From: Malacoraja senta
Lineage: Eukaryota
Assembly (NCBI GenBank): GCA_038087875.1
Contig: CM075989.1
Location: forward strand, 11,718,001-11,782,000
Direction: 5' to 3'
Length of the DNA stretch: 64,000 bases
How positions within the stretch are numbered: position 1 is the stretch's first letter; the number at the start of each line of letters is the position of its first letter. The notes beneath the pieces are model-generated. The model searched no databases and was not told the origin of the DNA. It saw only the letters and a program-made list of their open reading frames with translations. Positions 1 to 64,000 of the stretch are shown here, piece by piece. A program made the translations under genes and the position numbers.

Positions 1-1047
1 ATGCAGTGCTGGAGACCCGGGTTCGATCCCGACTACAGGTGCTGTTAGTACGGAGTTTGTATGTTCTCCCCGTGACCTGCATGGGTTTTCACCGAGATCT
101 TCGGTTTCCTCCCACACTCCAACGTTGTACAGGTTTGTAGGTTAATTGGCTTGATAAAGGTACAAATTGTCCCCAGTGAGTGTAGGATACTGTGAAGGGG
201 CTGTCCCACTTAGGCGATTTTTCAGCGGACTGCCGGCGACTGTAAAGTTCCCGGCAGTCGCCTGAAAAACCGGGAACTGGAACGGTGACTGTCAGAATGG
301 AACACACACACACAAACGCATCGCAAAGGTGGGGGCCAGGGAAAGCGGGGGGAGCGCTGTCTGAAATTCACACGGTGCAAAGCCAAGGTGATACAGACAC
401 ACACTGCGATGAACAGGGAAGTTAAGACGGCTAGCACAGTGTATGGTAAGTCCTTTAAAAGAGGGTGAAGGGGGGAGAAGGGGGGAGAAGGGGGAGAAGG
501 AATGGAGACACTTTTAAGAGGCCAGACAACTTTTAATAAACCAGAGATACACAGCTGTGAAGTTTGGCGAGCATTTAACATTACCGGTCGGTTATCCTTG
601 GTTCTGAAAACTCGTGCTTACGTTTTTGTTCCCCAATGAGCCAATGAAAATGACCGGTCAGTAAAGGCGATTAACTAAACTACCTATGACTACCTCGACC
701 ACCTATAACTACATGGTGACCCCACTACAACTGCACCTCCAACTACAGGACTATCGATTTTCTCCATGGCGACCAATTTTTGGTCGCAGAAATTTTTTCG
801 ACACGTTGAAAAATTTGCGGCGACCATACTGAGGCTGCGACCAGTTCCCAGAATGCGGGAACTCCTCACGACCATGAAGGAGACTCACCAGAGACCACCA
901 GCGAACATGTGGCGACCATGTGGCGATCATGTGGCGAGCGCAGAGTCTCCTGCACTCGCCTAAAAAGTCGCCTAAGTGGGACATGCCCTTTAATGTGCGG
1001 GGATCGCTGGTCGGCGCGGACCCGGTGGGCTGAAGGGCCTGTTTCCG
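1..1047 (+). mobile_element. HE1-like V-SINE (tRNA-derived), split by a DNA transposon insertion at 196-989
   Basis: B-box-like GGGTTCGATCC at 19-29, V-domain core (ttcggtttcctcccacactcca...ggttaattggc) and 3' end gggcctgtttccgcgctgtatctc(taaac)n. Colinear with the copies at 13385 and 26413. Confidence 0.85.
196..989. mobile_element. Non-autonomous DNA transposon (MITE), probably PIF/Harbinger
   Basis: Terminal inverted repeats aggggctgtcccacttaggcgattttt / aaaaagtcgcctaagtgggacatgccct. Flanks are TGA (193-195) and TTA (990-992), consistent with a 3-bp TWA target duplication. No transposase ORF. Confidence 0.7.
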
Positions 1048-1295
1048 CGCTGTATCTCTAAACTAAACACATACTGAACACATGGACATAGACACAGACA
1101 TGCATAAGGACATACAGTCAAACAGAGACAGATACACAGGAGACAAGTTCACTCACGTACACAAATTGAAACAATGAGGGTCATTTCAACCAGTAATGTT
1201 TCATTAACATGAATCACTGCTCTCCATTGGGGCCACTCATGGTTAGCTTGTGATTCAGAGCACACTTGTGATAAGTATGTTGCCCTTGTTTCAGG

Positions 1296-1545
1296 AACAA
1301 GGACAATGTGCGTTTATATAGCACCTGACACATTATGAAAACATCCCAGCACTCTTCGCAGGGACATCAGTCAAAGAGGGATTGGCAGCGAGCCACATGA
1401 GAGGCCTTCATAAACACGGTTTGGGAGGGAGGTTTCAATCAGCAAGTTAAATGTGGAGAGGAAGGTGGAAAATACTTTGGGAGATAATTCTAATATTGTG
1501 GACTTTGGCAACTGAAGGCATGGATGCCAGTAGCGGAGCAAAGGA
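1296..1545 (-). mobile_element. Old L2-like LINE / Deu-SINE-type 3' fragment
   Basis: Reverse complement resembles the '...gggatgttt...ggtgctatataaacgca' 3' tail shared by L2 LINEs and Deu-domain SINEs. Heavily diverged. Confidence 0.4.
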
Positions 1546-3069
1546 AATCGCTAAGATTAATCCACACGATTAGGAACTAATTACTGAGAGAAGTCTCTGT
1601 AAGTTAGTATCTGCCTGTAAAGTCTTGGCACCCAGCCAGAAGAGCGGTCTCAGTCAAGGTCAGAAGACAAGCAGGATTTTCTTTCCTTCACGTTCTTCAG
1701 ATGGTTGAGCTGGTGATTGATGTGGATTGAAATAACAACTTGGAGTTAAGCAAAAACATCTCAAGGCTGTAATCAGCAATGATGGCCACTGACCCAAACG
1801 GTAACAGGAGTCACGCACGTCCCAGACCACGAGTTGAATTTTAAAGAGCATAGTTAAAGAGAACAAATGTGCAAAGAGGTGGGGAGGAGGGGGCAGATGG
1901 AGATGGGAGGACAGGAGTTGGTGAACACAGGAGGCAGGCAGGTGAGTGGGGGAGGAAGCAAGATGGGGAGACTGGATGAGAGGTAAACCAGGGGGAATGA
2001 GAAACAGGAGAGCGAAGGTTGGTGGAAGGTGGTGGCGGTGAATTTATTTTTGTAAATGGATCAAAGAGGCAGTTGTACCACATTGGAAGAACAGGGGTGG
2101 TGCATTCAAATCTCCTCTGGGTGTTGGAGAACCTGGTAGTTTGTGGACTGGGTTTAATCAGTTTACAGATCCTGGATGGGGAATGATCTCTCTGACATCT
2201 ACAAGTCGGCATCAATTCGAGAGGTATTTGTCAGAAATACACCCAACTTTCACAGGGTACCTTGCCTCTGAACATCAGTTCTGGTCCATTGTCTATTGGC
2301 TTCTTCCACGGTTTGCTCAGAGACCTAGTTGACTGATCTTAAGGACATTGTGCAATGGATTGAGCATCCATTGGCAACAATTCTACCCTTTCTATTTTTA
2401 GTTTAGATATCCAGCGTCTGACGTTTTTTTTAACTTTCACCAACATTCATGCCATTTTGTATTCTCCCCATAGTCTCATCATCTCTCTCCCCAGATTCCA
2501 CCACTCTCCCATCTTAGACCCATAGAATCATACAACATCTACCTCATTGCAACCCTTTGTAGCTATAACACTATATATTCTGCACTCTGTTCAGTTTCTC
2601 TTTTGCAATACCTGATATACTTATGCATGGTATGATTTGTTTGGATGCCACACTGTATCTCAGTACACATGACGATAATAAACTAATACCAATTCTCTGT
2701 GTGTGAGGAAATTGCCCCTCGTGTCCCTTTTAAATATTTCCCCTCTTACCTTAAACCTATGCCCTCTAGTTCTGGACTCCTCTACCTCGGAAAATGCCTG
2801 TGACCATTTATTTTCCTTACCCATGCCTCTCATGGTTTTCTACATCTTCATTAGGTCACCCCTCAGCTTGCTGCGCTCCATGGAAAAATGGCACTCTCTT
2901 CGTGAAAGCTCCAGGCCAGCCCTGGGGGGGGGGGTGGCATCTGATAAAGTCACAGGTTGGGGACACTGACCCTTCAGATGGAGAGGCAGGTGCTCAGCAT
3001 GTCTTTAATATCCAGGCCAGGATATTGTTAAACATTTCACTGGTCGTTTGCCACCTGCTCGGTCACCAG

Positions 3070-3295
3070 TGTAACAAAGCAATTTGTTGAAGGAACTCAA
3101 TGGGACAGGCAGCATCTGTGGAGGGAAATAGATAAGTGACATTTGCGGGTTGGGATCCTTCTTCAGTCTGATGATGGGTCCCAGCCCGAATATGTAATCT
3201 GTCCATTTCCCTCCACAGATGCTGCCTGACCCACTGAATTCCTCCAGGTGTTCGTTTTTTACTCAAGATGCCAGCATCTGCAATCTCTTGCGTTT
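3070..3295. mobile_element. Penelope-derived palindromic (foldback) non-autonomous repeat
   Basis: Inverted arms aggaactcaatgggacaggcagcatctgtggagggaaat / atttccctccacagatgctgcctgacccactgaattcct. Same family as 18095-18316 and 38188-38495. Confidence 0.6.
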
Positions 3296-4850
3296 CCAAT
3301 CCCAAGATTTAGAATCTTGTGATGTGAACACAACTAGCAACGTCTATTGTCCTCCCCTAATTGCCCTTGAACTGAATGTTTAGCTGGGGCATTCCTGTTG
3401 AGTCACTCAGATTGCACATAAAGACCTTCCCTGGGCCGATGATAATCCAGAAGTTCTTGGATACCATTACCAATGTCAATTTTTTAATTCCAGTGTTTCC
3501 TGACTAACCAAGTTTAAACGGTTGGTTGGCAGAGGGAGAATTGATCTAATTTTGCCCGATTGTTATCCGGGCCAAGAGATCACCAGGCCAGTAACGCAGA
3601 GAGAGGGAGGGGGGGGTAGTGGAGTGGGGGTGAGGGGGGGGAGGAGGGGGAGGGGAGTGGAGGAGGAGGAGGGACGGGACTGGTAGGTGGCTCCCTCGGC
3701 TCTTGGAGGTTTGAGTTGAGTGACAGCTCGGAAATCTTCACGGGCGCATTCAGGAAAGCCACTGAAGTGTCCTTTAATCGGGCTGCAAGCAAATTATTTC
3801 CTGTTCTTTCATTTCTTTTGCTATTGAGTGGATTTGCAGAGACAGCTCTTGTCAAATACTATTTGAGGCAAATTCCGTGTGAGAAGAATTAAATCCAAAA
3901 TTTCCCTCTCAGGTTGATCAGTAGATTTCCGACTCTGTGAAGCACAGATTGTTGTGTGCGTGTCAGCGGTTTCCCAATTCATTGGCAGGATAAGTGAGTC
4001 AACACAGTGTCCTCTCCCAACCATCAAGGCCCTGGTTATGATGGTCTGATTAACTGTCCTGACCCGAAAGGTCACCTATCCATGCCTTCCATGCCCATAC
4101 CCATGTTCTCCAGAGATGCTGCCTGAACCTCTGAGTTACTCCAGCACTTTGTGTCTTTTTTTGACCTATAGTGGATGTTGATTTCTGGTCTATCCCTTGA
4201 GATGGACCAGGATGCCAGGAAAGGGAAGAGACAGATATTGACCATGTGAAAGTAAGAGATGGAATTTGGGGGAAAAAAATCGAATGATGTGTGTGAATTC
4301 TGCACAAGTGCAGGGAGTCCGTGTGACAGAACAAGAGTTGAGAGAAGGTGGGAGTTGGTGTGAACCGAGGACTGTTCCACAGATTCACTGAAGGGGCATG
4401 TGCAGCAACATGTTTGGCTTGGAGCAGCTGAGTGCAGTTAGAGAGGAAGATGTTCAGGTGAAAGGGAGTGATGGCAGTAGCGATCCTGGTGTGGATGGAG
4501 GTGTCGAGGGGTTGGACATTATGGTGTGAACCAAGAGAACTCTCCTGACTCCTTCAGGAGAAGCTGTGTCATTGATTATAGTCAATATTTGTCCCTTGCT
4601 CACTAAATGTAAATTATATCCAACCTGGCCTTTGATGACCACTCACGAATGATTCATTCCCATCCTCTGTCTGTCCATCCGCCATCCTTTTCTTCCTGAA
4701 GGTTTCCCCTTTTACAACTACCTCTGCCACTTTCTGCCACTGTTGCTCTTTCCCTCACCCTTTTAAATGCCTAATTCCAGTGTCAGAACTGTCCCCATGA
4801 GCAGTGTCAGGCAGCCTTAAGGCAGTGGCTCTTTGAGTTGAAATATAGTT

Positions 4851-5645
4851 GGGCAACACAATGATGCCACACATAGTGCAGCTGCCTCACAGTCCCAGTG
4901 ACCCTGGTTCAATTCTGGCCCCCAGTCCCATCTCTGTGGAGGTTGCACGTACTCCCTGCGATCGTGTGGGGTTTCTCCCGGGTGCTACAGTTTTCTCCCA
5001 CATCCCGAAGACAAGCAGGTTCTTCTTCGAGTCCGTTGTAATCTCAGATGTCGTTCTGCCAGTATCTGGCGCAGGTCACAGCTGGTCGAGTCGGTTCAGC
5101 CAGGTCCTGGGGGCTGCACTGGGGGGCGTCGTCACACTCCAGTAGGTGGGACATTGTCTGTACTGCTCCACAGCTGCATGTGTCTTCTGCCTGGTAGTTC
5201 CATGCTTTCATAAGTGCTTTACACCTCCCCTGCTCCACTCGTAATCTGTTGAGGGTCTTCCAGGTTGGCCATGGAAGGTCGTGCCCGCTGGCGAGGCATT
5301 CAGTCGGAGTGATTCCTCTCTCCATCCAGTCGTGGGCTCGTGTGTTGAGCTGCTTCCATTCATCTTTCCAGATGTTGGTCCTTGCTGTTTCTTTGGTTGT
5401 CTGGAGAGGTGGGACTGTCTGCAAGAAACTGGCTCTGGATTTCAGTTGGGGTGGAGGTGCTGTGTGTCCATGCAGGGGGTGCTAATTGGCAGGTTGATAA
5501 TTGGCTACTGTAGATTGTCCCAAGTGCAGTTGGCCGGTGGGACAGTCAGGATGGGGTTAGTAGGCATGTGTGGGTATACATTACAGGGAGCTTTGTGGGG
5601 ACATGGGATTGTGCTGAGACCTGGCATTGACTCGGCGGGCTGAAT
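4851..5645 (+). mobile_element. Diverged V-SINE interrupted by a LINE fragment (5022-5488)
   Basis: tRNA-like head (gctgcctcacagtcccagtgaccctggttcaattctg) and V-domain; the SINE resumes after the insertion with ttggctactgtagattgtcc. Confidence 0.6.
5022..5488 (-). mobile_element. 5'-truncated Ingi/Vingi-like non-LTR retrotransposon (C-terminal CCHC region and 3' tail)
   Basis: Open frame HPLHGHTAPPPQLKSRASFL...WKTLNRLRVEQGRCK...CSCGAVQTMSHLLEC...ARYWQNDI* (stop 5044-5046), short 3' UTR and (GAA)3 tail. Flanked by gcaggtt at 5015-5021 and 5489-5495. Clade assignment is from motif recall. Confidence 0.7.
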
Positions 5646-6204
5646 GGTATCATTGAAATATATGATAATAGGAAAATAAAATATAAAATATGTTATGATG
5701 AAGGCAGCAGTGTGGGCGAATGATCACTGGAATGCTTAATTCTCTTGAATTCTTGCGGGAAGCTCAGAACAGCTGTCAGAAACATTATCTATGGTATTGT
5801 GTCCCACTTGCTGTTAATCCAGTTCTTTAAGAGATGAATTTAATGCTTGTGACATTTTTAGTGTCTCCTGTATCAGACTTCAATCCTCCTCTTCTTCAGT
5901 AACACTGGAATTGAGTGGAATCGACCAGCCTTCAACTCGACCGAGAAAAGTGAATCTGAAATTCTGTAGCGTTTCTCACATCCCTGTCGGTTCCCAATGC
6001 ACTCCACGGTCAACGAGATACTTCTGAAGTGGATTCAATGTTGTAATTTAGGAACTTGGGCAATCTGTTTTGTGCTGTGGGATCCCACAGAGGAAGGTGA
6101 AAATGAACCAACCACCTGCTGGCGGTCGGTGCTCAGCAGGGCGGTTTCTGGCCTCAGAAAACTGAGCAAAGTCCCTGCTCTTCCTCAAATCGCATTAGTT
6201 TCAT

Positions 6205-6605
6205 AGGGGGAGATATTAAATTAATATTTCTCAACCACTTTTACTGGAGAGAAGATCATGGATGCTAAGGAATTGAGGCAAAGGAGTTGTGATGTCTCAG
6301 ATCATATATGTATTACCAATGAGGAGATATTCCAGGGTAGCAAATTCTAAAAGTAAAGGGTGTAAGCTGAAGGGGAGAGATTTAAGAGACCTCAGGGCCA
6401 ACTTTTTTCTCTCAGATGGTGGTCTGAGAGAAAAGAGGTGACCAGAGGAAGAGAGAGACGCAGATGCAATTATGACTTTTAAAATAAATTTTGCTTTAAG
6501 GGCTAAATGCAGGCAAATGGGACTAGCCCAGAATGCGAAGTTAATTGGCATGGACAAGATGGGCCGAAAGGCCTGTTCCCTTGCTTAGAGCTCAGTGACT
6601 GTATG
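6205..6605 (+). mobile_element. Degenerate CR1/HER1 LINE fragments
   Basis: CR1 3' motifs (aggggagagatttaagagacctcagggccaacttttt; gggccgaaaggcctgttcc). Confidence 0.55.
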
Positions 6606-6879
6606 ACACTATGAATATGAAATTGACCTCATGGTGACAGTGCTCTGTGGAGGTCAGAGGCGACGTGGTCAAGTCCATTTCCAAGACCACAGCTAATGTT
6701 TCAGTGCAGTACATGGGTGGGGTGGGGTGGAATGGGTGTTCTGGGGTGGGCTGGGGTGGGGTGGGGCGCTTGGTTGCGGAGGGTGCTGCATTGTCAGAGA
6801 TGCCATCTTTCACATCCTGAAGTGATGTCCTGTCTGCCTTTCAAGTGGTTTCCCGCTGCATTAGAGCCAAAGAGTTGTG

Positions 6880-7350
6880 CAGCGGAGAAATAGCCCTTTC
6901 CACCTACCACCTCTGTGCCGGCCCTCATGCCTATTTATACTAATCCAACTTGCCTGCACTAACTTTCTGCCTTGCTCATTGAAGTACCTGTCCAGATGCC
7001 TCTTAAATGTTGTTACTGTTCCTGCCTCTACTATCTGCTATGGCAGCTCGTTCCAGATACCAAGTATTCTTTGTATGAAAAATGTATCCTTCAGATCCCC
7101 TTAAAAACGCCTCCCTCTCGCCTTAAACCCTCTAATTATAGACACCCTTATCATGGGAAATAGGCACATCTATGCCTCTCATAATTTTATACACTGATAT
7201 CATGTCACCTCTCAGCCTCCTCTGCTCCAGGGAAAACACACCCAGCTCTTCCAATCTGTCCTGATAACTCAAGTCATCCAATCCAGGCAAACTCCTTGTG
7301 AATCTTTTGTGGTACTGCACACAGTATGGCTCAACCAGCATTGTGTACAA
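6880..7350 (-). mobile_element. CR1/HER1 LINE 3' fragment
   Basis: Minus-strand ORF 7132-7389 contains LSYQDRLEELGVFSLEQRRLRGDMISVYKIMRG, the typical CR1 ORF2 C-terminus. Confidence 0.75.
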
Positions 7351-10039
7351 CTCTAACATGAGGCCAATATTTATCCCCAACATCACCACTTAAGGAAATA
7401 CCACTTAAAACGCAGGTTGATCTGCTGCAACTGATCAAGAATAAAAAGGGTAATTTCAACATTGCTGTGAAAATCAATTTATGTTTAAAGATTTTCTCTG
7501 ACAGCAGCATTAGTTTAATGCATGGATTATCTTTCTGAAATTAAATGCAGAACAGGCAGTAGGCAAAGAATAATTACCATGAGAATGTTTCACAGGGGGT
7601 CCCCTGGGTTATCTCATCTAGGGGAGGAGGGGAATTGCCCATCCATCATTTCTCGGATAACATTCACCAAAACACACCGCAAAAAAATGAACCTAAAGTC
7701 ATCAGAAGCATAATCCTCAATGCTAAAAATATTTAAAAAAAGAATAGTGAAGAAAATAAATATCTTCATTGAATTCGATGAGAGTTTCTGAGAATAGACC
7801 ATGGGTCATAAAGTAGTTATCATTTATCAGATTTCACAAATAATGAATTCTCTATTGAACTTTCGAGTGGATTTATTGATCATATTCATGCCCTCTGGTC
7901 ATTAATGCCACCTTTCTCAATCTGTTTTTGCATCCTCTCCAAGATATCTATATTTTTTATTGTTTTCTGGCTGCTCCAAGCCTAGCTAACAGAGATTAAG
8001 TCCAAGTTTAATGCAATGTATCTACATGTTAATTCTGTCCCTCCAGAAATAAGCCTGGTTTCTGGTTTGAAGGGACATAATAGAGTAATGATTAAGGTCA
8101 GAGCTTGCAGAGTCAGGGGACTTGCCACAGAATGAATCTCCATCTGGTTGCAACACAAAGCAATGATTCAAAGTAAATGGACCTATTCAGAGTGGCAAGG
8201 ATAGAATGTACCATATGGTTGACTCCAGGTGTCGAGGACCTGGCTAGTCTTCCTTTATCCATTCATCACCATGGCATCATTCAAAGTGTACAAACGTCAA
8301 ATTAAAGACAATACTCATGATTCAGCAGATAATATTTGCAGCTTTGTGTGAGAAGTAATTTTTAGACTTTTGAATCAAAGCCACAATTTAAAAACATCTT
8401 GATGAAAACAAATAAGAATAAAGGAAATTGGACTATTTGTCCATAGCCTTTCTCTGCCCGTTTTGTCCTTTAATAAGGAGTGATGGTTGAGAGGAAGAAC
8501 GAGTGGACTCCGTGCTGAACGAGCTACAAGAGAGAGTGAACTCAGGATACATGTACACCATGGTTAAAGAATACACAGTCAGGAAGTCATGATGAACCTG
8601 TATGTAAAAAACTGCAAATCAAATCATTTCAGATGGTGGAAATCTGAAATAATAGTAGAAAATGTTGGAAATACTCAGCGGGTCAGACAGCCTCTACGGT
8701 GAGAGAAACAGAAGATGTTTTGGGTTCAAGTCCCTTTGTCAGAATTGGGAAAGGAGAAAAACAAGTTGGCTTTCAGTTGCAGAGAGTGGGGAAGATTGGT
8801 CGAACAAAGAGAATATCTCTGCTAAGGTGAGCCCAAGTGACTTCATGTGGCAATTAGTATCACACATATACTTTTTGTCTGCAATATGTGTTACTAATAG
8901 CAGCCTAGTGGGGCATGCCCTGCAAAACAGACTATATTAATAGAAAAATAATACTGAGCCAAAATGATGAGAGCACAAATGGCCAGTTCTGAAAGTGCAA
9001 ATTGGAAATGCAAGAAACTGCAAATGCTGGAATCTTGAGCAATAACTCACTGGGTCAGAGAGCATCTGGGGAGGGAATGGACAGGCGACGTTCAAGGCCA
9101 GGACCCTTCAGTCTGAGGAAGGATCGCGACTTGAAACATTCCCTCCCCAGATGCTGCCTGACCTGCTCAGTCCCTCCAGCCTTTTGGGTTTTTTCTCGCA
9201 GAAAGAGAAAATTACCTAAAGCTGGGGAACCAAAAGCTGGAGAATTCAATATTGAGTCTGGAGGCTGCGACAGAAAGCTGTAAGTGGTTGTGGTCTGGAA
9301 TGTGTGGCCAGGGTGACAGTGGAGGCAGATTCGATTGCAATGTTCAGAAGAGAGCTGAATACGTTTCTAAAAGGGAAGAATTTCAGGGCTGTGGGAAGGG
9401 GTGGGGGTGGGACTGGCTAGTTTGCTATTACATAGCCAGTATGCTCAATCGACCAAATGCTGTCCATCCCTGCTGTCACCATCCTATCCTTATCTGTTCT
9501 GTCCTTAATTCCAATTTTCTGCAAAATCCCCATAAACTTTCCCTCCTCTAAGCTGCCTATTCTGGCCTCAAGTGCATTCAGTGACTGCCTACAGTCCTCC
9601 CTGCCATACTGAATTTCAAAGAATCACAGCTCTCAGAGTGAAGAGATTCATCTGCATCTCCAAAAAAAATAGCCGCCCCCTTATAAAGAGGAATAATTTA
9701 TGCTGAAGGTGACTGCCAAGATGGTAAAGCATCTGAGAAACAGAAACAAAATAACTTCGTAGAATGCCACATAATTCAAAACAGAAATCTGAGGTTTTAC
9801 TTTTCAGTGTGAAAAATGAAGACGTCAAACATTGCATACAAAACAAGATTCTGAATGAGGCAATGGAAAGTACATACAAAGCCATGAGAAATGGCAATGC
9901 AAGTTAATAAGGAACAAAATATTCACACTAAGCAAGGGAGATTATTCAAGAGTTTAGCTTTCAGAAGAAGAGAAGCTGTGTGAAATATGCTTTGGCTTTT
10001 GATGAGATCACAGATGGAGTCTGAAATCTGCTCACCATT

Positions 10040-10640
10040 TTAAGAACATAAGGAGTACTGGCTACATAATTTATTGACATTATGGGTGATCCACCTCAAC
10101 ACCATTTCCCATATCCGTTGACTCTCTCAAGGCCCAGCGATCTATTGATATCTGTTTTTGAATCATCTCAGTGATTGAGCCCCCACAGGTTGGAGAGTTC
10201 CAAAGATTCACTACTCTGGGTGAAGGAATTTCTTCTCCTTTCAGTCCTTAACAGCTGATTCCTTTATCTGAGACAGTGACCCCTGGTTCTAGACCCCTCA
10301 GCAAGGGGAAAATTCTTCCCTGCATTCATCCCGGTGAGCCTTGTAAGAATTTTGTAAGCTTCCCATTCTTCTGAACGCTATAGAATACTGTGGTCAACGC
10401 AATCTCTCCACACCGGCAAACCTGCCATCCCTCGATTCACCATTTCGGTGATTCTTTGCTGGACACTCTCTGTGACAAATGCAACCACTTTAAGGCAAGG
10501 AAACTAAAATGATACACAATGCTTGTAGGGTAGTCTCACTGGGGCCCAATGTAATTGCGGTAAGATATCTTCACTCAATTACTCAAATCCCCATGTAATT
10601 AAGCCTAACATAACATTTGCCTTCTTATCGCTTGCTCCAA
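10040..10640 (-). mobile_element. Degenerate CR1 LINE 3' fragment
   Basis: Reverse-complement CR1 motifs (ccaaagattcactactctgggtgaaggaatttcttctc; gtgaccccctggttctagac). Confidence 0.6.
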
Positions 10641-10871
10641 AGAAAGAACAACAGTGTCACATAAAAGGCACCCAACACTTACTCCTGAATCCAGTCTTCA
10701 TTCCATTCCCGCTGCCAATTGTCACAAATATACCATCAGTGTACTCGGAGAGGAAGAACAGTACTCATGGTTCAGCAGTTAATGGGTGCAACTCTGTGTC
10801 ACAAAGAATTGTATTTTTTCTTGCCATTTATTTATAAGAGACCATTGATAACATTAGAATTACATCACAAC

Positions 10872-11176
10872 AGCACGGTGGCACAGTGTTAGAGTTGCTG
10901 CCTTACAGCACCAAAGACCCGGATTCGATCCAGACTAGAGGGTGCTATCTGTACGGAGTTTACACGTTCTCCCCGTGACCTGCGTGGGTTTTCCCCGGGT
11001 GCTCCAGTCAAACACCAAATATGTACAGGGTTGTAGGTTAATTGGCTTTGGTAAAGATTGTAAATTGTCCCTTGTGTGTAGGATAGTGCTAGTGTACAGG
11101 GATCGCTGGTTTGCGCGGACTCGGTGAGACGAAGGGCCTGTTTCCACACTGTATGTCTAATCTAAACTAAGCTAAA
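10872..11176 (+). mobile_element. HE1-like V-SINE
   Basis: Full-length, colinear with other copies; (ctaaa)n tail. Confidence 0.85.
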
Positions 11177-13384
11177 TACAAGGTTCGCACAGGAAGTTAA
11201 AGAAGCCTCATTTTCTCATAGTAGAGAAGGGGATCTCACTCACTCAGAGGGTGGTTGTGACAAGGATATACTTTGGAGAGGTTGGATAAATAAGGGGAAT
11301 GTTGATTAAAAAAAAGGAAAAATGGATGTGGTGAGTCCACATGAAACTGGCTGGTGGGGCCGAACAGCTTGTGTGTGTGCTGTATGCCATGTGAATGTGT
11401 ACCTCGACTTTGCAATGATTGGTTTTCCTGTCTGATCCATGCTCTCCTAACCTTGTGCTAAACTTGACCTCCTTGCTCGGAGTGTGGCTGAACTCGACAC
11501 TCTGCCAGCGGTGTTTGCCCAAATACTTCAATGTGTTCAGTTCACTTGCAGTGGAGAAGGGATGCAGCCTGACAATTCATTAAGCCAACATGTGTCAATT
11601 AAAGACATTCAACTGGAAACTAGATTCGGGGACTTGCTGTCTCCTTAGGGGGACCTTTGAGTTGTGGAGATTCTCCGATTTTTAACTCATGGGCCTCACT
11701 GATCTCTCTGCCCCATCAGCGGTCATTGCTTTCAGCTGCCTGGGTCCCACGCCCTCCCTATCGTTCCGTCCTCGTCCTCAAAGCTTCTGTGTCCTCATTA
11801 ACCTCCTTAAGTGGCTCAGCAGTAAATTTTGTTTGGAAATCATTTGAGTTCCACTATTTTGGAGCTTTTACTTGAATGCAAGTTGTTGTTTGAATTCTGT
11901 CGTCCGATGGAGAACTGTCTGAAGAGGATGGAAGGATGTTCACCCTACTGATTCATTCATCTGATCCTGTCGGCCCCTCACTTTATTTGCCAACTCTAAA
12001 GTTTAGTTCAGTTCAGTTTAGTTGAGAGATAGAGCTAGACAATGGAAATAGACCCTTCAGCCCATCAAGTCCACACCGACCATCGATCGCCCATTCACAC
12101 TAGGTCTGTGTAATCACGTTTTCCCATCCATTCCCTGCACACTCGGGGCAAATTATAGAGGCCAATTAACCAACAAATAGTAAAGTGTATAGAAAGATGA
12201 GAGCTGATCTCACTGTAACCTTTAAGATTCAGAAGTTGAACAGCGTAGACGCTGGAAGAATGTTTCCCCTTGTGAGCCAAGTTAAAAAGAAGGAATCAGC
12301 TGATGAGGAGGGATTTCTTCCCTCAATGGGCTGCAAGCCCTCTACCACAGATACAATGGAGTATATTCAAAGCTCAGATGAATAGAGTTTTGGACAATGG
12401 ACTATTCACGGGTTGCAGGGAACAGGCTGGTTGAGTTCAGACCAATGATACATCATCCATGATCTTATCTAATAGTGAAATAGGTGCAAGGGGCCGAATG
12501 GTCTGCTCTGCTTCTCGTTCCAATGCTCTTAAGTAGATGCAAAAAATCTCATGGCAGAGGAGTACTAGAGATTTCCTGCTATACTCTTTGACAAGCTTCC
12601 TCACTATCCATCAATTATCATGTTGTCTGCAATTGAGCCGTGTTATGTTTACTAATCAGACTACCTACATTTTCATCCATATTATTTATATATGTCACGA
12701 ACAATAGGTCCCAGCACTGAATGTTGTGGGACATCGCTGGTCACAGACCTCCTCTTGGAGTAACACCCATCCACCCCTTCTATAATCAAATTAAAGCAAG
12801 TCAAGTAGTGTAGGAAGGCAAGAAGGGTCTTGACCCAAAACGTCACCCATTCTTTCTCTTTAGAGATGCTGCCTCTCCCGTTGAGTTACTCCAGCTTTTT
12901 GTGTCTATCTTCAAGTCAAGTGGAGTTTATTATCACTTGCACAAGTACGATGTGATACAACTACAATGAAAATCTTGTTTGCAGCAGCATCACAGGCACA
13001 TGCACGCAGACAAACACAGAAAAACATAAATTATACCTATCTTATACATAAAATTATGCAAGACAAGAAAGAGAAAGGGACAGTATTAAAAAAAAAAAGG
13101 CATTGGTGCAAAACACAATTAGAAAAAGAAACAAGTCCATGGTGGTGCAAGGAATGGTCCATAAGGTTCCATTGTCGAGATAGGATTAGGGTTCTGCAGG
13201 AAAATACATGTTTCTGAACCTGGTGGTGTGCAAAGGTTTCTGTGCCTCCAATTTTGGATCCTGTCTTCATCTCCAGGATCAGCCTACCACGATGAACCTT
13301 TACTGAAGTCCATTTAGACAACATCCACTACCCTACCCTCCTCTAATATGGTTGTCACTTCCTCAAAAAGCTCAAATGGGGCAG

Positions 13385-13692
13385 GCGCGGCGGCGCAGCG
13401 GTAGAGTTGCTGCCTTACAGCACCAGAGACCCGGGTTCGATCCTGAATACAGGTGCTGTCTGTATGGAGTTTGTACGTTCTCCCTGTGACTGCGTGGGTT
13501 TTCTCCGGCTCCTCCAGTTTCCTCCCACACTCCAAAGACGTACATATTTGTATGTTAATTTGGCTTTGGTAAAAATTGTAAATTGCCCCAGTGTGTAGGG
13601 TAGTGCTAGTGTATGGGGATCGCTGGTCAGCGCGGACTTGGTGGGCCGAAGGGCCTGTTTCCGCGCTTTATCTCTAAACTAAACTAAACTAA
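13385..13692 (+). mobile_element. HE1-like V-SINE
   Basis: ggcgcagcggtagagttgctgccttacagc...gggttcgatcc...(taaac)n tail. Confidence 0.88.
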
Positions 13693-13769
13693 ATCAAATT
13701 TGTGTGACATGATTTCCACCTCTCAAAGCCATGCTGACCTTGGCCTCAGAATGAAACTTCCTTTTAGAA

Positions 13770-14063
13770 ATAGTCATAGAGAAATACAGCACATAAACAG
13801 GCCCTTCAGCCCAACGAGTCAATGCCACCCATTCACACTATCCCACATTCTCATCAATTCTCCTCTAATTCTACCACTCACTGCACACGTGGGGCAATTT
13901 ACAGTGGTCAATTAACTGACCAGCCCGCCTGTCTTTGGGCTGTGGGATCCCGAGCACCCAAGGAAACCCATTCAGTCACAGGGAGAACGTGCAAACTCTG
14001 CGTAGAGAGCACCTAAGGTCAGGATTGAACTTGGGTCATTTGCACTATGAGGATGTGGCTCTA
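13770..14063 (-). mobile_element. Diverged V-SINE
   Basis: Reverse complement of the SINE body (cagggagaacgtgcaaactc; ggtcaggattgaac). Confidence 0.6.
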
Positions 14064-17000
14064 CTTCAGGCCGAGCTGCTGGGGCCGTTCTCCAGAGCTT
14101 GTTCAGTGTAATTTCTGCAAAACGTCACTCATCCTGGTGCAGCCATTAAATGCTTTTGAGGAGAAGCTGAACAAGTGACAATGTGTGGCAGGCAGGTGGT
14201 CATTAATCAGTAGCAGAAGGAAGCTCTGCTCCTTTATTGCAGGTTGAAGAACAGAGGCTGCTGACATCTCCTTTGGGATAATTCCTTTCCACAGAATCCA
14301 ACAGGGAGAGGCGCGTGTGTTATCCATATTTAGCGGTGTGGAGAGACCAGTGTGGTGATATTAGCCGGTGCTATAGTAACATGCGCCATCCCAAGTGAAA
14401 TCCCTCTGACACTTCAATCCAAAGGAGAGGTCATTACGGTGTGAGATGTGGGTATGTTTGCTCACAGTCCACTTGTTCCCCCCCAATAAGGTTGCCCGAC
14501 TGCCCTGCCTCAGATGTTACTCAATCCCCTCCGTCCATGCTTTACCTCCCACCCCCACGCTTCCGCCCTCCCCTTGCTCCACCCAACTCCATGAAAAAAC
14601 CCTTCCCAGGTTTGCCCCTCCCTCTCTTTCTTCACCTCCTGCAGATCTGTCCTCCACTTCTGCTGTCTTGATTTGCGATTCCCAACGTTCTTTGCTGTGG
14701 TGTCATGTCTTCAACTGCCACGACCCTGAGCTCTGGAAAGTAGGAGGAACATAGATAGGATGGATAGTGAGAAACCCTTCCCCATAACACAGACAGACAA
14801 AGGCTGAGGTGAGGAGTAAAGGGGCTAGAGGGGAACCAAGGAAAAGTACATTCATCTGGAGAATGGAATATGCTATCTGAGAAGGTGGAAGAAGTGACTT
14901 TCACAATAGCTTCAAAAGTATCTGGATGAGCACTTGAATGATTAAAAAGGCAAAGGCCATGGACCAAGTGCTGGTAAATAGGATCAGTATAGACAGATAG
15001 ATAGAATGGTCAGCATGAACCTGATGGGCCAAAGGGTCTATTTCTATGCTGAATGACTCTTTGATTCTGTGGTTCAACCTTGTATCCATACTTGCCTTGT
15101 GAACATATCTCAGTTTGGGCTAAACAAAAATTGTACATCAATTCACAAAAAGAGGTTAGAACAAGAGTTAAATTTTAAAGGGAGCATCTGGAAGAAGAGA
15201 GTGGTCTTGGGTTTAGGGAGGGAATTACCAGGTTCAGGGCTTGGGCAGTGGAGCGATGGAATTTGGGGAGGAACAAGAGGCCGGAGAAGGAAATGGAAAT
15301 TCCCGATGTGGAAAGCCATCAAATGTGGGCGAGGAAGGGAGGGAGGAGACAATCCTTTGTTTGAACTCTCCCCCACCCACCCCCATGAACTGCTGCATTC
15401 CGTCACTGTTCCCAGCCTGGAACTAAGCTGCCCCATTGTCCAGGACGTTTGAAAGATTGTTCCTAAGTTGTTCAGACATTTAGCAAGAGTATTGTCTAAT
15501 GTAGTCCAGCAGCTGCCAAAGTCGGTCTCACAAACAGGCTGGCAAACTGTCGGACAGCATTTGCCATGTGATTGAAGATCTCTACAATGCTCCCATTATT
15601 GTCATAAACTCACATCAAACCAACAAGCGGAATATCCCAAAATAAAGAGGCTTGACCTTGAACGCAGCAAATGTTTATCTCGACCATAGAAGGCAGTCTA
15701 ATCTAACAGCTCGATCTCTGGGCATTGTTGCCTCTGAAAGTTTCAAGGCCTCATCTCCAAACCCCTGGGCAGACTTTCCTCCAAGTCAGGTCGTGGTGTG
15801 GAGAGGCTGAGGGCATGACTGGAGAAGCTGCATCCTGGAAGCTTTGGGTACACGTGCTTGGCCATTCAGGACATCTACATGTGAATGATTGCATTGCTCC
15901 AGGCCAGAGGGTTCTGATGTTATGGAATAATAAGTGACGTGAGCGGTTGCAGGGATTGGATGGCAACATGCAGTAGGACAGAGGGGCTGAATGGTCTGCT
16001 CCTGCTCCTGTTGCTTTGTAGGCAGCAATGATTTGAACCAGTCTCCCTGATTCCATTATGTCATTTAGTGCCTCACTTGAGGTGGGATGAGTGGTGAAGG
16101 AGATCACAGCCGGGCACTTTGGCCCACATTCGGCACTTGAGATCCCACATCTTGCTCCAAGCTGAATGTTCTGCTGGGACTGGCTGTTCACTGAGATTGT
16201 AACAAAGCCATATCTTCTTTGATGTTGATCAAGGGGACACCATGTTCCCTCAGTAAGGGGTAGATCCTGGTGTGGGGCCGTGGAGATTGTGGGACCAGTT
16301 TCTCACCTCTGACGAGAGCTCTGGAGCTCCTGTCTCTCTCACTGGGCTGTCAGGAAGGGGGATTGAACCACTAAGCCTCCATCCACGTCTCGTGCTTGCC
16401 TGTATTACTGCTATACCATTGACTCAGATGTTCTTTGAGTAACAAGCCCTCCTCCCCCTGACAGGGTGTGATCCCGTTGGTTACCACAGCAAGCAGTCGC
16501 ATCTTGCTCTCCTAACCAGTTAGCACTCTGATGTTGACGTGGCCCATCCCAGTGGGAACCGGTCAGTGGACCTTGCTTCTGTCTGCCACATACTAACGAG
16601 AGGTTGCCATTGTTTGGTCTTTGGGTTTGGTCTCAGCAATTAGTTTAATTGGCTGGCAGTCTGGAAGTGTAGCTGGAAAATACAGGCAGTATCTCTGGAT
16701 GACAGCCAGCTGAGAGGCACACAGCCCCAGTGTCCGCACTGTGCTTGTATTGAGTCAGAACGCTGTCAATCCCCAGCCCCCGCACACATGCAGTCAATTG
16801 GCAGCACCAGGGCAGTGTTGCTTTGCCAGATACGCCATTCCCTGCCTTCTTCATGTTCAGCACAGACATTGTTGGCCGAAAGGAGAGAACGAATGGGCTT
16901 CTTCAGAAGGGTCTCATTCCTTCTCTCCAGAGATGCTGCCTGTCCCGCTGAGTTACGCCAGCATTTTGTGTCTATCTTCGATTTAAACCAGCATCTGCAG

Positions 17001-17628
17001 TTACTTCCTACCCAGGTATTTCAGATATCTGGATTGCCTCAAGACAAATCATTCAAAGTACTCAAAGACCCGAACTGGAAAGATACCTAAGCCCAAGCTG
17101 TAGATAAAATGGAGGCAGTCATTTACCCCTCACCCATCCCACTGGATCCCAATTTTAATTCCTTCCCTCACCACCGGGTGGGAGCAGTGAGGCACTGTGA
17201 CCTCAGCAATGACGCCACTGGGAATTGGGCTTAGGTGAGAGACTCCAGGCCTAGTCAGCACCAAATTATGCTCACAACCCCCAGCTTCATGGCCACAGAG
17301 GTGGTGGGACTGCAGGAGGAAGTGTGAACCTGAACAATCACAAATTAAACAGGGAAGGGAAAGGCACAAGAGATTGCAACATCAAGCTGGGTCAGGCAGC
17401 ATATGTGGATGAGCCAGGACTTGAGGTTCAATCCACAACCAGCTCAAATCTCCCATTTAATTTTCATAATGTCAGATTTATGATTGATAACTCTCCTCTA
17501 AAGCACATTAGGATACTTGGCTTCCTTAAGGTGCTATATTAATGCTTGTGGCTGTTGTTTTGTAGATGAGACCATGAGGATTTTAGCCCTTGTTCACTAT
17601 GGCTAACGTTGGGTCATCATAAACATTT

Positions 17629-17943
17629 GGGTGGCACAGTCGCGCAGCGGTGGAGCTGCTGCCTGACAGCACCAGAGACCCAATTTCCACCCTGACTATG
17701 GGTGCCGTCGGTATGGAGTTGGTACGTTTTCCCTGTGCCCACGTGGGTTTTTTCTGGGTAATCCAGCTTCCTCCCACGCTCCAAAGATGTACAGGTTTGT
17801 AGGTTAATTGGCTTTTGTTAATTGTACATTGTCCCTAGTGTGTTAGTGTAGTACTACTAGTGTGTGGGGTTGTCGCAGGTCGGTGCGGACTCGGTGGGCC
17901 GAAGGGCCAGTCTCCATGCTGTATCTCTATAGTCTAAAGTCTA
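17629..17943 (+). mobile_element. HE1-like V-SINE
   Basis: Colinear with other copies, including the gggccgaagggcc...tgtatctcta end. Confidence 0.82.
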
Positions 17944-18094
17944 ATAAGCTAAGGGTGAATTCCCGATGAATCAGTCTGCCTAGTTGCAATCCTTGCACTT
18001 TTTATCTACACTTTCTCTGTACACTATTTTCTGTATTCTGTATATCTTTTTTGCATTGCTTGATGTACTCCTACAGTATATGGTATGATTTGTG

Positions 18095-18316
18095 TAGGAA
18101 GGAACTACAGATGCAGGTTTAAATCAAAGATAGACACAAAAATGCAGGAGTAACTCAGCAGGACAGGCAGCATCTCTGGAGAGAAGAAATGGGTGACATT
18201 TCGGGTCGAGACCCTTCTTCAGACTGATGTTTGAAGTAGGGTCTCGACCCGAAACATCACCCATTCTTTCTCTCCAAAGATGCTGCCTGTCCCACTGAGT
18301 TGCTCCAGCATTTTGT
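18095..18316. mobile_element. Penelope-derived palindromic repeat carrying hammerhead-like cores
   Basis: Arms acacaaaaatgcaggagtaactcagcaggacaggcagcatc... / ...gatgctgcctgtcccactgagttgctccagcattttgtg around two opposed CTGAAGA-GGGTCTCGACCC-GAAA-type cores. Confidence 0.7.
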
Positions 18317-18502
18317 GCATGCCTGGATAGCACACAAAACAAGGTACATGCCTGGATAGCACACAAAACAAGGTTTTTCACTGTACCTCAGTACGTGACA
18401 TTAATAAACCAATACTGACAAGTTCGCCAGCTCAACGATATGAGCTGAAGTGTCACGTGGAAGGCTATGCTATGTATTGCTGGTACAGGGAGGCATGTTG
18501 TC

Positions 18503-18640
18503 TTCTTCTTCTTTCGTGTGGCGTGCACAGCCTAAAGTTGTAGGACAACTTGTTCTATTTGATCTTCTGTTTGTGCACGTCGAGTTGATTGCATTAGTCG
18601 AAACAGGGCGGACCACATGAAGTTTGCAATCTTCCACCCC
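18503..18640 (-). mobile_element. Short non-autonomous retroelement (138 bp) with a 5' HDV-like ribozyme and (GAA)n tail
   Basis: 13-bp imperfect TSD gaggcatgttgtc (18490-18502) / gaggcgggttgtc (18641-18653). Minus strand begins GGGGTGG and ends ...cacgaaagaagaagaa. Confidence 0.8.
18587..18640 (-). ncRNA. Predicted HDV-like (CPEB3-type) self-cleaving ribozyme
   Basis: GGGGUGG(P1)-AA-GAUUGCA(P2)-AAC(P3)-UUCAUGU(L3)-GGU(P3')-CCGCCCU(P1')-GU-UUCGA-CUAA(J4/2, candidate catalytic C at 18597)-UGCAAUC(P2'). G1.U wobble present; one mismatch in P3. Confidence 0.72.
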
Positions 18641-19145
18641 GAGGCGGGTTGTCAAAGGCAATAACTCTGATCTGTTGATGGGGAGCAAGCCCTGGGCAGG
18701 GTCTGAGGGTATTTGTGCTGTTTATGTCCTTGTGTCGGATGCCCAGTTCTCAGCCCCGCGCGCGCTCTATGTCGGACCGCATTGCAGTGATTACTGTGGA
18801 GCTGCCATTCAAAGTGACAGAGTGAACACCCTGTCCGGCCCTCCAGATCTGCTGCCTTGTGCAGAACATCTCAAACAACTCATGCAGGAAATGTTGTTGG
18901 TTTGTGCAGAATTGTCCCAAATATTCATCAAGCCCAGTCCTGAATCTCTCCTTGGCCGTCAGTCACATCACACTCCTGGGAGCGCCGGTGACATGGTGAC
19001 ATCCAACAGCAACCTCTTTAAGTGTTTATTTGTCAAATGCACCAGATATCAAACCGGAACAATGAAAGTCTTAGTTGCTGCAAGCACATTAGGTGCAACA
19101 ACAACAATAAATAAACTTGAAATAAACTATCAATTATTCTAAGTC

Positions 19146-20322
19146 ATTTTCATTTCAACAATTACAAACAAAATATAAACTCGGAAATAATCAATATTTT
19201 AAATATTTTCAAATATGCGACTATTTGAAAAAATATACAAAAGATCATTATAATAACCCAGCAGATGTATTGGATGAGGCAATGCAGATAAAAGCTGAAT
19301 CAGCAAACTTAATATCATATTTGTATAATATTATCTTAAATGTAGAAATACCATCTACGGAGGGTATCAGAAGAGACTGGGAACAAGAGTTAGCTATTAA
19401 AATTTCAAAGGAAAGTTGGAATGAACACTTATTAAACGTGCATAAATGTTCGATTAATGTAAGACACACTTTAATACAATTTAAAATTTTACATAGATTA
19501 AATTATTCCAAAACTAAAATCCATAAAATGTTCCCAAATGTATCATCCATTTGTGATAAATGTCAATCCCAAGAAGCTACTATAGCGCACTCATTTGTTT
19601 TCTGTACAAAAATTCAAAAATTTTGGAATTAAATTTTCGAAATCTTTACAAAATTATTTAAAATAAAACTGATACCCCAAGCAGAATGGATTATCTTCGG
19701 AATAACGGAAGATGGTCCAGAACTAAATGTGTTTCAAAAGAAACTAATAGACTATGGGTTAATAACTGGAAAAAAGCTAATCCTAAAATTTTGGAAGAAG
19801 GCTCCAATACCAACTATAAACATGTGGATTTCAAATATGTTCGAAACATTACACCTAGAAGAGATAAGACTCCTCCTGGCAGGTAAACCAGATCACTTCC
19901 ACCTGACGTGGTCTGCATTTATAGAATTATTATAAATATAGGGTGCAAAGGTACCTTAAAAAAAATTGAGGTCAGGTAATGGGGGATGATAGTTGGAGAG
20001 TTGGTATGTCCCATTTGCGTAATGCTCATAAAAACTATTTGTTTCTCTCTTTTTCCTCTTTCTCTTTCTCCTTCTTTTCTAGGGTCTATTTCTTAACTCT
20101 TTTTCTTTTGTTTTTAATTTTGTTCTTATAGGGTCTTCGTTCTTTCTTGTTGTCACATTTTCTACACTCTCACTTTTTCCTTCACTTTCTTCTTTCTTTC
20201 AATCTCATCCTTTCCTTTTACTAGTGTAAAAAACAAACGGAGTACATTAATTGTAAGAAGATATAAGTGACGAGTACTAATGTACTTCTAATAAATAAAA
20301 AATAAAAAAATAAAAATAAAAA
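19146..20322 (+). mobile_element. 5'-truncated L1-clade LINE (ORF2 C-terminus with zf-RVT/CCHC motif, 3' UTR, A-rich tail)
   Basis: LIQFKILHRL...CDKCQSQEATIAHSFVFC...FWN*, continuing in the same frame (ORFs 19225-19632 and 19729-19935). T-rich 3' UTR and aataaa/A-rich tail at about 20290-20322. Confidence 0.85.
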
Positions 20323-21480
20323 CCTGACCATGACAGTGCAAAAACCGAAGTATGTTTAGCAACCATAGCTGTACAAAATCCTTAGTGGTTTGGTACTGAG
20401 ATAAGGTCATGGTTAGAGTTGTGCAGGGTGGTTCAAGAGCCTGATGATGATGGGAGGATGCTGTTCTTGAACCTGGAGGTCATGGTTCTCATGCTGCTGC
20501 ACCTTCTTCCCGATGGCAGCAGCAAGATGAGAGTGTGGGCAGGTTGATGTGGGTCTTTGATGATATTAGCCGCCTTCTTGAAGCAGCTCTTCTTGTAGAT
20601 CCCTTTGATGGTGGGGAGGCCAGTACCTATGATGGACCCAATGTCCACCACTTTCAGCAGCCTCCTTCGTTCCTGAGCATTCGAATGATCAAATCTGGCA
20701 GTGAAACAACCAGTCATTACGCACTCCACCGTTCACTTGTAGAGGCTTGATAATGTAGTTGGGAACATGCTGAATCTCCTCATGGAGATTCAGAGGAAAT
20801 AGAGGCATTGGTGAGCTTTCATTGTGATTGCATGAATGTTCCGGACTCAGGACAGATCATCAAAGGTGTGCACCCAGGAATATGAAGCTGTTGACTCTCT
20901 TCACCGCTGTCCCATCAATGAATACAGGTTCATGGTGCCTCAGTTTAGAGAGGTGCAAATACCCAGTTCCCTGAGTTTCTAAGGGTTTGGAAAGGATAAT
21001 GGTGTTGAACGCCGAGCTATAGTTGACAAACAACAGCCTGATGTACATGTTCCTGTTGACTAGTGGTCCAGTGCAGAGTGGAGAGCCAGTGAGATAATGT
21101 TGATCTGTTGTGGTGGTAGACCAATTGGAGTTGGTCTAGGTCATTACTGAGGCAGGAGTTGATTTATGTCATAATCAACCTCTCAAAGCACTTCTGCACA
21201 ATGAGTTCTATTGGTCCGTAGTCATTGAGGCTTACCATCTTGCTCTTCTTGGGCACCTGGATTATGGATGTCCTTTTAAATTAGGCGGAGACCTCAGACC
21301 ATAGGGAAAGGTTGATGATATCAGTGAAAGCTCCAGCTAGGTTGTTCATGCAGATTTTGAGAATGCAGCCATCACGGCACATCCTTAATGAGGTTTCAAC
21401 CTCATGAAGGATCTTCTGACGTCAGCCTTGGGGACTGAGAAGGCAGGGTGATCCGGGGCTTTGGAGGCCCATGCCCTTTC
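20323..21480 (-). mobile_element. Rex1/Babar-like LINE reverse-transcriptase remnant
   Basis: Minus-strand peptides YIRLLFVNYSSAFNTII and KAANIIKDPHQPAHTL...LLPSGRR; many frameshifts. Its 3' tail seems to continue at about 19020-19140, on the other side of the L1. Confidence 0.75.
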
Positions 21481-22211
21481 CTGGCAGAAGTATTCTCGTC
21501 AGTCGACTCAAACAGGACACAATGCGGTTTTATTTTTCAGTCCAATCAACTGCAGTATTATAAAGACTCTGGTCAATGTATTGATAATGTGTTTGCCCTG
21601 TTCTAGAGATCCTCAGAGTATCCAATGGGTTCTAGAGGACACAAAATGCTGGAGTAACTCAGCAGGTCAGGCAGTACCTCTGGAGTACACTTGATAGGTG
21701 ACGTTTTTGGTTGGGACCCTTCTTCAGATGCAGTTTTTCTCTAGTACTTTGTATCTTTTTTTTTGTAAACCACGTCTGCAGTTCCTTGTGTCTTGGTTGT
21801 AGAGGACATTTTGTTCCTCTACGGTCATGTTTACCATTTACCATTTCACTCATTGATTCCCCGTTCACTACTGATTTTCCATTCTTAATATTCTTTACAT
21901 GAATAGGTAAGGTCTGAATAGATATGGGACAAGCACAGGCAAATGGGACTAACTCAGGTAGGTAACTTGGTTGGCATGGACAAATTGGGCAAAAGCTTGT
22001 GTTTCCATGCAGTTTATCTCTCTGACCATAAATAACTCATCTAAAAGATTTCCTCAGTGATTAAGTTGGATAAAAGTGACAGGATATCTTTCTCATTGGT
22101 CACAGTAAATGTTTCTTCTGATAATTACTTTGTCCTGAGCTCCTCTACCATTTAGGATGTAATTCAATGTCAATAGCCTCACATTCGAACAGGAGGCCTC
22201 AGCTGCAGTGA

Positions 22212-22493
<282 letters not shown>

Positions 22494-23149
22494 TAATTTC
22501 ATTGACTGGGACAGTTTTGAAGGGCTGAATGGACTTATATTTGCATTTGTGTTGGCTCTTCATCTCATGAAACATTTTAGTGCATCTTTGGTCCCGTGGG
22601 AACACGGGAAGGCCATTCAGCCCTTTACAATTGTTTTCCCATTCAGTGAGGTTGTGGTTGCTCAGTATTTACATGCCCTGGTTCTCTAACCTGTATTCCC
22701 ACAGCATCAAAAACCTTACGTCTCAATTCTGACATTTCCATTTGGCCTCCAGATTTTTTGGGGAGGATGCAGCAAATATCCTCTCCCCTTGCTGTGAAGA
22801 AACACCTCCTGAAGGGTCTGGCTCCAAGTTTAATGTTTTGGTCTCTCCTCTTGAACTCCGTTCAACCCATCAATTGATCCGTCAGTTCACCTTCACTGTT
22901 AGTGGCAACCATGTATAAGAGTGGAGGAGATGATCTTTGACCGAGAAGCCAGCGCGCTTACCAAGGACCAGCCTCTTCTCCCTTGTATGAATAAACGCCT
23001 CTGCTAGATTCGGCAAGGCTCAGTGTTAAGTTGGCTTCATGCAAGATCCAAGAGCAGGCTGCGTCCTCGGAGGGAAACGTTATGGTACTGGGCCAGAATT
23101 TACTGGAGTGGGCATCTTGCGGCATACCTCCATTAGTTACATTTCTTCT

Positions 23150-23452
23150 AGTGCGTTACTGAGGGAATGATGCATCATCGGAGATCTGTCCTTTGAATGA
23201 GACTTTGAACCCTTCTCTTCTCTCATGTGCACATAAGACATGGCACTGGCTTGAAGAAGGCAGGAGTTCTTCATGGTCTCCTGACCAAAATCTGACTTTC
23301 TAAAAAATGTCTGTGGGAGCTTGCTGTGTGCAAGTTGGCTACCACATGTGCTACACTGCAACAGTGGCTGCACATCAAACAGGAACCCTATAGATTAATT
23401 GCTCTGGGGTGGCCTGAAAGGGATGTGAAAGGTGCCATAGAAAGCAGGTTGT
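23150..23452 (+). mobile_element. Deu-domain SINE (SacSINE1/AmnSINE-like), old
   Basis: ctgtgggagcttgctgtgtgcaagttggct...aacagtggctgcac...gtgaaaggtgccatagaaagc matches the recalled Deu-SINE core and tail. Confidence 0.6.
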
Positions 23453-26412
23453 TTCAATAAAGTTTTCCCACAAGGAATAACAAGACAAACAGTCCATCTC
23501 CTTCACTCGTGAGAGGAAAGGACAGAAAAATAAACCGGGGGAAACTCAATGTCAAATTGGAGATGGAAAGAGCAATAAAGAGAAAGTTAAAATTATAAAG
23601 GAAAAAAATTAAAGATGTCAACAAAGGAACAAATGATGCTCTGGACTGCGAATTGTTCACCTTTTGGGTTAATGGGATTAATTGGAAAACTGTAATGATT
23701 ATTTTATTGTTAAAGGGGTCATTATGCTGTTAATTGCCAGACTTGATTTTCTGCACTCTGTTTAATGTTTAATTATTGTGCAAATGTAACAACCTCATGT
23801 TAACCATGGGGAGGTTAAACGCGAGATGCCTTTTTGTGAAGTTAACAGAATGCTGCGAATTATTCGACCAGTTGTTGCCATTCCCACTCTGAGTGGTATC
23901 AACTGCTCGCTGTAGTTGCTGCCAATTAGTGCCCAGTAGCCAAGGGCATTGTTCACCCACTGTTACTTCCTGTTAAATCTGTGCCATTAAGTCGAGTAAA
24001 GCTGTTTCACTTTTGGTGTCTTCGATTTTAGTGTTTTGGCAGAAAATGTAACATTTGGGATGTGGCAATCAAGTCAGTTCTGGAGATATAAGAGACTGCA
24101 GGTGCTGCATGACCCACTGAGTTCCTCCAGTACTTATGTCAGTTTTGGAGATTGTCAGTATGAATTGTTGGAACTTTGGGTTGATGTAATTATGTATGCA
24201 ACATCAGTGAAAGCCCATCCATAATTGTTGCAAAAATATGATTGCCCAGAGAGACCCTTGGATTCCACAATACAGGCAGAACTCGGGTTTCCATTTTTAT
24301 GGACTCCCATTTGACAAATTTATAGAGTCATACAGCACGAAAGCAGGCTCTTCTTCCCAACCTGTCCAAGATGTCCCAGCTAATCCAGTCCCATTACTTG
24401 TCCAAGTGTCTTTCAAATGCTGTTATAGTATCTGCCGCTAACCTCCTTTTGACCATAAATAGGAAAATACATAAAAGTCATTCCACTTACTCACCTCCAA
24501 CACTGTTACAGAGAATAGCCTCAAAATCACAGCAGACTGACAAGAAAGAACAATTAAAAAATAGAGAGAGGGAGATGAAACTAGTTTTGTCATTCATGGT
24601 AATGAACGTTCATTTTACATCAGACTCTTGGATGTAATAATATTATGGAGGTTGTTCGTAAGTAGGGGGTGTGTATTAGTCGAGCCTTCGTAATCCAAGG
24701 ACGGCTTATACAGTAAGCAAAATAAAAACTATCGTGACAGTTATTATTTTTAAACAAAATGTTGTGTCAATGTTTGCTGTGTTTGTAATTCATTGGGATT
24801 AGTTTATTAAAACACCGTTGTAGCACAACTTTCCCATAAAATAACAAGAGTGGGGAAGCTTGACACATCTGGTTCCACCTCAATATAGTGGCATGGTCAT
24901 GGTTTATTATTGTCATGCATGTCAAGATAGAGTGAAAAACTTTGCATGATATCCAGTCAAATCCTACTGTACACAAGGACAATCAAGCCATGCACATGTA
25001 CAACAGGTAGTGCATTAGAGAAAAATCCCAGAGTGCAGATTATAGTGCTACAGCAGTTTAGTGTTATAGTTAAGGTGAAAATGCAGAATAAAAAAAAGTG
25101 CAAGGGCTGCAATGAGATAGGTTGGGAGTTCGGAACTACATTCTTAGCTCCTGAGGGGATCGCGACTGCACACTTTGGATCTGAGAGATAGACTTGTACT
25201 TCCGCCCGCTGGTAAATCCAAAACACCTGCCCTCTCTCTCCCAACATGGCATCTCTAACAAGCCTGTGGGTACCAGTGCCATGGTGAATTGGAAGGTTAG
25301 CATGTCAATCTGCGGCCCTACTTTCACACCAACATGCAAGGATTGACGTAAACTCAGCAACCTCCAGTATTGCTGATGAGCATTTAATCAGCAAAGGTTA
25401 AAGTCTTCATATTTCCGTTGTGGAGAATCTTATAATCGGAGGGCATAGTTATATTACGGTACGGTGGTATCTGAGAAAGAATGGTGGAATCTGGAACGCA
25501 CTGCCTAAAAGGGTGATGATGGCAGAGACCCTCATTGTATTTACCTGGACAAAGCACCTGATTCATCGGCATAGCTGTCTACGGACCACAATCTGGAAAA
25601 TAGGATGACTGTAAGTGGATACGATGGTGAACATAGACATGATGGGCCAAAGGGCCTGTTACTGTGCTGTCTGAGTCTTTGACTCTTCAATCAGGTTTAG
25701 TTCTTCCCAACAGCAGGAAAAAACTCTTTTGTTTCTCCAAATGTTACTATCTGCGGTCTCTTAACTCTGATGTAAGTTCTGCTTGGACATTACAATGCTG
25801 AGGTTGATGTCTCAATTCTATGCACTGTGCCTGCAGTGGTTTGTTGAAATAGAATATTTTTTTTTTTTAATAACCTTACGTGCTTACTTTGCATGTCTGC
25901 ACCATGGACTCCGGTGCTGTGCTGAGATGCAGAGTTGAACTTTCATTGTATCTGTACCTCATTGTTCTCGCATAAGCTCGGATATAGTTCCAACCGATCT
26001 TCCAACCAACCCCATTGCAGACCTTGCAATGTCTCTGGAACTGTAACTGTATCTCTGTAATGCTACACTCAGCACGTTGGTATTTTGCTCTCTGCACTAT
26101 CTGTTGTACCTGTGTATGGCTTAATTGTACTCATGTATAGTATGATTTGACTGGATAGTGCACAAAGTTTCACAATATCTCGGTACATGTGATAAACATA
26201 AATCAATACTATTACTAATACATGTTCGTATGAAAATAAAGTCGACTTGACCTGACTTGAATCATTTGTGTCCCATGACTCTATTCTCAGGCCCTCCTAT
26301 TTCCACTTTGTCCCTCAGGATGGAGAGCCTCATGCAAACAACAGGTCAGTGGGTTTACTCCAGTCGGCTGGTGGAACCCCAAATACCCCTCGATGTCAGC
26401 AAGGTGGCAGAG

Positions 26413-26720
26413 GCGGCACAGTGGCGCAGCGGTAGAGTTGCTGCCTTACAGCGCCAGAGACCCGGGTATGATCCTAACTACGGGTGCTATCTGTACGGAG
26501 TTTGTACGTTCTCCCTGTGACCCCATGTGTTTCTCCGGGTGTTCCGGTTTCCTCCCACACTCCAAAGATGTGCAGGTTTGTAGGTTAATTGGCTTCTGTA
26601 AATTGTCCCTAGTCTGTAGGACAGAACTAGTGCACGGTTGATCGCAGGTGGGCGTAGACGGGGTGGGCTGAAGGACCTAATTCCATGTTGTATCTCTAAA
26701 CTAAATTGACCTAAACTAAA
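26413..26720 (+). mobile_element. HE1-like V-SINE
   Basis: Full-length, colinear with the copy at 13385. Confidence 0.87.
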
Positions 26721-27414
26721 CGGATGACTTTGAGAATTGGAAATATGAGACATTGATTTGGAGGAGAGGTTATATTCCTGATTCCTTGCTCACCCTCTCT
26801 CCCTGTGGAGCGCACTAAATCACTGCTTTTAATTCATGGCTAGGACCCGCACAAGGGCATCCCTTCTTGAGGGTTGCCATGGCACCATTTGACGTCATGA
26901 GTATAATTTTATGCCTTTAAACAGAATTGTCACTCTTACGGTGTCGGGAGACAGATTGCAGAAAATAGGATTCTTCCTATCGCTTGAAAAGTTAAAGTCG
27001 CATTTAATTCAAGTTTAAATGAAGGGCTTTGAGAGAGTACAAGGAAAGAGAGGGTCACCTGAGCCACAGATTTCATGTAACTAGTGAAATAACCAGAGTG
27101 GGGGGGGAGACTCAACTCAGAGAGCAAGCTATGAACTAGTTTGAATGGACAGAGAGAGAGAGTGCAAACATCAGGAACTTGCAATAGAACAATGAATGAA
27201 TACTTGAAGGGGCGAACATTAAAGGGAGGAAGGAGAACGCTGCGGAGAGAGACCCTATGGGGGTCCTTACAAAGAGCCAGCACAGACAAAATGGGCTGAA
27301 TGGTTTCTGTCAGTGTAATATATATCTGAATGAAGGTGCTCACAAGACAATAGGGAACGTGGTATATTAATTATAAACTTGTGGATTTATTACTTTGCTA
27401 TGTTGCAGATTTTA

Positions 27415-27659
27415 AACTTTAGACTTTAGAGATACAGTGCGGAAACAGGCCCTTTGACCCACCGAGTCTGCTCTGACTAGTGATCACCCCGTACACTAGC
27501 ACTATCCTACAACTTGTGACAATTTACAATTTTCACCAAAGCCAATTTTAACCTACAAACCTGTACATCTTTCGAGTGTGGGAGGAAACCGGAGCACACG
27601 GAGAAAACCCACGCAGTCACAGGGAGAATGTACAAACTCCGTACAGACAGCACCTGTAG
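27415..27659 (-). mobile_element. HE1-like V-SINE (5'-truncated)
   Basis: Reverse complement of the SINE body and tail (tttagagatacagtgcggaaacaggccc...). Confidence 0.83.
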
Positions 27660-28003
27660 GGCATGACTCGGGGCCATTCAGCTAAATCTGGAGTTGTGCT
27701 GGCAGGGTGGAGAGTAGACAGAGGTCCTGTTGGAGGTGGTCACAGGCTAGAGAACACAGAGCCTTGAAACATTTGGGCTCAGTTGGGGTGACAGCTTTGC
27801 TTGGAGTTTCATCACATGACCCTCCTGCCTCCAAATGCTCTCCCCCTCTGATACCTCCTTGGTGGATTGATCATTCAACATATTTACATCCATTGGCAAA
27901 TTGTCATTTTCATTTCCCAGTTGAGTGTTTTCTGACTTTAGTCAAACTGCGTTTGCAATAACTAATCAAAACCTACAGAGCAAATTGAAACTTTACAAGT
28001 TGA

Positions 28004-28265
28004 TGGCACAGTGGTGCAGCTGCTGCCTCACAACGCCAGAGACCCAGGTTCGATCCTGACCTCACGTTCTTCCTGTGAATGTGTGTATTTTCTCCGGGTG
28101 CTCCGGTTTCCTTCCACATCCCAAAGACGTGTGTGTTAATTGGCCCCTGTAAATTTTCCCGAATGTGTAAGTAGTGAATGCGGAAATGGGATAACATAGA
28201 ACTAATGCAAACAAGTGATCGATGGTCAGCATGGGAATTAGTGGGCCGAAGGGCCTATTTCCAGA
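28004..28265 (+). mobile_element. V-SINE, related subfamily
   Basis: Head gctgcctcacaacgccagagacccaggttcgatcctg; end gggccgaagggcctatttcc. Confidence 0.7.
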
Positions 28266-28667
28266 ATGATTGTTCAATCAATCAATCAATGATTGAAATA
28301 CCGTAGGGATTCTGCTCCCAGATTGCTGTTGATCCATAATTCCTGAAGAATCCTGAAGCATTGGGAATCCCAAGGCCCTTGCAACATTTGGTGGACAGGG
28401 TTGGGCATTGCAATCACCTCACTACATCCGAGCTTGTTGCAGCTGCTATCAGAAGTGATTTTGTGCTGCGGTATAGGCAGAACCCGTTTGTTCTTGGTGT
28501 TAAACTCAGCTGTAGGGAAGATGAATGGGGTGAAGATCTCTTTTCACTGCAGTGACCTGCAGTAATTGAGTTTAGATGATCTCACTGTGACTCAGGAGAA
28601 GAAAATTAATTAATATGGATGCCTGCCAGCTTTGTACAAGGATGTTGGTGATGTTCTGCACGATAGA

Positions 28668-30345
28668 AACTTAGCAAACTAGGTGCAGTAGTAGGCCATT
28701 TGGCCCTTCGAGCCAGCACTGCCATTCAATATGATCATCTAAAATCAGAACCCTGTTCCTGCTTTTTCCCCCACATCCCGTGATACTTTTAACCCTAAGA
28801 GCCAAATCTAACTCTCTCTTGAAATCATCCAGTGAATTGGCATCCACTGCCTTCTTGGGCAGAGATTTCCACAGATTCATAACTCTCTGGGCAAAAAAAA
28901 ATTTCCTCAACTCAGTCCTAAATGGCCTGCCCCTTATTCTTAAACTGTGACCCCTGGTTCTGGACTCCCCCAACATCGGGAACATTTTTCCTGCATCCTG
29001 TCCAATCCTTTAAGAATTTTATATGTTTCTATAATATCCCCTCTCATCCAGTGAATACAAGCTCAGTCGACCCATTCTTTCATCATATGTCAGTCCCGCC
29101 ATCCCGGGAATTAACCTGATGAACCTGCTGCACTCCCTCAATAGCAATATTGTCCTTCCTCAAATTAGGAGACCAAAACTTAAATCCTCGTGCAATGAAT
29201 GCCAACATGCTATTAGCTTTCTTCACTGCCTGCTGTACCTGCATGCTTACTTTCAGTGACTGATGTACAAGCACATCAGGTCTCGTTGCACCTCCCCTTT
29301 TTCTAATCTGATACCATTCAGATAATAATCTGCCTTCCTGTTCTTGCCACCAAAATGGATAACCTCACATTTATCCACATTATACTGCATCTGCCATGCA
29401 TATGCCCACTCACTCTACCTATCCAAGTCACCCTGCAGCCTCATAGCATCCTCATCGCAGCTCACACTGCCACCCAGCTTTGTGTCATCCGCAAACTTGG
29501 AGATGTCACATTTAATTCCCTCGTCTAAATCGTTAATATATTTTGTAAATAACTTGCGGCACCCCACTAGTCACTGCCTGCCATTCTGAAAAGGACCCGT
29601 TAATTCCTGCTCTTTGTTTCCTGTCTGCCAACCAATTCTCTATCCATGTCAATACCCTACCCCCAATTCCATGTGCTCTAATTTTGCACACTAATTTCTT
29701 GTGTGGGACCATGTCAAAGATGTTTTGAATGTCCAGATACATTACATCCACGGGCTCTCCCTTATCCATTCTACTTCTTACATCCTCAAAAAATTCCAGA
29801 AATTAGTCAAGCATGATTTCCCCTTCATAAATCCATGCTGACTTTGACCGATCCTGTCACTGCTTTCCTGCTGCTAGAACATGTTTAACAATCGACTCAG
29901 GCATCAGAGCCACTACCAATGTAAGGCTAACTGGTCTATAATTCCCTGTTTTCTCTCTCCCTCCTTTCTTAAAAAGTGGAGTTATGTTGGCTACCCTGCA
30001 GTCTACAGGAACTGATTCAGAGTCGAGAGAACATTGGAGAATGATCACCAATGCATCCACGATTTCTAGGGCCACCTCCTTGAGTACTCTGGGATGCAGA
30101 CCATCAGGCCCTGGGGATTTATCTGTCTTCAGTCCCAACAGTTTACCTAGCACCATTACCATGTGGATTCCCTTCAATTCCTCCCTCCCACTAGATCCTC
30201 GGTCCCCTAGTATTTCCGGGAGATTGTTTGTGTCTTCCTTAGTGAAGTCAGAACCAAAGTACTTGTTTAACTGTTCTGCCATTTCTTTGTTTCGCATTAT
30301 AAATTCACCTGTCTCTGATTGTAAGGCACCTACATTTGTCTTCAC
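28668..30345 (-). mobile_element. CR1/HER1 LINE ORF2 remnant with internal deletions
   Basis: Minus-strand ORFs with KSPGPDGLHPRVLKEVA...ANITPLFKKGGREKTGNYRPVSLT, DVMYLD, WIENWLADRKQR and SRTRGHSLRIRGRPF. Confidence 0.92.
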
Positions 30346-30867
30346 ATCATTGCAGAGAGAGCAGTAGGTAGAAGAATAGTGCTGAGGATCATCACTGGGT
30401 GGACTGGGGGCAGGCTGTTGATCCCACCAGCGAGGTACAGGCAGGGGCATGATCCTCAAAGAAAGGAAGAAAGGTAGATGGAACAGCAAGGGTGCGGCAA
30501 GGACCTGTGTATCTAGGGAAAATGCACACATTTCCACATAGCTTTTTAAAATATTTTCTCACCCACATAATTATTGATCCTCCTTTGTCCAAACTTTAGA
30601 ACAACACAGGCAACTTCAGAGGGCAGTTGGGTTCCAGCACCCACTGATGTGTCTCTGGACTCACACCTTGGCCGTGGCAATGGAGGCTGGAAACTTGCAT
30701 TCCTAAAATACATCGATGAACTCATTTGGATGTTTACAACATTGACAGCTCCAGCCTCACTTTAAGCGATGGCAAATTTCCTGATTTTTAAAATTATTTT
30801 TAGAATGGATTTATATTTTCAACTTGCTGTGGATGCATGTGGGCTCACTGGGGGGGGGGGGGGGGGG

Positions 30868-31110
30868 TTAGCCCAGTGTTACCCACCACAGTCACCTCTC
30901 ACCAACACTAGAGGGTTGGTCGGTGTAACCCGCCTCCATCACCTCTCACCCTCACTGGAGGGTGAGCCCAGTGTAACGGCACCTCCCACCTCCCACTGGA
31001 GGGTGAGTCCAGTGTAATCCATCTCTGTCATCTCTCATGTCCCATGGAGGGTGAGTCCAGTGTAACCCACCACAGTTACCCTCCACCCTCACTGGATGGT
31101 TAGCCCAGCT
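30868..31110. repeat. Minisatellite, about 41-46 bp unit (ggtgagtccagtgtaacc...cacctctcaccctcactggag), about 5-6 copies
   Basis: Recurrent 'cccagtgtaac' and 'cactggagggtgag' motifs at regular spacing, starting just after a G17 run. Confidence 0.75.
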
Positions 31111-32741
31111 GGCAGAGTTTTTTCTCAACAGCATTGTAACTGGTACCAGGAATCCACTCTCACCCTAAACCTTGGAACATTTCTTCACTCTCAAGCACTG
31201 ACATCCCCTTACTGTCATAGACCATAGTGCACACAAGAAGGTAATTCAGCCCTTCCTGCGCATGTTAGGCCTTTGAAACAGTTCTCCATTTGTTCCTATT
31301 TGTCTGCCCCCTAGAACTGACCTGCTTATTTTGGTGTCAGTGGTGAATCCTGATCTGAGAGAGACATTGCAATTATTTGGGAGTTTCCTCAGCTCTCATA
31401 AAGCACAACAAAATAGCAGCAGGAATAGACCACTCAACCGCACAACCCTGCCTTGCACAGTCAATATGAGTGTGGGGCTTCTTTTCTGTCCTACCTCCTC
31501 CTGAGACACAGAAATAGAGTTTCCAGAACTTTCCATCGTCCTGTAATGTTTGTTTGCCGAGAGAAGTGCTGATGTATGCGTGGAGAGGTGTGAATCAAGG
31601 AATGGGATGGCCTTTCATCAGGTGGAGAGGGTGGGCTTGTCCTAGCAATGGTCAGGAGAAGGTGTGGTGGCCTCATCAATGGCTCACTGTGACAGGATGA
31701 GTAACTCAGGACCACACAGGATGTGACATTGTCAGGCAGCCACCGCTGTTTTGTCTCCCTCCAAATTCAATTTCTCTAATCTCTGCATCTCTCTCCACTT
31801 GAATTTGATTCTTGTTTCTTTCCTGTTGTTTTTTTGGAGAGATTGTTACCAAATAGAGGGAATGTCACTCTGGAGAATGGAGGGGTGAGGTTGAGGCCAG
31901 GACCTGCGTGCCTGTGGCTATCACACATCAACTGGGTGGCAATCTGTCCGGGTTGGTGGCGAGGATAAGTTACTGCCTGTGATCCGAATGGGTTGAAAGC
32001 CTGAGGGGTTACCCAGTGTGCAGAGATTAACTGGTGAATTCAACAGCACAGTGCAAGCTGTGGAGCAACTAAACTAAATGAGGGATAATACTCTTCCTTT
32101 GCAGGTAAACATGAACCTTGGAGTTTGCGATTGTCATTTGCTTAATTTGAATGATTTTGACTCGGGGAAATTGGAACAAAAAGTTGCAGATGCTGAAATC
32201 TGAAACAAAAACAGAGAATGCTGGAAACACTCATTAGTTTCACCTATAACGTGCTTGCTGATCTGATGCAGATGAGGCTCAGTGAGATGAACCAGAGAAA
32301 CCTTCAACTCAACTTAAATTCTTGCTGCTGGAACTAACACTCTCATGATTGTGGTTAATTTATTATCTGTCTTGTCCTGCCTTGTATTCTCAACACTGCA
32401 CCCCGTTCCCATCACGATAAAGGTGAGTGTCTCAATGCTCCCCGAGCTGAGAATGGTGTGGTGAGATGGGACCTGTTTCCAAGATCGTGATGGTTGGGAG
32501 GACTTAGTGTGGGAATGGACACACTATCCTGGTCTCTCTCCCTTGCAGTAGCTGTGAGTCGCAATGCTTTGTACTGCTCACCTGGATATCCTTCCAACCC
32601 ATCTTCAAGGGATCAGGAGGAACCCATCGAACAACCAAGACCTTCTTCCGTCTACCCACCGAGCTCAATGTGATTCTGTATCTTTAGCAAGTCACCTAGC
32701 CGTGATGTTTTAATCGTCTCTTCCTGTTATTATTTTCACAG

Positions 32742-32784
32742 CACTGGCTGGATATCTCCAAATCCATTATTAAACAAATGAAAT
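32742..32784 (+). CDS. FRMD5: FRMD5 exon 3 (HWLDISKSIIKQMK-)
   Basis: ttttcacag|CACTGG...AAAT|gtaagt, 43 nt, phase 0/1, continuing the frame of exon 2. Confidence 0.92.
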
Positions 32785-33019
32785 GTAAGTTCTCAAATTA
32801 TTGGCAGTTTTTCTAGTTAAAATGTTGCATTGTGATTTTTTCAATGAAAATGTTACATTTAATCTTTTTTTACAATGTATTTAGATTTTCCTGTGTTCAC
32901 TACGCTGTAGTCAATTGTGGTAGAACATCAATATATAATCTCTGATTTCTCATCACGCATGCATCTAAACCAAACAATAGCAGATTATTTCAGATCTTGG
33001 TTACTCTGCTCGGCTGGCT

Positions 33020-33530
33020 AATCCCCTGTTTCTAATTCCAATGGCTGACCCTGCCTACAATTATAATGGACATACATTGGAAATAAGGTCACACAAGGTC
33101 CAATTATAATGGCTGACCCTACCTTCAATTCTAATTAGTCACCCTGTCTCTTATTGAATTGGGAGACCATATCTATTACTACAATGGGTTCTTTACCTCT
33201 AATTCCAATTGGTAACCCTGTTATTCCATTGAGAGATCCTGCCTTTTATTCCATTAGGAGACCCTGTGTTATATTTCATTGTGTGACCTTGTTTCCAATG
33301 TATGTCCCTGTCTCTAGTTCCACTGAATGTTTTTGCCTCTTATTCCTTTGGGAGACCCTGTCTTTTATTCCAATTGGTGTCCTGTCACCAATTCCAATTG
33401 GTGACCTTGCCTCTTTATCCATTGGTTGCCCCGTCTACAAATCCATTTTGTGGCTGTCTCATTCCATTGGATGACCCTGTCTGCAATTTCAATGAGTGGC
33501 CCTGTCTGTTATTCCACTCAGTAGATCCAG
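33020..33530. repeat. Degenerate minisatellite, about 24-bp unit (attccattggtgaccctgtcttt), about 20 copies
   Basis: 'gaccctg' and 'ccattgg/ccaattgg' recur roughly every 24 nt. Confidence 0.75.
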
Positions 33531-34491
33531 CACTGTTTCCCTTTTCTGTGCCACACCTGGACTCACACCTATCTCCCTCCTTCCTTCTCCACCTACATTC
33601 CTCTCTGTGGCTTCACAACTCTAGCCTTTGTCAACACATCTACCTATTACCTGTCACGCTTTGTGACTGTTAGATAACCAGACTGTTAGATAACATCTGA
33701 CTCCTTCACCAGGTAATGATGGTAAATATCTGCCTGTCAGTATCCAATGTAGGCGATTCTAAGAACATTCCATTAATATTTAAAAAAATATATGGGTGAG
33801 AACAAAACACTGAGCCTGGCACTGTAGATCAGCTTTGATCTATACGCCGGTTTTCGGCCCTGGGTCACAGTGAAAGGGCAGGTGACTGATGGGATTGGTA
33901 TGAACTCAATGGGCCAAACAACCTTCTTCTGTGCTTGAGGGAACTGCAGATGCTGGTTTAGACCAAAGAAAGACACTTATCTATCTGTCTTTCTTCTGTT
34001 CATTATTGACTCTACCAGAGTCATACAACATCCTTGGTCCACCACAACTGTGCTAATCATTCTCTACTATCTATCTCATCAGAGACCCCGAGACTATCTT
34101 AGATCAGACTTTACTGGAATTTAACTTGCAATAAATGTTATTCATGTTATTCCCTTTATCATGTATTTGTACACTGTAGATGGCTCAATTGTAATCATAT
34201 ATTGTCTTTCTGCTGACTGGTTAGAACACAACAAAAGCTTTTCACTGTGCGTCGGTACACGTGACAACAAGCTCAACTCAAACTCAAACCAACTACTAAC
34301 TGCATGTGGATAAACGTGAGGGAAAAAGGAAAAGAAGGAGTGGGGTGGTCTGAGATCAGGTGGGGTAGCGGTTTGAATCATCGATTCTGTATAGTAATTT
34401 GCAACCCGATTGCAAAAGAAGGGAATATAATCATTGATTATTATAGGCTGTTGTTTGACAAAATAATTTTGCAGTGCGCACACAAAAATGA

Positions 34492-34596
<105 letters not shown>

Positions 34597-34920
34597 TAAG
34601 GGGCTGTTGGCCACCTGTTATGGGTTATTGTCCTGGCATGTAGAATCAAAGAACTGCAGATGCCAGTTAATACACAAAAGGAGAAAAAGTGTTGGAGTAA
34701 CTCAGTGGGTCAGGCAGAATCCCAGGAGAACATGAATGGGCGACATTTTGGGTCGAGATCCTTCTTCAGATTGATTGTGGGAGGGGAAGAAAGCTGGAAA
34801 AGGGGAGAGGCAGGAGGACCTGATTGGCAGGTAAAGGTCATCACAGGTGAGGGAGAGGGGGGGGGGGCGGTGGTTGATAGGCAGCTGGTTGGAACAAAGA
34901 CCAAGGATAAGAAAGATTAG

Positions 34921-35796
34921 GAAAAGGGGAGGTGCAGCAAGACCTAGGTGTGCTTGTTCATCAGTCATTGAAAGTAAACAAGCAGGTACAGCAAGCAGTG
35001 AAGAAAGCTAATAGCATGTTGGCTTTCATTGCGAGAGGATTTGAGTTTAGGAGCAAGGAGGTCCTACCGCAGTTATAGAGGGCCCTGGTGAGACTGCACC
35101 TGGAGTATTCAGGTAACCCCTACAAAACCCTCCATTTCTCCCGCACACTCTCCCCTGTGCCCCACCTAGACTTCCAGACCTCTCCTCTCCCCTCCACCTT
35201 CCTTCTTCTGGGTTCACAATTCATAACTTTTTCTGCCTTTTAGTTTAGGAGCAAGGAGTTCCTACTGCAGTTGTACAGGGCCCTGGTGAGACTGCACCTG
35301 GAGTATTGTGTGCAATTTTGGTCTTCTAATTTGAGGAAGGACATTATTGCTATTGAGGGAGTGCAGCGTAGGTTCACCAGGTTAATTCTCAGGATGGTGG
35401 AACTGGCATATGGTGAAAGAATGGGTCGACTGGGCTTGTATTCACTGGAATTTAGAAAGATGGGATCTTATAGAAACATATACAATTCTTAAAAGATTGG
35501 ACAGGCTGGGCCATTTTGGACTGAGATGAGGAAAAACCTCTTCACCAGAGAGTTGTGAAATTCTGTGGAATTCTCTGCCACAGAAAGCAGTGGAGGCCAA
35601 TTCACTGGATGTTTTCAAGAGAGAGTTAGATTTAGCTCTTAGGGCTAAAGGAATCAAGGGATATGGGGGAAAAAACAGGAACGGGGTACTGCTTTTAGAT
35701 GATCAGCCAGGATCATATGGAATGGCAGTGCTGGCTCGAAGAGCTGAATGGCCGACTCCTGCACCTATTTTTCTATGTTTCTATGTTCTATGTTTC
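34921..35796 (+). mobile_element. CR1/HER1 LINE 3' fragment inserted in a Penelope-derived repeat (34648-36115)
   Basis: YRALVRLHLEYCVQFWS...FTRLI, EANSLDVFKRELD, and an (tttctatg)n tail at about 35770-35796. Confidence 0.88.
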
Positions 35797-36036
35797 TAAG
35801 AAAGGAGGGAAGGCGTGAGACAGGTTTGAAGAGTTACAGATTGTAAAGCCAGAGGGGGGAAATCGGCAGAGGGAGAGGTTAGTGGAGGGTAGAAATAGGT
35901 GGGAATGCTTGGTGGGGCACAAGGGAAAAAAGTGCTGCCTCTCAAAACCCCCTCCCTCCTCTGTGTTGATCTATTACCTGCCACATGGGTCATGCCGCTC
36001 CCTTTTTCCAGCTTTCTCTCACCTCCTACAATCGGT

Positions 36037-36064
36037 CTGAAGAAGGGTCTTGACCCGAAACGTC
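36037..36064 (+). ncRNA. Minimal hammerhead ribozyme motif in a Penelope-derived repeat
   Basis: CUGAAGA-A-GGGUC-UU-GACCC-GAAA-C-GUC: conserved core, 5-bp stem II, minimal palindromic stem III (ACGU) and a GUC cleavage triplet. Confidence 0.6.
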
Positions 36065-38187
36065 TCCTATCCATGTTCTGCAGGGATGCTGTCTGACCCG
36101 CTGAGTTACTCCGGCACAGGCACGTCCTTATGACAATCCACCCTAGGTATAATAAGTCCCTAACCAGAGAGAGGGAGACTGTATCTCAGAGCAGGGACTG
36201 CCACCTTAAGGCTCATCACTCATAAAGCTCTTCTGTGCTCCTTAACGCATAAATAGATGCTTTCTATGTACTTAGCTTTCATTGAGCTTTAACTTTACTG
36301 TGTCACAATGTTCAAATCAGACATTCGCTCCTTCTGGAAGGTAATGCTATCTAGCTGTGAAGAGAAGCAGTATTGTAACTCAATCCATTCAGAGGCTGTT
36401 GCGATCCTTATGGACTCCAGGCTGATGTGATGTGGAACACACTGAGCAGTTTTACTTTCGGATCTGCAGCCTCCGCAACTTTACGTTCTATTTTAACGTT
36501 GGAACATTGACTAATCATCAAGAAAATCCTGTTAATATTGCTTGGGGAGGTTAGAAATATCCAAATTTTGCCTGTGTTAGGAGATAAATTATACAGTTAT
36601 TTGAAAGATATGAGCTGAGAAAATCAAACAATTAATCTAAGAAATGTTGATCATTTTTACTCTCCATTGGGATGAGAGGATTAGTAAAGGCCAGTTTTTA
36701 TTGCCCATCCCCCACTGTTCTGGGCAAGATGGGGATGAGCACCTACAAGACGATTGGTAGACTTTCTGATAGAGCTGCTCTATCTGTTGTGTTCGGGACG
36801 GAAGCAGAGTTGCAGGATTGAACCCAGGAACAATGAAGGAACAACAATATATTTCCAAGTCAGATGGTGGAGAGCCTGGAGGTGGCTGTGATTCATTAAA
36901 CATTGTCTGGTTCTCTTTGGCATCAACCAACCTCTCTTCACATTTTCTACACCCCAGAGTATGTATAATAGGGAGTGGAGTCTGCCTCATATACTGAGTG
37001 TTAAATGGAATCTAAAAAATGATGCAGAGTCCAATTGATACCATTAACTTAGTGACCCTCTCATTCTGTTTCTCCTTCACATTCTTCAAATTTCAGATGA
37101 ATGTATCTTTTTTTCTCTTGTAAATATGCGAAACAGAATCATTGTTAATGAAGAAAAACTCATCATGGTCACATCCTGAGTAAGGTTTGATTTCATTTAA
37201 TGTGCTCCATCAACTTTTTTAAGGGTGATGGAAGTTATGCTTTTAAAAGAGAATTGAATGGGTGCACAAGGGGGAATAACTTGCAGGGCTAAAGGGTACG
37301 AGCAGGAGAAGGGACCGAGGAGAGACTAAGGGTGGAGTGGTCTCGCTCCTTTCCTGAACAATACCACGATTCTATGTCTGTTAGTAATTAAAACACAAAG
37401 TGCTGGAGTAACTCAGCAGGCAAGGTGGCATCTGTAAAGGGTATGAAAAGGTGATACTTCGGGTCAAGATCCATTTTCAGATCCAACCTAAAACATCACC
37501 TATTCATTCCCTCTACTGATGCAGTCTGTCCCGCATTCCGTGGTTATGCTCAAGATTTCAGCATCTGCAGTTCTTGTTAATTATGTTGGTCCCATTATGG
37601 CAGAATAATTACGATGACAGTTCAGGACATGTAGAGGAGAATGGATGGGGTGGATCATTCCACCTGTGCATTAAAGCCTGTGGATTAACGTAAAGTTGAC
37701 CAGAGAGTGTGCGGTTTCACATTTGAGCAACGCTTGCTGTAAATTGCGTGAGAGATCCTTTTGTTTGGAAAAACAATGAGTCGTGTGTTGGCCTGGTCCA
37801 CAACGGGGCAGGGACGAATCACCAAGGCCAGCTTCCACCAGCTGTTGTGACCTTCAGTGAGCTTTTCAAATTCAGGGTACTTTCAGTGGCAAAGGCATTG
37901 TTGGAAATACTTTTATTGAAATAAGAAACGGAATGCAACTCTGATGAAACTATAAGGTTAAAGTTATTTAAAATTGGGTCACTTGCCAGAAATAGGCGTC
38001 AAGTGTTACGGGGAGAAAGCAGGAGAATGGGGTTGAGATGGAAACATAGATCAGCCATGATTGAATGGCGGAGTGGACTCGATGAGCCAAATGGCCAAAT
38101 TCTGGTCCCATGGATCAGACGTTTGGATTGAGGAAACTCATGTGAATGTTCTGAGTGTGCTAACACAATCAGGATATGTTGGAGAGG

Positions 38188-38495
38188 TAGACAAAAATGC
38201 TGGAGAAACTCAGCGGGTGCAGCAGCATCTATGGAGCGAAGGAAATAGGTAACGTTTCGGGCCGAAACCCTTCTTCAGACTGATAGGGGGTGGGGAGAAG
38301 AAAGGAAAAAAGGAAAAAGGCGGAGGAGGAGCCCGAGGGCTGGGGGAGGGGAGGAGACAACCAGATGGCTGATGAAGGGGAGGGGACAGCAAGGGCTAGC
38401 AGAATTGGGAGAATTCAATGTTCAAGCCCCCAGGATGTAGACTGCCCAAGCGGAATATGAGGTGCATTTCCTCCAATTTTCGGTGTTGCTCGCTG
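38188..38495 (-). mobile_element. Penelope-like element 3' end (end of RT/GIY-YIG ORF plus terminal repeat), cut by the gap
   Basis: Minus strand reads SEQHRKLEEMHLIFRLGSLHPGGLNIEFSQFC*, followed by a pyrimidine-rich tract and the hammerhead-like core CTGAAGAAGGGTTTCGGCCCGAAACGTT (38251-38278). Confidence 0.8.
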
Positions 38496-38695
38496 NNNNN
38501 NNNNNNNNNNNNNNNNNNNNNNNNNNNNNNNNNNNNNNNNNNNNNNNNNNNNNNNNNNNNNNNNNNNNNNNNNNNNNNNNNNNNNNNNNNNNNNNNNNNN
38601 NNNNNNNNNNNNNNNNNNNNNNNNNNNNNNNNNNNNNNNNNNNNNNNNNNNNNNNNNNNNNNNNNNNNNNNNNNNNNNNNNNNNNNNNNNNNNNN
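38496..38695. other. Assembly gap (200 N)
   Basis: Run of exactly 200 N; the round number suggests a placeholder of unknown size. Confidence 0.99.
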
Positions 38696-39266
38696 CTCGG
38701 CCCCTCGGCCCCGGCTCCCAGTGCCAAGCTTGCCGCCCAGAGGCTGTCAGACGCTCGGCTAATGTCCCCGAGGCTGAGAGGCTGCACCGCACCTGTCAGT
38801 GACACTCAGAGGCATCTATTTCAAAGCTTGTTCATAGGACATTTTAACAGCACATCAATTTGTCACTGGAAGGAGAGGAGGGCTAGCCAACAATAACAGC
38901 CCTGGCCTGTTGATGCACCCCCAGGGAGCTGCTCACACCCCGGGGGAGGGGGGGGGGGTCTCTGAGGGCCCAACTTCCTCACCGGCCAAACCAGCCATGG
39001 GAAACACACAGGGAGAGATTCGCACCCAGAGAGCGGAGACTTGGAACTGATCCACCAACTCACATCACATGTAATCCTACACTAGCAATAACGGTGTCTT
39101 TAATGCAACAACAATCCCTGGATGTTTCAAGGGAATGTTGGCCTGTGCAGGATCTCTGAGCTTGGGTGGGGGGGAGGGGGGTGTTCAGGAACAGAGCAGG
39201 GCAGCGGTGGAGAGGTAGGGAGGGGGCTGAATGGCAGCCTGGCCTCGGACGCAGGAAGAGACGTAA

Positions 39267-39570
39267 AGGGCCTGTCCCACGGGCATGCGACTCCATGCGG
39301 CCAGCGCGACCTAACCGCAAGCGGGTGCCGCGCGGAGGTCGCGGGGCCGGTCCCACTTCGATCGCGGGAGCCGCATGGAGTTGTGCGGAGCTGGTCCCGA
39401 CATCGCGCGGGGCTCCGAAAAACTGACACTGTTCAAAAATTCCGTGCGGCAAGGGCCGGCCGATTCGAGGCCGTGCGCACCGTCTTGACGGCACTCGACC
39501 TCCGCGCGGCCCCCGCTTGCGGTTAGGTCGCGCTTGCCGCATGGAGTCGCATGCCCGTGGGACAGGCCCT
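39267..39570. mobile_element. CpG-rich MITE with about 75-bp TIRs, probably PIF/Harbinger
   Basis: agggcctgtcccacgggcatgcgactccatgcgg... / ...ccgcatggagtcgcatgcccgtgggacaggccct; flanks TAA (39264-39266) and TTA (39571-39573). Terminal motif shared with 196-989. Confidence 0.75.
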
Positions 39571-39755
39571 TTACTCGTGCGTGGTCTCTCTGCCTCTGAA
39601 ACGGCTCCCGGCAAAAGAGGGGCAGGTGACCCTTGAGGTGAAGTGCCTCGAACACCCCCAACTACCCCGCAAAACCACCGCTCACGGGTGCAAGCGGGAA
39701 GCTGGGGTCACACACACCCTGATTGGGAAATATTGGGTCACAATTCTGGAACTGA

Positions 39756-40092
39756 GGTGTGTGCGCGTGTGTGTGAATGTATGTGTGTGTGTGTGTGTGT
39801 GCGCGCGCGCCTGTGTGTGTGTGTGCGTGTGTTCTCCAGGGAAGTACGCATGGCCATTATGTTAGGGGGTGGGTCTCTGTGTGTGTTGGGTGTGCGGGTG
39901 TGCGGGTGTGTTCTGTGGGATGGGTTATGTGTTTAGGTGTGGTTGGGTGGAAGCATGGCGTTGGGGTGATGGGGATGTGAGTGTGTGGTGTGCGTGTGTG
40001 TATTGGCGTCTGTGTTGTGTGTGCACTAGTGAGTTTGTGCGTTGGGTGTGGGTACTTTGTAAGTAGGTGTGTAATTGTGCTGTGTGTGTGTT
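39756..40092. repeat. GT-rich microsatellite / low-complexity tract
   Basis: (GT)n and degenerate variants. Confidence 0.85.
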
Positions 40093-40094
40093 TG

Positions 40095-40493
40095 CGGACG
40101 GGAAGAGCGGGCCGTGGGGACAGTCAGACCTCGCTGACCTTCCTTCCGCCCTGACCCAGGCACACTGAGCGGCCTCGGTGTAGCAACAGTTGTAGTGAGG
40201 CCTGGCCGCCGCTGTATGGAGGCCGGTTTGAGGCTGAAATCAGGACATCCAAATTGGGCTGAAACCCGATAGTGTGTACGGCAGAGACGAACTGCGCTCC
40301 GTATATAAACGGTGACTGCAGCAGGGGTATAAATAACTGCTCAGTAAATAACGCTGCTACTCGCGGCCCCGCATGTCTCCCGCAGCCGCTGAGCCCTTCA
40401 GTTCCACTCCCCTTGGTGGCTTCGGGCTGGCAAACCCTCCTCCGCCGGGACTGTTATTCTGCCAGAGAGAGTGTTCCGTGTCAGGGAGCGGTC
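40095..40493 (+). promoter_or_regulatory. Candidate internal FRMD5 promoter and 5' UTR (CpG-rich, two TATA-like boxes)
   Basis: TATATAAA at 40302-40309, TATAAATA at 40328-40335, ATTGG (reverse CCAAT) near 40254, high local CpG density, upstream of a strong-context ATG. Confidence 0.45.
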
Positions 40494-40701
40494 ATGGTGA
40501 AATGTCTGATCAAGATTAGAACCAAGGTCAACGTGCACCTGCGGATGATAAACCATTGCTGCCGAGATGTCAGGATCAGGATCCTCTCCCTGGGCCCACG
40601 GATCCTCAGCAAAGCGCTGGGCGCTCTGCCGCTCTTCCCCGCCCTCACCGCGGCCTCACCGCACGACGGGCCCTTTCCCGGGGCGTCCGGCGCCAGTACA
40701 G
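40494..40701 (+). CDS. FRMD5: Candidate alternative first coding exon of a short FERM-less FRMD5 isoform (MVKCLIKIRTKVNVHLRMINHCCRDVRIRILSLGPRILSK...GASGAST-G)
   Basis: gcggtcATGG Kozak; 208 nt ending ACAG|gtaaac (phase 1), matching the phase-1 acceptor of the last exon. The N-terminus resembles my recollection of an MVKC...MINHC-type short isoform of the paralog FRMD3. Confidence 0.65.
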
Positions 40702-41039
40702 GTAAACGCGGTTGCCGTCGCCCTGTGGAAGTTGCCGGGGGGAGGGGTTAGTTCAGGAGGTTGGGGATGAGAGGTCACAGAGGCCGTTCGGCCATCCTCC
40801 GTGCGACTGGCCCCGCTGGCCCTTTCTCACTCAAAGGCCAGGCTGTCAGACCAAGCGACCCTTGGGCACTGTTGACACGAGAGCGGGGGAGCTGTTCCCG
40901 GGGTTATAATCACAATACTGTTTCTGGAATCTTGCTGTGTACACATTAACAGAACGAATCCCACAAATTAGCACGTTTCTGGCTGGTGCAAGAAGCATTG
41001 TAGAAATGCACGGGGGAGGGGAGGGGTGCGTTATAAAGA

Positions 41040-41385
41040 GGGGCTGGAGTCCTTGGAAGATGGGAGGCTGAGGGATGACCTTCTAGAGATTTATACAAAT
41101 ACGGTACGGTGAATAGTCACAATCCTTTCCACAGGGCAGGCGAGTCTAAAACTAGAGGGCATAGATGTAATCCGAACCTGAGGGGGAACCTTTTCACACA
41201 GAGGGTAGTAGATTTGTGGAAGGTACAATTACAGATACAATTACAACGTTGAAGGACATTCAGGCAAGTACATGGGAGAGAAAGGTTTAGAGGGATATGG
41301 GCCAAACGCAGGAAAGTGGGACTAGCGTGGGTAGTAGGGTACCTGAAAAGCATGGAGGAGTTGGACCGAATGGCCGGCTTCCATA
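41040..41385 (+). mobile_element. CR1/HER1 LINE 3' fragment
   Basis: ggaggctgagggatgacc...gagtctaaaactagagggcataga...ttttcacacagagggtag. Confidence 0.7.
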
Positions 41386-43435
41386 AGGTTTAACTATAGC
41401 TCTTTTACTTTGTTCATGTGAAGTTCCCAAAATATCCCATCAAACATGAAGTATGGTCATCATTAAATACGAGGAGAATGTTTCTATTCTGTTCATTTAT
41501 GGATTGTGGGCGTCGCAGGCAGAGCTAGCGTTTCTCGCCCTTTAAAAGGCGGCGGTGAGCGGTGGTGGTGGTTTAACTGCAGTCCACGCGTGGACGATGC
41601 TCCTACACGTGCGGGGGAGTTTCAGGATTTAGATGAGGTGAGAGTGAAGGAACGGCGATATGTTTCCAAGTCAAGGTGATGTGTGTTCTTGGCGGGGAAC
41701 CTGCAGGTGGTGGTGTTCCCCTGGTCCCATCTTGTTGGCCGCGGTCATGGGTTGTGAAGTGCTGTCGGTGTGCCCTGGGCGAGTAACTATTGTGCTGATA
41801 ACTCACTCTGCAGCCAGGTGGGGGAGGGAATGAATGTTCAGGCTGGTCGAAGCGGTGCCGATCGATCGGACTGCTTTGTTTTGGATGGAGTTGAGCTTCT
41901 TGATACCATGCGGGGATTTGTACTCTATTATAGTGCTATATAAATGCTAATGTTCTTGCTGCAGCATCTGCAAGAAGAATCTGAAGATTATCGATGGGTT
42001 TGGTTAAGGGTGAGATTCTGGGACCTGAGAGACAGTGGGTGGGCCTCTGTTCGTCAGAAGCTGTAGGTGGGATCTCCAGAGAGCTGAACAACTGGGGTGC
42101 CCTTCCTCTTGGCACTGACCGGGCAAAGGGGGAACATTAAGGCAGGATCTTCAGTGGGCCGTATCACTCTATCCACACAAACCTACCACTCAGTTAATGA
42201 ATCTGCGGCACAGAGGGACAGTCTCCCCCTCAAACCTATGAAAGAGACAATGGATAATTAACCTACCACCTGCATGTCTCTTTTTTCATTAACAATGTGA
42301 TTTTATTCAATTAAACACAAATACAGAATAGTAAACAAAATAAAGACTGTCATTGGCAGTTTACAAACAACAATCACACTGTTATCAGATTTGAACGTTA
42401 CCTACCTTATCTACCGTACATTCGACCCTCCCCGCGGCGACCAGCGTTCACCCTCTATATCTTTGGGATGTGGAGGAAATTGGAGTACCCGGGGAACCAA
42501 TATGTTCACAGGGAAAACGTGCAAACTCCACACAGAAAGCGCACGAGCTCAGAATTTCCCTTCCAGTACTGTTTTTCTTCCTTCGGAAAGTTCCTGTTGA
42601 ATCTGCTCCGACCCCCCTTTCGGACAGTTTGTTCCCAATCACGACATTACGTAAATAACATTCTTTCCCACTGGCGGTCCGCTTGTCTATTGAATCCCTT
42701 TCCAGGCACCCCTGCCTAACAAAGCCACTGTATGGTCCATTAATCTCTACTCTGCAGGTACAACCCAGCTTCTCCGGTCTCTCCCATTGGGGTGTCCTGT
42801 TGTACCTCACAATCCCTCTCTCTCCGAGGCCTTTCCGTGGCACCTCCGTCTCTGGGACTAACTGCGACCGGTTACCATTAATATACCCTGTTGTGTCCTT
42901 TGAACTGGTTCTACCAAGGCTGCCACATATGGTCTTCACACCTCCCCCCTGTAACTGGCTGCCTGCGTCAGACATGCCCCACTCAGCTCTTGCGTAAGTG
43001 GTCATAAGATTGTGCCTGGTGGGATTTTGCCAGCCGTTAACATGAAACCTTCCGCTCATCATTGCCACAGGATTGGGTATTAAATGTTTTGGCTGTGACT
43101 GTGAATATAATGAATAGCAGCCGGGCTTGGGTGGGGAGAAGGGGTATGACTGGCCGGGGTGGGGACGGGACGGGACTGAAGTGATGGTAGAACTACAGTG
43201 GTGCGGGTGGTTACAATGAGACGAGGTTAGGTAGGCTGTGCAAGGGTGCGTGAGGTCACCGCAGTGCTCCTCACGTCACTCTTTCCCCCTCCTCCATGTC
43301 CCCGTCACCAATTCCAGATCCCTGTTACCCCTGTCTAGCACTGAAGATTCTGTCCAACTCCTATGTCTCCGTTGAAGTCTGTTTGTACTAATGAGCTAAA
43401 TTCCTTCAGTGTCCTGAAGATTAATAACATTGACA

Positions 43436-43907
43436 ATAGACAATAGGGGTGCAGGAGTAGGCCATTCGGCCCTTCGAGCCAGCACCGCCATTCAATGTGA
43501 TCATGGCTGATCATCCCCAATCAGTATCCCGTTCCTGCCTTCTCCCCATACCCACTGACTCCGCTGTTTTTAAGAGCCCTATCTAGCTCTCTCTTGAAAG
43601 CATCCAGAGAACCTGCCTCCACCGCCCTCTGAGGCAGATAATTCAACAGGCTCACCACTCTCTGTTCTTAAACTGTGGCCCTGGTTCTGGACTCCCGCAA
43701 CATCGGGAACATGTTTCCTGCCTCTAGCGTGTCCAAGCCCTTAACAATCTTATATGTTTCAATGAGATGCCCTCTCATCCTTCTAAACTCCAGAGTGTAC
43801 AAGCCCAGCTGCTCCATTCTCTCAGCATATGGCAGTCCCGCCATCCCGGGAATTAACCTTGTAAACCTACACTGCACTCCCTCAATAGCAAGAATGTCGT
43901 TCCTCAA
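43436..43907 (-). mobile_element. CR1/HER1 LINE 3' fragment (young)
   Basis: Minus-strand ORF DILAIEGVQCRFTRLIPGMAGLPYAERMEQLGLYTLEFRRMRGHLIETYKI plus the 3' UTR. Confidence 0.88.
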
Positions 43908-43949
43908 ATGAGTAAAGACAGACTCTGAGTGCTATCATCCCTATTGAAG

Positions 43950-44105
43950 AAGGTAGACAAAAATGCTGGAGAAACTCAGCGGGTGAGGCAGCATCTATGG
44001 AGCGAAGGAAATAGGCGACGTTTCGGGTCGAGATCCTTCTTTCACCCGCTGAGTTTCTCCAGCATTTTTGTCTACCTTCGATGTTCCAGCATCTGCAGTT
44101 CCTTC
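43950..44105. mobile_element. Penelope-derived palindromic repeat
   Basis: gaaggtagacaaaaatgctggagaaactcagcgggtga ... tcacccgctgagtttctccagcatttttgtctaccttc inverted arms. Confidence 0.7.
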
Positions 44106-44544
44106 TTCCCCATTGAACAATGTAACTCTTGCCCATCTTACCGAAAACATTTCCACAACCATCCAGTCTATAACCCACAGGCGTATCCACCGTGGGGAAG
44201 AGGATGTCACAAGGTTGTTGTCGCAGGTGGCCTTACACGTCTTTTCCTACCATCTTCCAGGGGCCCAGAGAGTCTATCCAGAGATGCCGTATTTACCATC
44301 TAGTTTACTGCATTCAGTGTCCATAATGTGGTCTCCGCTAAACTGGAGAGTCGTGGAGAACGCGCGCTCAGCCAGCAGGAATCACCCTGAGTTTACCGTT
44401 GCCCTCCGCTCTAACTGATTGATTGAATGATAGAGCATGGAAACAGGCCCTTCGGCCCACCGAGTCCATGCCGACCCCCACCCCATTCTCACTGATCCCC
44501 CTGTCTGTGGCCTCAATAAAAACAACAAGCACTTGTCCCTGAAT

Positions 44545-44707
44545 GTCCCAAAGACGTACTGGTATGTAGGTAAATTGGCTTGGTAGATGTAAAAAATGTC
44601 CCTAGTGTGTGTAGGATGGTGTTAATGTGCGGGGATCGCTGGTCGGCGCAGACTCGGTGGGCCGATGGGTCTGTTCCGCGGTGTATCTCTAAACTAAACT
44701 AAACTAA
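44545..44707 (+). mobile_element. HE1-like V-SINE 3' half
   Basis: taatgtgcggggatcgctggtcggcgc...tgtatctc(taaac)n. Confidence 0.8.
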
Positions 44708-45813
44708 TTCAACGGGTCAGACAGCATCTCTGGATGGCATGGATGGGTAGGCGACGTTTCCGGTCGAGACCCTTCTTCAGACTGGGATGGACCTGGTTGC
44801 CATGGACACGGGGTTCTACTGTAACCTTGACTGGGGTGGGGGGGGGGGGGAACAGTTCTGCGAAGTTTAACGGACGGAATGGATTTATGGAAGCATGAAG
44901 GGAAGGTGCTGGGAGTCAGGACACAAGCAACATAGTTCTGGGTTTACAGAGAGGCTCTCGTTCAGGGGTCGGTGGAAGAGACGATATTTTAGGCGTCGCA
45001 TTCGCCACTGGTTTTTGTAGATCAGGCGACAGTCCCGTTCTCCTGAGGGAGATCACTTTCTATTTTTTGACCCTGCATCATTCTCTCTATCTCTCTCTCC
45101 CCCCCCACCCCCCCTCAATGTCCCTGTCGCTCTAGTGAGCGCTCTGCTTACACCCTGCCCACCTCACCGACACCACCCAAATTACCGCCCCTACACAAGA
45201 CTGCAAAGAAAAGGCCTCTGTGTTTCCACTGCCGCCTCTCTGTCAGGTTAACGAGCTCAGCAGTGGATTACGAGACCAGGAGGGGACGGTTCGGTACCTT
45301 GTGCCGGTTCAGTGCATTAGAGACTGCTCTCCAGATTACATCCTTCATCTCTCTGCCAATCACTTAACAAATTAAACCATCGGACTCAGCTTGATTTGAA
45401 GAGGAGATTCCAGAACTATGGTGGAGCGGCTGCTGTCCGTGTGGAGTTTGCACGTTCTCCTTGTGACCATGTAGAAACGAGGTGCTGGTTTACACGAAAG
45501 GGCACAGAGTGCTGGAGTAACTCAGCGGATCAGGCAGCATCCCTGCAGAACACGATGTGTGATTCCTGTGACCATGGTGGTTCCCCCGATTACTCCAGTT
45601 CCTCCCACATCATAGGGACGTGCGTGTTTGTTGATTAATTGACCGCTGTAAATTCTGTTGTCAGTGGTAGAATCTGGGGGAAGTCGATGGGAATGTAGAG
45701 AAAATAAAACGAGGCTGGTGTACACGGCTGCATGATGGTCGGCATGGACTCATTGTGCCAAATGACCCGTTCCTGCACTGCGCTGGAAACAGAGTAGCGT
45801 CGCGGTGAAGTAA

Positions 45814-45985
45814 NNNNNNNNNNNNNNNNNNNNNNNNNNNNNNNNNNNNNNNNNNNNNNNNNNNNNNNNNNNNNNNNNNNNNNNNNNNNNNNNNNNNNNN
45901 NNNNNNNNNNNNNNNNNNNNNNNNNNNNNNNNNNNNNNNNNNNNNNNNNNNNNNNNNNNNNNNNNNNNNNNNNNNNNNNNNNNNN
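45814..45985. other. Assembly gap (172 N)
   Basis: Run of N. Confidence 0.99.
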
Positions 45986-47138
45986 GACTTGAGAACGAAG
46001 GATTGCATTTTAGACCGTTTAAGAGCAGGGTGGTGTTGTCAGGTGAAGGGGATGTGCTGGGAGTCAGGACACAGACAACATAGTTCTGGGTAGCCTCGAG
46101 TTTGCAGAGAGTGAAATGGGGTGAACCAGACAATAAACCAAATCGCAGTGATCTTAGCTGATACCTCTTCACTTCTGTAAACTTGGACTTTATCTTTATT
46201 GATTGTAGTTTTAGTGAACTCACTCACAGATGTCCGTATCTTCTGCAAGCATTGTTCAGGAGAGGCCATTGAATCTAGTTTTCTTTCCCTTTGTGGGTAA
46301 ATTGGGATCAATTGAATTAGTGTCAGTCCACCAAGACCAAGCTTTGACACAACTTCCCTTCCAGTGACTTAGAGTGAGACCATTCTTGCAACTGGCTGCA
46401 AATTATCGGTTTAACAACACAGCAAAGGTCTACCGAGTTTATTTGGGCACCAATTTCGGCGATTGGAACTCGCAGCCAAATTTATAACTGAGTCTCCCGA
46501 CAGAAACAGACTCATGTCTTCGGTAAATTGGAGGAGAGTTACAGAACAGTGCGGGTAACATTGCCTCCAACCCGGCGCAGGCGAGACTGGCAGATACAAA
46601 CGCACAGTGGGGTGTGTGGTCACAATGTGCCGCCTTTAAACAGCAACGTTCAGAGATTCAGAGAAGATGGGGCTACTCCACAGTGACAGCTGTTTTAAGG
46701 GAAAGTTGTTGATGGTCCAATGTTGGAGAAGGAACTAATTTCAAATCCAAAAGGATTGGACTGGGATCCTGCTCACGGCCCCAGTCTTAGGGTTCTGACA
46801 TTTTGACAATAGGTTTCTGACATTTTGACAATACATGATTAAATGACCTTTTCTTTACACGCATTATTGTTTATCTCTACTGTCCAGGGACAGCAAGTCA
46901 ACGGTAATTAATGATTAAACTGCTCCGTCTCAGCCCGCTTGGATAGAGGAAATTTCTTAGGATTTGAATTATTCATCAAATACTCTTGATCCTAACGTCG
47001 CAGTCTGATTTCCTTGTGGATCATCAGGCGGTGATCAGGTGCGGGCCGCTGTCATCTGACCCACACGACGCGGATGTCCACATTAGTAAACTGCTACAGC
47101 GCCTGAGATCAGGGGTCTGGGTGGCTCAAGGATCTGAT

Positions 47139-47322
47139 TTGTGTGTGTGTGTGTGCGTGTGCGTGTGCGTGCGTGTGCGGGTGCGGGGGTGTTTGCGGGT
47201 GTGGATGTAAGGGTGTGGATGTAAGGGTGTGGGTGTAAGGGTGTGTGTGTGTGTGGGTGTGTGTACGGGTGTGGGTGTGTGCGGGTGTGGGTGTACGGGG
47301 GTGTGTGCGGATGTGTGTGTGT
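47139..47322. repeat. GT-rich microsatellite with an internal (gtgtggatgtaagg) repeat
   Basis: Direct inspection. Confidence 0.85.
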
Positions 47323-49019
47323 GGCGCATGATGCAGCGTTTAAGCTCGTCCAATTTTTGGCGCATATCCCTCTAAACCTTTTCTATCTATTTGCCGACCC
47401 AAATACCCTTTAAATATTGTTCTAATACCTGCCTCAACTACTTCCTCTGGCAGCTAATTCCTTATACCTATGCGTAAAACCTGCCCCTTTTAAGTTCCTA
47501 TTAAATCTTTCCCCTCTCACCTTAAACCTTTGTCCTCTGGATCTTCATTCTCTTACCTTGGGGAATGAACTCTACATTGACCCTGTCTATCCCCCTCATG
47601 ATTTTATACACCTCTTTCACACCCTCACTCAGCATCCTGAGCTCCGGACCTGCCCAAACTCTGCCCATGTCATGCCATCGAGTCATGGAATATCCTCATA
47701 AATTCTGCACTCCTTCCAGCTTAATGGCACTTTTTTTCCTGCAGCACCTTCCTTTCCCCAAGTCTGCAGTGGGATTTGAATTCTCCATGGATTATTGTTG
47801 CTGACTCAGCCTGCGTGTTCACTTTACTACATGTGCCAAGTTTGATGTTATAAAGTTGTGAGGTACCAGTTTCTACAAACTGCCTTGGCAACTTGTCCCT
47901 AAAACAACCCGAACCTTCCCAAAAACCAACGAGGCAGACAAATAGACAAATAGCTCAACAGCACCAAGACAAAGCAGAGCGATGGCACCCGTCCACTGGC
48001 GCAGTGGTTGCGGTGAGCGCCGGCCGACCACAGCGCAGTTACCCGCATGGCAGCATTGTCCGGCCCTCCGTCACTCTGGCGGAAGGCAGTAGCGCAGGCG
48101 ACCACCAACCACTGCAGCCCCCCCACCCCCCATCCCATGTTCCTCGCTGTCCTGCCTGCCAACTTCCCGGGTACCTCGTGGAATTTCGTCCCTAGCGGTT
48201 CAGTGGGTAGTTCAGGATGGATAATACGCGCTGACCCCGCCAGCACAGTGTACACGCTGGGAAGGAATAAAGTAATCTATTTTCATGAATCCCACCTCCG
48301 CCAGGACAATCACAAACAAGGCTGCCTGCTCTACAACTCCAGCCTGAATGCTGACAGTGCAAAGACTTTATTAGCGCAGAGTCTGTGCTGATGCAGAACG
48401 CGCAGCGGCGCCTCACATCAGAACCGTAAACTCGGTCTAACTACAGGCTGAGATTAAGCAAGTGTAGCCGTGAGTGATTTGTGAGTTTTCCCCCCAGATG
48501 GAGAGCGACGGGATTTCGATCCGAGTCTCAGCCCAACACACATTGGGAGAAGAGAGCAGGCACCTCTCCATCAGTGCAAGGTCGGGATCAAATGGAAACA
48601 CATTGATCTCTGAACCGCGGGGACTGTGCCAGAGAGCTGGCGCTCTCTCTGAGCTCTGCTCACTCGTCTAAATCTCTCCCTGATCCTGACCAGCTGCTGC
48701 CACTCCATCTGCCGCCCTCTCCCCTCCACTCGACATCTGTGGCCTTGTGGATGTTGGAGCGAACCCACACTCCGCCGAGCCCTGGCACGGAGCTTCACCT
48801 TGAGCCAGGCTCAGCTGTGAGAGAGTTGGCGGGGGAGGTGGATTGCGGAGCTTGGTGAATGAGGAAAGCCACGAGTTGGAAGATGCTGAAGTTCACGTCG
48901 GAGGAGAGGAAGTTTTTAGTGATTTCTAGCGAAGACCATTCCAGATGTAGACCGTACACTTCATCAGTCGGTTCTAAACAGCTCAGACACTCCCTCTGCA
49001 GAGCTCACTGCAAACTACA

Positions 49020-49320
49020 CCACTGATACCAGCGCGCACTCACTGCCACACTCTCTCACTCACACGCACTCTCACTATCATAGATCTTCACACACATACA
49101 CTCAGATCCACTCTCTGTCACACACGCCTTCACACACACATACACACAGTCACTGCCACAAACGCTCTCACACACCCAGTCACATTCACACATTGAGATA
49201 TATTTGCAGTCACAGATTAAGTCATACACATTTACGCACATACATTCACACTTACCCTCACACACATACTTCATACAGAGATATATATGTGCACAGATAC
49301 ACTGTATTTGTATACAAAAT
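49020..49320. repeat. CA-rich low-complexity tract
   Basis: Degenerate (CA)n. Confidence 0.75.
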
Positions 49321-49629
49321 ATGTGCATCCCATTACTCAAAGCTCAGAACAGCCAGTGTTTTATTGATTGGGAGCAGTCTCTCATTTTTATTCTGGTCAA
49401 TTTTCAGAACTGGCAAGAGTTCAACAGAGACGGGCAGAGTGTCACAGCAGCCCCCCGCCCCCGTCCCATCCACACTCCCTGTCCAGTGGAGGACCCCTGG
49501 GCCAATTGACCGCTCCTAGTAACCCCTCGCATCCTGGCAGTCACTGACCTCCGGTCTGGGTAAAAACACCGGTATTTACCATCGCCCCCCCCCCCCTCCA
49601 TCGCTGAGGTAATTTGTCTTTTGACACTA

Positions 49630-50070
49630 AATATCAACTAACTACCTCCATAAGGCTTCCTAAGCCGCCTAAGGAAGTGGAGGTCTTGGTGTACTTTCTT
49701 GGCCATAGCTCTCACGTGGCTGGTCCGGGACAAATTGCTGTCGATATTTATTCCGAAGAACTTGACGCTTTTGACTATCTATACTTCAGCACCATAAATA
49801 TGCACCGTTTCGCTTCCTGAAGTCAATCGCTGACATCGAGGGAGAGGTTGTTATCTTGGTACCAGGTGAGGAGGTTCTCAATCTCCTTTTGTGCTCAGTC
49901 TGGTCATTATTTGATACCCGGCCCACTACGGTGGTGCCCTCTGTAAACTCCTAAATTGATTTGGATTGGTTTTGGCTGCACAGTCATGAATGTTTAAGAA
50001 GTATAAATTGGGGAGAGAGAACGCATCCTTGCGGGCACCAGTGTTGCGGATTACGTAGAGCTGAATGGCA
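49630..50070 (-). mobile_element. Rex1/Babar-like LINE RT remnant
   Basis: Similar to 20323-21480 (gaagtcaatc...gagggagaggttgttatcttgg; cccactacggtggtg). Confidence 0.6.
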
Positions 50071-50213
50071 TCATCTGTGTTTGATGCTGGGCCCTGGGTT
50101 GGACAAGCACCTTGGTCCGGGCTACTTGTTTCCATAGAGGCTCCATGTTTATGGTTTGTTGCGCGGGCGTTCTCTCGGGTTTTCCGTTCAATGTGTCAGT
50201 TTCTCTGTTCTAG

Positions 50214-50782
50214 GTTTGGAATCACTCCGGGATAGCGCCCACTCCACGCCGGTGCGATCCAGCTCTCACACAGACTCCTTCATGATCCACTCGGGCAAGG
50301 CTTTGGCCGCCGAGGGCAACGAGCGGACGTCGGTGATAGCGGACGAGATGTACAGCCCGGCCGCCAGTGTCCTGCCCACGCCGGTGTCGGAGCCCGGCCA
50401 GGAATCCATCCATCTTCAGCAAGACTACAGCTCCAGCGGCATCGAGGAGAGGGGGAGCGAGGTGGGAACGTCGGCAGCGGCAGAGGAACCGGCCAGAGGG
50501 GCTGGCACCTCGCCCGAAGGTGTTAGTGAGAGGGCGGAGCAGGAACAGGTGAATACATTTGTTTTAAGTGTGGCCCGTTTGCTACTGGTGACCGTCGGAC
50601 TGCTCTTTGCATTGCTCCTCCTCCTGATCGCTCTTGCGGAATCAGATATTGACGTAGCATTTTTACGTGATATACGCCAGACGCCTGAGTTTGAACAGTT
50701 CCATTATGAATACTTTTGTCCCCTCAGGCGATGGTTTGCCTGCAAGGCGCGGTACCTGCTAAGCCTTCTCATTGACACATGA
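50214..50782 (+). CDS. FRMD5: FRMD5 terminal coding exon ([16 protein letters not shown]...transmembrane helix...[26 protein letters not shown]...LLIDT*)
   Basis: ttctctgttctag|GTTTGGAA, phase 1; stop TGA at 50780-50782. C-terminus matches recalled FRMD5 (LLIDT end) rather than FRMD3. Confidence 0.95.
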
Positions 50783-51156
50783 CATCGCCCAGCCTGAGAA
50801 ATCAGCCCAGGGGCAGTGAGAAGACAAGATGACGCCAAGCTCCCCTTCTCCCCTCTCTGGCACCATCCAGCTTTATTGGATGAATTCAACTACTGCTGGG
50901 AAACTTGCTGACTCAACAAGCTTTCAAGAGGAATTTAAAACCAAGAGTGAATTCCACATTCAACCATGCCCTGCCCCCAGCCCCTTAACCCCCTCTGATG
51001 CTCTTGGACTGTTGCGCTTAGAGTAACCCCCTCAGATGCTCTTGGACTAATAGACCGTAGAGTAAGTGATTAACCATTAGTACCCACAGGAACTGAGTAA
51101 TACAGCGTGGAGTTTTGTTATTGTGATGTTAAAGAGGTATCCTGTCTCCAGACATT

Positions 51157-51162
51157 AATAAA
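51157..51162 (+). terminator. Candidate FRMD5 polyadenylation signal AATAAA (another at 51455-51460)
   Basis: Hexamer downstream of the stop codon; usage unknown. Confidence 0.3.
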
Positions 51163-52359
51163 AGTACCAAGACTTCCCTGTGATATTAACATTACAGCAG
51201 GTGGATGCCTCATGTCTAAGTATATTCAAAATGTTCTCTCAAAACTGTAAGACTCTCAATGTTTGTTAATTATACCTTGTAATATTTTAACAATTTGACA
51301 AATAATTAGTTTGGTTATGATGTACAGCTTCACAGGACATCCCAAAAACTAGGATTTTTTTCATGACTAAAGGACAATATATGCAAAAACCCAGGCTGAA
51401 TGATGGAAGGGTTGTCCAAAGGCACAAGACTGTTTGGCCAGTTGTTAAGGTTGAAATAAAGGGAAGATGGGGAGTAAATCGCTGAGTGATGTGTGCACTA
51501 TCATCAAGGTGTTATTTAAATGACGTGATGGAAGCAGTGTTCTGATAACTCAGGCAGTACATTGGGTCGGTTAAGTTTGCGGATTTAACAAGCTGGTTTC
51601 ATCTGGTGCATTGACTTGGGCAGCTCTGTCACTATTCACTTGGAAGAGAGCATCTCACTCCGTTCCTCACTCTCTTCATTCACTAACAAGCAACTCTGAC
51701 AAGCCTAAAACTAAGCACAAATGGTCTGATACTATAAACAAAGGAATGTCTGCCTCGTTCAAAGGCACGTTAGGAGAGGACTATAGCTGGTCTTCTAGAC
51801 TGGCCATATCAGCTGCTGTCAACCCTGTGACTGAAGTGATGAAAGCACTTGTCCCAGAGGAAGGAGGCAGTGCTCTGGTGTGCCCAATAGGCCACCTGTC
51901 CATTCAATCCCCACTAAACCAGTCAAGAATGTTTTATTGTCATATGTATCAGCAATGACATTCTCACTTGCTGCCGATTAACTGGCCCAGTAATGCAATA
52001 ACAGATACATTTATACTAATCAATTATAATAAATTAATAACTATATTAGGCAATCATTATAGTGCATAAAATCATTCTGCTTTGGTTTGTGGCTCTCATT
52101 TAACGTCAGATTTACACAGATGAGACCACAACAGTTATTACCAAACAAGCTGGAGGGACGAATGGTCTGAGGATACTTAAGGGGTTCACTTAGTGATGAT
52201 GTTGTCAACAGTAATGGCCCAAACTAGAGTCACTGACAAATGCAATAGGGGATGGAGTATGTTAGTTATGATGAGGCAATGGGCTTATTTTCCTGTATGG
52301 AGGCAGTTGAGTGGGGTTTGATAGAGGTTTATTGCCATGTCAGTTTTTTTGCTGTAGGT

Positions 52360-52710
52360 ACCAGAACAGAATGACATTCTCACTTGAAGCAACATTACAG
52401 GTTTGTAAACAGTGCTCAATAGATAATGTAATAAACAAAAAAATAAAAATAAAAACCCAATATAGTACAAAACCAAAATAAAGCCCTTAGTCTCTCGTGC
52501 AACCCAGGCAGCTTGTACTTTAGTTGGAGTTTGTAATATTCAATGACCTGCTGGTTGTTGGGAAGCTATTCGTGAACCTGGATGTTAATTTTCAGGCTTA
52601 TATATCTCCTACGCAATGGCAGGAGTGAAATTAATATGGCCAGGGTGGTGTGGATCCTAGATGATGCTGGCTGCCTTTTTGAGACATTGACTCTTACAGA
52701 TCCTGTCAAT
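52360..52710 (-). mobile_element. Rex1/Babar-like LINE 3' remnant
   Basis: Similar to 20400-20610 (gaacctgga...ggcaggagtg...gggtggtgtggatcc...gatgctggctgccttttt). Confidence 0.55.
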
Positions 52711-53600
52711 TATTGAATTATATGGGACATATTTGCTCACAGCAAAGGTGTCTAAAACCAGAGGTAGTGTTACAGTGCATATGATACAAGGTCATAATCG
52801 TACAGCACCGAAACCGGCCCTTTGGCCCAACTCGTCTATGCCATCCAACATGCTCATCGAAACGTCCCATTTACCTGCGTTTAGCCCATATCCCTCTAAA
52901 TCTTCCCCATCCATGTACCAGTCAAGTGCCTTTTAAGTGCTATAGAGATCAAGGAAGTAATATTTTCCAACCAGTTTTAACCTCTCTGCATTGCACTGGC
53001 AAATCTTCCCACAAGGACATTGTTCCTGGTTCTGTAGAGATGCAATCTGCCTGGACCAAGTTGGACCCACCTCCTCCTGCTAGCACCACTGCTCCCAGAA
53101 TCTAATGGCCCATTCTCCACGCTATCCTTGTTTCTATATTCAACAGTGTATGGTGCAGAGAGCAATTATAAAATTGCTATAGTTGAGATCCCACATCTCT
53201 TTCCTAAATCCTTAAACCTGCCTAGAGGACTTCATCTTCTACTGTTGGTCATCCTGGTCCACTTCCTCACCTTCCAGAAATAGCTGAAACGGTTTCATGA
53301 TATCCTTAACTGTGGAATCAGATCTGCAACCAAGGACAGCTGTTGCTTTTTTGGCCTTTCTGTCCTTCCTGTATACCCAACGCACGCATGATTCCACCCC
53401 TTGGCTCTGGCTACACTCCAGGGAAATCTCTTTCCCCGTCAGCAGCAAGCTATAGGTTGATATACGACAAAGTCATATACTGACCCAGACTGGAGAAATG
53501 CAGTGAGGTTTGTTCCTTGAAGGAGAGTGGCATTCCATTTGAAGGAGAAAATTGATTCTTAAAATATCAGTTTCGTAATCCCTTTTACAGATATATACTT

Positions 53601-53606
53601 TTTATT
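53601..53606 (-). terminator. Candidate WDR76 polyadenylation signal AATAAA (another at 53628-53633)
   Basis: tttatt on the + strand about 590 nt past the WDR76 stop, in an AT-rich context. Confidence 0.35.
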
Positions 53607-54190
53607 TTGAAATTTTAAAAAGTGCAATTTATTTCAACGTTATTTAAAAACTCCTGAAACATCAGAAATGTCAAAGCAGGACAGGCACTACTTAAAACAT
53701 ATCACAACAAGAATACTTTGCTGCGCTCCACGCACATTCTAGTCTGCACAATGTCTACCGTGAAAAGCAACATTTTAACCTTCAAGAAAATATTCTAATT
53801 GACTTTCTAGAGGGCAGTCTGCAGAAAAAAACCCATTCCAGAATGATGGTGTCAAATCTGCTTGTATCCTGTTGATCACTTACATTTTATGTACACATAT
53901 AAAATTTGGCACCACAAATACACAGCTAACCTAATATAAATGGCTGGTTATGGAATGGTGAATACGTTGTAAAGTGGCAGTGTTTTAACGTGTGGGGAGG
54001 AAGCGGCAAGGAGAGCGGGGAATGGTTGAAGGACTTTGCTGGTATTTTTATTGATATATTTGAGCTATTTTTTCCCCCACACTAAATACCAAACTCCCAC
54101 ATAAATATCATCACAGCATTTGACATGTCAAGATTACTGCTGTCTCTACAATGATAGAGGTGGCCCTCTATTTTGCGTGGATGCCACCAT

Positions 54191-54461
54191 CTATCCACTT
54201 AATCCATTGTCCATGAACACATGAAGTCGGCCACTTGAGTTTCCACCAACCAAGACATTTTTGGTTGGGTGCATCACGTTAATGGAGCACACAGACCCCA
54301 GCCATTCAGCATGCTTGAATTCATGCACCTTGATTCCTGTACTGTGGAACACATCAATCTGCCTGGGCTTGACCATACTCCCCACAACAAAACAATCTTC
54401 CTTTTTAGGATCCCACACAGCTCGGAATTTGGTAAGCCAACGTCCAGTGTTGTTGTTATGA
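54191..54461 (-). CDS. WDR76: WD repeat-containing protein 76, last coding exon (HNNNTGRWLTKFRAVWDPKKEDCFVVGSM...GGNSSGRLHVFMDNGLSG*)
   Basis: ttttaaacag|TCAT..., 271 nt, TAG stop; WDR76/CMR1 C-terminal motifs. Confidence 0.95.
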
Positions 54462-55613
54462 CTGTTTAAAACAAAAATAAAGAGGTTATTGATCTAGTTT
54501 TAAACATTTACACAACAGAAACTGGCCTGGTGTTAATACTCCTTTCTATTATCCTCTGATCATTTCACACCCTCCTCCTTTGATTATCTAGCTTATTCTG
54601 CTTACTGTGTTCTAGCTAATTTGCACATAGTGAAAAAGCACCGACATTGAACAGGATCCAAAAGAAACATATCCCTTCACCATCAGGTCTGGATGTCTGC
54701 TCCAATTTCCACAGGTGGGACCCTGTGGGTATGCTTTTCTGTTCTTTTTGTAAGCTGGGCAGACAAAGCTCTGGTTCCCATCCCATCAATCTGTACTTGG
54801 AAGCGATATCACAAGCCACCAAGGGGTTGCAGCCCCCCTCTAATCCAGTCCATTTATTCAGTTATCTACTGATTATCCACCTTGACCACACTAGATTCCC
54901 AGAATTGTTCCTTGTTTTGTTTCTGCTGAATTCTGTCTCTCTTCTCCCTGCTCCTCCACAATTAGTCACATTCCTTTCCTACGACAACTCCAGACTTGAC
55001 AACCATAGTGCAGCAATGTTTAAGTTAAGACTGTAAAAGCCATGAGGCAGAGGTGGTTAAGAGGCAATGGTGTGGCAATTTTAATTATATGGAGTATAGA
55101 TCAGATAGACCAAAGAAACATTTCCCTATATCAGAGTTGTATAATAGCAGGCAGGTTTAGGGCAAGGTGGGGCGGGGAGGAGAGAGAGGTTTAAAAGTAG
55201 CAGGGGGGTGGGATTCATCTTCACCTAGAGAGACGTACCTGGAATACACTGGCGGTGAGTTGTTGAATCTGGTTCTATAACAGTATATAATTGTGCAGAT
55301 GAACATGTCAATTGCTTAGGCATTGAGGGCTGTGGACAAAGTGCGAGGTAATGCAATCAATATGGTGGGGTGCCAAACGGTTAGTGTGGACAAGTTAGTC
55401 CCAATGGCCTGTTTCCATGCTGTCCGATTCTATGAGAAGGGTAAAGTGGGAGATGTGGAACCTTGACAGCCGAACACGGCTGCAACTTGTGCAGCATTTA
55501 CATTACACAGGGTGCAGAATTCCAGGACTGCGGAGAGTTTAGAAGGACCGGAGAGATCGCAGACATGGACTGATTAAGTCGTAGAACTGAACCACAGGAT
55601 TAATTTTACTTAC

Positions 55614-55667
55614 GTTATTGATGCCACACAAGGAATCTCAGGAATGATGGCACTTGTGTCAAATACT
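55614..55667 (-). CDS. WDR76: WDR76 exon (R-VFDTSAIIPEIPCVASI-T)
   Basis: ttgcag|A...AC|gtaagt, 54 nt, phase 2/2. Confidence 0.9.
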
Positions 55668-56294
55668 CTGCAACAAATCATTTAATTCATTTATCAAGAT
55701 TTGGCCCACTGTGCTGTTAAGTATCTTAACATAATATTCATTCTACACGCAAATCATTCAACTTCCCGATTTAAAGAACAGATCGCCACACTCCATCACA
55801 ACATCTGGCGATCAGTGGGCAGAAACCGTCCTCTAGCAGGGACACTGCTCGGTCACCTGTCTCAGGGACATCATGGTGCAGGCCACAGCCCCAGAATGGC
55901 TCTGAAGGCCAGCGAGACCCTGCTCCCAGGCTTCATGGATCGTAAAACCGCCATTTAAATTGGAATGACTGAAGGTCAAAGGCCACAAAGCCAGTCAAAT
56001 TAATCGCAAAACTTAAAGAAGTCAAAATAAGAAGAAATTAAAATTGGCACATCAGTGTGAGGTTGGGAGTTAATGGAAATATACTGGTGGTTCTGGATGA
56101 CACTCATAAACCAGAGCAAAGTAACAGAATGATGGAAATTTCAAAGCTAGAACTGATCCACTGGGACAGGATGATAACTTATGAAATTTCTCAAATGAGA
56201 AGATACAAACTTTAGCAGATGTAACATTTTAAATGGTCTCCTAGATGCACATTTTAACTTCTGTTGCACTCATATACGATGTGAAGCTTTTTAC

Positions 56295-56447
56295 CTGATC
56301 ATGTCATCCATGCTGGTGGTCACCACACTGTTACCAGTAACCGGTGAAAAGTAAGCCGAGTTTACACGCCTGGAGTGGGGGTTCATGTGCGCCACAGCTT
56401 TTGCTGATGATCTTTTTAGATTTCGGATATCATAAATAGTTGCACAC
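56295..56447 (-). CDS. WDR76: WDR76 exon (CATIYDIRNLKRSSAKAVAHMNPHSRRVNSAYFSPVTGNSVVTTSMDDMI-R)
   Basis: ttttgccag|G...AG|gtaaaa, 153 nt, phase 2/2; SAYFSP motif. Confidence 0.93.
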
Positions 56448-57154
56448 CTGGCAAAACCAAAAGCAGCTAGGTAAATGTTCTCACGTTTGGCATATGGGGC
56501 CACAAATTCAAAATTGTGGCATTATGATTATCGGAACAGGACAGAGCTATTCAATTAAAAAGCACAGCTCACTGGGAACTCAATCTCTACATTGATAAGA
56601 CTCTTACCAAACATAAACACAGCATTCTGTAATTTTGATATTTTCAATTCACACCAAGACCTATTACACCTATCCGAGAGGGAATGTGGTTGGGGTCAGA
56701 GGTAAAAGAGATCAGATTTCCAGGATCCCTTGTGTGATGTGTCTCTTGACTTCTCAAGATGAGTAGTCTTGTCTCTGAAAAGTCAGATCCAAGATCTTGA
56801 GTAATATTTAGGTCAATCATGCCATATTCCTGGGTCTGTTATTTTGAGGCATAACCAAATTATATCTTTAAAATATTTGTGAACTGTGACTGGAATTTTT
56901 ATTCTGGTACTGCCTTCAGATTAAATCCCACTTGGTGGATCAGTAACAAACATGGATATTTTTCTCACAAATCAAAGCAAAATTGATCTTGATTTCCAGC
57001 ACATCAGGTGTTTTTTGGGGAATTATAGAAAAGTTCCTTTTAAAACAAATTACAATTGAATCAGTTAAACAATTCATTTTGGAGGATTTTGCTGGTAATA
57101 CAGCATGCAGAAAAATCATCTACACCAGTAATCTCTTCTATCAAGGGAACTCAC

Positions 57155-57253
57155 TGTATTGCAGCAGTTGCAAAGTAATGCCGATCCAATGGGTGAACAC
57201 TGACCATCCGTAAATAGTCCAGGCCCAGGTGTGCATTCAGTTCTCCTGAATTG
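57155..57253 (-). CDS. WDR76: WDR76 exon (NSGELNAHLGLDYLRMVSVHPLDRHYFATAAI-Q)
   Basis: ttttctgcag|C...CA|gtgagt, 99 nt, phase 2/2. Confidence 0.9.
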
Positions 57254-58094
57254 CTGCAGAAAAGCAAAAAAAAAAGTACTGTCAGTTTGAGAGTAATTAG
57301 CACCTACAAAAGCTCAAATTATTCACCTGGAATTAAGCACAATCTTCCTACACTTCCCATCTGCTGTGTGTCAAATCTGCCTGATGCTAAGTATTCCCTA
57401 CCATTGTTCATTCTAGACTCAGCACAATTCTCTCATGGTTAGCTATCTACTCAGTAGAATTCAGAGTTCAGTGCAACTGCTGATCACCGCACTCTCTCTT
57501 CCTTTTTGATGCTCCTTTCTCTTTGACAATGATAATGGAGACTATATATGGCCCAGTATCAAATTCTATCTGACGATGCTCCAATGCAACAGGTTTGGGA
57601 GATAATATATTGCAATGCTATACAATTTCAAGCTGTTTGTGTAGACTAATCCAGAAATTTAATGTCCAAAGCACCAAAATCCCAGCACACCATTTAACAC
57701 CAGTGATTTATTCAGAGCATGCATCATTCCCCATGAGACATGAAAACAGAATTTGCAGCCGAGGTCAACTTAAATGAAAGGATACTGACGTGACTGTTTT
57801 TCACGTTGGCCTACATTGTAAACTGTGCTCACATAGCTGTAATAGCCTTTATTGCAGGACCTTGTGCAGCATTAAACAAAATACAGCACTTGGACTGGAG
57901 CAGTTCAAAAGAAAGCACTGGCATCTCAACACTATTAGTGAAGCTTTCCCACAACCCAAGAGCAAATAGAAGAGTCACGGCTTTGAGGAGAAATAAGAAG
58001 TGAGCAAAAAGTGGTAAAAAGTTGAGAGCAACTACAACCACCGTTTATCCAAAAGTCAATGAAAAGCGAGACTAAGCACATAACTGACACTCAC

Positions 58095-58213
58095 CTTTGG
58101 GTTCGTCTATCCACTATAGCCACATCTCCATCCAAGTGACTGACAAGCAAGGTGGACCCATCCTCAGACAAGAAGTCAAAAGAAGAGGTATTCCAATCTT
58201 TGGATACATACAC
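58095..58213 (-). CDS. WDR76: WDR76 exon (VYVSKDWNTSSFDFLSEDGSTLLVSHLDGDVAIVDRRTQ-S)
   Basis: ttttcgtag|GTG...AG|gtgagt, 119 nt, phase 0/2. Confidence 0.93.
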
Positions 58214-59732
58214 CTACGAAAATATCAAAGGCAAAGTCGCTTTACGAAAAAATAAATTAGGCAGCAAATTTTCTCAACTTGAAATTTATTTGGAAAAATT
58301 ACCTTTTATAAAAGAAGAACATGGTGGGCATGGAAACAAACTCATCCATCTTTGGGCCTCATGGCACAAATTAATGCAGAATCCCAGGTCAAGAGGCTTA
58401 GCTTGGTTAATATTATTGCTACATGTACTGAGTAACTGTAACACTTATTCTGTAGCACTATTCTGCACACTGATTATTTTTCTCTTTGCACTACCTGTTG
58501 TACTTTTGTTTGGCTTGATTGTACTCACGACTGGATTGCGCACAAAGTTTTTCACTACATCGTGGCATCATGGCAATAACATACCAATACCAACAACTTG
58601 ATATATTTAAGAGAGAATATATTCATTACATGGGGGCAATGCAAACAAAATATCCTCTTGGAGTATGAATTATTGCATTTCCAAGCTTGAGTTTATTTCC
58701 ATTTAGCTTTTTTTTTAAACTTATGAAATGAATTTAAATGGTGTGATTTAGAATTAGTTCATACAAGCTTTGCTATACACCTGCCCGTCCTTTCCCAACT
58801 GTGGCAGTTCTCACCAGCCGATGCTTCCACAGGTATGAGAATATGTTTCATTTGGAATGGCAGCATTCAGACCTGACCCGAGATTCAGGTCTCTCAACCT
58901 ACCTCATTGCAGCCTTTGCACTTTAAAAAAAATCAGCACTTTCTCGGTGGCTGTAACGCCATAACACTGCAACACTATATTCTGTACTCCAGCTCAACAT
59001 CTTTCCTATAATGGGGCAACCAAAACTGAACACCAGTAGGCTAGCTCTTCCTGGACCCCATGTGAGTTAACTGCTTTTGCAGAATATCTCCATCAATTAT
59101 GGACAGGTCCTCAGTTTCCTGTCACTTGCCACTTTAATTCTCCCTCTCATCCCCACCTGCCCCCTCTTTTCTCAGCCTCCCTTACTTCCTCAATAATTGT
59201 CAATGCGAGCCTGAAAAACAGACCCGATCTTCCAACCAGGCATATTACAATATTCTGGGTTCAAAATGGCATTCAACAACTTCAGAAAAGGCCTCCCTCA
59301 TCCTGACTTATATTTCCACTAGATCATTTTCGATTCTTCCCATTACTATACCTTGCCTTGCACCACCATCCCTTTTCTTATTTAACACGTTCAGCCTGCT
59401 CCTCTCTTCCCCCCCCACCAACCAATCACTCAACCTTGTTATCCTTACTGAACTTCCACACATCTAATTCTGTATGTCTAAAACCTCCTATTTCTGTGGT
59501 TTTCAGAGTGATGGTCTGGAAGCATTCTATCTGTGTATTACTCTGCAGATGTACTGAGTATTATTGCTTACATTTCAGAGCTCCTGCTCTTTTCTTTCTG
59601 TGCTAAAAGCAACCAAAGCCATAGGAACCTAAAGTGGGCAATTCTTAAGTCAAATAACCACAGCCTGTCTTTCTTTATACAGGAGATTTGGACTTTATGA
59701 GCAAGCACTCAAAGGACTTTGATGTATTTTAC

Positions 59733-59894
59733 CTCATCGAAGACTGCAGCAGCAACATTTCCACAGCGAATGCTCCCATCACTGCTCATTGATAGGATCT
59801 CAGCATAGTTAGCAGGAGAAAAGTGTAAGCAGTTAATTGAACTACAGTGAGGTTTGAACTGACCAACAGCAACTACATCATGGACCTGAGAACT
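59733..59894 (-). CDS. WDR76: WDR76 exon (SSQVHDVVAVGQFKPHCSSINCLHFSPANYAEILSMSSDGSIRCGNVAAAVFDE)
   Basis: tttttgcag|AGT...GAG|gtaaaa, 162 nt, phase 0/0. Confidence 0.93.
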
Positions 59895-60006
59895 CTGCAA
59901 AAATGAAAAGACAGTAAAAGCATCCAATCAGAACTGTATCATAAAGTCAAAAAGCCAAATATTCTGACAGCATTATCGCCACTTTGATCATTCCACAACA
60001 CATAGC

Positions 60007-60830
60007 TATTTAGTTTAGTGATACAGTACGGAAACAGCCCCTTCAGCCCACCAAGTCTGTGCCGACCAGCGATCCCACACACGTATACTATCCTACACAC
60101 ACTAGGGACAATTTAAAATCATACCAAGCCAATTAACCTACAAATCTGTACGTCTTGGGAATGTGGAGGAAACTGGAGATACCAGAGAAAATCCATGGAG
60201 GTCAGGGGGAGAACATACAAACTACATACAGACTAATGGCATGTTGGCTTTCATTGCGAGAGGATTTGAGTTTAGGAGCAAGGAGGTCCTACTGCAGTTG
60301 TACAGGGCTCAGGTGAGACCGCATCTGGAGTATTGTGTGCAATTTTGGTCTCCTAATTTGAGGAATAACATTATTACTATTGAGGGAGTGCAGTGTAGGT
60401 TCACCAGTTTAATTCCCTGGATGGCAGGACTGACATATGATGAAAGAATGGGTCGACTGGGCTTCTATTCACTGGAATTTAGAAGGATGAGAGGGCATCT
60501 TATAGAAACATAAAATTCTTAAAGGATTGGACAAGCTAGAGGCAGGAAATTTTTTCCAGATGTTGGGGGAGTCCAGAACCAGGGGTCAAAGTTTAAGAAT
60601 AAGGGGTAGACCATTTAGGACTGAGATGAGGAAAAAACTTCTTCACTCAGAGTTGTGAATCTGTGGAATTCTCTGCCACGGAAGGCAGTGGAGGCCAATT
60701 CACTGGATGTTTTCAAGAGCGAGTTTGATTTAGTTCTTAAGGCTAAAGGAATCAAGGGATATGAGGTCAGGATCGAACCCGGGTCTCTGGTGCTGCAAGG
60801 CAGCTACTCTACTGCTGCGCCACAGCGCCA
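60007..60830 (-). mobile_element. HE1-like V-SINE interrupted by a CR1 segment (60233-60766)
   Basis: SINE 3' part at 60007-60232 and tRNA-like head at 60767-60830 (tcaggatcgaacccgggtctctggtgctg...). Confidence 0.8.
60233..60766 (+). mobile_element. CR1 internal segment, local copy of 61931-62464
   Basis: 534 bp near-identical to 61931-62464; lacks the CR1 3' tail. Confidence 0.85.
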
Positions 60831-61218
60831 CCTACTGCTACAACATGGGAAATTCAGTTGCAACTCCTACACAGAAAGATCCTCGTCACGGCAATGTGTC
60901 ACTTATTTAAGTCACACTGATCAATGGATAAATATCAACTAGGACAGGAGAATTCTTGACTGCTTTTCATCAAAACAATGTCTTAGGGTTTTGGATGAAG
61001 GGAAATTATCCCCGTTATCCTGGCTAAATTAAAATTCTTCAACCCGAGTGTATGGTGATATGCCATTTGTCAGATGTCATTCTGCCATTTGACATAATGT
61101 GGGTGAATTAGAGCAGCAGCAGCATTTATCTGCCTTTCAAGTGTTTGTGAACTTCCAACCACAGTAAAAATGCCTTTCCTTCTTTAACATGAACAGCAAA
61201 AACTAAGCACTCACTGAC

Positions 61219-61372
61219 CAGATCCCAAATTCCAATATATCCATAAGTGCTTCCTGCAGCCACCAGGATCCTCTGCTCAGATGGATGAATAGCCAGTGCG
61301 CACACTCGTTTTGGTGTTACTTTTGCAACAAAGCTTTCTTGGATCGTCATCCTTTTCAAACTGGACTTGTAG
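61219..61372 (-). CDS. WDR76: WDR76 exon (YKSSLKRMTIQESFVAKVTPKRVCALAIHPSEQRILVAAGSTYGYIGIWDL)
   Basis: tttgagcag|C...CTG|gtcagt, 154 nt, phase 2/0; first WD repeat. Confidence 0.93.
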
Positions 61373-61468
61373 CTGCTCAAACAAATAATGAAGGAACAGT
61401 TTGTCGAAAAGCTACTAAAAATAGAAACAGCTATTATTTAAAATTGACCAACTATTAAAAGAACTTAC

Positions 61469-61512
61469 GTCTTTAACTCTTTTGGTCGCTTTGTCTTAAC
61501 CCGAGATTTGCC
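61469..61512 (-). CDS. WDR76: WDR76 exon (GKSRVKTKRPKELK-T)
   Basis: gacacttag|GGC...AC|gtaagt, 44 nt, phase 0/2, followed by a 96-nt intron. Confidence 0.82.
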
Positions 61513-61806
61513 CTAAGTGTCAAAGTTGGAAGTGTTAAGTTACTGACAAAAAAACACTTTTTTAAAATACCGTAGCTTAACACATCTATATTTGCACTAT
61601 AACGCAAACATTTAAAAAAATCTGTTGGTGGCAGAGATCATGGGAGAAAGGGTACGTAAAGACACACGTTTAAAAATGGTGGCTAATCACAAGATCCTCC
61701 AATCAACTCATGGCTGTATCACGGCTTTTGCCTTTATATTGCACACACATGTATCTTTACATTTCAGATTACTGCTTGACTATACAAAGCTTTTACCAGA
61801 AAGAAC

Positions 61807-62577
61807 AGGAATGCAGATTATTATCTGAATGGTGTCAGAATAGGAAAAGGGGAGGAGCAATGAGACCTGGGTTTGCTTGTACATCAGTCACTGAAAATAA
61901 GCATGCAGGTACAGCAGGCAGTGAAGGAAGCTAATGGCATGTTGGCTTTCATTGCGAGAGGATTTGAGTTTAGGAGCAAGGAGGTCCTACTGCAGTTGTA
62001 CAGGGCTCAGGTGAGACCGCATCTGGAGTATTGTGTGCAATTTTGGTCTCCTAATTTGAGGAAGGACATTATTACTATTGAGGGAGTGCAGTGTAGGTTC
62101 ACCAGTTTAATTCCCTGGATAGCAGGACTGACATATGATGAAAGAATGGGTCGACTGGGCTTCTATTCGCTGGAATTTAGAAGGATGAGAGGGCATCTTA
62201 TAGAAACATAAACTTCTTAAAGGATTGGACAAGCTAGATGCAGGAAAAAAATTCCAGATGTTGGGGGAGTCCAGAACCAGGGGTCAAAGTTTAAGAATAA
62301 GCGGTAGACCATTTAGGACTGAGATGAGGAAAAAACGTCTTCACTCAGAGTTGTGAATCTGTGGAATTCTCTGCCACGGAAGGCAGTGGAGGCCAATTCA
62401 CTGGATGTTTTCAAGAGCGAGTTCGATTTAGTTCTTAAGGCTAAAGGAATCAAGGGATATGAGGAAAAAGCAGGAATGGGGTACTGATTTTAGATTATCA
62501 GCTATGATCAGATTGAATGGCTTTGCTGGCTCAAAGGGCCGAATGGCCTACTCCTGCACCAATTATTCTATGTTTCT
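61807..62577 (+). mobile_element. CR1/HER1 LINE 3' fragment with 3' UTR
   Basis: LVHQSLKISMQVQQAVKEANGMLAFIARGFEFRSKEVLLQLYR...; ends gggccgaatggcctactcctgcac...ctatgtttct. Confidence 0.9.
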
Positions 62578-62613
62578 AAATCAAACTTCCCAGAACATGT
62601 ATTAATGGAATAC

Positions 62614-62703
62614 CTGACTAATCTCCAGCCACGTCTTCATCAGATCCTCAGTTTTTCTGCTGTCCTTTTCATCAATAGCGACCATTGTAAGAGGTCCAGA
62701 GAA
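62614..62703 (-). CDS. WDR76: WDR76 exon (FSGPLTMVAIDEKDSRKTEDLMKTWLEISQ)
   Basis: tttgcctcag|TTC...CAG|gtattc, 90 nt, phase 0/0; GPL-M...TW motif. Confidence 0.8.
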
Positions 62704-63783
62704 CTGAGGCAAACGGAAAGTAACATTCAACACCAGCAATATCACTTTTATTCCCATATCTACTTGAATGTTTGATTTAAATAGTTACATAAACTGCTAT
62801 CTTACTCAAAATTTAGCTTCAATTCATCAAGCACATATAGGCAGTCAAACCTAAAAGTTATGTCAATGAAGGCCATGGTCTACTATTCAGTACGTTGTAA
62901 AGTATAGTATGAACTGTCCTGCGGGTTGTCAGCGGTGAAAATGGAAATGCCCTCTGGGCTTGGCTGAGGACATTGTGCGGGCTCTCGAGGACTGAAAAAA
63001 AACTTTTCAGATAGGTGCTGGAAAAGGTCAGCGATAGCAGAAGTGGACCCTTGCATTTTTGTTTTTAACCTGCAGTGTCTCTGCTGTTGTATTATATCCT
63101 GCACCCTGCTTATTTTCTCTTTTACACATATATGATTTGACTGGACAGCACACAAAACAAGGGTTTTGCTGTATCTTGGCAAAGGAAACGTATGAGGGGC
63201 AGACATGGGAAGAAAAGTGGGAACTCCAAACCAGAAGCATCACACTGAAGTATTCATAATTCATTACGGCATAGGAGCAATGGCTTGAAGAATATGCCGA
63301 CCGTCTGAGCAATCCAATTAACGCACTCATTTTACTCATTCAATTTTCTCACAAACGTCCATTGATATACCCCTCCAACCCAATTCTCCCATCACCCACC
63401 TACAATAGAGATAATAGTGGCCAACTAACTTGATACATCTTTGGTATATGGATGGTAATTGCAGCACCTTGGGGAAACCCATTAAGTCACAGGGAGAACG
63501 TGCAAACATCCCCCAGGGATCAGGATTGAACAGAGGGTCGTTGGAGCAGAGAGAACTGCACTATCTATAATATTAATTGTAGTGTACTGAAGTGAGGCCC
63601 TGGATAAACACACTGGTTTAACACATAGCGGAGCGATCTCCACTCTCCATCTACCTGGTGTGCAATCTGAAACCTTGTGCTATCACCATTTCCCCTTCCA
63701 TCTAAACTTGGTAACACGGCAGAAAGATTGAACGGCTAAGATGGGACAAATCCCAGTCTGAGATATATGGAAGTGATACAAAC

Positions 63784-63910
63784 CCGCTCTATTGTCTCCT
63801 CTGACGTTTTTATCAGTAATTCTGGTTCTGGGGAGTCGGTAGATTTCAGCCTCAGTAGCCGCTGTGACCGGCGAACTATGCATTGCTCTCCGGAGTCTTT
63901 AACCTTCTCT
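63784..63910 (-). CDS. WDR76: WDR76 exon (EKVKDSGEQCIVRRSQRLLRLKSTDSPEPELLIKTSEETIER)
   Basis: gatgtttag|A...CGG|gtttgt, 127 nt, phase 2/0; RRSxRL motif typical of the WDR76/CMR1 N-terminal region. The donor is weak. Confidence 0.75.
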
Positions 63911-64000
63911 CTAAACATCCAAAAAGGATGAAGTTCATTATTATGCCGCAACTGCATTATACTGTAAGTAAAAATGAAACTTAAAGTTCATCCCTTATTT

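What the first reader, a model, noticed from the sequence alone, without database searches (positions are those of the whole stretch)
40494..50782. Hidden two-exon, FERM-less FRMD5 isoform from an internal promoter
Seen: strong Kozak ATG at 40494 downstream of two TATA boxes in CpG-rich non-repeat DNA; 69 codons plus G ending at CAG|gtaaac; an in-frame join to the terminal exon gives ...[14 protein letters not shown]..., a 258-aa protein. The first ~43 residues are basic/hydrophobic with three Cys and only one acidic residue, and the C-terminus holds the transmembrane helix and the conserved [11 protein letters not shown] tail. Recalled, unverified: the paralog FRMD3 has a short isoform beginning with a similar MVKC...MINHC peptide. 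Inference: an ancient short membrane isoform predating the FRMD3/FRMD5 duplication, with an amphipathic, palmitoylation or organelle-targeting leader replacing the FERM domain. Alternative: a phase-2 acceptor (ttctgccag, 40465) could make it an internal exon.
Basis: partly seen in the sequence, partly recalled or inferred. Interest (0 to 1): 0.8.

Follow-up and report, generated by a model that had tools for sequence, protein, structure and literature searches.

The report
Conserved FERM-less FRMD5 short isoform
The window holds a real alternative first exon that, joined to the last FRMD5 exon, encodes a 258-residue membrane protein without the FERM domain; it is conserved from lampreys to humans and already listed in protein databases, but I found no paper that studies it.

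Summary
The gap at 45814-45985 lies inside the intron and does not touch the reading frame.

RNA contigs from close relatives cover only about 40386-40703. They run straight through the proposed 40465 acceptor, stop at the donor, and continue for 334-337 nt of sequence unlike the genome.

- Orthologous proteins of 249-280 aa that start with the same leader are already in databases for human, mouse, zebrafish (isoform X4), birds, Polypterus and sturgeon.
- FRMD3 has the same short form in platypus, axolotl and blue tit.
- Lamprey has the same nested two-exon layout.
- Mouse transcript contigs carry the complete short reading frame behind their own 5' end.

The 37-residue leader is the best-conserved part: 32/37 identical between this shark and lamprey, against 29/77 for the membrane helix plus tail. 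It is basic, has a strand-like alternating pattern, and is modelled as extended rather than helical. Its function is unknown, and I found no paper on it.

A minor rival is that the exon is also included as an in-frame 300-nt cassette through an acceptor at 40401|40402.

Verdict: a real, conserved, already annotated isoform of moderate interest.

The parts
40302..40335 (+). Pair of TATA-like boxes (TATATAAA at 40302-40309, TATAAATA at 40328-40335), the presumed core promoter of the short isoform
   Evidence: Sequence. Only 4 plus-strand matches to TATAWAWA occur in the 64 kb, and 2 of them are here. RNA contigs begin 50-85 nt downstream. The transcription start itself was not mapped.
40386..40493 (+). 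5' untranslated part of the leader exon, as far as RNA contigs reach. The true start probably lies near 40355-40385.
   Evidence: Contig ends fall at 40386 (X1), 40402 (X2), 40442 (X3) and 40480 (X4). All contigs follow the genome, with only small insertions in the AG-rich run at 40463-40472. The upstream in-frame translation is not conserved.
40494..40701 (+). Coding part of the leader exon: Met1 to Thr69 plus the first base of Gly70. The donor is CAG|gtaaac at 40701|40702.
   Evidence: tblastn of duck and Polypterus short isoforms gives E 1e-23 and 5e-26. phmmer finds 73 hits. RNA depth stops at 40703. All three coding differences in organism B (40550, 40562, 40565) are synonymous third-position changes (read).
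40702..50213 (+). Intron of 9512 nt, containing the assembly gap at 45814-45985
   Evidence: There is no RNA depth at 40717-41120.
50214..50782 (+). Terminal FRMD5 exon, shared with the long isoform: Gly70 (last two bases) to Thr258, then TGA
   Evidence: It is 75% identical to Scyliorhinus FRMD5-like and about 60% to bony-vertebrate FRMD5. The same RNA runs hold it.
50558..50638 (+). Transmembrane helix, Phe185 to Ala211 ([27 protein letters not shown])
   Evidence: Kyte-Doolittle 19-residue maximum of 3.16 at residues 192-210. In the Polypterus orthologue AlphaFold2 gives a helix with pLDDT 85-96.
50639..50779 (+). Conserved 47-residue tail after the membrane helix ([36 protein letters not shown]...)
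   Evidence: Nearly invariant columns in alignment A1. It is predicted as helical. It contains the Tyr that corresponds to human Tyr546.
40401..40402 (+). Possible alternative acceptor (cccttcag|TTCC). It would turn 40402-40701 into an in-frame 300-nt cassette exon of the long isoform.
   Evidence: The phase fits the canonical phase-1 exons. The X2 contig ends exactly here, but the X1 contig runs through it. Fur seal and Apodemus gene models include the exon internally.

Best explanation
Positions 40494-40701 are the coding part of an alternative first exon of FRMD5. The exon lies in the gene's last intron and has its own TATA-containing, CpG-rich promoter.

It is spliced from 40701 to the shared terminal exon at 50214. 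The result is a 258-residue protein made of four parts:
- a 37-52 residue basic leader in an extended conformation;
- a disordered Ser/Pro/Glu-rich linker;
- one transmembrane helix;
- the conserved 47-residue tail.

The FERM domain and the FERM-adjacent region are absent. The FERM-adjacent region is cited as the ROCK1-binding part of FRMD5, so that site is absent too.

Shown here: the exon, the frame, the donor use, the orthology and the age.

Inferred: the exact transcription start, the direct 40701-50214 join in this species, and what the leader does.

My best guess for the leader is a cytosolic strand that docks onto a partner's sheet or onto an acidic membrane face, possibly helped by acylation of Cys4 or Cys22/23. 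On that reading the leader takes the place of the FERM domain as the N-terminal module of a membrane-anchored protein.
For: Sequence and frame.

Orthologues:
- 45 fetched proteins have the leader at residue 1 together with the tail. 165 have the leader at residue 1.
- Named entries include human, mouse, zebrafish isoform X4, chimpanzee and orang-utan 'isoform 12', duck and Polypterus.
- Conservation starts exactly at the Met. 29 proteins have upstream extensions that are unrelated outside mammals, and the shark upstream frame matches none of them (best E 6.1).

RNA from close relatives:
- Depth is confined to about 40386-40703, with zero depth on both sides.
- Contigs X2 (640 nt) and X3 (603 nt) align up to 40703. 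The two bases after the donor are GT in both the intron and the terminal exon.
- They then continue for 334 and 337 nt of sequence unlike the genome.
- Counted from 50216, those lengths end at 50549 and 50552. That is at an internal donor (50548|50549) which other species use for alternative tails.
- The same runs hold the terminal exon.

Own 5' end: six mouse transcript contigs carry the full short reading frame, with staggered 5' ends, an in-frame stop upstream and no FERM exons.

Age:
- FRMD3 short forms, a hagfish protein and a lamprey protein exist.
- In lamprey locus L002 the leader exon lies 3.4 kb upstream of the terminal exon and downstream of a FERM_C exon.

Leader:
- Identity over residues 1-37 is 32/37 to lamprey and 33/37 to Polypterus.
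- The hydrophobic moment at 170 degrees is about 1.0 over residues 2-18.
- AlphaFold2 gives pLDDT 81-85 for residues 1-30 with no helix.

No Pfam family was found, FERM included.
Against: - No read or contig was shown to span 40701-50214 directly. The overhanging letters were not listed.
- The RNA runs come from close relatives. Only X4, whose organism is not stated, matched without any difference.
- Logan contigs give no transcription start, and the contig ends at 40386 and 40402 both follow an AG.
- The segment carrying the leader exon sits between two assembly gaps. Its placement rests on strand, order and the layout in other species.
- The function of the leader is inference only.
- Translation of the short form was not shown in any species.
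Confidence: 0.85

Rival explanations
1. The exon is, also or instead, an in-frame cassette of the long FERM isoform. An acceptor at 40401|40402 would give a 300-nt exon (40402-40701). That exon fits the phase-1 junctions on both sides and would insert 100 residues between ...HISIME and GLESLRD.
For: - The phase and an open frame were computed.
- The X2 contig ends exactly at 40402, and its other end appears to lie at another alternative splice site. This suggests that contig ends mark branch points.
- RefSeq models in fur seal (626-688 aa) and a 703-aa Apodemus model include the leader exon internally after ...HISIME.
Against: - The X1 contig, from the same organism, follows the genome through 40402 to 40386.
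- The peptide upstream of the Met is not conserved, whereas a coding cassette should be conserved from its acceptor onwards.
- In mouse an in-frame stop lies upstream of the ATG, and the transcripts have their own 5' ends.
- The pyrimidine tract is weak (0.65).
- An open stretch of 31 codons is unremarkable by chance.
Confidence: 0.2
2. The exon is internal through the reader's phase-2 acceptor at 40465.
For: Only the motif ttctgccag at 40457-40465.
Against: - Three contigs (X1, X2, X3) follow the genome across 40465.
- A phase-2 acceptor does not fit the canonical phase-1 upstream exon, which ends ...HISIME plus one base of the Gly codon.
Confidence: 0.03
3. The reading frame is a chance or non-coding feature, or the segment between the two gaps is misplaced, so no such protein is made from this locus.
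For: The exon sits on a segment bounded by gaps at 38496-38695 and 45814-45985. No direct junction read was seen.
Against: - 54 homologues have E <= 1e-10.
- The leader is 86% identical to lamprey.
- The coding differences seen are all synonymous.
- The exon is transcribed and bounded by splice sites.
- Strand and order match the lamprey locus.
Confidence: 0.02

Closest known systems
Annotated FRMD5 short isoforms: human A0A1B0GV18 (249 aa), mouse A0A1D5RLQ6 (256 aa), zebrafish XP_021323491 isoform X4 (274 aa), duck A0A493SVD3 (256 aa)
   Same: - The leader is at residue 1.
- The junction G|LESLRDSAH is the same.
- The linker, membrane helix and [11 protein letters not shown] tail are the same.
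- No FERM domain is present.
   Different: - The shark leader is the fish/bird type (MVKC...NHCC), while mammals have MGKS...NHCL (21/37 identical).
- The variable stretch between the leader and the junction differs in length.
- These entries are automatic annotations, and I found no paper on them.
FRMD3 short isoform: platypus XP_039766814 isoform X2 (241 aa), axolotl XP_069481983, blue tit A0A8C0UPW2
   Same: - The leader is homologous (MVKCLVKIQTRRSLHLQMVNYC..., 18/37 identical).
- The build of leader, linker, membrane helix and [17 protein letters not shown] tail is the same.
   Different: It is a paralogous gene. The middle region is unrelated apart from the SASLLPTPV motif.
Canonical FRMD5 (570 aa in human, NM_032892.5)
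   Same: The whole terminal exon is shared. In human this is residues 379-570, which include Tyr546.
   Different: The long form has FERM and FERM-adjacent regions where the short form has the leader. Those regions carry the reported integrin beta5, p120-catenin, STAT3 and ROCK1 contacts and most of the disease variants (PMC8268710, PMC13086079, PMC11839232).
Lamprey LOC144931049 isoform X3 (XP_078711071, 378 aa) and hagfish A0A8C4NH95 (230 aa)
   Same: - The leader is 32/37 and 27/37 identical.
- A membrane helix and a FHY...CP.RRW.AC tail are present.
- In lamprey the two exons are nested in a FERM gene.
   Different: - The lamprey leader exon is longer (about 150 codons).
- The tail is much more diverged (29/77 and 22/77).
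- The overlapping lamprey FERM gene model ends 40 nt into the terminal exon, so it may not share the tail.

Membership tests
FRMD5/FRMD3 short (FERM-less) isoform | Leader M-[VG]-K-[CS]-L-[IV]-x-I-x-T...L...N-[HY]-C...R.L..G-[PS]-R at the very N-terminus | tested here: met
   M1, K3, L5, I8, T10, L16, N20 and C22 are invariant in the 58 sequences of alignment A2.
FRMD5/FRMD3 short (FERM-less) isoform | Leader exon ends in phase 1 and joins the terminal exon at G|LESLRDSAH | tested here: met
   The frame and splice motifs fit. The orthologues have the same junction.
FRMD5/FRMD3 short (FERM-less) isoform | RNA that joins the two exons in this species | tested here: inconclusive
   Relatives' contigs stop at the donor and go on for 334-337 nt. 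Those lengths fit the first part of the terminal exon. The overhanging letters were not shown, and the runs are not from the window's own sample.
FRMD5/FRMD3 short (FERM-less) isoform | Own transcription start, with no FERM exons in the mRNA | tested here: inconclusive
   Contigs begin at 40386-40480, downstream of the TATA pair, and there is no depth upstream. This is shown clearly only in mouse.
FRMD5/FRMD3 short (FERM-less) isoform | Transmembrane helix followed by the [11 protein letters not shown]...CPLRRW tail, and no FERM domain | tested here: met
KASH-domain proteins (PF10541) | Match to the KASH profile, and a luminal tail that ends in PPPX | tested here: not met
   There is only a feature-based resemblance of 0.79, below the 0.9 at which the tool counts a hit as more than a lead. 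Pfam gives no hit at E <= 1. The tail ends in LLIDT.
Mitochondrial-type amphipathic helical presequence | N-terminal amphipathic helix with loose sequence conservation | tested here: not met
   Residues 2-18 show strand periodicity: moment about 1.0 at 170 degrees against 0.1-0.4 at 100 degrees. AlphaFold2 gives no helix in residues 1-30. The leader is 86% identical between shark and lamprey. No dedicated targeting predictor was available.
Tail-anchored membrane proteins | A single membrane helix within about 30 residues of the C-terminus | tested here: not met
   47 residues follow the helix.

The most novel reading that the evidence does not exclude
The leader-plus-tail protein may be a FERM-independent membrane protein in its own right, more than 500 million years old.

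Its 37-residue leader is more conserved than the tail it shares with the long form (32/37 against 29/77 between shark and lamprey). On this reading the leader is a specific docking strand, possibly lipid-anchored through its cysteines, with a partner and role separate from those of the FERM domain.

Variants in the terminal exon, such as human p.Tyr546Cys, would then act at least partly through this unstudied product.
Probability: 0.3. Interest if true: 0.6.

Novelty: already known. Interest (0 to 1): 0.35.

Why it matters
Work on FRMD5 and FRMD3, and the reading of disease variants in FRMD5, assumes the FERM-containing protein. The papers I could search do not mention a short form.

The locus also makes a second product from its own promoter. 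That product lacks every mapped interaction region but keeps the membrane helix and the conserved tail. Its leader has barely changed between lamprey and shark.

Knock-outs, antibodies or variants that touch the terminal exon affect both proteins. One example is p.Tyr546Cys, which falls on the invariant FHY tyrosine at residue 225 of the human short form.

For the genome scan, this is a true positive that is already annotated elsewhere, not a new kind of element.

Tried and rejected
- The Scyliorhinus locus could not be read; no DNA was served.
- The closest Logan protein (P0001, 96% identical) sits on an unspliced contig, so it says nothing about the junction.
- A word-based search with the 69-aa peptide found no shark transcript product; all hits were 61-80% identical.
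- The look-up for the Denticeps paralogue failed.
- tblastn found no canonical FRMD5 exon upstream in the window. The penultimate exon is therefore more than 40 kb away or in a gap.
- Pfam gave no family.
- The PDB sequence search gave only an E 8.7 chance hit.
- Rfam found nothing at 38700-42000.
- The ESM Atlas lead to KASH was not backed by any profile.
- The leader has no similarity to the FERM part of the long form.
- One phmmer hit, P0184, is a tandem-repeat artefact.
- The bacterial-type promoter scan is irrelevant for a vertebrate.
- N-myristoylation of the mammalian MGKS start was considered and set aside. Lys at position 3 and Ile at position 6 do not fit the usual rule as I recall it; this was not tested.
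- Lu et al. 2022 is not held, so Tyr546Cys is cited from the table in PMC11839232.
- I did not run a fold search, because most of the model is disordered or a single helix.
Full report
**What is in the sequence**

- An ATG at 40494 (G at -3, G at +4) opens 69 codons. They are followed by a G at 40701 and the donor CAG|gtaaac.
- The terminal FRMD5 exon begins after ...ttctag at 50214 and ends with TGA at 50780-50782.
- The split codon G+GT reads Gly. The join gives ...[14 protein letters not shown] and a protein of 258 residues.
- Two TATA-like boxes lie at 40302-40309 and 40328-40335. The 64-kb window has only four plus-strand matches to TATAWAWA, and these are two of them.
- The 600 nt around the exon have GC 0.60 and CpG observed/expected 0.80. 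Most of the window is at 0.25-0.45.

**The gaps**

The window has two runs of N, at 38496-38695 and 45814-45985. The second lies inside the 9512-nt intron between the two exons, so whatever is missing there cannot change the reading frame. I did not try to fill either gap.

The exon-bearing segment 38696-45813 does sit between the two gaps. Its placement therefore rests on three things: it is on the right strand, it lies upstream of the terminal exon, and the lamprey locus has the same order.

**Is it transcribed and spliced?**

I laid Logan contigs of four RNA runs on 39000-42000.
- Apart from two repeat families, depth is confined to about 40386-40703. It is zero from 39606 to 40312 and from 40717 to 41120.
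- The contigs cover 40386-40680 (X1), 40402-40703 (X2), 40442-40703 (X3) and 40480-40652 (X4).
- X2 and X3 align up to 40703. The two bases beyond the donor are GT both in the intron and at the start of the terminal exon.
- X2 and X3 then continue for 334 and 337 nt that do not match the genome downstream.
- Counted from 50216, these lengths end at 50549 and 50552. The sequence there is AACAG|GTGAAT (50548|50549), which other species use as an internal donor to make alternative C-termini.
- Two contigs from two organisms that break at the same alternative splice site are hard to explain unless the overhang is the first part of the terminal exon.
- The same runs hold that part of the exon.

This is good indirect support for the 40701-50214 join, but it is not a direct junction read. 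The loose-end letters at 40703 were not among those listed. The RNA runs also come from close relatives rather than from the window's own sample; the near-complete holders, X8 and X9, are of unstated library type.

Within the coding part, all three differences seen in organism B (40550, 40562, 40565) are synonymous third-position changes: ATA to ATC, TGC to TGT and CGA to CGT. Organism A differs only in the 5' untranslated part (read).

**Orthologues**

A search with the terminal exon returned many proteins of 249-280 residues named 'FERM domain containing 5'.
- Their N-termini are MVKCL[IV]KIKTKVNVHLRMINHC... in duck, passerines, stickleback, Polypterus, sturgeon and zebrafish.
- In mammals they are MGKSLIKIHTRV...NHCL....
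- In every case the leader joins at G|LESLRDSAH.
- Cluster look-ups put names on them: human A0A1B0GV18 (249 aa), mouse A0A1D5RLQ6 (256 aa), 'FRMD5 isoform 12' in chimpanzee and orang-utan, and zebrafish XP_021323491 isoform X4.
- The ESM Atlas holds a cluster of 493 members with a 253-aa representative named 'FERM domain containing 5'.

So the isoform is not hidden in general. Whether it is annotated in this particular genome I cannot tell.

**Where conservation starts**

An exhaustive phmmer search with the 69-residue peptide gave 73 hits, 54 of them with E <= 1e-10. In 47 of the 73 the match starts at residue 1 or 2 of the protein.

Among all fetched proteins, 165 have the leader at residue 1. 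Another 29 have an extension of at least 20 residues. Those extensions are unrelated to one another outside mammals, and the shark's upstream in-frame translation matches none of them (best E 6.1). Conservation therefore begins at the Met, as expected for a start codon and not for the inside of a coding exon.

**Own promoter**

Six mouse Logan contigs from six runs carry the complete 256-residue reading frame 165-200 nt from their 5' ends. They have an in-frame TAA upstream and no sequence encoding ...HISIME or any FERM exon.

In the window, no canonical FRMD5 exon is detectable upstream. The leader exon is thus deep in the last canonical intron.

**Age**

- Platypus XP_039766814 'FRMD3 isoform X2' (241 aa), axolotl XP_069481983 and a blue tit entry begin MVKCLVKIQTRRSLHLQMVNYC.... 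They end with a membrane helix and [17 protein letters not shown].
- A hagfish protein (A0A8C4NH95) and a lamprey protein (XP_078711071) have the same build.
- In lamprey locus L002 the leader exon (from 10001) lies 3.4 kb upstream of the tail exon (13835-14533). It lies downstream of a FERM_C-coding exon (5639-5731) on the same strand, inside a gene model with FERM_N, FERM_M and FERM_C.

The nested layout therefore predates the split between lampreys and jawed vertebrates, and so also the FRMD3/FRMD5 duplication.

**What the protein looks like**

| Compared with the window | Leader (residues 1-37) | Membrane helix + tail |
|---|---|---|
| Polypterus | 33/37 | 66/77 |
| Lamprey | 32/37 | 29/77 |
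| Hagfish | 27/37 | 22/77 |
| Mouse, human | 21/37 | 64/77, 63/77 |

(All values.) The leader is the best-conserved part across the deepest split.

- The leader has 10 K/R against 1 D/E. Hydrophobic and basic residues alternate strictly from Val2 to Cys22. The hydrophobic moment at 170 degrees is about 1.0, against 0.1-0.4 at 100 degrees.
- AlphaFold2 on the whole Polypterus orthologue (40 sequences) gives the leader pLDDT 73-77, a disordered middle, a membrane helix and two tail helices at pLDDT 85-96.
- On the leader alone (58 sequences) it gives pLDDT 81-85 for residues 1-30, with no helix and no internal sheet. Only a short helix appears at residues 35-41.
- An extended, confidently placed strand without a partner suggests a segment that pairs with something else.
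- Pfam, the PDB and Rfam give nothing.

The flanks of the membrane helix (an Arg on the N-side, Glu and Asp on the C-side) and the cytosolic FERM domain of the long form both argue for one topology. The N-terminus would be in the cytosol and the 47-residue tail, with its two conserved cysteines, on the other side of the membrane. This is inference.

**How it most likely works**

The short form keeps the membrane anchor and the tail. It lacks the FERM and FERM-adjacent regions. The literature places the integrin beta5, p120-catenin, STAT3 and ROCK1 contacts and most disease variants in those regions (PMC8268710, PMC13086079, PMC11839232).

It cannot be a simple smaller copy of FRMD5. It is either an independent membrane protein or a competitor for whatever binds the tail.

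My best guess is that the leader is a cytosolic docking strand for a partner or for an acidic membrane face, perhaps acylated on Cys4 or Cys22/23. I hold this with low confidence. A helical targeting presequence is disfavoured by the strand periodicity, the models and the very high sequence conservation.

**The internal-exon alternative**

A different one deserves mention.
- An AG at 40400-40401 would start an exon at 40402. The exon 40402-40701 is 300 nt long, is open, and fits the phase-1 junctions on both sides.
- The X2 contig ends exactly there.
- RefSeq models in fur seal (626-688 aa) and a 703-aa Apodemus model place the leader exon inside the long isoform after ...HISIME.
- Against it: X1, from the same organism, runs through 40402; the upstream peptide is not conserved; and mouse has a stop there.

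I give about 0.2 to occasional cassette use alongside the first-exon form.

**Literature**

Four full-text searches found no paper that describes a FERM-less FRMD5 or FRMD3 isoform. The FRMD5 papers I opened do not mention isoforms.

One reported de novo variant, p.Tyr546Cys (table in PMC11839232), falls on the invariant Tyr of the FHY motif. This is residue 225 of the human short form. The numbering is consistent with the variants at residues 349-355 and 375 mapping onto SRSCPSI and HISIME.

**Verdict**

What remains open is the function of the leader and of the short protein. Interest is moderate.

Noticed in passing
window 50548-50775: An internal intron sits inside the terminal exon, with donor AACAG|GTGAAT at 50548|50549 and acceptor cccctcag|GCG at 50727|50728. 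Removing these 179 nt deletes the membrane helix and shifts the frame to [15 protein letters not shown]. That matches the mammalian alternative tail AMVCLQNPLSGEPAH (E 0.009), seen in fur seal isoform X7 and in a 194-aa bat short form (P0246). The RNA contigs X2 and X3 seem to end at this donor.
   Followed up: partly
window 39200-39600 and 41120-41420: Two repeat families have very high depth and many loose ends in the RNA contigs of all four runs, up to about 21,700 word depth at 41222-41322. They are probably SINE-like elements. Rfam has no match.
   Followed up: partly
window 39757-39832: A (GT)38 microsatellite lies about 500 nt upstream of the TATA pair.
   Followed up: no
window 40373-40519: An upstream ATG at 40373 opens a 48-codon frame that overlaps the main start in another frame. 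It lies upstream of every RNA contig end, so it may be outside the transcript.
   Followed up: partly
window 40463-40472: The AG-rich run in the 5' untranslated part carries a different 4-nt insertion in each of three related RNA contigs, while the coding part shows only synonymous changes.
   Followed up: no
L002 (lamprey) 1-13875: The overlapping 547-aa FERM gene model ends only 40 nt into the tail exon. In lamprey the long form may therefore not share the membrane helix and tail with the short form.
   Followed up: no
P0124 (Acipenser ruthenus, 124 aa): This sturgeon gene model joins the leader exon to exons of the FERM F2 lobe (...[22 protein letters not shown]...). It may be a model error, a duplication or a back-splice.
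   Followed up: no
P0165/P0193 (Denticeps), P0164 (Tachysurus): Teleosts carry an extra paralogue of the short form. In Denticeps it is annotated as 'uncharacterized protein' with only short isoforms, so it may be a stand-alone FERM-less gene. The locus could not be fetched.
   Followed up: partly
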